Assembly: GCA_045106415.1 (NCBI GenBank)
Contig: JBGCEP010000033.1
Span: 1-51,284 of the forward strand
Direction of reading: 5' to 3'
From: Oligoflexales bacterium
Lineage (GTDB): Bacteria; Bdellovibrionota_B; Oligoflexia; Oligoflexales; Bog-1112
DNA: 51,284 bases
Below the pieces are notes generated by a model, which saw only the letters and a list, made by a program, of their open reading frames with translations, had not been told where the DNA came from and ran no database searches. Both the position numbers and the translations under genes were made by a program. Numbering within the stretch: position 1 is the first letter of the stretch; each line of letters opens with the position of its first letter. Below are positions 1 through 51,284 of this stretch, one piece after another.

Positions 1-1903
1 TAAATTTACCGTTTCGATAAACGACGGGAATATTTCCGCCAGTTGTATGATCCTCAGCTTGTATCACTTCTATAGTTTTCGAGTAATCAAAGTCATAAGA
101 TATTTCTTCAGTATAGTGATAACGTTCAAAATCAACGGTGAACGTTACTCCGTCTTTTAAATTCGGAAAAAATGTTAATGCACCACTTTGCTGATCAAAT
201 TGAAATTCTGGCCTAGAAAGATCAGAAATTTCAATCTGTAATGAGCTTTCAATCACGTGATTGCCAATTACAAAAGATTTTATAAGATCATCAGGTGATT
301 GATAAAGTATGCGAATTTCACTTCCAACTGCAGGGGCTTCCTCAAATTCAAGTTGAGACTCACTCATATGGACCCCTGTTTTAACCAAGGAACCATTAAC
401 TAAAACTGTTGCTGTAAGGGGTTCTATCAATTGAGGGAATTCAAATACCTTTATTGGCTCCTCTTCGTAGGATTGATATATGACATGAATCTCGGAACCA
501 GCATGAGGGGCCTGATCAAATTCAAGAGTATTTTTTGATATAGAGTATCCTGTTGTTTTTTCTTCACCGTTTACAAAAACGTGTATAGAGTTCTCTATTG
601 GAAGACTAGATAGGCTGTAGACACGGTCAAGGTTAGACTTGATGTCGTTGGAAACAGAGCTTAAAAACTCTGAGTAATTCTCATCACAAATAGATCCCAT
701 ATGTCCACCCGTTATAACAATAGCTTGGCTATATTGGTGTCCTTTATTATATCCGCTTGAGCACAATCTTTTAGGTGTCGAAGGATCCCAAATCAAACCG
801 TAAACTTTTGCATCTCTTTGTGGTGTACGATGTCTTTCTAATTCGCCTAGAAGGTATTCTACTTCCCCATAACTTTTTCCAGCACAACGGTTCCCGTCGC
901 TGCAGTTATCTTCATCGCTGACAAATAAAACTGCTAATTGTGATTGTTTTCGCAGCCAAGAAGAGCTCCGACAAGATGACCTTAGAGCACGTACAGCTGT
1001 TCGAAAACCCTGTTCTTTTCCTGTTCCTTTTATTCCAGCTTGAATAGCTGAGACAAATCTATTCTCAAAATTTGGAGTTTCAGCATCAATAACATCTCGT
1101 ATGCAGGGATCTTTAGGGTCTGTCGTTGTTACAGCAATTTTCCAATCATGTTTCTTTATTTTAGAAAGTAGCGGGGTCATTCTTTTTGCCAGCTCTTTTT
1201 GCTCTTCTTTCATAGACTTAGAGTTATCAACAACAATCAGAATATCAACTTTCCTAGCTTGATTTTGTTCAAAAACATCTTCTCTTGAACCTTGTGAGGT
1301 TTTCTGCTGGAAATGAAATGACTTCCATTCTCGGTTTCTTTGTTGATATAATTTTTTCTCTGAAATTTTTTGGTGTGATAAATTTAAATCGATACTTTCA
1401 ACAAAAGTATGAGGATCTAGATGAACTGTATGTTGTTCTGTTTCTACCAGAGGAAAACGAGCAACAACTTCTTGAATTCCCTTTTCATCTGAAGGCAAAT
1501 CACCATGACCTTCAGGATTATCAGGGAGTTCTCTTTCTTCTGAGTTTGATTCTCCTGATGAAGTTGAATCATTTCTTTCTTGATGATTTTCATCGTTTAA
1601 CCCATCAGAACTAGGATGACGGTCTTCGGAACTTTCATGAGAATTATAGATTTGGTCGTAAGATGATTCGTCATGGCTATTTGTTATATCTTGAGGAGAA
1701 ACAGACGTACTATCACCTTGATTTAAAATAGATTCATGGTTTGTCTTTTTCGAATTTTTAAGCATGTCAGACGATTGGTTATACTCAGAAAGGTCGCTAT
1801 CTCTTCTCGTGCTATTTACTTCCTTAAATGCAGGGTCTGGATCCGCACATGAAGATATAGCTATAACGCTGGCAATAAGACATGCTACCCCAAAAAAATT
1901 CAT
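1..1903 (-). CDS. vWA-domain lipoprotein with acidic linker and C-terminal beta-rich repeats (3' end runs off the window; absent from the ORF track)
   Basis: Manual translation from ATG at 1903 is open to base 1. It starts MNFFGVACLIASVIAISSC (lipobox-like), then a Ser/Asp/Glu-rich linker, then KVDILIVVDNSKSMKEEQ (MIDAS DxSxS), IAVTTTD, LAVLFVSDEDNCS and GSICDENY. Two similar VFVNG..LEF..AP..GSEI units follow. Confidence 0.85.
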   Translation of the reverse strand, partial: MNFFGVACLIASVIAISSCADPDPAFKEVNSTRRDSDLSEYNQSSDMLKNSKKTNHESILNQGDSTSVSPQDITNSHDESSYDQIYNSHESSEDRHPSSDGLNDENHQERNDSTSSGESNSEERELPDNPEGHGDLPSDEKGIQEVVARFPLVETEQHTVHLDPHTFVESIDLNLSHQKISEKKLYQQRNREWKSFHFQQKTSQGSREDVFEQNQARKVDILIVVDNSKSMKEEQKELAKRMTPLLSKIKKHDWKIAVTTTDPKDPCIRDVIDAETPNFENRFVSAIQAGIKGTGKEQGFRTAVRALRSSCRSSSWLRKQSQLAVLFVSDEDNCSDGNRCAGKSYGEVEYLLGELERHRTPQRDAKVYGLIWDPSTPKRLCSSGYNKGHQYSQAIVITGGHMGSICDENYSEFLSSVSNDIKSNLDRVYSLSSLPIENSIHVFVNGEEKTTGYSISKNTLEFDQAPHAGSEIHVIYQSYEEEPIKVFEFPQLIEPLTATVLVNGSLVKTGVHMSESQLEFEEAPAVGSEIRILYQSPDDLIKSFVIGNHVIESSLQIEISDLSRPEFQFDQQSGALTFFPNLKDGVTFTVDFERYHYTEEISYDFDYSKTIEVIQAEDHTTGGNIPVVYRNGKF

Positions 1904-1931
1904 TATCAACCCCCCCATGATCTATGAAGGG

Positions 1932-1958
1932 TTTTCGTCATATTAAATATAAAATTAA
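1932..1958 (-). promoter_or_regulatory. sigma28 (FliA)-like promoter of the vWA lipoprotein
   Basis: TTAA-N15-GACGAAAA versus consensus TAAA-N15-GCCGATAA. Confidence 0.4.
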
Positions 1959-2108
1959 GATGATAAATAGGAAAAGATTCATAATATAATAATATTATTA
2001 TTTTTATTTAAAAGTCTCATGTTTAGACAGGAAAAAAATATCACATAATTTCCGGATAAGGCATCATGATGTCTTGAAAACATCAAATTTTAAATCACTC
2101 CTCAACCC

Positions 2109-2441
2109 TTATGGAATTAAAGCAGAGTGGTTCACCATAAAAATATAAAATGCAGTCCCAAAACCAATGCTTAAAAGCGATTGGCGTTTCCACAAGTGAA
2201 GTCCAGCAACAATAATAACAGCTAGCATCTCTGGTATTCCAAAAGGATATTTAACAAACTCAACATCTTTAAAACAAAAAGCGACTAAGATTAGCATAAT
2301 AGCTGGAGGAAGGTATGATCCTAAATATGTAAAAATTGGATTTGAAACTAGTGCATCTCGAAAAATAAACGGAAAAGCGCGCAAAACAAAATTACATAGC
2401 CCCATACCAATAACGAGGTACAATAAAAATTGATCATCCAT
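2109..2441 (-). CDS. azlD: Branched-chain amino acid exporter small subunit AzlD
   Basis: RAFPF, YLGSYLPPAIMLILV, LHLWKRQSLLSIGFGT motifs; overlaps the azlC stop. Confidence 0.85.
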   Translation of the reverse strand: MDDQFLLYLVIGMGLCNFVLRAFPFIFRDALVSNPIFTYLGSYLPPAIMLILVAFCFKDVEFVKYPFGIPEMLAVIIVAGLHLWKRQSLLSIGFGTAFYIFMVNHSALIP

Positions 2442-3120
2442 TACGTTGCTCCCTTACACCGCGAAGACTCAAAGAAAATGCGCTGAGCCCAATAGCCCCA
2501 ATAAGCATGTGTGATGGAAAAAATAGAAAACCACTCAGTGAGGCTAATGAACCAACAACAAAGGGAAATATTTTCTTAACTGATAAAGCTTGCTCAATCA
2601 TAAGAACAACAAATAGTGCTGTGAGACAAAACTCCATCCCTTTTACATTTTGTGGTGCAGAACTCGCTAATATTGTTCCAGCTAAGGTTCCGCCAAACCA
2701 AATCATATGAAGAGCAAACGAGACAGCAATAATATATGGAACAGCCTTGCGATGTTTTGATGTTGTTAAAATCCCAAAAGCCTCATCAGAAAGGCCGAAA
2801 ATCATATAAAATCGCGAAAAAAATCTCTGTGGGTAAATGTCAAAAAGAGAGAGGCCATAAAAAAGATGACGAGCGTTGACAAGGGCCACAGCGCTAATAA
2901 TGTCCACTAAACCTTGACCTGCAGCCATCATAGACATAGCGACAAATTGAGATGATCCGGCATTTGCTAAAAAACTCATAAGAGGAGCCCAGTACCAACT
3001 ATAACCTTCTGTTTGCATAAGATATCCAAACACAATCCCGGTGGGAAAAAGCCCAAAAAAAACAGGTGATGAGTCTTGGAAAGCTTGTTTTATATATGCA
3101 ATCTTCGTCATGTTTTTCAT
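2434..3120 (-). CDS. azlC: AzlC family branched-chain amino acid permease
   Basis: AGSSQF, VNARHLFYGLS, FGLSDEAF, GMEFCLTALFV motifs. Confidence 0.9.
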   Translation of the reverse strand: MKNMTKIAYIKQAFQDSSPVFFGLFPTGIVFGYLMQTEGYSWYWAPLMSFLANAGSSQFVAMSMMAAGQGLVDIISAVALVNARHLFYGLSLFDIYPQRFFSRFYMIFGLSDEAFGILTTSKHRKAVPYIIAVSFALHMIWFGGTLAGTILASSAPQNVKGMEFCLTALFVVLMIEQALSVKKIFPFVVGSLASLSGFLFFPSHMLIGAIGLSAFSLSLRGVREQRNG

Positions 3121-3121
3121 C

Positions 3122-4486
3122 CTACAAAAGAGCTGCGATCATAACGATCATGACCACAAAGGGTGAAACCGTACGAGTTAACCACAAGAAATAACTACTA
3201 AATGATGTGTCTTCTCCAATAACATCCAGAGAAGCTGGGCGACCAAGAACCCAACCAAAGAACAGCAGAGTCATGACTCCAGCTAAAGGTAAAAAGACAC
3301 GGCCTGTTGCTACATCTAAAAAATCAAATGCCGTCATACCAATCAATGTATACTCAGATAATAAATTAAAAGATAAAGAGCACAGACTTCCAAGAAGAAA
3401 ACAAACTAATGATAGAAAAAGAACAATATAAGGTCTTGGAGTATTAGGGTAACGTTCTGTCAACCAACTTGTTCCAACCTCAAGAAGAGAAATTGAAGAC
3501 GTCAATGCAGTGATAGCAATAAGAGAGAAAAAAATCATGGAAATCCAGTGGCCATACGGGAGATATTGAAAGAGAGCAGGTAAAGTCTCAAACAAAAGAC
3601 TTGGTCCACTCCCAGGCTCACCATGAAATGTAAACACAACTGAAAAAACGATAATACCTGAAATAAGAGCAATGCAGGTATCTAAGCAAATAACAGTTAT
3701 AGCGACAGGTAAAATCTTTTCATCAGGAGCAAGATAACTCCCGTAAGTCACCATAATTCCGACACCAATACTGATTGTAAAAAAAGAGTGACCAAATGCC
3801 TCTAAAATACTTGTAGCCGAAAGTTTGCTAAAGTCAGGAACTAGAAGAAAATGTATCGCATCAGAGAAGCCTGACATCCACACACAGTTCACAAACATAA
3901 AGAGAAGAACACTCATAAAAAGCGGCATCAAAAATTTATTAAAGCGTTCAATACCACCACTCACCCCTCGGGCGACTATCATTCCTGTGATGCTTAAAAA
4001 GGTAAATTGGCACCCTAATTGCCATAAAGGCTGACCCAAAACGTCTGCAAACTTAGTACAAGAGACAGCATGATTACAATTTACAAGCCATATATCGTTA
4101 ACAGAATTCATGAAGTAGTAAAAAATCCATCCACCAACAACACTGTAGTATGAATAGATTAAGATAGAACTGCACACCCCAAGTCCACCAGCAAAACGCC
4201 AAAAAGATTTATCGTGATCAAGGTTTTTAAATGACTGAACAGCACTTGCTTGACCCTTTTGGCCAATGTAAAGTTCAGAAAGAAGAGCCGGAAGGGCAAT
4301 AAGCACTAGCGCAAGAAGGTACACCAGAACAAAAGCTCCACCACCATTAACACCTGTGATATAGGGAAACTTCCATACGTTTCCTAAACCTACAGCTGAT
4401 CCTGACGCAGCTAAGATAAGACCGAGGCGATTGCTCCAAGCTCCTCTATGAGGACTTAATATTTTTGGTTCTTTTGAAAAAGTCAC
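3122..4486 (-). CDS. Sodium-dependent amino acid transporter, NSS/SNF (LeuT-like) family
   Basis: GSAVGLGNVWKFPY, GGGAFVLVY, YSYYSVVGGW, GIERFNKFLMP; multiple TM segments; apparent operon with azlCD. Confidence 0.93.
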   Translation of the reverse strand: MTFSKEPKILSPHRGAWSNRLGLILAASGSAVGLGNVWKFPYITGVNGGGAFVLVYLLALVLIALPALLSELYIGQKGQASAVQSFKNLDHDKSFWRFAGGLGVCSSILIYSYYSVVGGWIFYYFMNSVNDIWLVNCNHAVSCTKFADVLGQPLWQLGCQFTFLSITGMIVARGVSGGIERFNKFLMPLFMSVLLFMFVNCVWMSGFSDAIHFLLVPDFSKLSATSILEAFGHSFFTISIGVGIMVTYGSYLAPDEKILPVAITVICLDTCIALISGIIVFSVVFTFHGEPGSGPSLLFETLPALFQYLPYGHWISMIFFSLIAITALTSSISLLEVGTSWLTERYPNTPRPYIVLFLSLVCFLLGSLCSLSFNLLSEYTLIGMTAFDFLDVATGRVFLPLAGVMTLLFFGWVLGRPASLDVIGEDTSFSSYFLWLTRTVSPFVVMIVMIAALL

Positions 4487-4547
4487 AAAAATTCCTTTAA
4501 AAGACTAGGAGATGCAAACAGACAATAACCTCTGCTTCTAACGGAGC

Positions 4548-4576
4548 ATTGTCGGTGAAAGAGTATATCTTGTCAA
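4548..4576 (-). promoter_or_regulatory. sigma70-type promoter of the NSS-azlC-azlD operon
   Basis: TTGACA-N17-GACAAT on the minus strand, about 60 nt upstream of the start. Confidence 0.6.
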
Positions 4577-4683
4577 GAACAACGAGAACTTTAGTGATCA
4601 TAATTTTATTGAGAAGTTCAAACTGTTAATACCTAAAACTATCATCTCCCGAAACACACTCTATCTACCTAAATTAACAAGAC

Positions 4684-4710
4684 TAAACTTCTTATTTAAA
4701 GATCCGATAA
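4684..4710 (+). promoter_or_regulatory. sigma28 (FliA)-type promoter
   Basis: TAAA-N15-TCCGATAA, one mismatch to consensus. Confidence 0.7.
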
Positions 4711-4762
4711 GACATTCAGGTTATAAGTTTTTACATAAACACTACACTTTAGGGAGTCTCAT

Positions 4763-4933
4763 TTGAAAGTTCAGGTCAAGATCGCAGGGTACACACCCTT
4801 TACCTGGCTTTGTCTAGGTTTGATGAGTTATAGTGCTTGGTCATTTAAAAATCAGGTCCTCGATTCAAATCTCGTTCAAAAAGCAGGACAAAGGGCCACA
4901 GCAATGCATCTAGCGGACCATACTGACTATTAG
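4763..4933 (+). CDS. Small 56-aa protein with one hydrophobic segment (below the ORF track cutoff)
   Basis: AGGGAG RBS, TTG start, MKVQVKIAGYTPFTWLCLGLMSYSAWSFKNQ...DHTDY*; directly downstream of the sigma28-type promoter. Confidence 0.5.
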   Translation: MKVQVKIAGYTPFTWLCLGLMSYSAWSFKNQVLDSNLVQKAGQRATAMHLADHTDY

Positions 4934-4944
4934 AGGAAAGTCGG

Positions 4945-5661
4945 TTATAAATTCGTAACTATTGCTGAGCACAGTCCAATAAGGCCGCCGAAAACACCAC
5001 CCCAGACGACAAGCCAGCCTAGGTGCTCTCGGATCATGTCTTGAATAATGTTCTTCACCCTTGGGGGGGTGAGTTCATTTAATCGATCATTAATCAATTT
5101 TTCAACAATTGTCCGCAATTTTTCAGACTGGTCTTCGCCTTCGCCAATGAGAGCATTTTTAAACTTATCAGATTTTAAAAGGGAAGATAGTGTCAGCTTC
5201 ATGTGTGAAACTAAATCCTCACGCAGTGGTTCTAAAACTGTTTTACCACCGAACATTTGAAGCATTCCACCCAGGCTAGATTCTTCAACCTTGACAAGAA
5301 GTTGGTCAAAAATATCATGGTATGGAATGAGATCTAACACTCGGTGCTGAATATCATCAATATTCCTATGAAGCGTGCTTTCTACGAATTTTTCCATACG
5401 TGACACTTCAAAAAATTCTTGCATAATAAGGTAATGGAGCTGCTTTTTGATCGATTCAAAACGCACTTGCACAACGCCTGAACCATATAAGCCTGGTACT
5501 TTTTCAAAAAGCATATGGATTGCAACCCAGTTTGTCACAGACCCAGAAAATGCAAAAAGACCAATATGCATCCATACTGATTGAGAGGGCTCAGAACAAA
5601 ATAGTGATAGAAGCATAAAAGAAACTGCAATCAAATTCGTTATCAAACTTTTTTTACACAT
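4945..5661 (-). CDS. DUF445-family membrane protein
   Basis: GLFAFSGSVTNWVAIHMLFEKVPGLYGSGV and MIREHLGWLVVWGGVFGGLIG. Confidence 0.8.
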   Translation of the reverse strand: MCKKSLITNLIAVSFMLLSLFCSEPSQSVWMHIGLFAFSGSVTNWVAIHMLFEKVPGLYGSGVVQVRFESIKKQLHYLIMQEFFEVSRMEKFVESTLHRNIDDIQHRVLDLIPYHDIFDQLLVKVEESSLGGMLQMFGGKTVLEPLREDLVSHMKLTLSSLLKSDKFKNALIGEGEDQSEKLRTIVEKLINDRLNELTPPRVKNIIQDMIREHLGWLVVWGGVFGGLIGLCSAIVTNL

Positions 5662-5743
5662 GTGCTATGCCTCATCCTGAAAAACAGAACGAACAAACTA
5701 ACTTAAGATTTTGAAAATATCAATAAGGTGATGCAGATAAATA

Positions 5744-7363
5744 CTAATGTTTTTTGGAAGTTCCACAAACAGATTTAAATGCTTCGATAGACCATGACCT
5801 CAGAAACCCTTCATCTTTCATGATCCTATCCTCTATCTTCAAGCTCCATAGCCCATTTTTAATGCCTTTCACAAATTCAACGTCATACTCAACTTCACCA
5901 TTCACAGCATGACGAGAAGAGTTGTTCATATCATGCAAAGTACCTTCAATAATATGTTCCACTCCTGCAGGATCCGTGAGAGTAATTTCAAGGTCATCAA
6001 ACGCAGTGTGATTTAAGTCCATGATAATTTTTACTTTTTCAATCCCATATGCAATTTCTCGACTATCTATCTCAGTTTCTAAAGAGAGGTGGTCTAAAAT
6101 ATCGCCATTTGTAGTTATTTTATGCTTGAAAGCTGAAACTTCTTCACCAATTTTAAGAGGAACAAAACTCATTTCAGAAAAATCTCCATATTCAACCATA
6201 ATAGGAATAGACAGTTCTATGCCACAGGGTGCTCGAGGAGAAATAACTCCTATATATGGCTCATCTGTAATAACACTTTCGTTTGGACGTAAAATTTGTG
6301 AAGACACTGTAGATTTTTTGTCAAAATAGATCCATGGGCTATGAAAATTATAAATCACAGCTCGAGAGGACCTGAAGGTATGATTGCTTGTATTTAAAAG
6401 ATTTCCATATAATCGAATTTCATCGCCTGGGTATAGCATTTGTTGAGATTCGTTCTTATGCGTTAGAAAATTTGTCTGTTCTACTTTTACTTTTGGTTGA
6501 AACCAACATCTTGGCCAACGAAGAGTTTTATTCTCGGATACACAAGACACAGATGAGGCTGTTGCTTCAACTTCTTTGCTATTTCTATTCTTACCTTCTT
6601 GAGATCCTGGAATTTTATCAAGTTGAATATTTTTATCACATAAAAGTCCTTGAACAAATGTCGTATACCGGCATTGTCCTGCTGGGTGCTGAGTTAAAGT
6701 TTTTGGGGCATGTGAAGAGTCTTGTTGATCAGGATGAAAATCTCGGGATGGTGACATTACTTTCATCAAATTTTCAACAGCTGTTAAGCCACGTGCACAT
6801 AAGGTGTTTTTCTCATTTGAGGTAGAGTTCTTAGTACAAAAATCTTGGATTTCTGCCGATGTATCATACCATAGTGTTTGGTTCTTTTTATGATCATCTT
6901 CCCATACTTTCTTCACGCAACTTTGAGTTGCAAAATAATCCGAGCGGCCCTCAACTGACATCCATGTTTTATCATCTTTATATGGATAACCAGCAAAGTG
7001 ATGACCAAGAACATGGCACATAACAACTGTCAAACTGTCCACTGTCAGTAAGGAATGATTTAATAATCCCCCATAGATTGACACTCCCCACTCTCTATTT
7101 GTTCTCCATGGAGCTGCATTTACATCATTGTCATCCCAATACAATCGTACTTTAAGGTTTTTTTCTTGACTCACGTAAGGCTGAAATATCGTCAATATTT
7201 TCTCAATCACTAAATTCAAAGCATCTTCTCTTTTTTGTCTTTGTGAGCTCGTATGGGAAAAAGATTGTGATTGAGGTTTATTTTTAAAAAAACCTGCATA
7301 GACATCTATTGATATAAATAACGCAATTATCATGACTGGTAATGAAAATAGCACTCTTTTCAT
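5744..7363 (-). CDS. Secreted zincin-like protein (degenerate HExxH) with C-terminal proprotein-convertase P domain
   Basis: Signal peptide; VNA...VVMCHVLGHH...EGRSDYFAT; C-terminal LNHTAFDDLEITLTDPAG...NGLWSLKIED...GFLRSWSI. Confidence 0.75.
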   Translation of the reverse strand: MKRVLFSLPVMIIALFISIDVYAGFFKNKPQSQSFSHTSSQRQKREDALNLVIEKILTIFQPYVSQEKNLKVRLYWDDNDVNAAPWRTNREWGVSIYGGLLNHSLLTVDSLTVVMCHVLGHHFAGYPYKDDKTWMSVEGRSDYFATQSCVKKVWEDDHKKNQTLWYDTSAEIQDFCTKNSTSNEKNTLCARGLTAVENLMKVMSPSRDFHPDQQDSSHAPKTLTQHPAGQCRYTTFVQGLLCDKNIQLDKIPGSQEGKNRNSKEVEATASSVSCVSENKTLRWPRCWFQPKVKVEQTNFLTHKNESQQMLYPGDEIRLYGNLLNTSNHTFRSSRAVIYNFHSPWIYFDKKSTVSSQILRPNESVITDEPYIGVISPRAPCGIELSIPIMVEYGDFSEMSFVPLKIGEEVSAFKHKITTNGDILDHLSLETEIDSREIAYGIEKVKIIMDLNHTAFDDLEITLTDPAGVEHIIEGTLHDMNNSSRHAVNGEVEYDVEFVKGIKNGLWSLKIEDRIMKDEGFLRSWSIEAFKSVCGTSKKH

Positions 7364-7541
7364 ACGAACCCCCTCTTATCCTAAGAATAGGTATCGACAT
7401 TTTTTTTAAAAAAAGAACAAAATAACGGGTATTAATTATGATATCAGCATGTTGAAATCTCTTATTTGGAGGTTTATTCAAAAAGAACGAATAAAAAATT
7501 TCTAAATATCAAATTATTTAAATCATCGAGCAACAAGTGTT

Positions 7542-7615
7542 TGAACGTGACCCCATTTGGCCTAGACACCTCCAATAACTAGGAGAGGCCAAAATGGACC
7601 AAGATCAGGAATGAA
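7542..7615 (+). mobile_element. Isolated left end of an IS3-family element (remnant)
   Basis: 5'-TGAACGTGACCCCATTTGGCCTAGACACC resembles IS3-family IRL (TG...CCCC...GACAC). It is followed by AGGAG and an ATG inside a TTTGGCCT/AGGCCAAA hairpin; the ORF stops after 6 codons. Confidence 0.5.
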
Positions 7616-7731
7616 TTTTATTGCTCTCAGAATAGAAAAAAGTTCTCTTCTTCAAAAAAGATATAAATTTATGATAGGTTATGTGAAAGTAGATATAAGA
7701 AAAACGAAACCTTCACTTAGAAAGGTTAAAA

Positions 7732-8370
7732 ATGAGAATGCTATCACTCTTAATGCTCTTGAGTTTCCCTTGTTATGCACAATCTTTGTTTTGTGAGGAC
7801 CCTTACTGGCCTTCTCCTAAAAAAAATCCAATTTACCTGGAAAAAACAAAAAATTTCAAAGGTATATTAGTGTCGAAATGCACTGTAAGCGATGAGCTCA
7901 AAAGTGAAAATCAAGTTATGGATTTATTAAGATATCTTTATACATCTGAGTCTGAAATAACCACTGTTCTTAGTGGTCCTGAGGAAACAAACTATAAAGA
8001 GAAAGGCCAGACTTATCCTGCTCTTTTTTATAAAATTAAGCAGCTAACAGAAACTAAACATGGGAAATTAGATATTCTTTATCATGCATGGTTGATACCT
8101 GGAGCTTCACCACAATTTATTGCTCGCTCTATAAAGTTAGATGGTTCAGGACATGCAAAATACACGTCATCCATTCATGTTAGAACAGTTTTTAGTAAAA
8201 ATAATGACGATATATGGGAATTCTCATATAAAAGGATATTACAAGTTCGAAAACCGTTTATTGCTCCACGGAGTATTTTCATGGAGCGAGTACAGGAGTC
8301 TTTTTATAACAGTTTTATTGAAGATAGAAACCTGATGGTCGAAAATATTGAAGAATATTTGAGCCTTTAA
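7732..8370 (+). CDS. Hypothetical secreted protein
   Basis: 212-aa ORF, AAGG RBS, signal peptide MRMLSLLMLLSFPCYA. Confidence 0.75.
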   Translation: MRMLSLLMLLSFPCYAQSLFCEDPYWPSPKKNPIYLEKTKNFKGILVSKCTVSDELKSENQVMDLLRYLYTSESEITTVLSGPEETNYKEKGQTYPALFYKIKQLTETKHGKLDILYHAWLIPGASPQFIARSIKLDGSGHAKYTSSIHVRTVFSKNNDDIWEFSYKRILQVRKPFIAPRSIFMERVQESFYNSFIEDRNLMVENIEEYLSL

Positions 8371-8391
8371 AATTTAATCATGGGATGAATC

Positions 8392-9597
8392 ATGAAATTA
8401 TCAATATTTTTCAGTTTGATGATCATATCTACGTGGGGTTCATTATCCAGACTTTACGCAGAGTCGTATAATCTGGATCAAATCATAAAAATTGCTCAGG
8501 AAAAAAATTTAGATTCCAAAGAAAAATCAGAAGAAGTTCTGCAAGCAAGATATCAAGTACAAAATCAAATAGGACAAATTCTCCCAAGTCTTCATTTAGG
8601 ACAGATTGTATCCATACTTCAAGTAGAAATGATTGATTTAATTTCATCTTTTTTAGGATTTTTATATCCTTCAAACTGGTTCCAATGGAAAGAGAAAAAA
8701 TATTTATATCAAGCAGAACGTTATAGCTATAAATCAATGATAGCCAATCAGATTAGTCATGTGATTGGTTTGAGTTATCAAGTTGATACTTTGCGTGAAG
8801 CTTTAGATATTTATTATAAGTATAGAGATAACATTAGCCATTTTGTCGAAATGAACCGTGAAAGATTCGATATTGGTGAGATCCCTTTAAGTGATCTTAA
8901 ACCATTAGAGATTTTTGAAATAAGAATACATCAAGATATTGATCATTTAGAATATACGTATAATATCTCAAAACAGCTTTTATATTCTGTGTTGAATTTA
9001 GATATTCCCTATGAAAAATTTAATCTTGAACCGTTACCCCTTGAACAGGGGTCTGAAGATGATACAGATAATATTCTCTCTTTAGAGAGAATTCAATCTT
9101 CAATAAAGAGATCCCCTGAAATGAGATCTCTTTATTATATGATCAAAGGTGCAAAAGCTCGCTCAACATCTTCATATTTTGATTTTTTGAGTTTAAAAGG
9201 TAATCAAAGCAATGCATTCGGTTATGGTTACCTCTCTCATATTAATATCGCACGATCGTCTCAAAAGGTCTTAAAGATACGAAAAAAAAGATCCGCTCTT
9301 CAGCTGGAGAAAGCTTTAAGACAAGCTGACTCAGACTATAAGTTGAGAAAACATTTAATAAAGGATAATAAAAAAAGCTACGAATTAGCTCTCGAGTGGG
9401 AGAGCGTTCTTAAAGATCTCTTAAAAGGTGGACAATCTTATGTCCCAGAGGAATTTTTAAGTGCACTAAAAACACAGGTTGAGCTTTCAAGTAACATGAT
9501 GAGAAACAAATATTTAATGACGCAAAGTATCTGGCAACTTAAAAGACTTGAAATGAGGGGTGAATTTTCTCAATATGCTTATATAAGAAAAAAATAG
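8392..9597 (+). CDS. TolC-like outer membrane efflux protein
   Basis: Signal peptide, YNLDQIIKIAQEKN, ILPSL, RERFDIGEIPLSDL; two-repeat helical layout. Confidence 0.65.
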   Translation: MKLSIFFSLMIISTWGSLSRLYAESYNLDQIIKIAQEKNLDSKEKSEEVLQARYQVQNQIGQILPSLHLGQIVSILQVEMIDLISSFLGFLYPSNWFQWKEKKYLYQAERYSYKSMIANQISHVIGLSYQVDTLREALDIYYKYRDNISHFVEMNRERFDIGEIPLSDLKPLEIFEIRIHQDIDHLEYTYNISKQLLYSVLNLDIPYEKFNLEPLPLEQGSEDDTDNILSLERIQSSIKRSPEMRSLYYMIKGAKARSTSSYFDFLSLKGNQSNAFGYGYLSHINIARSSQKVLKIRKKRSALQLEKALRQADSDYKLRKHLIKDNKKSYELALEWESVLKDLLKGGQSYVPEEFLSALKTQVELSSNMMRNKYLMTQSIWQLKRLEMRGEFSQYAYIRKK

Positions 9598-9611
9598 TTA
9601 TTTTTCATTTA

Positions 9612-10523
9612 TTAACCACAAGAAACCCAGCTCTTTTTTTCCATAGATTGTTCGGCACTCTCAATCCACTTCATAATTGTTAAACCTTCTTTATAAGTGC
9701 ATAACGATGGTGAAGGATTTTTGCTTAAAGCCTCTTCAAGCATCTCTTTCATCATGCGATTGCGATCTGGTGTGTAGATCAATGATTGGTCACATGTTTT
9801 TAGTGTTCCTTGCAATAAATCCACATGGAAACTTTCATTCAAACAATGAATTTTTAAATCCCTATGAACTAAGTGGTCGAGATAATCAAAATTGACACTT
9901 ACATGAGGGCATCTTTCTGACTGCATCAACATTGAAACACAATCTTCAGTTTCAATATCTAAAGTTTTTGTGTGTGTTATTTGACTGACAAGTTTGTGAC
10001 AGTCTCCTATAAGATACAAAACTAAATCAAGCTCATGGCTTAAATCACGTAAAACTCCACCACCTTCTAACTTTTTTGCGGAGTAACAATCTCGGTAATC
10101 TCTTCCAGGCCTCCATTGACTAAGATGCTGGCCAACAGAGGCTTGAAAAGCGACAATGTCTTTTCCTTGTAGAGTTTTGTTTAATATTTTTATAATGGGA
10201 TGGAAACGGAGGTGATACCCAACCCACACCAACTTATCTTCCGTAGGTAAAGAAGCTATTTTTGTGTCAAGAGGCTTCTCCATGAGGACCCGGTTATGGT
10301 AACCGTGTTTTCTCAGATCTTTTAAGGTATCGCCGTGTTTTCCTGTTTGATTAGCTACTATCACAAGATCAGGGTCTTCATCTAACAATTTTTCTATAGT
10401 CTGAATGGTTTTATATGACGTTTCTCTTTGAGTAAAAATGATGACTTTATGACCCATTTCTTCTAAGTTCACTGCATAGCGCCGACCTATAGAACCCCAA
10501 CCAATTACAACTACTTTTTTCAT
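9612..10523 (-). CDS. Gfo/Idh/MocA family NAD(P)-dependent oxidoreductase
   Basis: VIGWGSIG, LMEKP, VGYHLRFHP, GGGVLRDLSHELD; start placed at MKKVV after GGAG. Confidence 0.9.
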   Translation of the reverse strand: MKKVVVIGWGSIGRRYAVNLEEMGHKVIIFTQRETSYKTIQTIEKLLDEDPDLVIVANQTGKHGDTLKDLRKHGYHNRVLMEKPLDTKIASLPTEDKLVWVGYHLRFHPIIKILNKTLQGKDIVAFQASVGQHLSQWRPGRDYRDCYSAKKLEGGGVLRDLSHELDLVLYLIGDCHKLVSQITHTKTLDIETEDCVSMLMQSERCPHVSVNFDYLDHLVHRDLKIHCLNESFHVDLLQGTLKTCDQSLIYTPDRNRMMKEMLEEALSKNPSPSLCTYKEGLTIMKWIESAEQSMEKKSWVSCG

Positions 10524-10590
10524 CTCATCTCCAAACTCAGATAACATATGCCTATATTATCAAAAAAGAGACGATAGTAGCTCTAAAGAT

Positions 10591-10625
10591 AAAAAAAGCG
10601 CCATGAAGATCATGGCGCTTTTTTT
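10591..10625. terminator. Rho-independent terminator downstream of typA
   Basis: AAAAAAAGCGCCATGA-AGA-TCATGGCGCTTTTTTT perfect hairpin with A/T tails. Confidence 0.85.
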
Positions 10626-10642
10626 ATTCGATGATTATATGA

Positions 10643-12514
10643 TTATTTACGAATCACTGAACGTTTGTTTTGTTGAAGTTCTTTCTTACGAAGCCTTACA
10701 AAACTTGGCGAACATTCAATCCATTCATCATCATCAATCCATTCAATACATTGCTCAAGAGACATTTTACGGGCTCCAGCAAGGATAATAAGACCATCGG
10801 ATGATGTTGTTCGAATATTTGTTAATTTCTTAGGACGAACGGGGTTTACGTTCATATCATTATCACGACTACACTCACCAATAATCATACCTTCGTATAC
10901 TTCTGTTCCTGGCTCAATAAAGAGAACACCACGCTCTTCAAGAGTATGAAGTGCATAATCTGTGGTTTTACCAGTTCTATCAGCCACTAAAGTCCCGTTT
11001 TTACGCGCTCTCATATCACCTTTATAAGGTTGATACTCTTTCAACTTAGAACTAAAAAGACCTTCGCCTTTTGTTGCTGTAAGAAAGCGACTGCGGATAC
11101 CAATAATGCCTCGAGTCGGAACATCAAAAGTCAAACGCACACGGTTTCCTGTTGCTTGCTCGTAACTTGAAAGAATTCCTTTTCGTTCTTGAAACATCGA
11201 AGTGACATCACCACTTGCGTCCTCAGGGAGTTCTAAAACAGCTGCTTCAACAGGTTCAAGTTTCTGGCCGTTTTCTTCTTTAAGGAGAACCAACGGTCGC
11301 CCGACCATAAATTCAAGTCCCTCACGTCTCATTGTTTCAATAAGAATAGCAAACTGAAGTTCTCCGCGACCTAGAACATAAAACTGTTCAGCAGTTTCAC
11401 CTGGCTCAAGGCTTAATGCCACATTTGCACGGCATTCACGCTCTAATCTTTCACCAAGCTTACGCGATTGAACCGCTTCACCATCTTGGCCAGAAAGAGG
11501 GCCTGTATTAATTGTAAACGTCATACGTAGTGTTGGAGCGTCCACTTGAAGTCGCTTAAATGGTTCTACATCAGGACTTCCTGCAATCGTATCACCAATA
11601 AACACATCCTTACAGCCAGCCATAATTCCAACATCACCAGCACTTAGAGACTCGACCTCAACCTGCTGAACACCTTCATAGCGGAAAAGCTTACTTACTG
11701 TAAATGCTTCCGTTTTACCTTCTGAACCCAAAAGGTAAACCCGGTCTAACTTGCTCACTTTACCTTCTGTTACACGTCCAACAGCGAGTTGGCCTACATA
11801 ATCCGACCAAGCAAGATTTGATAATTGCATACGAAACGGATGTTCCATATCCACTTCAGGAGGGGTTACTGTATCGCGGAACTTATCTAGTAAAGGTTTC
11901 AACGAACCTGATTCTGAGTTCTCAATCATTGCAGGGACATCATCCAAATCATCAACACACCAGCCTTGACGGGCACAGGCATAGACAATTGGGAACTCAC
12001 ATTGCTCTTCTGTTGCACCAAGTTCCATGAACAAATCAAACGTTTGATCGACAACTTCATAAATTCTTTGGTGAGCACCCCGAACTTCTTGTCTATCAAC
12101 CTTATTGATACACAAAATAATCTTCAGGCCTTTTGCTAAAGCCTTTTCGAGGACAAATCGAGTTTGTGGAAGAGGGCCTTCAACTGCATCAACAAGCAAT
12201 ACAGCGCCGTCAACCATTCCCAAAATACGCTCCACTTCACCGCCAAAATCGGCGTGACCTGGGGTATCAACGATATTCATTCGGATACCGTCATAACAAA
12301 TAGCGGCATTTTTAGCTAAAATTGTAATTCCACGCTCTTTCTCGAGAGCATTGGAGTCCATCACTCTCTCAGACACATTTTCGTGTGCTGCAAAAGTACC
12401 ACTCTGGGAGAGTAACCCATCGATAAGAGTAGTTTTTCCGTGGTCAACGTGGGCAATAATACAAAGATTTCTTAGGTCATCTCGACGGATCAAAGCAGTT
12501 CCTTTCAGGGTCAA
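10643..12514 (-). CDS. typA: Translational GTPase TypA/BipA (start may be TTG at 12493)
   Basis: IAHVDHGKTT, ERGITILAK, DTPGHADFGGEVER, GRGELQ, KKLTNIR, SLEQCIEWIDDDE. Confidence 0.97.
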   Translation of the reverse strand: MTLKGTALIRRDDLRNLCIIAHVDHGKTTLIDGLLSQSGTFAAHENVSERVMDSNALEKERGITILAKNAAICYDGIRMNIVDTPGHADFGGEVERILGMVDGAVLLVDAVEGPLPQTRFVLEKALAKGLKIILCINKVDRQEVRGAHQRIYEVVDQTFDLFMELGATEEQCEFPIVYACARQGWCVDDLDDVPAMIENSESGSLKPLLDKFRDTVTPPEVDMEHPFRMQLSNLAWSDYVGQLAVGRVTEGKVSKLDRVYLLGSEGKTEAFTVSKLFRYEGVQQVEVESLSAGDVGIMAGCKDVFIGDTIAGSPDVEPFKRLQVDAPTLRMTFTINTGPLSGQDGEAVQSRKLGERLERECRANVALSLEPGETAEQFYVLGRGELQFAILIETMRREGLEFMVGRPLVLLKEENGQKLEPVEAAVLELPEDASGDVTSMFQERKGILSSYEQATGNRVRLTFDVPTRGIIGIRSRFLTATKGEGLFSSKLKEYQPYKGDMRARKNGTLVADRTGKTTDYALHTLEERGVLFIEPGTEVYEGMIIGECSRDNDMNVNPVRPKKLTNIRTTSSDGLIILAGARKMSLEQCIEWIDDDEWIECSPSFVRLRKKELQQNKRSVIRK

Positions 12515-12575
12515 CGAAACACATGCGACGGCAAAGTACCTTGAAAAGGCCTCATCTGTCCACTACTCTATACGC

Positions 12576-13397
12576 TTATGAGCTGAATTTTAGACGCATC
12601 TCTCTTTTTCCTGTGAACTCTTTGAGCAATGTACGTGTTCCAGTCAACCTCATAGGTGTTGCTTTCCATCGTAGGAGATCTACTTTTCGGAAAGGTAGAC
12701 CTCCGTAATGTTCAATCTCACTAGGTTTTAAGAAAGCTGATTTATTACACAAAATACTTTGAAGCACAGGCCTTGAAGCGAAGGATTCCATTCGAAGAAA
12801 AAGGTGCTTAAGCATTTTTGTTTGTTCTTGCCTTTTCTTTTGCCTTAAAGATTCTTTAGTTTCTACAAGATCCACTTCTTCGCCTGATAGCAGCGCATTC
12901 CAATTCCCCTTCACAAAACTCAGTGAGGAAACCGTTTCAAATTCTGGTAGGTGAGGAGTTTTTTGTGTATAGATCATCTCATCGGAATCCTCCGAGGTCC
13001 GGAGAGTTATTTCAACAGAGCTATCACCCAGATTCTCAAAATCATATTTTTGAAGTGGAAAAATCGATTTTTTTTTAAAAAAACAAAACCATCGAGAGAC
13101 ATCAATACGACGTATATCAATCGAGTAGGCTTCTTTATAAGCCCTTGTATAATTCAAGTGGGATTCCCTCAATCCACCATAATGTTCAAATAATAAATGT
13201 TGCTGCTCATATTTGCATTCTTTACACTTAGCTATATTTTGAATCGATCCACTTAAATCATATGACAAAACAATTCCTAGCAGGAATAATAGAACAGTTG
13301 CACACTGATCTGGCAAAAGGTTTTTATAAAAATTCATATAGTTACCCCGATTGTTTTTCGAGAAGCTAAGTTGTCTTTTGGACTTTGTCAATGCCAT
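12576..13397 (-). CDS. Hypothetical protein with N-terminal hydrophobic segment (start probably at MNFYKN, 13337)
   Basis: 273-aa ORF; no recognised motif. Confidence 0.6.
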   Translation of the reverse strand: MALTKSKRQLSFSKNNRGNYMNFYKNLLPDQCATVLLFLLGIVLSYDLSGSIQNIAKCKECKYEQQHLLFEHYGGLRESHLNYTRAYKEAYSIDIRRIDVSRWFCFFKKKSIFPLQKYDFENLGDSSVEITLRTSEDSDEMIYTQKTPHLPEFETVSSLSFVKGNWNALLSGEEVDLVETKESLRQKKRQEQTKMLKHLFLRMESFASRPVLQSILCNKSAFLKPSEIEHYGGLPFRKVDLLRWKATPMRLTGTRTLLKEFTGKREMRLKFSS

Positions 13398-13431
13398 TCT
13401 AAATATGATTGAAAAAACAGGATTATGCTCT

Positions 13432-13908
13432 ATGAAAATTTCTACAAGAAGCTTATTAAGAATGATCTCTTATTGGCCACCTTTTTTAGCCGCAGGGATA
13501 AAAGTCGAAAATTTCCGAGAGGATTTCACTCATATTCGAGTTCGATTAAAAAGTTCTTTTTGGAATAAAAATTATTTTGGAACTCATTTTGGAGGAAGTT
13601 TATTCTCCATGGCCGACCCTTTTTATCTATTTATTCTCATCGAAAAATTAGGAGACGATCATATCTTGTGGGATAAAACTTCAGAAATAGATTTTCTAAA
13701 AGCAACTCATGAAACTGTCTATGCTGATTTTCATATCTCAGCAAAAGAAATTGAATCTATACGTAAGCAAGCTCTCACAAAATTTAAAGTGATATACACT
13801 TTTTACGCAGAAATAAAAAACGAAAATGGTGAAGTTATAGCGAAAATAAAAAAAGATCTGTACATCAGAAGGAAAGACGCAAAAGATCGGTTCTCAAAAA
13901 TAAGTTAA
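13432..13908 (+). CDS. DUF4442/PaaI-like hotdog-fold thioesterase
   Basis: YWPPFLAAGIKV, NKNYFGTHFGGSLFSMADPFY, LWDKTSEIDFLK; start placed at MKIST. Confidence 0.85.
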   Translation: MKISTRSLLRMISYWPPFLAAGIKVENFREDFTHIRVRLKSSFWNKNYFGTHFGGSLFSMADPFYLFILIEKLGDDHILWDKTSEIDFLKATHETVYADFHISAKEIESIRKQALTKFKVIYTFYAEIKNENGEVIAKIKKDLYIRRKDAKDRFSKIS

Positions 13909-13920
13909 CTAGAGCTGATG

Positions 13921-14488
13921 GAGTTTGTTGTATGAAGATAATAACTATCTGGACTTGCAGGTGAAAAGAAAAAGCGTAAGACTCAAGGCACAACACCAAA
14001 AAGAGACATCCTATTATATCAAGAGTTGGAATGTCTACAGTGCTTTCTTTCAAGCTTCCTCAGACTTAGGTCTGATCAGCTAGCCAATACCAAGCTATTT
14101 GTCAAGACTGAAGGAGGGTATGATACATCAAAGACGTTATAACACGCTTTGGAAGCGTGGCCTCTCATACTGCCAAGGAAAAACACTATGATACAACAGC
14201 ATGGAAGATCCGAAAGCAACTTCTTAGAAAATACACAAAGTTGATCGTAAGAAATAGAAAGAAAATTCCAGATATCATCAGCGAAGTCTTGCTGAGACCG
14301 CAATGTTTCGAGTGAGAACAATATTTTGGAAACAGTCTTTAAATCGGTCATTCGAGAACCAATATGTTGAAGAACTTTAAAAATGCAGTATTATGGATAC
14401 AATGACCTAGATGACCATGCAAAAAAGCTAAGTCAAACCTCCTCCAAAAAGGAGTTTTGACTCCTTGCAATCTTTATGTAACAAAGCC
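13921..14488 (+). mobile_element. Degenerate, internally deleted IS5-family (IS903 group) element
   Basis: Imperfect 19-bp terminal IRs: GAGTTTGTTGTATGAAGAT and the reverse complement GGCTTTGTTACATAAAGAT, like the IS903 GGCTTTGTTG end. Transposase fragments EGGYDT and RYHQRSLAETAMFRVRTIF carry stops and frameshifts. Confidence 0.8.
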
Positions 14489-14681
14489 TTGGAAATATAT
14501 TCAGAATAGAGGACCAGAGCTGCTCTATATCAGTTTTTTATCACTTTCTCTCATTAATAATAAATTTCAGAAAAATAAAATATCAAAATAAAAAAATCAC
14601 ACACAATCAGTGACTTCTCTCGAGATGGCTCAATTAAAATAAATATTTTCAGATGTTTACAGAAATGCTTTCTTTTAACTT

Positions 14682-14708
14682 TCAGAAGAAACACATTTAT
14701 ACCGACAG
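14682..14708 (+). promoter_or_regulatory. sigma28-like promoter of the V4R-kinase operon
   Basis: TCAG-N15-ACCGACAG, 28 nt before the ATG at 14737. Confidence 0.4.
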
Positions 14709-14736
14709 GGTGATCACTATAAAGAGTAGAGATCTT

Positions 14737-15924
14737 ATGAAATTTTTCTCACCTCAAGATATCATATTTGATAAAGATCGGAGACTGAAAAAGCTCGGCG
14801 GTCACAACCTTATTATTCATTGCCACCACTATAATGCTCGTCTTCAAAATACAATTTGGAACAACACAGCTATCCATGGAAAACACATCTGGAAGTCATC
14901 TGCAAAAATAGTTTTTTCTGATTTACTCCGAAATCTTAAAAAAGAAAAAAACATTCACAACAACCTATCTTTCATTCAGATGGCAGAAGAGCTTTATTGC
15001 TTTCTAGGTTTTGGGACACTAAACATACATGATAAATTTGATTCTGAGGCAACATCTGAAAACTCCCACTATGTTAAAGGATGGTCCTGTGGTTCACTAA
15101 AAAGAGAAGGGTGTGTCTGTGCGTTCACTGAATCTTTTATTGAATCTGTATATCATTTACTAGAAAAAAACATTACTTGCACTGAGCAAAAATGCATGAA
15201 TGAAGATCATCAAATTTTTTGTCTTTTTCAAATAAAAAATAACTCTATCTATGAAAGTCAAGAAAACCTCTCTAGCTATAAAGTTGATAAAAAATTATGC
15301 GACTTAGATTGCGAACAAACATCAAATATCGATAAAGAAACAATTATTACTGCTGTTTCAGAGATGCCCATTATTGGTGGAGAACAAGGACTTATTCCTG
15401 CTTTTAATGTTTATTTAGCCAATATGCCACAAGATTTTTACAATCTTCTTTCCATCCGCTTTATTGACGAACTCAATAAAATTGGTCTCGCTGATATAGG
15501 TGCTCAAATGCTATATGAAGATGCAGAGCATTGCGCTTTAAACACTTTTGGAGGGATTCTTCACTCTGATGAATGGGCTGGCTTAATCGCTCCTATGGTT
15601 CAAAAAGATGAAGATATTATTCACGGACTCATTGCTGTATCCAATGCTCTAGGATGGGGGATTATCCACATCTTAAATCACACGGCAGGAAAATCTTTGA
15701 CCCTTCAATCAAATAACAGTTACGAATCTTTTGGTTATCTTAAGCTTAAAGGACATTCGTCTCACCAACCACGATGCTTTATGCTATCTGGTGTTAGTGC
15801 TGGCCTTATGGCTCTTGTTTATGAGAAAGGAGAATTCGAAGATCGCGTGGGCCTGTATCATGGATCTGAAACTCAGTGTTCTGCTGCAGACAATAACTTA
15901 TGCCTTTTTCAAGTAAAAGAATGA
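14737..15924 (+). CDS. Tandem V4R (4-vinyl reductase-like) ligand-binding protein
   Basis: IIHCHHYN, LGFG / LGWG turns, and two E-x2-C-x(7-8)-C-x-F endings (EQKCMNEDHQIFCLF; ETQCSAADNNLCLFQV). The ORF track starts at 14653; start placed at MKFFS. Confidence 0.7.
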   Translation: MKFFSPQDIIFDKDRRLKKLGGHNLIIHCHHYNARLQNTIWNNTAIHGKHIWKSSAKIVFSDLLRNLKKEKNIHNNLSFIQMAEELYCFLGFGTLNIHDKFDSEATSENSHYVKGWSCGSLKREGCVCAFTESFIESVYHLLEKNITCTEQKCMNEDHQIFCLFQIKNNSIYESQENLSSYKVDKKLCDLDCEQTSNIDKETIITAVSEMPIIGGEQGLIPAFNVYLANMPQDFYNLLSIRFIDELNKIGLADIGAQMLYEDAEHCALNTFGGILHSDEWAGLIAPMVQKDEDIIHGLIAVSNALGWGIIHILNHTAGKSLTLQSNNSYESFGYLKLKGHSSHQPRCFMLSGVSAGLMALVYEKGEFEDRVGLYHGSETQCSAADNNLCLFQVKE

Positions 15925-16196
15925 AACCTTATAGAGTAAAAGTCAGAAGCTGTATCAGAGAAAATACTTATAAATATTTTCTCGAGAAAGAAGAATGTCA
16001 AAAAATTTGGGGAATATTTTGCAAAATTTATGGAGAGGAGAAAATTTTTCCTTATTTTTTTATCCGCCAAATAGAAAATACACATCTCATTCTGCGCTAT
16101 TTAGACCGTGATTCTAGTATTACGGTGATTGAAAAAGAAATTATTTCAGATCATGAACGAAATCATATTTTACAATTAATGGGTGTGCAGCAATGA
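15900..16196 (+). CDS. Small hypothetical protein coupled to the V4R gene and the kinase
   Basis: ATGA overlaps at both ends (likely start 15921, MKPYR). Confidence 0.6.
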   Translation: MPFSSKRMKPYRVKVRSCIRENTYKYFLEKEECQKIWGIFCKIYGEEKIFPYFFIRQIENTHLILRYLDRDSSITVIEKEIISDHERNHILQLMGVQQ

Positions 16197-17560
16197 AAGA
16201 TCTCTTAATTCAAATAGACAACATTGGAAAAGCAATACATCCCACAGAAGATGTTATCAATATAATTCCTTCATTAAGTGAAGACAAAAGTATCATTCAT
16301 ATCTTTTGCAACTCTAAAGAGAAAATTATGTTTTCAAGATGTGTGCTTAACAAACATAAAACTGATTGTGATGCATTTAATCTCTCTATGAAGTGTCATC
16401 AAAAAAAAATACAAGTGCATGTTATGATTATTCAAACTTCAGACAAAAGATTTCTTACTATTAAGAAAAACTATGAAAAAGAAAATATGGAAACTTTTTG
16501 GCAACAGTTTACAAAATCATTTCCTGGAGGCCTTGTCTTTATCAACCCGAAAATGAATATATTAGAGCTTACTCAGGCAACAATTCATTTATTAAAATTT
16601 CGTGATTCTTCAAACATTTCTTATAGTAAGGAAAACCTTATAGGGAAATCTATCTTAGACGTTTGCCCTAAAAATCTACAAAAGATTATAAAAGAAAAAA
16701 TAAGCACTAAAAGTGGATCATACGTAGAACTGGAGGGTTCTTTTCTTAGTTTTTCTTTTCAAGACCTTTACCAAGAATCAAAAATTACAGGAACATGCTT
16801 GTTTATTTTTGATCATACAGAAATTGTTAAACTTCATTCTGCCTTAGATCACCAAAAACAAAACCTTGTTAATAGTGCTCGCCTAGCTTCATTAGGTGAG
16901 ATGGCAGCAGGAGTTGCTCATGAAATCAATAATCCCTTAGGTATTATTTCTATGAGAGCAAACTTCCTTAAAAAGCTTAAAAAAGATGATAAGTTAACTG
17001 ATGAAAAATTCTATAAATTCCTTGATCAAATCGAATCATCAGTCAACAGGGTTGCTTCTATAGTGACTGGGTTGCGCACCATTGCCAGAGACCCCAGCCA
17101 AGACGGCTTTAGCACTTCGAATATTATGTCAATAATCACTTCTGTTGTTGACTTAGCAAGTGAACGTTTAAAGCACTTAAGTATCCACCTTGATCTTTCT
17201 CTTGTAGACCAAAATATTGCTATTCATTGCAACCCTGTCCAGATATCACAAGTTCTAATTAATCTTATTAATAACTCAATTGATGCCATACAACATGAGA
17301 AAGAAAAATTTATTAAATTAGAAGTCAAAAATGAGCATAATTACATCACAGTAAGAGTTACTGATAGCGGACCTAAAATCGATCGTGTGATAGCTGAGAA
17401 AATTATGCAACCCTTCTTCACAACAAAACCAGTGGGAGAAGGCACAGGACTTGGTCTTAGTATTTCAAAAGGGATTTTAAATAGCCATCAAGGTGATTTA
17501 TACCTAGATATAGAGCACGAAAACAATTCATTTGTTTTAATGTTTCCATCAAAAATCTAA
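16193..17560 (+). CDS. Cytoplasmic sensor histidine kinase (NtrB-like, PAS-like middle domain)
   Basis: LGEMAAGVAHEINNPL, QVLINLINNSIDA, DSGP, PFFTTKPVGEGTGLGLSIS; no TM segment. Confidence 0.93.
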   Translation: MKDLLIQIDNIGKAIHPTEDVINIIPSLSEDKSIIHIFCNSKEKIMFSRCVLNKHKTDCDAFNLSMKCHQKKIQVHVMIIQTSDKRFLTIKKNYEKENMETFWQQFTKSFPGGLVFINPKMNILELTQATIHLLKFRDSSNISYSKENLIGKSILDVCPKNLQKIIKEKISTKSGSYVELEGSFLSFSFQDLYQESKITGTCLFIFDHTEIVKLHSALDHQKQNLVNSARLASLGEMAAGVAHEINNPLGIISMRANFLKKLKKDDKLTDEKFYKFLDQIESSVNRVASIVTGLRTIARDPSQDGFSTSNIMSIITSVVDLASERLKHLSIHLDLSLVDQNIAIHCNPVQISQVLINLINNSIDAIQHEKEKFIKLEVKNEHNYITVRVTDSGPKIDRVIAEKIMQPFFTTKPVGEGTGLGLSISKGILNSHQGDLYLDIEHENNSFVLMFPSKI

Positions 17561-17819
17561 AAAATCATCTTCATCTCTCTCAGAAAAGTAGCTTTCATTA
17601 TCTACATTGCACTCTAACAACCTTTCATTATTAATGAATACGGTAGTCAATTGAATACACAGTAAAAGAAGAGGTCTATGTATCGCTTTTTTTGTAGCAG
17701 AAAAAAATATACTTTTTATCCCATATTTTATTGAAACTCAATATCCACCGTGTCATGATAACCTTCAAAAAGTTTCTCCCGTGAATTTTTAAGCCATTTC
17801 TAATTAGAAAGGTTGTTCT

Positions 17820-18374
17820 ATGGATCAAATGAGTGGTTTTTTTATGACACTATTCCCCCTCATTCTCTTTGTTATTGTTGATGTTTTCTGGGGAATGAAA
17901 GCAGCTCTAGTCACTGCTGTTATTGCCGCATTTGCTGAAGCTCTTCTAAGCCTTATTTTATTTGGTGAAATTGATTTTTTAACAGCCACAAGCATACTTC
18001 TTGTCGTTGGAATGGCAGCAGTCTCCTGGAAAACAAATTCATCTCTCATGTTTAAAATGCAACCCGTTTTACTGGGTCTTCTTACCGGCGGTGTGCTTCT
18101 TGGGACAACTCTTCTTGGACGCCCCCTGCTGGTTGAAGCTTTACAAAAATATGGCCCTATCATCAACCCTGATTTTGAAGCCATCTTACAAAACCCCAAT
18201 TTTATGATTATGATAGAAAGGTCCAACTGGACCGTAGGAATCGCTCTTTGGATTCACGCGGGAGTCGTTGCTTGGACAGCACTCAAATACTCCAATTGGA
18301 TTTGGTTATTAACAAGAGGTCTTGGAGTTTATCTGGCAATGATTATTGGCATGTTTTTTGCCGCGTGGATTTAA
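17820..18374 (+). CDS. YciB/IspZ-like inner membrane protein
   Basis: LFPLILFVIV, MFKMQP, LLGRPLL; about five TM segments. Confidence 0.7.
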   Translation: MDQMSGFFMTLFPLILFVIVDVFWGMKAALVTAVIAAFAEALLSLILFGEIDFLTATSILLVVGMAAVSWKTNSSLMFKMQPVLLGLLTGGVLLGTTLLGRPLLVEALQKYGPIINPDFEAILQNPNFMIMIERSNWTVGIALWIHAGVVAWTALKYSNWIWLLTRGLGVYLAMIIGMFFAAWI

Positions 18375-18386
18375 AAGCTTCATCAC

Positions 18387-18968
18387 CTACTTTTCAATCT
18401 TATTAAGATCATTTAATTCTTCTCTATATTCTGGTGATTCTTCATCAATATTTATATCAAACATTCTTTCAATTAACGACGCTCTATTAGGTCTTTCACC
18501 AAGCCAATGACGTGAACTCATAAAAGAAACAGGGTATTTTGCTCGGATTCTTTCATTTAAATCAACCCATTCTAGGTCGTCTTCATGGTCAAGGTCTAAA
18601 ACACAATGCCCAAGTTCATGAAAAATAAGACTTTCAGCACCATGAGCATCGAGTTTATCCCAGTTTTCTCGTCGTACGACAATATATCGACTTTTCACAG
18701 GAGCGAAATTTTTAATACATACAGCTGCATGATCTGGGTTTTCAATTGCGTTCTCATCATCAAAAATAATAGGAAGCTTCACAGAGTTCTTATGGTACTT
18801 CTCAAATGAATGAATATAGGCATGAAAAGCACTATCTGTTTTCATATTAACAGTAGGATCTACTAAAACCCTTGGATTTTCAATAACATCAGAAATCGAG
18901 TAATCACCACAAGATACTAAAAATGGTATAAGAAAACCAAAAGTAACAATTTTTAAACCAGATAACAT
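18387..18968 (-). CDS. Zinc metalloprotease lipoprotein (metzincin-like)
   Basis: Lipobox FLVSC; LIFHELGHCVLDLDH; PVSFM Met-turn. Confidence 0.8.
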   Translation of the reverse strand: MLSGLKIVTFGFLIPFLVSCGDYSISDVIENPRVLVDPTVNMKTDSAFHAYIHSFEKYHKNSVKLPIIFDDENAIENPDHAAVCIKNFAPVKSRYIVVRRENWDKLDAHGAESLIFHELGHCVLDLDHEDDLEWVDLNERIRAKYPVSFMSSRHWLGERPNRASLIERMFDINIDEESPEYREELNDLNKIEK

Positions 18969-19024
18969 TCAAAACCTCAACAGCACAGCAGCAACAACAA
19001 CACAACATATCTATGTCTCTTTCT

Positions 19025-19042
19025 ATGCAGAAATAATGCCAA
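19025..19042 (-). promoter_or_regulatory. sigma54 (-24/-12) promoter of the metalloprotease lipoprotein
   Basis: TTGGCATTATTTCTGCAT: GG-N10-GC. Confidence 0.65.
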
Positions 19043-19135
19043 CTTTTTCCTGGTATCAATTATTCCTTGGCTCAAATAAACATTTAGTGATATTAGATAT
19101 TTAGATCGACACTCTTATCCAGAACAACCTTTCGT

Positions 19136-19154
19136 CTGTCAATTTTTTAGACAG
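19136..19154. promoter_or_regulatory. Palindromic enhancer-like site
   Basis: CTGTC-N9-GACAG about 100 bp upstream of the sigma54 motif. Confidence 0.45.
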
Positions 19155-19267
19155 CAAAGCATATTCTAGACAATTCTAATTCCCGCCAAAACAAAGTTTT
19201 CTTCGTATCAAGAAAATTCTGTTAATATAGAGACACACCAAAAACTCACACACTATTGGAGACTTCC

Positions 19268-20218
19268 ATGTGTCATTTCTTTAAGACACAACACTGTCTT
19301 GTTGTTATAGGGATTTTTTCGTTATTTTCATGCCTTCCCAAAAACCCAAAAAAGGATGAAAAGCGACTTCAACCCAAGGACCTTGCTTTAAACTCTGCGG
19401 AAAGCGATATTCTAGATCCTTTAAACAAGAGTCTTATCGAAGAAAAATCGATAAATCTCACAGACGATCAACCTGCTGAAATAGAGACTTCTTTTCCAGA
19501 AGAAGAGGAAGTTATTGGAAATCCTTCCACTGACTTACCTGAACATCTCAAAGGAGAAAGCGCAGAACCTCAGGAAGTCACCATAACGTTACCTGAGCTT
19601 TATAAACAATCTAACCTTGTGGTGCGTGGAAAAACTCAAAAAATAGATTACCGAGTCTCAACACCGAATTCAGATGGCTTCCGGGCTCCTCTCACGTTTG
19701 TAAATGTAAAAATTCAAGATGTTTTCAAAGGCCGTTTTAGCGGAAGAGAAATCACTTTAAAATTTGTAGGTGGGCCTGTCGGGACGGTTTTCTCAACATC
19801 AGAGCAAACTCCTCTATTTAATTTGAATGATGAGGATATTCTTTTCATTAACGGAAATGGTGAATTCTACACCCCTGTTTCTCATGTCGGTCGTGTCCGT
19901 ATTATTGACGATAATGTTTTTAGTGAACTAGGGACTCTTGTTCCTTCGATACAAGATGGTGAATTTCTACCTGAGGAAAAAGTAGGAAACAATGGAGTTA
20001 CGACTAAAAAAGTTCACGATATGATTATTGAAATCGTTAAAAGTGAATCTATTGGAGAAAATGGCAACCCTATCCAGCGAACGTCAAAAGACATCACTGC
20101 TGTAGAATATGAAAAATTTCTTAAAAATCTCCAGAGTTCTTCAAGCCTTCAACTTACAGATACTGAAATTGAGGTAAGCCTGAACCCAAATAAAGATTTA
20201 AATGTCCCATCATTTTAA
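19268..20218 (+). CDS. Lipoprotein with a TIMP/NTR-like OB-fold region
   Basis: Lipobox SLFSC, acidic linker, LPELYKQSNLVVRGK...VNVKIQDVFKG...ITLKFVGG. Confidence 0.6.
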   Translation: MCHFFKTQHCLVVIGIFSLFSCLPKNPKKDEKRLQPKDLALNSAESDILDPLNKSLIEEKSINLTDDQPAEIETSFPEEEEVIGNPSTDLPEHLKGESAEPQEVTITLPELYKQSNLVVRGKTQKIDYRVSTPNSDGFRAPLTFVNVKIQDVFKGRFSGREITLKFVGGPVGTVFSTSEQTPLFNLNDEDILFINGNGEFYTPVSHVGRVRIIDDNVFSELGTLVPSIQDGEFLPEEKVGNNGVTTKKVHDMIIEIVKSESIGENGNPIQRTSKDITAVEYEKFLKNLQSSSSLQLTDTEIEVSLNPNKDLNVPSF

Positions 20219-20235
20219 AAAATAAAGGTTTTTTT

Positions 20236-21426
20236 ATGTACCTAATACGAAATTTTTTATTCATTCTTATATCTCAAATCAGTGTGAATGCTTACAGTTA
20301 TCAAATCCTTCAATACAGTGGTTGTGGTGGATCAAGAGGAAGAAATAGCTCAACAGCAGAAAAACGTGCTTGCTGTTCTAAAGCACGTATTAAATGGCCA
20401 AACGGTCGCTTAAAAATAGGAAGAGACAGTCTTTCTTTTGCTAAAAACACTCCCTATACAAACGAATTTATAAAAGCATGGAGCCGTTGGAATGGAACTC
20501 CTGCCAAGATACAAATTTCAACTTTTGGCTCTGACAATTTAAAAGCAAATCTCTACAACGGTCGGAATGAAGTTTGGTTTCAAGATGGAAATAAAACTTC
20601 TCGCCTCTCAAAAAATGCCTTAGGTGTCATGTATGCTGATTTCAATTATCTTACTTGTACAGTCAGGGAAACCGATATCATCTTTAACAGTGCCTATAAA
20701 TTCGCTCTGGAATCTGATTCTGCAATTTTTCACAGAAGTCTATCTTTAAAAGGCCAAGCAGCAACACAATATCATTCATTTATGGCAACAGCTCTCCATG
20801 AACTAGGCCATGCCTTAGGTCTTGCTCATGAAGCAGAAACTTACAGTACAATGGGTGTTGGACCTTCAGGAACACGTAATGGAAATAAAGTTTATATTGG
20901 TCCTGGAGAAGACTCTATCAGCGGTGCTGTTTCTATCTATGGGGTTGATCCAAAAAGCTCTGAGGACTTATCTGTTTCAAATTTTGTTTATCAAGGTGTT
21001 TTTAAAGCCTTAGGCCAAGACCCTTATGGTATAAATAAAAGAAGCCACATTCTTGATAAAAATCAAAAATCACTTCCTATGCTAAGACGAGATAATATAG
21101 ATACTTTCGAGCTAAAAAGGAATACTGAATATAAAGTTCAAGTCACAGCAGAACAAAATAGTGTTAAAAAAACATTGAAGAAAATAAAATTTGGAATCTT
21201 TCTTTCAAAGAACAACATTATTTCTACAAAAGATAAACTCATTGCTGAATCTCTAACTGGCACATTAAGTCGAGATCAATCTTTCAAGAAAACAATCGGA
21301 TTCCGAATTCCCTCCTCTACAAAACCAGGCCGTTATCATTTAGGGGTTTTTATTAATTTTGATCGAAAATTTTCTGAGAAAACATATGCAAACAATGTTA
21401 CTTTCTATAGTATTGACGTCATCTAG
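20236..21426 (+). CDS. Secreted matrixin-like (M10) metalloprotease with C-terminal CARDB/Ig-like domain
   Basis: Signal peptide; ETDIIFN; ALHELGHALGLAH; STMG Met-turn; PGRYHLGVFIN...EKTYANN. Confidence 0.85.
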   Translation: MYLIRNFLFILISQISVNAYSYQILQYSGCGGSRGRNSSTAEKRACCSKARIKWPNGRLKIGRDSLSFAKNTPYTNEFIKAWSRWNGTPAKIQISTFGSDNLKANLYNGRNEVWFQDGNKTSRLSKNALGVMYADFNYLTCTVRETDIIFNSAYKFALESDSAIFHRSLSLKGQAATQYHSFMATALHELGHALGLAHEAETYSTMGVGPSGTRNGNKVYIGPGEDSISGAVSIYGVDPKSSEDLSVSNFVYQGVFKALGQDPYGINKRSHILDKNQKSLPMLRRDNIDTFELKRNTEYKVQVTAEQNSVKKTLKKIKFGIFLSKNNIISTKDKLIAESLTGTLSRDQSFKKTIGFRIPSSTKPGRYHLGVFINFDRKFSEKTYANNVTFYSIDVI

Positions 21427-22087
21427 ACGTCAATATATCAGCTCTTTTTTCTTTCTGTCTTTCATATCCATTTTAATTCCTAATAAGACAGAAGCCACTT
21501 CTCAACAACTTGCCCTTGGAAGTTCTTATGGTTTTTTTTGGATCCCTGTCCTAGAGGTCATTCGATCTTTAGGAAAAGACTACCATTATTTCGATGTCAC
21601 AATGCAAGGCTCTACTATACAAAAAAGTCCTGATAAATTTGTATTAAGGTCTTCTAACGGGCAAAGCCTTAATCCCTCAGATATTAAAAACTATGAACAT
21701 AGAAAAATTCCAAATATCAAGGATTTGAAAACAGAAAGAATGGAAAGGCATGGATATCACAATAAAAAAGAATCTCACCTTCATTGGAAGAATATCTTAA
21801 ACATAAAAAATCCTGCGGACTATTGGAAAAAATACCAAGGTAGTCGGCAAAGTTTTATTGATTTTTTCTGTATTAAAGGAGATAAAATCACATTTTTATT
21901 TCGATTTCATCATGATAAGAAAAAAACTATCACAAAGAAAATATCAACTAGATGTAAACCTTTTCAACCTAGCCGTCCAAATCAAGATCCAGCCTCCTTT
22001 TCTGTTTTTAAATTCAAAAAATTGAATCAAAAAATTGAAATTACAATAGTCCCGATATTTCTCCATCCGACTCTTAAAGAAGGTTAG
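21359..22087 (+). CDS. Hypothetical exported protein, possible Tat signal (true start likely 21395-21413)
   Basis: SSRRQYISSFFFLSFISILIPNKTEA. Confidence 0.55.
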   Translation: MIENFLRKHMQTMLLSIVLTSSRRQYISSFFFLSFISILIPNKTEATSQQLALGSSYGFFWIPVLEVIRSLGKDYHYFDVTMQGSTIQKSPDKFVLRSSNGQSLNPSDIKNYEHRKIPNIKDLKTERMERHGYHNKKESHLHWKNILNIKNPADYWKKYQGSRQSFIDFFCIKGDKITFLFRFHHDKKKTITKKISTRCKPFQPSRPNQDPASFSVFKFKKLNQKIEITIVPIFLHPTLKEG

Positions 22088-22093
22088 TTATGT

Positions 22094-23173
22094 TTATTTG
22101 GTTATGGTTCTATCTATAGTATTCATTTCCTTTTCAATTAATTGGGTAGCGTGTTTTAAGCTAAGATTTAATAAGCTTTTTTCATATTCTACTTTTTTCA
22201 TTTGTAAAGACTGTAGACAGGCTTGGACGACTTCAACGGGATTATGTTTATCGACAAGCATCACTCCGTCTTGGCAAACTTCAGGTATTGCACTACTTTT
22301 ATGTGCAATAATAGGTAATTTAAAGTGCATTGCTTCTACTAAAGGCACTCCAAAACCTTCATGATCACTGAGATATATCAGTGCTTTTGTGTGACGGTAG
22401 CAAGTTGCCAATTTTTTTTGCGAAACTCCTGATAAAAAAACAAGGTCATTGCTCAGATCATTTAAATCATCTCCATATTTTAGATTAAGATTTTCAATTA
22501 AAGGGGAAATCTTTTCTTGCATATAACTCTGCTTTTGCCCAGATCCAATCATTAAAAACCTTACATTTTTTAACGATTGGATCTGAGACAAAATTTTTTT
22601 TAAAAAAATAAGATCGTGAATCCCTTTATTCTGCACAATGCGTCCTACAAATAAAAATGTCGGCCGAAGTGTTAGGCTTTGAGCAAGAACATGCTCATCT
22701 TTTTGCGATAGTAAGCAGTGATAATCTCTTAAGACCGGAATGACTTGATAATCACTTTTATGAAGTTGTAAAGCACTATAAAAAGAGGCAGGCCAAAATT
22801 TCAATGAGAAAAACTCAAGAATATTTAATTGGCCATAACCTAAAACACAACTTTGTTCTGTTTGTGTTGTTTTTTCAAAAAACCACGGCGGTGTAATATT
22901 ATGGAAACGACAAATCATTTTTTGTTTAAACTTAAGTGCTTGATAAAAAGCATTTGAACCAATGGAGTGATGATATACCACTAAGCTTTTCTTATTCACT
23001 TCATGATAATCATCAAGACTACGCACATCATCGGTACCAAAACCTGATTGAGCGTAAATCTCTCCATGAAAACCTAAACTTTTAAAAATCGACCGTAAAA
23101 TTTTTGTTTCTTGACCAATAGCGTCATAAGAAGCATAGCTTGGTAGAATTTGATGCACGTCCATAATTCTCAT
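22094..23173 (-). CDS. Glycosyltransferase family 4
   Basis: YDAIG, YHHSIGS, HNITP, FVGRIVQNKG, SDHEGFGVPLVEAM. Confidence 0.92.
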   Translation of the reverse strand: MRIMDVHQILPSYASYDAIGQETKILRSIFKSLGFHGEIYAQSGFGTDDVRSLDDYHEVNKKSLVVYHHSIGSNAFYQALKFKQKMICRFHNITPPWFFEKTTQTEQSCVLGYGQLNILEFFSLKFWPASFYSALQLHKSDYQVIPVLRDYHCLLSQKDEHVLAQSLTLRPTFLFVGRIVQNKGIHDLIFLKKILSQIQSLKNVRFLMIGSGQKQSYMQEKISPLIENLNLKYGDDLNDLSNDLVFLSGVSQKKLATCYRHTKALIYLSDHEGFGVPLVEAMHFKLPIIAHKSSAIPEVCQDGVMLVDKHNPVEVVQACLQSLQMKKVEYEKSLLNLSLKHATQLIEKEMNTIDRTITK

Positions 23174-23257
23174 TCTTATTAGATATAAAATATATTCTCA
23201 CCATAAAGATAAACATAACGACTATACTACATATCAACAACCCACAAAGAGGCTATT

Positions 23258-24004
23258 GTGTTCAAAGTCTATCCTCTCATTTTTTCATTACTCATGTTTT
23301 CTGTGTCAGCATCTCCTAATACTCTAACAGTACCTTCGTATGAGAAAACCAAAAAAAATCTTAAAAATTATGTTTATACAAAATACAAGCAAACATTTTA
23401 TTGCCAGTGCAAATTTGAAGCCCAGCATATGAAAATCACTAAACCTTTAAATTGTGCACAAGGTTTATTAAAGCATAATGAACAAGAAACTCAGTTTGAA
23501 AAAACTGAAGTTAACTGGGAACACATTGTACCTGTCTCAAGATTTCAACCAAAGACATATTCAAAAGAAGCACATATAAAATCAATCGAAATTTCACTGC
23601 GTTTTTCACATAAGACATCATTATTTAATCTCATGAAAAGTGATCCTCATAATATTGTCCCAGCACACGCACAAACCAATTTAAAACGAGGTCGTAAAAA
23701 ACTTCTTCCCATCAATAACCACAAGAAAAATGATTCTTTATGCGGTTTAAAAATTTCATCTTTTGAAAAAAAAGCAGAACCAAACCTCTCGATAAGAGGG
23801 TGGATTGCACGAGCACATCTTTATATGAGCGCAGCTTACCCAGAGGTCATCCAATTAACCTCTGAAGAAAAACAAACCTATCAGAACTGGCATCATGCTC
23901 ACCCTCCAGGCCCTCAAGAGATTTCCGCTATCAAAAAAAGTGAGCAAATTTGGTCACACACATCAAAACATGTTTCTTATTTTTCGCCATTTTTTTTCCT
24001 ATAG
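23258..24004 (+). CDS. Endonuclease I (EndA/Vvn-like) periplasmic or secreted nuclease
   Basis: Signal peptide; TFYCQC, NWEHIVP, DPHNIVPA...N..R, AEP...RGWIARAHLYM. Confidence 0.88.
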   Translation: MFKVYPLIFSLLMFSVSASPNTLTVPSYEKTKKNLKNYVYTKYKQTFYCQCKFEAQHMKITKPLNCAQGLLKHNEQETQFEKTEVNWEHIVPVSRFQPKTYSKEAHIKSIEISLRFSHKTSLFNLMKSDPHNIVPAHAQTNLKRGRKKLLPINNHKKNDSLCGLKISSFEKKAEPNLSIRGWIARAHLYMSAAYPEVIQLTSEEKQTYQNWHHAHPPGPQEISAIKKSEQIWSHTSKHVSYFSPFFFL

Positions 24005-24151
24005 TCGCTCATATCATCACGCTAAATCCTCTTAATTGAACAAATCTTTTCTCTATAAGAAAAAAATCTTATCTTAATTTTTATTCTGCACTTATGTTTC
24101 TCTTATATTTCAATGTTATGATTACTTCAAATTTTCTTCAAGGAGGTTTCT

Positions 24152-24652
24152 ATGAAAATTTTAGCAACAGTTCTTTCATGTCTTATTTCTTTTTCAGCAA
24201 TGGGTTTCCAAACAGGTCAAATGGCAGGACATGGTTATTACAAAAGCATTGATGGTGACAACAGTCACTATGATGTAGCAAAAACCGTCGCACGTAATGA
24301 TGACGGCACGATGACCATTGATACGACCATCACAATGAATGGTGAAAATCATGCATGGTCAATGATTATTGAACCTGAAACAGATGGATTTTTCGCTATC
24401 TGGAGTAAAGACGAAAATGGAGAGCTTATTAAAAATGGTGATGGTGCTTGCTTTAAAAAATCCTATCATCTAGATGATGAAGCTGAAGTACAAAACCAAC
24501 ATCATAAGAAAATTTGTACTTACACAGTACACAAAGGCACAGCTCACATCAGCGTCACTCTTAAAATGGGTGAGCACGGTACACATGCTATCGGAAAAAT
24601 GGAGAATGGCGACAGCCGCATCACATGGAAAGAGCATCTTCATCGCAGTTGA
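24152..24652 (+). CDS. Hypothetical secreted beta-rich protein
   Basis: AAGGAGG RBS; signal peptide; followed by a terminator. Confidence 0.8.
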   Translation: MKILATVLSCLISFSAMGFQTGQMAGHGYYKSIDGDNSHYDVAKTVARNDDGTMTIDTTITMNGENHAWSMIIEPETDGFFAIWSKDENGELIKNGDGACFKKSYHLDDEAEVQNQHHKKICTYTVHKGTAHISVTLKMGEHGTHAIGKMENGDSRITWKEHLHRS

Positions 24653-24659
24653 TGAAAAT

Positions 24660-24694
24660 AAAAAGAGGGCTTAGAAAACTAAAGCCCTCTTTTT
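24660..24694. terminator. Bidirectional rho-independent terminator
   Basis: AAAAAGAGGGCTT...AAGCCCTCTTTTT between convergent genes. Confidence 0.85.
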
Positions 24695-24974
24695 ATACAA
24701 GAAAAGTCGATATTTTTTTTGCTAGTTCAAAGTCTTTATCTGTGATTCCCTGTGCATCGTGAGTTATTAAATCAACAACAACTCTATTGTATACATTACT
24801 CCACTCTGGGTGATGGCATGCTTTTTCCGCTTCTAAAGCCACTTTCGTCATAAAGCCAAAAGCACTTACAAAATCGTGAAACACATGATCTAGGTGAAGT
24901 TTGCCATTTCTAACACTCCAACTCGATAGCTCTGCTATTTTTTTCTCTAGTTCTAGATCTTCGTAAGTTTTCAT
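24693..24974 (-). CDS. phhB: Pterin-4-alpha-carbinolamine dehydratase
   Basis: [45 protein letters not shown]. Confidence 0.93.
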
Positions 24975-26928
24975 TTTTTGCCTCTTGTTGAGATGTCATA
25001 AAAGCGTTCCACCGCTGAAGCGTTCGAGTCCATGAATCCAACATAACACGCGTTTCTTCTTCAGAAATAAGAAGAGGGGGAACAAGATAAACAGTATTTC
25101 CAAGGGGACGTAAGAGAAGACCCTCTTCAATTGCTAATTGGTGAAAAATATTCGCACTACCATCAAAATAGCTTCTTGTCTGTGAATAAGGTAACTCAAC
25201 GGCCAGGATACTCCCGAGCACTCTTAAATTCCGTACTGAAAGCTCTTGAGCATAAACTTGTGCCCATGACTGGTAAGCTTTCTCAAGTTTCATTGATTTT
25301 TCTGAAAAATCAAACTTTTCGTAAAGTTTTAAAACGCTAATTGCTATTTCACAACCAATCGGATTTCCTGCAAAAGTGTGACCATGCAATAAGGCTTTAT
25401 GAGAGTCATCAGAAATAAAATTCTCAAAAACTTCTTCTGTCGCTAGCGTCGCAGCAAAGGGTATACTTCCTCCTGTAAGCCCTTTCGCTAAACAAACAAT
25501 ATCAGGATCAATCCCTGCTCTCTGACAAGCAAGAAACTTTCCTGTTCGACCAAGTCCTGTAAAAACTTCATCAGCCACAAGATAAACACCGTATTCTTTG
25601 CATAATGTCGCCAGTTGGCGTAGCCATTCTTCATCTTGAAGAAGCATTCCCCCAGCCCCTTGCATGAGAGGCTCAATAACCACTGCTGAAAGTTCATCTC
25701 CATGTTCCTGGAACCAGCTGTTGAGTTCATCAACCTTACTCCCTCCAGCATGCTTTAACAGGGGATGTAAGGTCAGGGTTTTAAACAACAAGGACTCAAA
25801 AGCATCATGAAAACCGCTTCCACCTAAAGCCATTGCTCCAAAAGTATCCCCATGATATCCACTATGAAGTTTTGCTATTTTTGTGCGATGAGCCTGGCCG
25901 CGGTTCCTATGGCTCTGCCACGCCATTTTCAGACCCACTTCCACTGCTGTTGAACCGTTATCTGAATAAAAAACTTTCGATAACTTTGGCGTAAACTTCA
26001 AGAGTCTATGAGCACACTCTACTGCTGGTCTATGCGTGGTTCCTGCAAAAATAACATGATCGAGATCTCTTTGCTGGCGAAACATCGCTTCTCGAACTTC
26101 GACTCGTCCATGTCCTAAATTATGCACCCACCAGCTAGACTGACAATCTAAAAGTTTTTTTCCATCTGAGAGCTCAACAAAAACACCTTGTGCCCGTTCC
26201 ACAATGACAGGATCTGGTGCTGTCTTATGTTGAGTAAAAGGGTGCCAAATATGTCGAGAATCTAGATCTTTTAAGTCGTGATCACTAAAATCTGGTGTCT
26301 TCTTAAACAAGCGTTCCACTTCGCCTACTAGTTTTTTACATGCATCCTGCCACAAAGGATTTTTAGCAGCCTTAGGCATTTCTGGGAACTCTATCAATGG
26401 TATTTCTAACATCTCAGTAAGAGTTGCTGTATTCTCGTGATGATCTCCGGATAAAATCACACCTCGCAAATCAACACCCTCTGCCTGTAAAGCCTTAACA
26501 GTTAGGCAGGTATGATTGATAGTGCCTAAACGATTTCTTGCGACCACAAAAACAGGGAGCCTATGGTAACGAGCAAATTCCACCCAAGTTTCATTTGAAA
26601 AATTCACTGGGACGTAGATCCCACCAGCACCTTCAACTACAAGATGATTGTAATCAGGTGGTTGAAGCTCTTCAATGGAAGGTAACACTCGCTTCTCTCG
26701 TTGCGCGGCATGAGTTGGAGCCACTGCGTCTGAAAGACACAATCCTGGTATCACTAAACAACCAGGTGCATTCTCTTTGACAAAGTTTGCGTCTAGATGC
26801 TCTCCACCTGTTTGCAAAGGCTTATGATAAAAAGCCTCACCTTTCGTTTGAAACATTCCATGGCAAAGAGCTGCGCATATCTGGGTTTTGCCGATATCTG
26901 TATCTGTCCCAAGGATTAAGACTCTCAT
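24910..26928 (-). CDS. bioDA: Fused dethiobiotin synthetase / DAPA aminotransferase (BioD-BioA)
   Basis: N-terminal [29 protein letters not shown]-terminal [58 protein letters not shown]. Confidence 0.93.
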
Positions 26929-27079
26929 CTATATGTCCTCTCATATTTGTGAATAAAACAAAAAAACCCTAATGTTTTCACAAAAAAAGAGCAAGACTTT
27001 GATCGGAGAATTCTCACTCGGATGAAAAAATTTTTGTAAAAAAATAAAGGTTTACGACCTAGAAAACAGGCCACAAATA

Positions 27080-28690
27080 TTAATGATTACATGGTTCGTA
27101 CAGCCACTTCTCTAATTCTGGAGCCACCTTCTCAACTTGTGGTTCAATTACTTTTTCATAAAGTATGTCAACACACTGCCTATAAGTCTGTGTACCAGGC
27201 AAAGAGCTATGACGAGCAGCCTCCAAAAGAGAAGAGCCCACTTTATTCAAACGATCGAGCACAAATTTTAGCTCCAGGTCTCTTGAAAGATTCAAATCTT
27301 CCTGTTCTTTTTGAACCTCTGGGTGACGCTCGAGTTCTTCTAAAATGTGATGAATATCTGGTCGCTCATCTGGGTTTAAGCAAAAACATCCTTCTAAAAG
27401 ATCGATTTCATCTGAAAACCCTTCGGAGTAACAACCACAGTCATCTATGAACTTAGCTAATTTCTGTTTTCGATATTGATGAATATCTTTTGGCTTTGCA
27501 GGAGGAGTATCCATAGGAACGGAAAGTTTATGAGGGTGAAAAATTCTTTTCCATGCTTTCGCAATGCTACGGCCAAAGTGAGCTGTTTTTTTGACTAATG
27601 ATTCACTATTTTCTTCCTGGTGCCAAAATTGATGAGAAGATTGTGCAAAATGTAAGAAATATGTTGGATCTCTAAATTTTAACTTCGTGAGAGAGACCTC
27701 TCGATTTAACTCTAGGCGCTGCATCCAAGAACGAAGGTGTGTTTCGTCTAAGTTAAACCCATCATGTAAAACTTCATCAAGCTCTAAAAGGAGGGACTCC
27801 ATCTGTGGTGTTAACTCTTCAGGAAAACCAAGCTTTAAAATCGCCTCTAGAGTTTTTAACGTCGAAGCACTCGCATCACCTGTCATGTTCATAATCGTGC
27901 GCCTTGTAATCAATTCCATCAAGGTACATCCCACCGACCAAACATCTGCAGATTTTGTATAGAAACCCTCAAGTAAAATCTCTGGAGGCCTGTAAAACCT
28001 AGTCACAATGAGATGTTCTGGTCCGTGCCGGCGACCTACTTGAAAATCTTGGTCAACACTTCCCAAATCAGCAATAACACAATATGGGGGCTGCATATTT
28101 GTATTTACAAGAATATTTTCGGGCTTAATATCAAGATGCATGAGGCCGTGACTATGAAGAACATCAATGCCTTTTAAAATCTGGTAAGCCATACTTTTTC
28201 TTATAGGTGCTGGAATCGGCTCCAAAGACCCTCTAGGGTGATATGCAGAGGGTTTTGCCTTTTTTTCGTCAAAGTTTTGAAGGTACTCAAATAAATCATC
28301 AGAAAACTTGGGCATCACAAGGTAGTGTTCTTTTCTTCTTACGCTCGGGTCATCCGAAGTGTAAAGAAGCCCAGAAAGAACATAACGACTTTTAAGAGTT
28401 GATAAAAGAAGAGCTTCGCGCGCTGTACTCATCATCGCTTCATAACTCAAAGTATGTTTCATCATATCAATTTTCTTCACAGCAAACTCTTTGCCTGAAG
28501 GGCACTTCATTGAAAAGACAACCCCGTAGCTACCTTCATTGAGATAATCAACGACTTCACAGCCTTTAGGCACATGGACCGTACGTGAATGCCCACTTCT
28601 CATCACGGGAAGAACCCGAACCTCTGTCTCTAACGCTACTGCGAAATGAGAGATCAACATGGTTACCAAAACCACAAAACACTGCTGCAT
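27080..28690 (-). CDS. Hanks-type Ser/Thr protein kinase with N-terminal signal peptide
   Basis: EGSYGVV, AVKK, HLDIKPENIL, ADLG, VTRFYRPPE, DVWSVGC; start at MQQCFVVLVTMLISHFAVA after GAGG (track start 28717). Confidence 0.88.
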   Translation of the reverse strand: MQQCFVVLVTMLISHFAVALETEVRVLPVMRSGHSRTVHVPKGCEVVDYLNEGSYGVVFSMKCPSGKEFAVKKIDMMKHTLSYEAMMSTAREALLLSTLKSRYVLSGLLYTSDDPSVRRKEHYLVMPKFSDDLFEYLQNFDEKKAKPSAYHPRGSLEPIPAPIRKSMAYQILKGIDVLHSHGLMHLDIKPENILVNTNMQPPYCVIADLGSVDQDFQVGRRHGPEHLIVTRFYRPPEILLEGFYTKSADVWSVGCTLMELITRRTIMNMTGDASASTLKTLEAILKLGFPEELTPQMESLLLELDEVLHDGFNLDETHLRSWMQRLELNREVSLTKLKFRDPTYFLHFAQSSHQFWHQEENSESLVKKTAHFGRSIAKAWKRIFHPHKLSVPMDTPPAKPKDIHQYRKQKLAKFIDDCGCYSEGFSDEIDLLEGCFCLNPDERPDIHHILEELERHPEVQKEQEDLNLSRDLELKFVLDRLNKVGSSLLEAARHSSLPGTQTYRQCVDILYEKVIEPQVEKVAPELEKWLYEPCNH

Positions 28691-28789
28691 ACAGACCTCA
28701 CGAGAATACAAACTCATGAAATCTATGAGTAAAATAAAAAGGAGTCAAGAAAACTCCTCTTTACACTTTAATTTCGAGACATTAACGGA

Positions 28790-31216
28790 TTAGCGGGCCC
28801 ATTCAAAATCAGACGGAAACTCTGTTAATGTTTGGCGGCTCATCTCCAAATGGAAATCACCACTTTTTAGTTGTTCGTTCACAATATCTAGGTTTGATTG
28901 TTGAATCACATAATCACCTGTTGCTAGGCCATTCGCTACAAATTGGTGAGTTGCAACAAATTCTGGGGTCCCAAATGCAGAACCTTCTAGACTTAGGTTC
29001 CATACTTGATGATCCTCACTCAAAGGAATTCTTTCAACAGTTTTGACTGTTTGCCAAAAACCTTGCGCCCCTCGTATTTGATCTCCTTCACTCACTTGGT
29101 GAGCTCTGAAAAAGCCCTCAGGTGTTTCAAAAGGGTGGTTCCATGTCGCACTCACAGCTTTTCCTGTGTCAGTCATAATACGGTACATATCTCTTTCCTG
29201 TGGACCACTAATGACTTCTGAAACCTTTGACGATGTTTTTGTTGCAGGGTTGAACACTCTATCACCGACGTTCACCTCTGATATCATTCTCATCGTCCCA
29301 TCTGCCATCATCACTGGCGTGTCCGCTGTAAAGCATCCATTTAAGTTCCGGCACCTCACCGCACTGAGCTCCCGACGGCACATATCTCCTGTATTTCCAT
29401 CTTCTGCTCTAGCTTCAAGACGCTTACCTGAATTGTAATACCCCACGTAGAAGCACATATCCATTTTATTAATCGGAGGATTAAAACCTGGGGGGTTTTG
29501 GCCATTTGCCAACTCCTGCACCGCACAGTTCGCCTCCCAGACTCTTGTAATCATTCGTTCTTTCCATTCGCCTTGAGAGGTTTCTTCACCTTCAGCGAGC
29601 TCACCCTCGTCTTCAATAACGAGATCATTTTCTCCGACAACTGGCAGTGCATCACCGGCAACCTCCTCATCAACAGACTTCACTTCTTCTGACTTAGGAA
29701 ACCACTTCACCTCTCGCGTCATAACAGATCCCACAGAGACGTCATTAAAAGCATGAGGCATTTCCCTAAACCCTTGTGCCGACTCTGGATCAAAATCATG
29801 ATGCACTTCAGTATCTACAAAATTTTGAATGTCTTTATTCACAACAGTAAATCCTGCTGTCGTTTGATCAGAAGCCTTCCAGTCTGTGATCGTCATTTTT
29901 GTATTATTCACTTCCCATGTTCTTGCGCCGGAAGGATCTGTCACCAGGCGGCTTGGTGGTCCTATATACTGACAAGATCTCATACCCTTGTAGTAGTAGG
30001 TATCCAAAGCATAACTCAACCGCATACGAGCACAAAAGTCCGCTCCAGGACTACGAATAGATCTTGCACATGCAGCTTTAAGGTCTTCAGCATATGAAGG
30101 ATCGTCAAAAGGAGTGCCTGCTCTCCAGGGTCGAGCTTTTGCACCAACTCTACGAGAATTTTTTATTTCACTTCCCTGTAAGAACCCTTCAAACCGGAGA
30201 GGTGCGTCTCCTCCTGAAAGACCTCCTGCATTATTTGGTACTGAAATGTAAATAAAGTCAGAATCAGTCACAAGGTTTTCATCCATTTGTGAAAAAAGAT
30301 ATCCATCGATTCCTTGGACTCCGTCAAATGGATTGACTCGCCCTGGTCCAAAGGCTTGATTTAAAAACTGGATCATTTGCGTGGGACGTTCTTCATCCTC
30401 AGTGTATAAGATGGAACGTTCTTGAAGCCCCATCGGAAGAACGCCTCGTGGAATTCTATAATCAGAAATATAATTAGGATTAGGCATCAATTTAGGTATA
30501 AGAGAGTCTCCTTCTCCTCTCGTAAACATCACATCACCAGCACGGTTTTTGACCGGCATCATATAGGGGCAGTGATCCGTCTGACAAAACTCTCCATCAA
30601 AATTTTCATTACACTGAACGCTCGCAGCAGGAAGAGTCAGGCGAGCAGATCGAATCAGTTTTCTCCCGACCCCAGATTCGCTTACCGCATCAACAAGTAG
30701 ATAGCCACTTGCACGGGCGTTTGTGACATTTTCTGGATCGATCAATGATGTTGGAACAATCGTTGTCGTCACAAAGGCATCACTTTGACAGTTCACTTCT
30801 GATAACCACTCCGTTCCTTTATCGTCACCAAACACTTCAGCTGGCTGCACACCCATACTTGAAGAAATACAGTTTTGCACAATAAAAGCCCCTGTCCCGT
30901 CAAGGGACCATGATCCTATTGTCGACGATGGAGAAACATCAATATTAGCGCCATCAAGTCCTGTTCCTAAAACAAACTGACTTACAGAGTCATCTGGCTT
31001 TAAAACAGTTGCACCTAAAAGTTGTGACAATTGTTCAAGGGCGCTCTCATTGGCGCCTTGCATATGAAGAGTATCTGCAGCCATTTCAGAAAGCTGTTTA
31101 TTCCCATCAGCGACAAAGCGGGCTCCTTCAATCAGAGTCAAACCTGCGACTGCTATTGCGCTGGCCATAATAATGGGACTTGCGCCTTTTTGCCATTTTT
31201 TTCGCTGTGAGTTCAC
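28790..31216 (-). CDS. PilX-like prepilin N-terminus, large Cys-containing domain and C-terminal Hint domain
   Basis: GGAGG RBS and GTG at 31216; KKWQKG|ASPIIMASAIAVAGL...GANESAL; Hint blocks GCFTADTPVMMADG, ATWNHPF, VWNLSL, HQFVANGLATGD. Confidence 0.8.
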   Translation of the reverse strand: MNSQRKKWQKGASPIIMASAIAVAGLTLIEGARFVADGNKQLSEMAADTLHMQGANESALEQLSQLLGATVLKPDDSVSQFVLGTGLDGANIDVSPSSTIGSWSLDGTGAFIVQNCISSSMGVQPAEVFGDDKGTEWLSEVNCQSDAFVTTTIVPTSLIDPENVTNARASGYLLVDAVSESGVGRKLIRSARLTLPAASVQCNENFDGEFCQTDHCPYMMPVKNRAGDVMFTRGEGDSLIPKLMPNPNYISDYRIPRGVLPMGLQERSILYTEDEERPTQMIQFLNQAFGPGRVNPFDGVQGIDGYLFSQMDENLVTDSDFIYISVPNNAGGLSGGDAPLRFEGFLQGSEIKNSRRVGAKARPWRAGTPFDDPSYAEDLKAACARSIRSPGADFCARMRLSYALDTYYYKGMRSCQYIGPPSRLVTDPSGARTWEVNNTKMTITDWKASDQTTAGFTVVNKDIQNFVDTEVHHDFDPESAQGFREMPHAFNDVSVGSVMTREVKWFPKSEEVKSVDEEVAGDALPVVGENDLVIEDEGELAEGEETSQGEWKERMITRVWEANCAVQELANGQNPPGFNPPINKMDMCFYVGYYNSGKRLEARAEDGNTGDMCRRELSAVRCRNLNGCFTADTPVMMADGTMRMISEVNVGDRVFNPATKTSSKVSEVISGPQERDMYRIMTDTGKAVSATWNHPFETPEGFFRAHQVSEGDQIRGAQGFWQTVKTVERIPLSEDHQVWNLSLEGSAFGTPEFVATHQFVANGLATGDYVIQQSNLDIVNEQLKSGDFHLEMSRQTLTEFPSDFEWAR

Positions 31217-31256
31217 GATCTTTCCTCCAGACACCTTGGTTCTCCGAACATGTAAC

Positions 31257-31283
31257 ATTTCGGACTCAGGGCTGGAAATGTTG
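31257..31283 (-). promoter_or_regulatory. sigma28-like promoter of the pilin-Hint gene
   Basis: CAAC-N15-TCCGAAAT. Confidence 0.4.
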
Positions 31284-31373
31284 ACTTTTCTTTGTAAGAA
31301 GCTGTTTTTAAAAGAAAGAACAGATTTTGATTTTTTTTTTAATGTCGCTATCTTTAAAAAAAAGTCATTTTTT

Positions 31374-32594
31374 TTATATTTGCGCTTTTAAAGGTTCATC
31401 TGCTTGATTTTCTTGAATCGAGGGATGAAGCTCTTCCACCATAGGGACTGTGGGAATGACATTAAATGTTGTTTGATCTTCTAGAGGAATATTTGCTTTG
31501 ACTGTCAATGCATAAATACCAATCACAGAAAGAAGAAGACTATAAACCAAAAGAGTGACAACAGTATAATCACTAACAACATACTTTAACAACGGTGTCA
31601 CAACAGGCCCTAAAACAGAACCAACCCCATATGAAAACAAAAGAAGTCCTGTCATTTTAACAAGATCCTTCTGCTCAACGCAGTCACAGCCAAGAGCCAT
31701 TGAAATTGGGTAGATTGCAAAACAAAAGCCACCCAAAAAGAAACTCACAACAGATATAGCACTTGCACCTTCTACGGAAAGAAGAACAAAACAAGAACAT
31801 GCAGACACGAGAGATAAGCCAGTCAGTATCTTCCTACGTTCAATTTGGTCGGAAAGCTTCCCTAAGGGGAGTTGGAGGACAGCACCTCCTGCAACCATAA
31901 AAAACATAAGAACACCTGGACTAAGGCCTTTTTCTTCAAAATAAATTGGCATAAATGAATAAAACGTACTCAACATCATCCCAGCAACAAAACATCCTGT
32001 TACCCCTAGTGGGGTGAGCTTAAAAAACTTCAAAAATGATCCTGGCTCAACCATAGAAAAATCAGGCCCATTCTTTTTTCCCACACTCACAGGAACAGCT
32101 GCAAGACTCACACAAAAAGCAGAGACCATATAAGCAAACATATAACGGCCTTCATAAAAGAAAGGTAAAAGCAATTGACTCACAGACTGCGATGAGTAAA
32201 GAGCTGCCGTATAAATAGCCATAGCATAGCCTCTTTCTTTAACAGAGTATTCTGCGAGTAGCCAACTTTCAAAGCAGACGTAAGAACATCCAACACAACC
32301 TCCTGCAAAAAAACGGAATAAAAACCAGTACTGTACAGGAATAAGACTTAAAACGAGTGTGCTAGCACTTAGAAGGCCACAAGTTGCAGTCAAAGTTCGA
32401 ATATGACCAATTCTTGCTATCAGTTTCTCAGATAAAAGAGAGCTACACAAAAGTCCAAGATAAAAACACGATTGAACAAACCCGATATCCATATCACTTA
32501 GCTGAAGATTTTTAAAATACAACGAAATGAAAGACATGAAAAAACCACTACCAATCACCATAAACACAAGACTAATAATTGGAGTAGCAGCCAT
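31374..32594 (-). CDS. MFS transporter (YcaD-like)
   Basis: IARIGHIR, FESWL, PLGVTGC, QLPLGKLSDQIERR, YGVGSVLGP. Confidence 0.88.
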   Translation of the reverse strand: MAATPIISLVFMVIGSGFFMSFISLYFKNLQLSDMDIGFVQSCFYLGLLCSSLLSEKLIARIGHIRTLTATCGLLSASTLVLSLIPVQYWFLFRFFAGGCVGCSYVCFESWLLAEYSVKERGYAMAIYTAALYSSQSVSQLLLPFFYEGRYMFAYMVSAFCVSLAAVPVSVGKKNGPDFSMVEPGSFLKFFKLTPLGVTGCFVAGMMLSTFYSFMPIYFEEKGLSPGVLMFFMVAGGAVLQLPLGKLSDQIERRKILTGLSLVSACSCFVLLSVEGASAISVVSFFLGGFCFAIYPISMALGCDCVEQKDLVKMTGLLLFSYGVGSVLGPVVTPLLKYVVSDYTVVTLLVYSLLLSVIGIYALTVKANIPLEDQTTFNVIPTVPMVEELHPSIQENQADEPLKAQI

Positions 32595-32768
32595 CGTTCA
32601 TTCTCTCGTTTTGTTATGTTGGAATGGAAAAAAATAGGAATCTAAGGTGAAAACATTTCCCTAAATATCACTTCTTATTTTCGCCAGACTCACTTGTTTT
32701 GTAAATACTCACACACAAATTTATTTCATATGAGCTACAATCTATTTAAACAAACCTGAGAGGACTAT

Positions 32769-33353
32769 ATGAAGAAAATATTATTTTTTGCTCTTTTATT
32801 TCTGCAAACACATTCTTACGGCGCAGCTTGTTTCTACAAAATGGAAACACCAAAACTCACATGGTCAGGCTATAAATTCATGAGTAAATTTGCTGTGAAT
32901 GGAACCTTCGACAACATCACCTTAGTTCATTCTCAAAAGCCTGAAAACGACATGGACGCTTTTCTAAAAAGTATTCTTTTCGATATCGATGTTGCTTCGT
33001 TAAACTCTGGAATGGATATTCGGGATAAAAAACTTGTTCTTTATCTTTTTGGAGGTTTAAAGAATCCTGGTCATATTCGAGGTCGTATTAAATCATCCGA
33101 TATTCATCACGGAACAGGACTGGCAGAAATCTCTCTAAACGGTGTGCGCAAGGATGTTGTCTTTTCAGTGTCTCAAGACGGATCTTCTATGAGCTGGAAA
33201 GGTAAAATTGATATGCTTGATTTTAAAATGAACGATGCTTTCAAATCGATTCATACCGCTTGTAAAGAGCTGCATACGGGTCCTGATGGGAAAAGCAAGA
33301 CATGGTCTGAGGTTGGGTTAGAAATTACAACAAAAATAACTAAAAAGTGTTAG
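32769..33353 (+). CDS. YceI-like lipid/polyisoprenoid-binding protein
   Basis: Signal peptide; LTWSGYK, VNGTF, IDVASLNSG...RDKKL, ISLNGVRK. Confidence 0.75.
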   Translation: MKKILFFALLFLQTHSYGAACFYKMETPKLTWSGYKFMSKFAVNGTFDNITLVHSQKPENDMDAFLKSILFDIDVASLNSGMDIRDKKLVLYLFGGLKNPGHIRGRIKSSDIHHGTGLAEISLNGVRKDVVFSVSQDGSSMSWKGKIDMLDFKMNDAFKSIHTACKELHTGPDGKSKTWSEVGLEITTKITKKC

Positions 33354-33375
33354 AAAACACCTGCGGGCAGAGAAC

Positions 33376-36300
33376 TTATGGCCCGCAGGAAGCTCCTGAA
33401 TAATCCGCTTCTTTTTCTTCACATTGACTCAAGACATCCGCATCAGAGGGAACAGAGTTATACAGTCGCATCATTCCATACTCTGCTGCACAGCCTCCAG
33501 CAAATTTTCCTATTTTTAAGGTCGAGATAATCCCAGAAGTGATTGTTCCACCTGTCATGATGGCATCCCCAACCTTAACTCCATCAAGATACAGCTTTGC
33601 TGCCCCACCTGTCTGAGTATGCGAAGATAAAACAATATGGTGCCACTGGCCGTCATCAATATCACTTCCCATCTGAAAAGGCAGATAATCACCTGTCATT
33701 TTAATTTCACCAACACCTCCGAGAGACAACTTGTTGTGACGTCCAGAGATCGAACCATCTTCCCACTTCACAAGATCACACGAACTTGTTCCTCCTGCGA
33801 CTTTCACCCATGCCTCAAGGGACAGTTTCTGTGCAGTCATTGCTTTCACAGTATGAGTGATAAAACTATCTGTAAATTTAAACCGATATGGATCACCAGC
33901 ACTGCCATCTCCAAGCCAAGTATCGTTGCTTATATTACAGCCTCCGCCTGCACTAATAGACCCGTCAAGGTCACTCATCAGATCTGACCAAACAGGCAAA
34001 CCTGCACACGACGCCACACCTGTCATATCCTTAAAACCGATTCTTCTATTGTTTGCGGCATCTAAATACACCATGAGTCCGCTGTTTTCTCCTTGGTTAC
34101 TTACTGGGTGTGTTCGATAGATATTTGCAATATCATTAAAAAGGGTAGATTGAGACGATTGGTAAAGAGAAGATCTTGCCACAGCAAAAAGAGCAATGTG
34201 CCCATGAAAGTCTTTTGAACCTGACACAAGTTGCCCTAACCGACCCTCCATTGTATCATCAACAGCCCAACCACTGGCATCATATGATGAGTTAACCTTA
34301 ATGGCTCCATTTACATAAACATCAAGCATGCCACCTGAGGATATAGCAATACTATAATAAACAGGATTTCCACCAAACTGAAAACCTAAAGATTTTGTCG
34401 TTACACCTAAGTCTAAAACAACATCATTATCAGTTTTTTGAATCAACTCAATCTTACGAGTTGTGTCTTTTCCATGATAAGAAAAGAGTACGCGATCCTG
34501 AGCTGGAGTCCCTGCTTCCATTTGCGCTAAAATCACAAAACTAATCCCAGAATCGTAAGCATCTTTTTCCAAATCAGGAAGACTCACAAAACTGCCACCT
34601 TTAAAAGCAAGAGTTTTTCCGTTAAGAGCATCACTTCTCCAGCCTTCACCACTTTGTGTAAAACCGGCAAGAGAAGCTCCTTTGCCACCTTCTGAAAACG
34701 AGTGTGGGACAGAAGCCCACGTTGTTATAGCTGGACTTCCGCCTGAGGTTGTATCTCCATCAAATCCTCGATCATAACGAGAAGCTTGAAAAAAATCTTC
34801 CCATTGAACACCACTGTTATGACCTGGGATAGGAAGAAGAAAATTTGATGGAACAAGCCCACCTGTGTAGTCTTGAAGTTTAATCTCAAAATCAACAGCT
34901 CCATCCCCTTGAAAATCAAGTTTTACAAAAGTATCCGAACCGGTCACCTCAGCAATCAATTGGCCAACCTCACCCTGCATTGTCGCGCCATTTTCAAGAT
35001 TTAAAGAAACATCGGAAAAACCTCTGAAATCTAGAATATCACCTTCTGCCGGGTTAAAATCAGTAATAGTGTCCGTTTTATCAGCAAGCGAATAAGACAT
35101 CTCCGACCAGGAGAAGACATCTGCACCTGACCCACCGGTAAGGATATCTGCGGAAAATGTTAAATCACGAATCTCAAGCCCAGCTCTATATGCCAAATAG
35201 CGTTCAACATGCTCTCTTTCAAGACCATTTAAGGCTTCATCATAGAATAAAAATTCACTTACAGATGCGTTTGTCCCAGTATTACTTGCATAACCGTGGC
35301 CAATACGAACAGCTGACCAATCTGAAAGAGGTGAACCAGAGGATGATGAAACAGAGTGACCATCAACATAGAGCGTTTGTGTTCCAGCATCATCAACCTT
35401 CAGTACAAACATATGAAATTTACCATCTGCTACCACTGATGATTGGAGCTGTGTTGTGTTTGGTATCAAAGACGTTGAAATAACTCGAACGCGACCATCT
35501 CCTGTCACCTCTAAACCGACAACGTCACTTGAATCTCCAGCAGAAAACAAAGTCCCTGCACTTGCTTGAATTCTCGCTAAAATAGCCAGCGTAAACCCAC
35601 CACTTAATTGATTCGGTAAAGTTCCATCGAACCCTACATCTCCCGCCCCGGAAAAAGCAACAGCACCACGTCCTGATCTATCAATTGTCACCATAGAGTA
35701 GCGGTTCAAAGTCACCCCATTCTCCGACATTGAGTGCCAATTAGGGTATGAGTCGACATCAGAAGGTCCCCCCTTATCAACAACATACCAACCCACAGGA
35801 TCTGACTGTGAAGAGTCATTTCCATGAAGACTTGATATCCTTATTTCAGAATCCGCTAAAATTTCATCAGATTGGTTCGTTCCTGTAATTGTATCTCCCC
35901 CAAATCCACCATAAAATTGGTCATCATTTGAGTTTGTTTCTGTGAGTGTATCGTCTCCATCTGTGGAAATAAGACCAACTCTTGCCGTTAAATTGAAAAC
36001 ATCGCCATTAGCATCTGTAATTTTATAGTCAAAAGCCTCATACTCTTGGCTATGAGTATGGTTTTCATCAGGGACCCAGCGCCAATAAACATTGTCGCCA
36101 ATCGGATCACCTGGATTTATATTTTCAGGCGTAAACTGATTCGCTTCAGACAAAGCATGAAGCTGGCCACTTTTAATACTTACTAATTCCACGGTAATTG
36201 GCTTTGCGAATGGAGCAAAGCCTGGAAATTCCCCCTCATCATTGGTGTACCGAAAATAATATGCAGGGCCTTTATCTTGCGACTCTGAAAACCAGTCAAT

Positions 36301-39282
36301 AATAGGTGTCTGTGCTTGGTTTTCATTGTTTGTTGTGCGATTTAATGTAAAAGATTTTGATGGCGGTGTTGAATAATTGAACTGAAAAGACTCTGTACGT
36401 GACCCTAGGCAGACATACCATGTCCCGTTTGGCACAACATCAGGAATTGTATAGTCCATACTTAATTGTGTATTCGGGATATTTTCATCTTCATGAACAG
36501 TGTTCTGGCAACCTTCATCACTTGCGACTTTAAGGCTATAAAAATTTGCATTTGTTGAAGCAGTCCAAGTCAATGACAACGTTGAATCTGTCACGGTATT
36601 CGACAAAGAAGAAAAGTTAAAATCTCCTAAAATCACATTCGAATTCGAAAAGAATTCAAGTTCACATAAATTTTCTTGTGAAGCTAAAGGATACCAGTTT
36701 ACATTCACATCATTTTTAATTCTAGGCTTTGGGCACAAAGATCCTGCCTGTTTTTGGCACAAAACAACACTATTGTCCCCGGGCAACAACGGATAAAAAG
36801 CATCATCACTGATTTGATCTCCGTAAGAGTCGTGGCAACTCTCAAAAGCTCCCCCGGAAAGGGCTGTCGACAAAGATTCTGCCTCATTGGCTTTTTGTGA
36901 TATTTCTGTTGTGAGCTGATCAAGCTCCGCTGTGCTGAGTTCACTCGATACGTTCTCACGTATTGCTGTATTCAATTGAGTTTCAAGGTCCCCAAGACCA
37001 CCATCATTTTGAGCAGCACCTTCTAGGATCGCACCAGCTAAGTCTGCAGATGCATTTCCAAAATCAACCACAGTTCCACCGCTTTTGATGTCTTTTAAAC
37101 CATCAAGAGCTCCTTTTGACACCTCGCTTGCAAAATCGTTTAAAGATGCAACTGACTCTCCACCTGTTGCAAATTCTTGGCTCGCCGTTGTAAAACCTTC
37201 CATAGAGCCTCTTGCAACTTTCGATGCCATCGCTTGAATATTCGTAGCATCAATCTGAGCACCAGCAACTTTCACCTGAGAGAGTTGTTGGATACTTGTT
37301 TTTGTCACAGCAGAAGCGATTGAACTCATATCTGAAGCTGAAACACCAGCTTTTTTAAGACCTCCAGTTGCCCCACGAGCAATTCCCTGAACCGCTGACT
37401 GAACTGCGGTTGAATCAGACATTTCAGCGCCATCAAGACCTTGCACCGCACCAGATACGATCCCTTGAATCATAGCTGAAGAAGATGCCGTTGAACCCTT
37501 CGCAGTCGAACGCTCACCAACGGCTTCCATTGTTTTACCCACAATGTCTGACATCGCAAGTGCAATGTCGGAGTCACTCATGCCAGCGTTATCTAAATTA
37601 CCCATCGTTCCGGCCATCACGTTAGAGACATAACTTGCTGAAGAGTCATTCTCAAAACCTTTGACCGCACCAGCTGCAATAGCACCTGCACCTGAACTCA
37701 GATCACTTTCAGAAAAACCTGCAGTTTTCATTGAACCGACCATACCACCAGTCACAGCCTGGAGTTGGCTTCCTAAGTCTATCGTTCCATCGTTTTGAGC
37801 TTCAAGAGCTTTAACAGCACCTTGTGCCACACGTGACGCAGCCCCGGCTAAATCAACTGTTTCACTGCCTTCTTTCGCATCAAAACCTGATTTTAAAGTA
37901 CTCAATCCTGCCATAGACGCTGAGGCCATAGCTGCTGCAAAAGTTGTATCCCCACTGGGAGCGATGGATGAAAGCGAAGACATTGCTCCTTCTGTAACAA
38001 GGCCAATCGCCTCCGTTAAATTTGACGAAGCTGATCCGTTTGCATCCTTGAGATCAAGACTACTCAAACCAGCAATAGATCCTTGTACACAACCCCCAGC
38101 GGCTTTTGCCGCTTCTGCATCTGAAATCCCGGAGTCCTTTAAACCACCAATCGCACCTGCTGCAACAGAAGAAGCAAGGCTCGACACGCTCTGTGCATCT
38201 CCACCCACATTAGATAAACCTGTCATTGCTCCTGCTGCGATAGATTGTGCAACAGCTGAGATATCACCACTGCCAACATCTTTAATCCCTGAAACAGCAC
38301 CCTCCGTCACCGCTTTAGTAATCGACGAGAGCTCTCGGCCTGAAGATTGACTTAACCCTCCTACAGCACCCTCTGTCACCGATGACGCTAGAGCAGCCTT
38401 AGCTGAATCCCCTTGAGCCGAAGATGCTGCAATACCTTTAACAGCACCTTTTGCAATACTCTTCACCATTTGAGCCATTTTCGCATCGTCAACATTTGAT
38501 GATGCAGAAAGTGCTGAAACCGCACCCTGAGTTAACGACTTAGCAACATCACCCAGTTTGTCGTCACTCACACCTGCACGACCGATTGCAGCAACAGCAC
38601 CAGTAGCAACCGATTGAGCCACACTCACAAGAACACTTGTATCGAGCGATGACTGGCGACCTAAAGACTGCATTGCTCCTTGTGTAACAGCAGCAGCGCC
38701 ACTTGCAGCATCATCACCAAAGCCAGCATCATCAAGTGAAGACACTGCCTGACCGACCATCGTCTGAGCTAGAGCTGCTAAACCATCGGAAGAAGAGCGT
38801 CCGGGCGCTGTCACAGAATCAATTGAAGAATCTAAAATTTTTGAGGTAAACGAAGAACGCAACTCAAGATCACTCAATGCTGCATCAGGAGAGTTCAGCC
38901 CTCCCACCGCGCCTTTAACAATAAGAGATGCCACATCTATTGCTTTTGTAATCACAACATCCTGGTCGTCTTCAGCTAGGTGAAGACCAATCGCCAAAGT
39001 CCCTGCTTTCATAGACTTCGTTGCCGAGGTTGTAATAGCGTTCGCCTGAACCAGGTCCATCCCTCCCGAAACAAGATCTTCTTGAAGCTCTTGAATCATC
39101 GTGGTTCCTAATGCCAGAGAGTCGGCTCGGAGTTGACTATCTCCCTCAGAACTAGAGGTGTTTAGAGCCGATATCACAGGGCTTTTTAATGTTGCAATTG
39201 CATCACCACCAAAAGGAGCATCACAAGAAGAGATCGTAAAAGCAAAACTCAGACTCAAAAAACGTACATTCAGAAGCTTCAT
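33376..39282 (-). CDS. Giant surface lipoprotein/adhesin: Gly-Ala-Ser helical repeats, FN3/Ig-like domains, RTX-like repeats, three LamG-like domains
   Basis: Lipobox TISSC; repeats such as VAQSIAAGAMTGL; LSLTWTAS; GGFGGDTITG and LTGGSGADVF...DTITDFNPAEGDILD; DGKFHMFV..LYVDG and DGQWHHIV..LYLDG. Confidence 0.8.
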   Translation of the reverse strand: MKLLNVRFLSLSFAFTISSCDAPFGGDAIATLKSPVISALNTSSSEGDSQLRADSLALGTTMIQELQEDLVSGGMDLVQANAITTSATKSMKAGTLAIGLHLAEDDQDVVITKAIDVASLIVKGAVGGLNSPDAALSDLELRSSFTSKILDSSIDSVTAPGRSSSDGLAALAQTMVGQAVSSLDDAGFGDDAASGAAAVTQGAMQSLGRQSSLDTSVLVSVAQSVATGAVAAIGRAGVSDDKLGDVAKSLTQGAVSALSASSNVDDAKMAQMVKSIAKGAVKGIAASSAQGDSAKAALASSVTEGAVGGLSQSSGRELSSITKAVTEGAVSGIKDVGSGDISAVAQSIAAGAMTGLSNVGGDAQSVSSLASSVAAGAIGGLKDSGISDAEAAKAAGGCVQGSIAGLSSLDLKDANGSASSNLTEAIGLVTEGAMSSLSSIAPSGDTTFAAAMASASMAGLSTLKSGFDAKEGSETVDLAGAASRVAQGAVKALEAQNDGTIDLGSQLQAVTGGMVGSMKTAGFSESDLSSGAGAIAAGAVKGFENDSSASYVSNVMAGTMGNLDNAGMSDSDIALAMSDIVGKTMEAVGERSTAKGSTASSSAMIQGIVSGAVQGLDGAEMSDSTAVQSAVQGIARGATGGLKKAGVSASDMSSIASAVTKTSIQQLSQVKVAGAQIDATNIQAMASKVARGSMEGFTTASQEFATGGESVASLNDFASEVSKGALDGLKDIKSGGTVVDFGNASADLAGAILEGAAQNDGGLGDLETQLNTAIRENVSSELSTAELDQLTTEISQKANEAESLSTALSGGAFESCHDSYGDQISDDAFYPLLPGDNSVVLCQKQAGSLCPKPRIKNDVNVNWYPLASQENLCELEFFSNSNVILGDFNFSSLSNTVTDSTLSLTWTASTNANFYSLKVASDEGCQNTVHEDENIPNTQLSMDYTIPDVVPNGTWYVCLGSRTESFQFNYSTPPSKSFTLNRTTNNENQAQTPIIDWFSESQDKGPAYYFRYTNDEGEFPGFAPFAKPITVELVSIKSGQLHALSEANQFTPENINPGDPIGDNVYWRWVPDENHTHSQEYEAFDYKITDANGDVFNLTARVGLISTDGDDTLTETNSNDDQFYGGFGGDTITGTNQSDEILADSEIRISSLHGNDSSQSDPVGWYVVDKGGPSDVDSYPNWHSMSENGVTLNRYSMVTIDRSGRGAVAFSGAGDVGFDGTLPNQLSGGFTLAILARIQASAGTLFSAGDSSDVVGLEVTGDGRVRVISTSLIPNTTQLQSSVVADGKFHMFVLKVDDAGTQTLYVDGHSVSSSSGSPLSDWSAVRIGHGYASNTGTNASVSEFLFYDEALNGLEREHVERYLAYRAGLEIRDLTFSADILTGGSGADVFSWSEMSYSLADKTDTITDFNPAEGDILDFRGFSDVSLNLENGATMQGEVGQLIAEVTGSDTFVKLDFQGDGAVDFEIKLQDYTGGLVPSNFLLPIPGHNSGVQWEDFFQASRYDRGFDGDTTSGGSPAITTWASVPHSFSEGGKGASLAGFTQSGEGWRSDALNGKTLAFKGGSFVSLPDLEKDAYDSGISFVILAQMEAGTPAQDRVLFSYHGKDTTRKIELIQKTDNDVVLDLGVTTKSLGFQFGGNPVYYSIAISSGGMLDVYVNGAIKVNSSYDASGWAVDDTMEGRLGQLVSGSKDFHGHIALFAVARSSLYQSSQSTLFNDIANIYRTHPVSNQGENSGLMVYLDAANNRRIGFKDMTGVASCAGLPVWSDLMSDLDGSISAGGGCNISNDTWLGDGSAGDPYRFKFTDSFITHTVKAMTAQKLSLEAWVKVAGGTSSCDLVKWEDGSISGRHNKLSLGGVGEIKMTGDYLPFQMGSDIDDGQWHHIVLSSHTQTGGAAKLYLDGVKVGDAIMTGGTITSGIISTLKIGKFAGGCAAEYGMMRLYNSVPSDADVLSQCEEKEADYSGASCGP

Positions 39283-39317
39283 ATCATTTCCCTTGACTCA
39301 AACAAGAACGTATAAAG

Positions 39318-39344
39318 TCATCGGTATATTTAAAAAAACATGAA
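39318..39344 (-). promoter_or_regulatory. sigma28-like promoter of the giant lipoprotein
   Basis: TTCA-N15-ACCGATGA. Confidence 0.5.
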
Positions 39345-39481
39345 GAAAATATTTTTTCTCATGTTGTTACAACGAGTTAAACAAATAACTATCAAAATGG
39401 AGTTAAAAACATCACGACATAAGACACAATAGGAACCAACAGTAAGAAAAAATGGATTTATTGCATAATGCATTATGGCGC

Positions 39482-39640
39482 TAAGACCCTGTATAATCTT
39501 CAACTTATTGCAGTCATTTAGACATAGTAAAACCATCAGTGCATCTCATATGGAGTGAAATATGCTGTGTCCAACATGTATAACTGATGACCAATGGCAA
39601 GTGCTTTCGCAACTTTTCAATGCGTATGAAAAAAGACTCT
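39482..39640 (+). mobile_element. Possible 5' remnant of an IS5-family (IS427/IS1031-like) transposase
   Basis: GGAG RBS then MLCPTCITDDQWQVLSQLF, resembling the YPSDLTDEQW..I.PL start of these transposases; no DDE region follows. Confidence 0.4.
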
Positions 39641-39971
39641 GTCATCAAGAATCCATGAATTTTATCGGGAGTATCATAATTGCTATAAAAACCTCTCAAC
39701 TGTCAAAAAAGTTCTTAAAAACTGTCAAAAAGAATCTAAGTCACTATAGATTTATTTTATTGCTCAAAATACCAGTGTTGAACACGCCCACAACTTTCAG
39801 GCATACTGCCAGTCCTCGCATAGAAACAAGAGCGTCATTAACTTAGAAGCACCTCTAGTGCAACTATTTAATTTTAAAGATTAAAAATTAAATAACACAC
39901 GCATTCTAGCCTTTTTTAAAAAAATCATTAAAAATACCTTGACAACAAAATAGAAAAAGATCGATATACCG

Positions 39972-40023
39972 TAGGTCGATCTGAAATGATGCGGCTTCCA
40001 CCTAATTTTTTGAGGCAAATATG
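39972..40023 (+). promoter_or_regulatory. Structured leader, candidate translational riboswitch
   Basis: UAGGU/ACCUA stem whose loop GCUUC can pair with the SD GAGGC; TTGACA at 39939 upstream. Confidence 0.35.
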
Positions 40024-40968
40024 CAACCTTTATACCGTGCATGTATTCAATTAGTGGTTTCTCAAGTTGCATTTGGGGCAAATGTCGCTCTCAGCAAAAA
40101 GCTTGCTGCAACCTGGTCTGCAAGCGCTATTGTAAGTAGCCGTTTTCTTATAGCTGGAGCTTTCTTGGCTGCACTTATGTACCTTCAAAAAGGCTCTATT
40201 CTCGTCATCGAATCTACGCAAGGGCCAAAACTCAAAAAACGTGACTGGGGCTTACTAGTTGGACAAGCCATCTTCGGAGGCATTTTATTCAATGCTTTTT
40301 TTCAGACAGGATTGATGCATGTCTCAACCTGCTGTGCAGGACTCTTAAGCAGTGCTTTCCCGATGGTTATGGCAACATGTGCTTTTTTCCTTTTAGATGA
40401 AAAAATCACACCTCAAGCTGGGTTTGGTATCCTACTAACCGTATTTGGTATCGTTACCATCCATATCGACTTTGACCAAACACTCCATGCAGAAGACATT
40501 TCTGTATTTGGAACAGCTCTCATTCTTTTTGCTTTAATCCCAGAAGCTTTAGCCTCAATTTTAGCTAGAAAACAAAGAGGCCGAATCACACCTCTTGGTG
40601 CAGCTGCAATGGTCAACCTCATAGGAGCTATTTTTACTTTTCCTATGATGCTCACAGAAATACAAAACGGAAGAATGCCAATATCCTCTTATACCGTCAC
40701 TATGATTTCAATAGCATCCATGTGCACTATGCTTTTCTACACAGGCTGGCTCTCAGGCCTTAAAACTGTTGAGGCTAGTACAGCAGGTATATTTGTTGGC
40801 ATCATGCCCCTATCTGCCGCTATGTTTGGCGCTCTCCTTCTCGAAGAAACACCGAGTTGGAATGAAGCTTTAGCAGCGGGCTTCATCCTCATTTCTATCA
40901 TTGTTGCTGCCTATGGAGCAAAATCAGAAGCCACCCAAATCGCACATGAACCGGCTATAGCATCATAG
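40021..40968 (+). CDS. DMT/EamA family transporter
   Basis: Ten TM segments in two repeats; SSRFLIA, LLDEKIT, LLLEETPS. Confidence 0.9.
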   Translation: MQPLYRACIQLVVSQVAFGANVALSKKLAATWSASAIVSSRFLIAGAFLAALMYLQKGSILVIESTQGPKLKKRDWGLLVGQAIFGGILFNAFFQTGLMHVSTCCAGLLSSAFPMVMATCAFFLLDEKITPQAGFGILLTVFGIVTIHIDFDQTLHAEDISVFGTALILFALIPEALASILARKQRGRITPLGAAAMVNLIGAIFTFPMMLTEIQNGRMPISSYTVTMISIASMCTMLFYTGWLSGLKTVEASTAGIFVGIMPLSAAMFGALLLEETPSWNEALAAGFILISIIVAAYGAKSEATQIAHEPAIAS

Positions 40969-41211
40969 TGTCAATAATAACTACTGACACCGTTAGACTA
41001 CCTATCAAAGATCTCTCTTTTAATTTTTATAAAAAATCAACTTAAAGCCATCAAATTTCCCACATTGTTAAAAAACAAACCTCATATTCTATACACGATT
41101 ATATCTTGCTTGCCTACACCACGACTGCTCCCACCAGAGCACCTTAAATCGTAAATCGATGTTGTGTGTTAAAATCACCGAATCTGCCAGCTCTTTTTTC
41201 TCGGAGAAAAT

Positions 41212-41847
41212 ATGAAATTAAATACATTCAAAAGTTGTTTTTTCAGTCTATTTTTTATTGGATTTTCTGGATCAGTTTCAGCTGAAAAAGAAATGAAAAA
41301 ATCAGGACCGGAAGCATGGATCATTGATAAAGCACACTCATCTGTTGCTTTTGAAGTTGACCACTTGGTGATTGCAACCGTAGAGGGTCGCTTTAAAGAG
41401 TTCGAAGGTGAAATCAACTTTGATATGGAAAATCCTAAAAAAACCGATAACTTCAGTGTCCATGTAAAGATAGATCCATCCACTATTAATACAGACAATG
41501 AAAAAAGAGACAAACACCTTCGAAGTGAAGATTTCTTCAATGTCACAAAGCATAAAGAAATGAGCTTTAAGTCAAAAAAAGTTTCTACAACAGATGGCAA
41601 AAAGTTCACTATCACCGGTGATCTCACTATTGCTGGTGTGACCCGCTCTGTTGATCTCGATACAAAATACAGAGGATCTGTCTCAGCCTACGACGTCCAA
41701 CGAGTGTCTTTTCAAGCAACGACCTCTATTAAACGAGAAGACTTTCAACTGACTTGGAACAATCTCATTGAGGGCACACCAGCCGTTGGCAGCGAAATCA
41801 GTATTCGTTTAAAAATTGAAGCAAAAAGAAAATCTGACCTATCCTAA
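41212..41847 (+). CDS. YceI family protein
   Basis: WIIDKAHSSVAFEVDHL, VEGRF, RDKHLRSEDFF, ITGDLTIAGVTR. Confidence 0.93.
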   Translation: MKLNTFKSCFFSLFFIGFSGSVSAEKEMKKSGPEAWIIDKAHSSVAFEVDHLVIATVEGRFKEFEGEINFDMENPKKTDNFSVHVKIDPSTINTDNEKRDKHLRSEDFFNVTKHKEMSFKSKKVSTTDGKKFTITGDLTIAGVTRSVDLDTKYRGSVSAYDVQRVSFQATTSIKREDFQLTWNNLIEGTPAVGSEISIRLKIEAKRKSDLS

Positions 41848-41861
41848 AAGATCAAAGCACA

Positions 41862-41900
41862 TAAAAAGAGCTAGCCATTTTTTGTGGCCAGCTCTTTTTA
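41862..41900. terminator. Bidirectional rho-independent terminator
   Basis: TAAAAAGAGCT-GCCA...TGGC-AGCTCTTTTTA between convergent genes. Confidence 0.8.
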
Positions 41901-41940
41901 TATGACGCATAAAACACGTGTTCAATTTTTTCTGATTTTA

Positions 41941-43197
41941 TTATTCTTGATATCTTTTTTCATAAAGCTCAATAGCTCTTTCCGTAAAGATCTCTCTCGC
42001 AGCAGGCTCTTCTCGTTCGCACTCTCCGTCTGACTCTGCTGGATTTCTAACCCATAAATAACCTTTTAACAATCCAGAAGAAACATCACCAGGAAGAATT
42101 CCTAGTCCTCTTCCTGGTGCGTTACACCACTCCATATTAACTGCTGGAGGCTGGCCATTTCTGCCGGTATCAATAATACAAGGAAGAGTTCGTGTTCCAT
42201 TAAAGGCTGTATTCGTATTCTCACAAAAGCTCATCATCTCGGCATTTGAGCGATAGTCAGAATCATTAATAATCATACCACTCAGTTTTTTACTGGGATC
42301 CACAGCATCGATCAACTCAACGGCTCTCGCGGGAACAACCCAAAAACCCATATCGAGATAAACATCTAGAGTCGGAACAGCTGTTAACTTATCTACAGCC
42401 ATACCCACATGATCCAACATCTCTTGTAATGAATATGCAGCGTCGATATTCGCACAGTTGTCGGCTTTTCCAAGTGCGTTGGGCTCTAAAATAATAATCG
42501 CTTCACGGTCTTCAACCCCTTTGATAAAGCTCTCAATCCAAGCCTCGTAAGCTTGTCCATTTGCGACTTCGTCACTATTAATCGTACAGTTCCTTTTTGG
42601 TACAGAGTGAATCACCATGACCAGCCTGCGGCCTTGATCATCAGCAATTTTTGTCACTCTAGCCACCTCTGCTTCGGGAGAAACATTTGTGCCATCCACC
42701 CAAACAGCAATTGGAACCGAATAAATGTATTTTAATGCTGTTTCAGCAAGAGAGCCGTCGTCAGCATCAAGAATCGCCTTATCCATCTTAGCGTCGCTAG
42801 CTCTATAAAGTGATTTACCATCAAACTTTATGTCAATTAAATCAACCTTAGCATCTCCCTCACCCACGGTAGATCCCTCCTCTTCATTTATTTCTTCTGA
42901 TAAAGAGTCTTGATTTATATCGCCTGAAGAAGACGAAGAGTCAGTAGAAGCTTCAAAGCTGTCCTCGTTACCTTGACCATCACCGCTATCTGAAGAACTC
43001 TCACTAGCCTCATTTTCTTTATCTTCAAATCCTGAAGAATTTCTAACAACATCTTCATTACCTTGATCTGACGTCTGAATAGCAACCCTGCCATCTGTTG
43101 AAGGTTGCTCAACATCACCACCACGACGTCTACAGTTACTTAAAGACAAAGAAAAAAACAAAAGACTCATAAAAGGAAATGTCTTCAAGTGTTGCAT
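41941..43197 (-). CDS. Glycoside hydrolase family 6 lipoprotein with substituted catalytic residues
   Basis: Lipobox SLSNC, acidic linker; PIAVW, PKRNC, ILEPNAL, VYLDMG, IDTGRNG, WCNAPGRGLG, LWVRNPAESDG. Confidence 0.85.
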   Translation of the reverse strand: MQHLKTFPFMSLLFFSLSLSNCRRRGGDVEQPSTDGRVAIQTSDQGNEDVVRNSSGFEDKENEASESSSDSGDGQGNEDSFEASTDSSSSSGDINQDSLSEEINEEEGSTVGEGDAKVDLIDIKFDGKSLYRASDAKMDKAILDADDGSLAETALKYIYSVPIAVWVDGTNVSPEAEVARVTKIADDQGRRLVMVIHSVPKRNCTINSDEVANGQAYEAWIESFIKGVEDREAIIILEPNALGKADNCANIDAAYSLQEMLDHVGMAVDKLTAVPTLDVYLDMGFWVVPARAVELIDAVDPSKKLSGMIINDSDYRSNAEMMSFCENTNTAFNGTRTLPCIIDTGRNGQPPAVNMEWCNAPGRGLGILPGDVSSGLLKGYLWVRNPAESDGECEREEPAAREIFTERAIELYEKRYQE

Positions 43198-43234
43198 GTT
43201 AAAAACCCCATAAGTTGGACTCTGCTTACAAGGC

Positions 43235-43261
43235 GTATCGGAGAAAAATCACATCTTATTA
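43235..43261 (-). promoter_or_regulatory. sigma28-type promoter of the GH6 lipoprotein
   Basis: TAAT-N15-TCCGATAC. Confidence 0.6.
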
Positions 43262-43351
43262 AAACACAAAAAACAAATCGGTAAATATAATTATAAAAAC
43301 AATGACATACAACAAGGAATCAAACTCAAAAGCCACACTCTTAATTGAACG

Positions 43352-44377
43352 TTATTCACCATCAATATTCCACCGGAACATCCAAGAGCCTAGAGCCGTG
43401 AAAAAGAAACCACTCACCAAAAGATAAAGAAGACTTGTCGACAAGTCGCTCAAATGTGCTCCTTCAAGCATAATCTTTCTCATCCCGTCTGCCATGTGCC
43501 ATAACGGCAAAGACTGCGCAAGGGTCAAGACCCATTCAGGGGAACCTTCAAGAGAAAACCAAACCTCTGAAAGCATCATCATAGGCATTGTTATAAAGTT
43601 CAACAGCCCACTTGCTAACTCATCGCTTTGCATTCTCGCCGCAATAATAAGCCCAAAAGCACTCATTGAAAGGCCGCCTAACACATAAATCACCGCAATT
43701 TCCCATAAAGAACCCTGATTAGAAAACGGATAAATCATGTGTGCAAATCCAAAAACAAAGACTCCTGACAATAAAAGGATCCATTGCCTAGAAACCATTT
43801 GAGCAAGAAGGTATTCTACAGCATTGAGGGGTGACACCTTCAGTCTTTTTAAAATTCCAAGCTTTCTTTGGCGTACAATCACCCATCCCACGCCCCACAT
43901 AGTCATCATCATGACATTCATGGCAAGAAGCCCTGGCAAAAGCCAGTCTACATAACCAATGGGCTCAATCCTCATGTTTTCACGAATCACTTGATCAACA
44001 GAAGAGACCCCATCGGCAAGCCATAGTTTCTCTAAAATTTGTGAAGTTGGAGAAGCTTCATTCACCCAATACTTATAAATTCGACCAACATCTGTTTCTT
44101 CTTTTTGAACCACGAGATCAATTTTATGATGCTGAAGTTTATCGAGAGCTTCATCTATGGATTGGAAAGCAAGACTTCGAGTTTGTAGAATTTTCGGCGC
44201 TTTTCCACCGACATAAGCAAGCTTATAAGTATTTTGATTTGAGATTTCAAATAGATAGCTAAAAGAAAAAATCATAACAATAGGAAATAACAACGTCCAC
44301 CCTAGCGCACCCCAGTCACGATAAAACTCTTTATTTCGAGCATTAAATATTGCAAAAAACCTACGAAAAGAAATCAT
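43352..44377 (-). CDS. ABC-2 type transporter permease
   Basis: ARNKEFYRD, YVDWLLPGLLAMN, RKLGILKRLKVSPL. Confidence 0.92.
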   Translation of the reverse strand: MISFRRFFAIFNARNKEFYRDWGALGWTLLFPIVMIFSFSYLFEISNQNTYKLAYVGGKAPKILQTRSLAFQSIDEALDKLQHHKIDLVVQKEETDVGRIYKYWVNEASPTSQILEKLWLADGVSSVDQVIRENMRIEPIGYVDWLLPGLLAMNVMMMTMWGVGWVIVRQRKLGILKRLKVSPLNAVEYLLAQMVSRQWILLLSGVFVFGFAHMIYPFSNQGSLWEIAVIYVLGGLSMSAFGLIIAARMQSDELASGLLNFITMPMMMLSEVWFSLEGSPEWVLTLAQSLPLWHMADGMRKIMLEGAHLSDLSTSLLYLLVSGFFFTALGSWMFRWNIDGE

Positions 44378-45252
44378 GATCGTAGCCCCTTACCCGTTAA
44401 CTGAAGAAATAAATCCTCAAGATGCGCTTGCCGAATAGACAAACTCGACATATCCAGCTCCCGAGTTAAAAGTTCTTCAAGCACATGCTTTACATTCTGC
44501 GTATGAATCTCAAAACCACCTGCTTTTGAAAAGACCTCCCCATGATCAAGGCTCAGAACCCCTTGGCCTTGGATGTAGAGAATTGTATTCTGGCAATGCT
44601 CACCAAGAAGCTCTTTTGGAGACCCTTCGGCAAGAATTTTTCCATGATCCATAATAACAAGCTCATCACAAAGCTCCTGAGCTTCATCCATATAATGAGT
44701 TGTAAGAATCATGCTTTTCCCTTCAGATTTTATATCCCTTACTATACCCCACAAGTGTCTGCGTGCTTGTGGGTCAAGACCTGTCGTGGGTTCATCAAGC
44801 AATAAAATATCAGGGTCATTCGCTAAGGCCATGGCTAGTAAAAGCCTCTGCCTTTGCCCGCCAGATATTTGATGATGTTTACGGTTTTGAAACTCCCCCA
44901 GCTGGCATAACTCAATTAGATCTTCGATTTTCCTTCTTTTAAAGTAAAGATTCAAAAATGTTTCTAAAGACTCCCTCACAGTTAATTGAGGAAGAAGAGC
45001 AGTTTCTTGAAACTGAATCCCAAAAGATTCCATATCCCTTGCGTTTCGGGTCTCCCCTTTAAAAAGGATTCTTCCAGAATCTGGGTTTCTTAAACCCTCA
45101 ATCATCTCCATTGTTGTCGATTTACCAGCCCCATTTGGACCCAAAAGGACTAAACAACAATGCGATGGCAGCTGAAAACTCAAACCATCAACCACTTTTT
45201 TTTTATGATATGATCTTGTAATTTCAATCACTTCAAGCAAAATACCGTTCAT
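44374..45252 (-). CDS. ABC transporter ATP-binding protein
   Basis: GPNGAGKST, ISGGQ, LLLDEPTTGLDP, TTHYM. Confidence 0.95.
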   Translation of the reverse strand: MNGILLEVIEITRSYHKKKVVDGLSFQLPSHCCLVLLGPNGAGKSTTMEMIEGLRNPDSGRILFKGETRNARDMESFGIQFQETALLPQLTVRESLETFLNLYFKRRKIEDLIELCQLGEFQNRKHHQISGGQRQRLLLAMALANDPDILLLDEPTTGLDPQARRHLWGIVRDIKSEGKSMILTTHYMDEAQELCDELVIMDHGKILAEGSPKELLGEHCQNTILYIQGQGVLSLDHGEVFSKAGGFEIHTQNVKHVLEELLTRELDMSSLSIRQAHLEDLFLQLTGKGLRS

Positions 45253-45282
45253 AAAGCCCTCTGGGTAAATTCGAACTGCTAA

Positions 45283-45975
45283 TTAAAAAACTTCAACAAG
45301 AATATAGCCTCTAGTTTTCATAGGCCCGTAAAAAAATCTTTTCACATCAAACTCTTCTTCTCCTTGACGAAGACTATAAGAATACTCTCGTTCATAACTT
45401 TCTGCCGAGTCAACATCTAAAACTCGGAGTGTTGACTCCTCCTCATCGTACCATCCGAGAGGTGACCAATGAGCTGAGTAGTTTAAAAGCATGAACTTAT
45501 GCTCTCCATGTGTTACAGCCTCTAAATCATTGCGGAAAGTTTTAAGAGATGTTTTTTTGCGATGCTTGAGGCGAACCTGGCGGTATTTTTCAATTTCACC
45601 ATCAAGGTATAGCTCTTCTAAAAGAGCTGGTAAATATGAAACTAACCGATTACGCCCAACTCCGCGACCCTTCCCTCTGACTTTCTGATACCATGATCTC
45701 AACTTCGAAGGACCAGTCATAAGGTAACGCCTTATCTTTGATTGGGTCCATGGCTTTGCTTGTGGGTTTTCCTGGGCTCTCAAAGCATTTACAATCATTA
45801 AAACAGAAGCCAAGGAACAACCGTCAACTTTATCCTGTTGAATATGAAAAGGCTTTAAAAGTTGATAATTCTCTGTTTGAAATGAGTGTGACAAAGATTC
45901 CTCACCCAGAACCACGGAAGACAAAAATAAACTTGTCATAAGAATGCTAATCAAAAACCTTGGAATAAAAAACAT
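45283..45975 (-). CDS. Secreted phytochelatin-synthase-like papain-fold protein
   Basis: Signal peptide; QQDKVDGCSLASVLMIVNAL (Cys), AHWSPLGWYD (His), VLDVD (Asp), TRGY. Confidence 0.8.
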   Translation of the reverse strand: MFFIPRFLISILMTSLFLSSVVLGEESLSHSFQTENYQLLKPFHIQQDKVDGCSLASVLMIVNALRAQENPQAKPWTQSKIRRYLMTGPSKLRSWYQKVRGKGRGVGRNRLVSYLPALLEELYLDGEIEKYRQVRLKHRKKTSLKTFRNDLEAVTHGEHKFMLLNYSAHWSPLGWYDEEESTLRVLDVDSAESYEREYSYSLRQGEEEFDVKRFFYGPMKTRGYILVEVF

Positions 45976-46004
45976 CGAAATCCCCTCACGTATGCACGCT
46001 TATG

Positions 46005-46031
46005 AATTCGGGGAAGACTCGACATTTATTA
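46005..46031 (-). promoter_or_regulatory. sigma28-like promoter
   Basis: TAAT-N15-CCCGAATT. Confidence 0.35.
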
Positions 46032-46287
46032 AAAAAAACATTGGCGTCGCGCTAACAAACTGTTAACAAAAGATTTTTATGGGTTATTTAATTTTTAAGG
46101 AACACGCTTTAACTCACAGAGAGATAAACAAAACAAACATCTGTTAAGATGAAAGAATAAGGTGGCTTTTCTATATTTATAGATTGAGCCTCTTAAAGTA
46201 TAAAAATCAAACTATTTTCTCTATTGTTAAAAGAGATTATGATCTCAAGAGTATGGTGGGTGAAATATCTTTCAAAAAGAGGTTCCT

Positions 46288-47280
46288 ATGGTCTTCCATC
46301 CAATAAAAACAGCCTTTTCTGGCACTCAAAATAAAGCTGAAGACCCTAGTTTTTGGATAGGGGCATTCGCATGGAAAGGATCTGTATCACCCAAAATAGC
46401 TCTCCGATCTATCATTTTTGTATGCTATGCCGCAATTATTACTATCGTGAATGAGTCTTTTTATCTTTTTCCTGATCTTGACTTGACCCCATTTGAGCTT
46501 TGTGGGGCTGTCTTAGGCGTGCTCCTAGTTTTCAGAACAAATGCTGGCTATGACAGGTGGTGGGAAGCACGTAAACTTTGGGGAGGCATTGTCAATCAAT
46601 CTCGTAACCTTATTGTTGGAGCTTTAGCCTATGGCCCAAGAGATGATCAAACACTCGAATATTTTGCTGATTTAGTAATTGGCTTTCCTTATGCTGCCAA
46701 AAACTCACTACGCAACTTGGACTCCACTGTTGAAATCCAGAGGAAAACAAATTTAAATTTACCTGAAAAAGAGTTCTACACCACACATCAACCTTCTTAC
46801 TTTACTTTAAAAATAGCGGAAACCCTCAATCAGTGGAAAGAAGATGACAAAATCTCACCTATTGCATTCTTGAACATTGATAAAGAACGCCTCAAACTGC
46901 TAGAATATGTTGGAGCATGTGAAAGAATTTTAAAAACACCTATGCCCCTTGTCTATGTCATTAAAGTCAGAAGGTTTCTGCTTCTTTTTCTACTTCTCGT
47001 CCCTATTGGAATTGTCCATCTTGCTGGCTTTTTAACCCCAGGCATTACCTTACTCGTTGCCTACCCACTTCTAGCTCTTGATCAAATTGGCCTTGAACTT
47101 CAAAATCCTTTCTCAAGAGAACGTCTTAGCCACCTCCCTATTGACGATATTTGCGACTCTATTCGGCATGATATTTTGAATCTTGTACGTTCTTACAAAC
47201 ATAATAAACATATTCGTGAGGACATAAAAAAAAGCACAACAAGGCCAAAATCCATATCAGAGTCTCACCTTTTATCATAA
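46288..47280 (+). CDS. Bestrophin-family (YneE-like) anion channel
   Basis: LLVFRTNAGYDRWWEARKLWG, ACERILKTPMP, IGLELQNPF, LPIDDIC. Confidence 0.92.
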   Translation: MVFHPIKTAFSGTQNKAEDPSFWIGAFAWKGSVSPKIALRSIIFVCYAAIITIVNESFYLFPDLDLTPFELCGAVLGVLLVFRTNAGYDRWWEARKLWGGIVNQSRNLIVGALAYGPRDDQTLEYFADLVIGFPYAAKNSLRNLDSTVEIQRKTNLNLPEKEFYTTHQPSYFTLKIAETLNQWKEDDKISPIAFLNIDKERLKLLEYVGACERILKTPMPLVYVIKVRRFLLLFLLLVPIGIVHLAGFLTPGITLLVAYPLLALDQIGLELQNPFSRERLSHLPIDDICDSIRHDILNLVRSYKHNKHIREDIKKSTTRPKSISESHLLS

Positions 47281-49044
47281 TTAAAAAAGATGTTTTGTTT
47301 CCAAAAGGTGAACAATAAAAAGGAAGTCAATTCCAGAAAAAACCTTTTCCTGTTGTGGGCACGGTGCCCAATCTTGGCTCAAAAGACCATTTTCCTCATG
47401 GTGCCTTCGTTCCCATAGATAGAAACTACAGCGATCTCGAGTCGAAGGCAGTCGATCCTGAGGAAAAAAATCATCAGATAAAAGTCCAGCAATCGAAGAA
47501 AAATCTCCATCTGAAATAAGGTGAGACACAAAGCCAAATAGCGCATTATTTGGACTTGATGACACATATTCTTGGATAAGATCACTTTCCTTTTGGTAAA
47601 AACCTCGCCTCATAGAAATCCTCAGTAGCATGTGAAGGACCTCTAGGTGCCCTTCATATCCATAATGAAAAAACCAACTATGCCCATCTTCGGAAGGGAA
47701 TGGTGTTCTAGAGAAAAAATTCTGCATCATAAAAAATGTTTTCTGCAACCTTTCATTTACACCAACAGCATAGATATCACCTTCGCCCATGACCCAGATC
47801 CCCTCAGGATTTTTATGATGAGACCCATATTGAATCAGTTCATTTAAAATATCATTTTTTTTCTCTGAGTAGATCCAAAGCAATAAACCCAGAAGCATGT
47901 CTCTAGAAATAGAACTTTTCGCCCCTCCTGAAGAATAACAATTCTGTGAAGCATGCCTAAACCAACGCTTCTCCTTATTTCTTGCTTTAATCATAGGTAT
48001 ATTTACACCTGAAAGACTCGCTATCGCATTAAATAAAAGCCCATCACATTTTGTATCTCGAATCCAACCAAAATCATCTTTTTTAAACTTCGACATATAG
48101 AGTGTTCTTTTTCGACGTAGAACATCCATTTGAGGTCCTAAATCTTTATATGAAGGAAGAGGTTTTAAGGTATCATCAGAACGGATAAAAACCAGCTTCG
48201 ACTTAGCATCTTGAATTGATTGAATATTCTGATCTCCAAAATCATAAACCTCATGAAGATTAATAAGATAATTTTTCATTTTCTCTTGCTTATCAGCACC
48301 TGGGCTTTCTTTAATCTTTTTCTCGATATCTAAAATTCTAGATTGCACCGTTTTATAAATATTATCAGGGTCTTTTTCAACAACAACGTTAATCTTATCA
48401 AGTGCTAAAGATAAAAGTTTATACATAGAAAGAGTTTCAGCCTCTGTGATCGACGCTAGCTCTCCTTCAACAATTCTTCCATCGTTTGATCTATCTAATA
48501 ACAAAATTTGAGAAGCTAAAGCAATAAAGTTCACAAGTATTTCATTCATAAGAATAGATTTTTTCTTATAACTATTTTTTTTATACTCAGAAAGAAGTAA
48601 TACTGTTTTCAAACTATTTATATAAGATGTTTCTTTAGGTATTCCTTGAGTGAAAATTGAAATAAAATTTTCTGAGTGATCTGTTTTTTTATCTCCTTTT
48701 TTCAAAGCAGCAAGAGACAAATCTAAAAGATCAATGCCATTACTTCCTAAAACAGCAATAGAGTATAAAAAAATTAATGCCTCACCGTTCTCGTGAGGGA
48801 TAAGAAATTTTTGCAATAAGTCTGCTTTAATTTCAGGAGATGTTAAAGGATTTTTCACTGCATTACGTTTTTCTGAACCAATTAAAGATATGATTCCATC
48901 TAAGGCTTCTCTAAATTTTTTGTTCTCTATATTTTTTACGACTTGTTTTTCAATCGAAATTGGTTTTGAGAATTTCTGAAAAACATTCCCTCTTTTTAAA
49001 CAAGAGAAACAAAAGAATGACAAAAATAAAATTTTAAGTCTCAA
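47281..49044 (-). CDS. Hypothetical two-domain lipoprotein
   Basis: Lipobox CFSC; helical N-terminal half; Cys/Trp-rich C-terminal half. Confidence 0.75.
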   Translation of the reverse strand: MRLKILFLSFFCFSCLKRGNVFQKFSKPISIEKQVVKNIENKKFREALDGIISLIGSEKRNAVKNPLTSPEIKADLLQKFLIPHENGEALIFLYSIAVLGSNGIDLLDLSLAALKKGDKKTDHSENFISIFTQGIPKETSYINSLKTVLLLSEYKKNSYKKKSILMNEILVNFIALASQILLLDRSNDGRIVEGELASITEAETLSMYKLLSLALDKINVVVEKDPDNIYKTVQSRILDIEKKIKESPGADKQEKMKNYLINLHEVYDFGDQNIQSIQDAKSKLVFIRSDDTLKPLPSYKDLGPQMDVLRRKRTLYMSKFKKDDFGWIRDTKCDGLLFNAIASLSGVNIPMIKARNKEKRWFRHASQNCYSSGGAKSSISRDMLLGLLLWIYSEKKNDILNELIQYGSHHKNPEGIWVMGEGDIYAVGVNERLQKTFFMMQNFFSRTPFPSEDGHSWFFHYGYEGHLEVLHMLLRISMRRGFYQKESDLIQEYVSSSPNNALFGFVSHLISDGDFSSIAGLLSDDFFPQDRLPSTRDRCSFYLWERRHHEENGLLSQDWAPCPQQEKVFSGIDFLFIVHLLETKHLF

Positions 49045-49078
49045 TTTTTAATCTTTTTTCTAAAGAACATCATATAAG

Positions 49079-49174
49079 TCATCGGAACATGATATCTAAC
49101 ACCTAAGGCACGACTTGTTTTTAAAAAAAGATAAAATAATTTCCTATCCATTTATCTCTTATCTTTTCCGATGA
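49079..49174. promoter_or_regulatory. Back-to-back sigma28-like promoters
   Basis: Minus strand TAGG-N15-TCCGATGA (49079-49105); plus strand CCAT-N15-TCCGATGA (49148-49174); identical -10 octamers. Confidence 0.5.
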
Positions 49175-49198
49175 AGAATACGATCAAAATGGAACCTT

Positions 49199-50368
49199 AT
49201 GAAAACATCTGTATTCATATTATTAATATTTATATTGATACCTTATAGGTTATTTGCCTATGGAGTTGAAACTCCTATTGTTCCATTTGAAATAAAAGGG
49301 TCTGGCCTTTCAAGTCCTTTTTTCTTAAGTGGACTTGAGCGTTTCTCATATCATTCAGCACAAGACACTTCAGATTGTCAAAATCGAGAAATAAAACAAA
49401 AAGAAACATATTATCAATTTATTAAAAAAACAAACAATCGCGATGAAGTTGATAATTTTCTGGATATGTTTCCATATTTAAAAAAAGATCCTAAACCTAA
49501 AAAATCTTGTGAATATACAGAAGTGATTTGGCCTTCTTTCGAATTTTCGAAAACATATACCGATTTATTTAGAATAAAGTCGGATGACGAAATCGCCATT
49601 CATCTCATTAATCACATTGGGGATCTTCATATCTTTTTATCACAATTTAAAATTGGATACATTCATAACAAAACAGCTTATGGGCTAGAAGTCCAAGAAT
49701 CTGTATCAGTTTTAATATTTAACAACATAGAAGATCTTGGGTTAGAATCAATTCAAATCAAAAGACAACGCATCTTAAACTCTTTTTATGCCATGACATA
49801 TTCATTCAATAAAAAAATTCACCTTGGAATGAAAATAGCATTGTCACAAGTAAATATTTTTGAAAAAACATCTGCAATAACAGATGTAAGTGCTCTTAAA
49901 GATTTTAGTAAAATCAAAAATTTAGAACAGGGGTTTTCGCCAGCCATAGATCTGAGTATCACATGGAAAAATCACTTAGGTCTTACTGTTAAAAATATTA
50001 CAAATCGACCATACAAAAAAAACCTTTTCTTCAAAAAAATAACCAATAATCAAAGGACTCTGAACTTATCCTTATCAACCCCTCAATATTCATTATTAGG
50101 TTTGAGCTATCAAGCAGCTGTTGATTTTTCTAAATTAAATAACCCCTACCAAGAACAATTTTTAAATCGACTTCACATGGGAGTAAAAATATCAAAAAAA
50201 TGGCTTTCATGGTCAACAGGACTGAACCAAGGAAATATTACAAATTCTTTAAGAGGATCGTTCCACAACCATGAAATTGCAATAGGACATATTGGTTATG
50301 ATCACGATGAAGACCTCGGTTTTCGCCAGTCAGAGCGGCTCTTTATCACTTCAAAATCAACATTATAA
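49199..50368 (+). CDS. Outer-membrane beta-barrel, TraF-like/porin-like
   Basis: Signal peptide; amphipathic strands; LGLTVKNI, RLHMGVKI, WSTGLNQG. Confidence 0.5.
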   Translation: MKTSVFILLIFILIPYRLFAYGVETPIVPFEIKGSGLSSPFFLSGLERFSYHSAQDTSDCQNREIKQKETYYQFIKKTNNRDEVDNFLDMFPYLKKDPKPKKSCEYTEVIWPSFEFSKTYTDLFRIKSDDEIAIHLINHIGDLHIFLSQFKIGYIHNKTAYGLEVQESVSVLIFNNIEDLGLESIQIKRQRILNSFYAMTYSFNKKIHLGMKIALSQVNIFEKTSAITDVSALKDFSKIKNLEQGFSPAIDLSITWKNHLGLTVKNITNRPYKKNLFFKKITNNQRTLNLSLSTPQYSLLGLSYQAAVDFSKLNNPYQEQFLNRLHMGVKISKKWLSWSTGLNQGNITNSLRGSFHNHEIAIGHIGYDHDEDLGFRQSERLFITSKSTL

Positions 50369-50532
50369 AATCTAATTTACAAGAGATGATTTAAAAATTC
50401 TTTGAAATCAAATCTTTGCAAGAGCCACTTTTAGCCCTCGATGGTGAATTGTTTCAAAAATGAGATACGGCCCCTACTTTTTTGCGATTCGAATGCACCG
50501 ATCCATCAAAGTTAACTAAGACTACAGAACGT

Positions 50533-50727
50533 TTAAAATTTCATAAGCTGCTGTGAGACGATAATGAGCAAACCCAGGCTCAATGAAACATAATTTTTGC
50601 ACCCCTCATGCTTAGTTTTCGAGCACCAAAGGTATCTTTCAAATAGCTATTCATATGCTCCGAGGATGATCGTGCTGTATATCATTCCTGCTGAGAAAGA
50701 GCCCTTTTTATTTTTTCTCCTCTTCTA
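50533..50727 (-). pseudogene. 3' remnant of a DDE transposase (IS5/IS1182-like) interrupted by IS630
   Basis: RRGEKI...*YTARSSSEHMNSYLKDTFGARKLSMRG...QQLMKF*, with stops and frameshifts. Confidence 0.6.
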
Positions 50728-51284
50728 GCACACTGTAATATTAGTTAGTTATAGAATCGCAGTGTCTCTTAAACTTTTCTCTCGCCTTGGCATTAGTAAA
50801 CTGCCAATGAATCTTTATTTTTGCATCGTCTCGTTGCTTGGTCCATTGTATGACCTCACTTTTAAGTTTGCTAAATTCCCCCATTCTTCTATCAAGGCAT
50901 TGTTTCGAAAGTGCAGAAAACTCTATTTCTGCCATATTAAGCCAACTCGCACGCTTAGGTGTGTACTTCATATCAAAGCGATTGGTGAGCTCAAAAGCCT
51001 CTTGTGCTGGCATGTTTTGATAAAAAGATGGATTATGAGTATTGAGATTATCCTGAAGTAAAACGATTTTTTTAGCACTCGGGTAGGTAGCAGAAACTTT
51101 TTTCATGAAATTGCTATAATCTACCTTTGTTTTCTGCATAGTGACATCGACAATCCTTTTTCCCGTGAGCGGCTCGATAGCCATTAAAACGACGCATGCG
51201 CCATTCCTCTTGTAGTGATAGCCTTCCCTTTTCTCCCTACCAGGCTCTGTTTTTGTCGGTGTAACGATTTCTTCAATTAATTGG
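50726..51284 (-). mobile_element. IS630-family element, right part
   Basis: Ends in ...GTGTGCTAG with a TA target 13 nt after the transposase stop. Confidence 0.8.
50741..51284 (-). CDS. IS630-family transposase (5' part outside the window)
   Basis: Frame open to the window edge: YHYKRNG, EPLTG, LLQDNLNTH, YTPKRASWLNMAEIEFS. Confidence 0.92.
   Translation of the reverse strand, partial: QLIEEIVTPTKTEPGREKREGYHYKRNGACVVLMAIEPLTGKRIVDVTMQKTKVDYSNFMKKVSATYPSAKKIVLLQDNLNTHNPSFYQNMPAQEAFELTNRFDMKYTPKRASWLNMAEIEFSALSKQCLDRRMGEFSKLKSEVIQWTKQRDDAKIKIHWQFTNAKAREKFKRHCDSITN

Follow-up and report, generated by a model that had tools for sequence, protein, structure and literature searches.

A probable modular minor pilin with a C-terminal Hint domain predicted to self-cleave in an Oligoflexales bacterium

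What a type IV pilus or pseudopilus binds, and how its assembly begins, depends on the minor pilins at its tip. A self-processing step is not part of the picture of these tip proteins in the literature searched, which also yielded no paper on a pilin-Hint fusion of the sort described here. Tip proteins of the GspK/PilX type are characterised, in passages of two articles, by their larger size, a hydrophobic residue at position +5 and their occurrence as one per cluster (PMC5207764, PMC7541494). A survey of modular pilins comprises 264 architectures and requires the entry IPR012902, which is absent from the protein studied here; the words 'Hint' and 'intein' are absent from its main text and two of its supplementary files (PMC8179133). 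Among Hint domains, A-type BILs are described in part of another article as ending in a conserved C-terminal His-Asn (PMC7765530).

The window, a stretch of 51,284 nucleotides from an uncultured Oligoflexales bacterium (contig JBGCEP010000033.1), carries on its minus strand a gene at 28790..31216 (808 codons from GTG plus stop), which we read, with a probability of about 0.7, as encoding a minor pilin of GspK/PilX type that is modular and ends in a self-cleaving part. All features given below lie on the same strand, and residue numbers are those of the 822-aa ORF 28790..31258, in which the protein spans V15-R822. The GTG at 31216, already proposed in the first-pass annotation, is a better start than that of the 822-aa ORF because a Shine-Dalgarno sequence, GGAGGA (31223..31228), lies 6 nt upstream and the public gene call P0002 (808 aa) begins there. 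The motifs picked out by that annotation were all found in place, namely QKG followed by ASPII, GANESALEQLSQLLG and YLLVDAVSESG..RKLIRS, as well as G|CFTADT, TWNH, VWNL and HQFVANGLATGD in the C-terminal Hint part. The Cys-containing middle domain of about 430 aa, with 12 Cys ahead of the Hint domain, and a C-terminal tail are likewise present, the tail measuring 40 aa rather than about 35.

The protein starts with a basic leader of 11 aa, (V/M)NSQRKKWQKG (31184..31216), which ends in Gly25 and is followed by a hydrophobic α1-N segment, ASPIIMASAIAVAGLTLIEGAR (31118..31183), that is helical in the AF2 N-terminal model. A class III signal is defined by just such a short leader, which bears charges and whose final Gly adjoins a hydrophobic helix some 20 residues long, and a putative prepilin-peptidase cut lies between Gly25 and Ala26. 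The leader Gly is kept in all 16 family rows that have an N-terminus, and in 58/58 non-lipoprotein Hint relatives, whose leaders were read by eye, a Gly stands just before the hydrophobic segment. Glu at +5 occurs in 0/17 family rows, the window's protein having Ile at this position. The α1-C motif GANESALEQLSQLLG (31013..31057), located within a 72-position N-module HMM, is conserved as well (A 13/17, N 13/17, E 11/17, Q 16/17, L 17/17, G 16/17).

Profile searches with pilin models were negative. No match was obtained with PilX_N, Tad, N_methyl, GspK and TIGR02532 on the protein or 25 relatives at lenient E-values, with PF14341 (PilX_N), PF21687/PF03934 (T2SSK) and NF037980 (GspK) on the window's protein, or with PF07963 (N_methyl) and TIGR02532 (GFxxxE) on N-terminal pieces at E up to 10. 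Pfam and NCBIfam, searched at E up to 10 with the whole protein and N-terminal pieces, gave only Hint matches and noise (TPR_20, DUF5876). When run over the bacterium's own genome PF14341 and PF13400 yielded nothing on this gene, and PF14341 exceeded its cut-off in 0/131 genomes of the phylum. These negatives weigh little, as the leader of the genome's own T2SS GspK (C21:4548-5798) escapes the same models, this protein being detected by T2SSK_1st only (36.0 bits, cut-off 26.2). In the ESM Atlas the best named matches of residues 1-200 (0.93, 0.93 and 0.92) fall on PF14341 PilX_N clusters, a result at the level of a lead, as is the score of 0.86 or less for residues 1-625; when the low-confidence model supplied by the Atlas itself is compared with an N_methyl cluster, TM is 0.56/0.62. 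Comparison with two partner pilin families by hhalign aligned leader and helix only, with Gly in register (E 0.03, probability under 2%), and a word-indexed protein search returned just the protein itself, a paralogue and one fragment. The earlier proposal of a PilX-like minor pilin is thus backed by the Glu5-less leader, the modelled fold and the context of the orthologues, but membership in the PilX family is not established as the PilX_N, GspK and N_methyl models all fail to match.

AF2 models contain a pilin-like module, A26-P210 (30629..31183), in which a long helix precedes an antiparallel β-sheet. In the N-terminal model (mean pLDDT 66.2) a helix of 55 residues (14-68) and β-strands form a lollipop-like structure. 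A VIA-align search of this model against 48,161 chains resulted in type IV pilins or pseudopilins in the six best rows and in 13 of the 20 best, with GspI (3ci0_I; Z 6.4, rmsd 2.5, 80/83 residues aligned) at the top, followed by a Thermus competence pilin (6qvf, Z 6.4), EpsI (2ret, 6.3) and the XcpV/XcpW entry 5bw0_B (5.5); GspI, EpsI and XcpV are minor pseudopilins. In an independent full-length AF2 model (mean pLDDT 75.4, pTM 0.63) the first non-Hint VIA rows are pseudopilins, too. Helix, sheet and top-ranking pseudopilins are those expected if the N-terminus models as a pilin, but the Z-scores are modest (5.1-6.4 in the six best rows), those of the pilin module (5.5-6.4) lying in a range that according to the tool 'may mean only a common arrangement', and Foldseek found nothing in the PDB at E <= 0.001 for the N-terminal model.

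A Cys-rich, β-rich middle domain, A211-G641 (29336..30628), follows the pilin-like module. It has no Pfam or NCBIfam match, and the VIA search with the full-length model gave zero rows for residues 211-641. Its AF2 pLDDT is mostly 75-95, dropping below 50 at residues 511-547 (808-aa numbering), and it holds the motif CxxDHCPYMxP and a low-confidence acidic linker. The 12 Cys outside the Hint domain are kept in 14-18 of 15-18 family rows, and this near-invariance supports export of the protein. The middle domain is likely an adhesin or ligand-binding head.

The Hint domain, Cys642-Asp782 (28913..29335), was identified by family models, profile comparison and structure. TIGR01445 (intein_Nterm) exceeded its cut-off of 24.5 with 27.7 bits, and four Pfam Hint-type models matched with E-values of 2.8e-6 to 1.1e-3, each below its gathering score (Pfam Hint PF01079 reached 27.5, cut-off 29.7). 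Searching sequences of solved structures with the family profile retrieved the BIL domain 2lwy at E 2.5e-13 and, at E up to 1, Hint-type entries only and no pilin. With pLDDT mostly around 90, the Hint part of the full-length model was aligned by VIA-align to 2lwy (Z 19.9, rmsd 1.4 over 131 residues), the gp41-1 intein (Z 19.5) and Hedgehog 1at0 (Z 18.5), and Foldseek matched it to BIL2 6y75 (E 1.6e-10). Gly-1, Cys1, Phe2, His708, Asn754, Gly781, Asp782 and Gln786 are invariant in 37/37 modules, the first three flanking or forming the predicted scissile bond Gly641/Cys642 (29333..29338), and Thr705 of the block B motif TWNH (29135..29146) is present in 34 of them, replaced by Ser in three. Fold, block A Cys1 and block B Thr-x-x-His together place the domain in the HINT superfamily, and the first-pass description of a complete Hint fold with a G|C junction and TxxH, conserved in relatives, and without His-Asn was confirmed.

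In place of His-Asn the domain has Gly781-Asp782 (28913..28918), a terminal pair whose conservation, suggested earlier as worth a look, extends to 37/37 modules. It is aligned on the VHN/AHN of BILs from Omnitrophota and Rifleibacterium, and the Hint fold alignment stops at Asp782. The next residue is Tyr, Phe, Trp, Leu or His in all 37 modules, so no +1 nucleophile is present. The tail, Y783-R822 (40 aa; 28793..28912), contains the invariant Gln786 and is modelled as helices of falling confidence. Between subfamilies tails vary widely in length and sequence, with 22-40 aa after Gln786 in the window's family and about 8 to 40 aa in others, on host proteins as low as 20-30% identical.

By these features the domain is no class 1 intein, being terminal instead of inserted and lacking a terminal His-Asn followed by Cys/Ser/Thr, and no A-type BIL, as the C-terminal His-Asn is missing in 37/37 modules. 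Nor does it qualify as a Hog domain, given the PF01079 score below cut-off and a tail that has no Pfam or NCBIfam match; the fold likeness to 1at0 is one that all Hint domains have in common. The motif pattern of B-type BILs, i.e. all intein motifs minus the C-terminal one, fits by description. The family thus offers what appears to be a distinct Hint subtype, in which Gly-Asp-x-x-x-Gln replaces His-Asn. Two labels of the first-pass annotation are not supported: 'Hedgehog-style', as BIL and PT-HINT are closest by sequence, and 'non-splicing', which is not established as Asp782 lies exactly at the position of the terminal Asn of inteins. Cyclisation of an Asp or Gln in this place is reported in part of one article (PMC4031507), so C-terminal cleavage or a BIL-type ligation of the tail is possible.

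A strong Hint match was found in 62/131 genomes of the phylum. We read 70 related Hint proteins across the phylum, of which 58 have the same Glu5-less pilin-type leader and 10 are lipoproteins, so the module is not confined to pilins. The combination of a pilin-type leader and a terminal Hint domain is common in the phylum and has no description in the literature searched; public records label family members 'Hint domain-containing protein' or 'hypothetical protein'. A pilin-like neighbour lies within the fetched flanks in 35/56 related loci. A locus search with a four-row alignment was bounded in its reach by two short search patterns.

The seven orthologous loci in other genomes (L006-L012) all adjoin genes with a canonical G|xxxxE signal, and five of the neighbours tested exceed the N_methyl cut-off. 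All neighbours with a class III signal have Glu5 and 230-334 aa, as compared to 784-995 aa for the Hint gene, which is the largest and the sole Glu5-less gene of the cluster. Judged by these features, a signature of GspK/PilX type is apparent in the orthologous loci, not in this genome, where the gene and one paralogue stand alone, neither beside a pilin gene. A pilin context hence holds for 7/7 orthologous loci, but there is no pilin cluster around the gene itself. The paralogue matches PT-HINT (PF07591) above cut-off (30.2 vs 27.7), and its Hint module is sister to that of the window's protein (support 98) in a quick tree of 68 modules, in which 29/65 inner branches are open and which was used for this sisterhood only. 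No toxin or immunity gene is located nearby, Rfam gave no match in the whole window, and repeat and promoter/terminator scans revealed nothing above chance level. A search for sequencing runs listed two DNA entries of a single study and none of RNA.

The genome has one prepilin peptidase gene (PilD) together with PilB- and PilT-like ATPases, secretins, platform proteins and PilM. Homologues of the two Glu5-bearing pilin-like partner families are found on contigs C59 (8727-9557) and C71 (25963-27186), the C59 homologue of the upstream partner family scoring 24.8 bits with TIGR02532 (cut-off 16.3). We dropped the possibility that the gene supplies GspK to a T2SS-like cluster, that of contig C21, because this cluster has a GspK of its own.

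Our best reading of these sequence and model data is that a tip-type pilin self-cleaves at Gly|Cys after export. The genome's prepilin peptidase would remove the basic leader after Gly25, and the Glu5-less helix would serve as an inner-membrane anchor, everything else lying outside the cytoplasm. Residues 26-210 are modelled as a pilin-type head of long helix and β-sheet, and the protein may come first in a type IV filament, as the subunit at its very tip, a position suggested by the missing Glu5 and by the size of the gene, the largest of the cluster in relatives. The cargo of this subunit would be the middle domain, about 430 aa long and with many presumed disulfides. As fold and conserved residues suggest, the Hint domain would then perform an N-to-S acyl shift at Gly641-Cys642, and resolution of the thioester by water or another nucleophile would separate the pilin-anchored fragment (about 616 aa) from the Hint-plus-tail piece (181 aa).

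Several observations would also suit a protein that is no pilin, but an ordinary envelope protein, either bitopic (signal-anchored) or exported by Sec, with a C-terminal BIL-type Hint by coincidence: BIL-type Hint domains sit on many variable secreted bacterial proteins, the same module occurs on the 10 lipoproteins, public names refer to the Hint domain or to nothing at all, no pilin HMM matches, pilin neighbours are missing at the gene in this genome, and the pilin-module Z-scores of 5.5-6.4 come with no significant Foldseek match. We nevertheless regard this explanation as doubtful, as the Gly before the hydrophobic segment persists in 58/58 proteins across N-terminal families that are otherwise barely alignable, 7/7 orthologues lie between canonical prepilin genes, pilins top the 48,161-chain search with two independent models, and the best ESM Atlas feature matches are PilX_N clusters. 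A Hint domain that has lost cleavage and acts just as a folded C-terminal domain, for which loss of the His-Asn pair might speak, is very unlikely in view of Cys1, Thr705, His708 and Gly-1 being kept in 34-37 of 37 modules despite hosts at 20-30% identity. A pretoxin-type release module that sets free a small effector or signal peptide is hardly credible: PT-HINT PF07591 is among the best Pfam matches and exceeds its cut-off in the paralogue, but only 22-40 aa follow Gln786 here and about 8 to 40 aa in other subfamilies, these tails are poorly conserved, and the surroundings hold no toxin or immunity gene.

As to the chemistry, it is possible, if on the unlikely side, that Asp782 cyclises and cuts Asp782|Tyr783, the 40-aa tail being released or, by attack of its new amino group on the thioester, ligated to Gly641. 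In the case of ligation the protein would splice with no side-chain nucleophile involved and would keep the tail in its mature form at the tip. In the alignment the invariant Asp782 falls on the terminal Asn of His-Asn BILs, and the fold alignment stops there, the start of the tail is conserved (Gln786, 37/37), and the capacity of Asp or Gln to cyclise at this site (PMC4031507, in part) is joined by accounts, in parts of two further articles, of BIL domains that lack a +1 nucleophile and give mainly cleavage products (PMC7664689, PMC7765530). The penultimate His, the usual helper of cyclisation, is however Gly in 37/37 modules, and the wide differences between the tails of subfamilies in length and sequence disfavour a required mature C-terminal peptide. 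A different outcome, in which the Hint domain acts as a built-in, single-use ligase on the filament tip and the Gly641 thioester is resolved by a chosen nucleophile instead of water, seems rather improbable to us; candidates would be a lipid, a glycan, peptidoglycan, a partner pilin or a molecule of the target surface, and covalent transfer to a lipid, protein or prey surface is pure conjecture.

If the Hint domain did act as a ligase, the pilus-tip protein would be covalently tethered, making it a bacterial counterpart of Hedgehog cholesteroylation, and the same module on lipoproteins would form a general, self-contained sorting or attachment system for proteins of the cell envelope. The thioester 'harpoon' adhesins of Gram-positive pili would be a parallel to such a ligase. 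Returning to the minor pilin with a self-cleaving end, an intact Hint domain is the rule and not an oddity here, ending 58 of the 70 related proteins read in this phylum that have the Glu5-less pilin-type leader, which suggests that a so far unstudied maturation step, possibly ligation, recurs among tip proteins. The Gly-Asp-x-x-x-Gln subtype provides material for work on protein chemistry, and a direct test is feasible as one orthologue is recorded from the cultured species Pseudobacteriovorax antillogorgiicola.

Compared with GspK of T2SS and PilX of the type IVa pilus, the window's protein has in common the short basic leader ending in Gly, the hydrophobic +5 residue instead of Glu, the modelled pilin-type head and, in orthologous loci, the position as largest and sole Glu5-less gene of a small prepilin cluster. 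It differs in having no T2SSK, PilX_N or GspK match although the genome's true GspK is recognised, in being two to three times longer, in ending in a Hint domain and in not being clustered with pilins in this genome. With modular pilins such as Streptococcus sanguinis PilB (pilin module plus vWA), as covered in part of the modular-pilin survey, it shares a bulky grafted module that is probably displayed at the tip (PMC8179133).

BIL domains (A-type, e.g. that of Clostridium thermocellum, PDB 2LWY, and B-type) and PT-HINT are the best match in sequence and structure (E 2.5e-13, Z 19.9), with variable exported hosts, the absence of a +1 nucleophile and retention of Cys1 and TxxH as common traits. 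A-type BILs end in His-Asn, whereas the window's Hint has the invariant Gly-Asp plus xxxQ and occupies the extreme end of its host protein. Hedgehog/Hog proteins likewise carry a C-terminal Hint after a secreted Cys-rich N-terminal domain, with a Gly-Cys-Phe junction, no splicing end and a Z-score of 18.5 (1at0), but the window's protein has a bacterial host, PF01079 below cut-off and a 40-aa tail without likeness to the sterol- or adduct-recognition region.

Hint domains of other types are also found on pilins of Omnitrophota and on a PilX-like protein of a Rifleibacterium. A class III signal and a Hint domain occur in one protein at the Omnitrophota loci L099, L113 and L118 (PT-HINT 78.6-143.4 bits) and at L106/L129. 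These Omnitrophota and Rifleibacterium Hint domains are 26-35% identical to the window's Hint over its N-terminal part, and they are internal and end in His-Asn, unlike the terminal Hint of the window's protein with its Gly-Asp. L118 has three Hint domains in tandem, and L099, L113 and L118 all have the Glu5 that the window's protein lacks.

The Hint gene occupies an 822-aa ORF on the reverse strand (28790..31258), in which the GTG at 31216 (reverse strand) yields a protein of 808 aa. This start, chosen by the first-pass annotation, is supported by a GGAGGA (31223-31228, reverse strand) located 6 nt upstream and by public gene call P0002, which begins at the same codon. All motifs quoted there were found on reading the protein: the leader (V/M)NSQRKKWQKG followed by ASPIIMASAIAVAGLTLIEGAR with Ile at position +5, GANESALEQLSQLLG, a Cys-rich stretch lying upstream of the Hint domain, together with that domain's motifs G641|C642-FTADT, T705-WN-H708, VWNL and HQFVANGLATG-D782 (numbering of the 822-aa ORF). 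The tail following D782 is likewise present, but comprises 40 aa instead of about 35 aa. Antisense ORFs are short (≤114 aa), and Rfam gave no match across the window.

The proposed Hint domain is genuine and appears competent. The protein scores 27.7 with NCBIfam intein_Nterm (cut-off 24.5), and the Pfam models Hint, Hom_end_hint, Vint and PT-HINT match with E values from 2.8e-6 to 1.1e-3, all under their gathering scores. The family profile matches 2lwy, a bacterial intein-like (BIL) domain, with an E value of 2.5e-13. A full-length AlphaFold2 model (808 aa, mean pLDDT 75.4, pTM 0.63), resting on an alignment of 19 rows and reaching a pLDDT of about 90 in most of the Hint part, superimposes on 131 residues of 2lwy (Z 19.9, rmsd 1.4) and resembles the gp41-1 intein (Z 19.5) and the Hedgehog domain 1at0 (Z 18.5); Foldseek matched the Hint domain with an E value of 1.6e-10. 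Gly-1, Cys1, Phe2, His708, Asn754, Gly781, Asp782 and Gln786 are invariant in 37 of 37 related modules, and Thr705 is kept in 34, so that Cys1, TxxH and the terminal Gly-Asp are conserved among homologues. Gly781-Asp782 aligns exactly with the His-Asn end of BILs from Omnitrophota and a Rifleibacterium, and the following residue is Cys, Ser or Thr in none of the 37 modules. The domain is thus no intein and, by the definition in passages of PMC7765530, no A-type BIL either. The idea of a non-splicing Hint domain fits the absence of a terminal His-Asn, but according to passages of PMC4031507 an Asp at the terminal position of an intein can cyclise, and therefore Asp782-based chemistry, cutting or ligating the tail, may occur at the C-terminal end.

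The N-terminus had been described as a PilX-like minor pilin. All 16 family rows that include an N-terminus have Gly just before the hydrophobic segment, and none of 17 has Glu at +5. The models PilX_N, Tad, N_methyl, TIGR02532 and GspK did not match the Hint protein. We give this negative little weight because the genome's own type II secretion (T2SS) GspK (C21:4548-5798) is recognised solely via T2SSK_1st (36.0 bits, cut-off 26.2), its Glu5-less leader not being recognised. Across the 131 phylum genomes PF14341 never reached its cut-off. An AlphaFold2 model of residues 1-235 (808-aa numbering, as for all elements of this model; mean pLDDT 66.2) predicts a single helix (14-68) and strands at 72-74, 81-83, 103-105, 111-116, 148-159, 171-181 and 186-195. 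Among 48,161 representative chains its best six matches are pilins or pseudopilins, namely GspI from the GspK-I-J complex (Z 6.4, with 80 of 83 residues aligned at rmsd 2.5), a competence pilin of Thermus (Z 6.4), EpsI (Z 6.3), the XcpV/XcpW entry 5bw0_B (Z 5.5) and two Shewanella pilin structures (Z 5.2 and 5.1), although Z values below 8 may reflect merely a common arrangement. Such proteins make up 13 of the 20 best rows, including N. meningitidis PilX (Z 4.6), and the same pseudopilins are the first non-Hint rows for the full-length model, whereas Foldseek found nothing significant for the N-terminal model. For residues 1-200 the best named feature matches in the ESM Atlas (0.93, 0.93 and 0.92) carry PilX_N in 86%, 25% and 19% of cluster members, and the Atlas's own, poor model has a TM score of 0.56/0.62 to an N_methyl cluster. 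Leader and modelled head suggest a PilX-like minor pilin, whereas the family models do not.

In all seven orthologous loci of other genomes (L006-L012) adjoining genes encode a canonical G|xxxxE signal. Usually a pilin-like gene of about 250-300 aa comes first, then the Hint gene and then a pilin-like gene of about 255-334 aa. Five of the orthologue neighbours tested exceed the N_methyl cut-off, and hhalign aligned only leader and helix with these partner families (E 0.03), Gly being in register. Within the flanks fetched, 35 of 56 related loci, counted over the two samples together, have a pilin-like neighbour. Many Hint genes of other subfamilies (L040-L046, L052-L054, L154 and others) adjoin a gene for 'cluster B', a conserved bitopic protein that measures about 280-340 aa and belongs to no known family, often together with two pilin-like genes.

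In this genome the pilin clustering of the orthologues is broken. The Hint gene is flanked by genes for an MFS transporter and a Ser/Thr kinase, its C1 paralogue by an esterase gene and a gene of unknown kind. Homologues of the partner families stand alone at C59 8727-9557 (G|YTLIE; TIGR02532 24.8 bits vs 16.3) and C71 25963-27186 (G|YSLFE). The genome has one prepilin peptidase gene, type IVa pilus genes for PilB, a PilT-like protein and PilC on C37 and for PilM and a secretin on C26, and a T2SS-like cluster with its own GspK on C21. Three consecutive large pilin-like genes (363-460 aa) lie on contig C39 (4752 bp; 545-4171) of genome G000, the first lacking both Glu5 and a Hint domain. The kinase gene (27080-28717, reverse strand), eukaryote-type with a hydrophobic N-terminal segment, lies downstream of the Hint gene in the same orientation and starts after a gap of 72 bp. 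Also on the reverse strand are a single 672-aa ORF (24910-26928), in which a dethiobiotin-synthetase-type domain (AAA_26) is joined to a class III aminotransferase in what looks like a BioD-BioA fusion, and a 1968-aa protein (33376-39282) with a lipobox-like N-terminus, whose long repetitive Ala/Ser/Gly-rich region precedes Laminin-G/ConA-like domains and, at the C-terminal end, a region of serralysin type.

Searched exhaustively by HMMER with the N-terminal 627 residues as query, 1.84 billion representative proteins yielded only 19 matches. Fourteen of these have Hint matches, and four of the other five are fragments. The last, P0019 (1357 aa), differs at its C-terminus and shows no Hint match; therefore the Hint end is not obligatory in the N-terminal family. 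The long extension of P0019 matches Fn3_assoc/CHB_HEX_C weakly. Within this genome the Hint protein has one paralogue (C1:35041-37386, 51% identity), and neither module occurs in any other gene. Across 131 phylum genomes the family profile matches in 86 at E ≤ 1e-5 and in 62 at E ≤ 1e-30; full-length orthologues exist in only seven other genomes, and the remaining matches, among those listed, span just the Hint part. The module is always C-terminal in the related ORFs fetched. Reading 70 N-termini (samples of 30 and 40) gave 58 with basic leader, Gly, hydrophobic helix and no Glu5, 10 lipoproteins and two unclassed (L152, L176); automated 'E5' flags for the Hint ORFs of L040 and L046 were discounted on reading, since the glycines concerned lie upstream of the actual site. 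An HMM covering leader and helix in 72 positions, built from the own family alone, ranked 19 Hint proteins top among 170 ORFs, those outside the family at E values of 6e-6 to 0.024. One locus (L047, G031:C125) carries two Hint-bearing pilin-like paralogues in tandem (2605-4581 and 4596-6566). Short lipoproteins (called at 337-414 aa; L048-L051, L180, L182-L185, L027) also terminate in this Hint subtype, and at least four of them (L048, L049, L050, L184) lie in conserved lipoprotein operons without pilin genes, and the module is therefore not confined to pilin-like carriers.

As read from sequence and models, the protein combines a class-III-type leader without Glu5, a predicted pilin-like head, a 12-Cys domain and a complete Hint fold that retains Cys1, Thr and His. 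The domain preceding the Hint fold has 12 near-invariant Cys residues and is therefore probably exported. PilD would remove the leader, the protein would sit at a filament tip with two Glu5 partners, and an N-to-S acyl shift would take place at Gly641-Cys642. Resolution of the thioester, by water or another nucleophile, would then separate the N-fragment (about 616 aa) from a 181-aa piece made up of Hint domain and tail. We consider this combined reading of a self-cleaving tip pilin-type protein probable (roughly 70%).

Passages of PMC5207764 and PMC7541494 describe GspK/PilX as lacking Glu5, being the largest minor pilin, present once per cluster and located at the tip; the Hint protein shares this signature, but not a family match. 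Modular pilins comprise 264 architectures in PMC8179133, and the words 'Hint' and 'intein' are absent from its text and two supplements. Search listings on Hint or intein with pilins or with these taxa contained no paper on a pilin-Hint fusion, and public names of family members are 'Hint domain-containing protein', 'Intein N-terminal splicing region' and 'hypothetical protein'. BIL/PT-HINT domains match this Hint domain best, but differ in C-terminal motif and position, whereas Hog proteins share layout and Gly-Cys-Phe junction, but no adduct region is recognisable here. Rifleibacterium L106/L129 pair a Glu5-less leader with Hint. Omnitrophota fusions (L099, L113, L118) carry a class III signal with Glu5 and an internal Hint domain (PT-HINT 78.6-143.4 bits), ending in His-Asn in at least L099 and L118; one pilin-like protein (L118:4467-6497) contains three Hint domains in tandem. 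In contrast to the Omnitrophota fusions, the Oligoflexales protein lacks Glu5 and its Hint domain is terminal. It is a distinct pilin-Hint variant with a GspK/PilX-type carrier, a terminal Hint domain and a Gly-Asp-x-x-x-Gln end, and in Oligoflexia-type bacteria such proteins make up a large family of paralogues.
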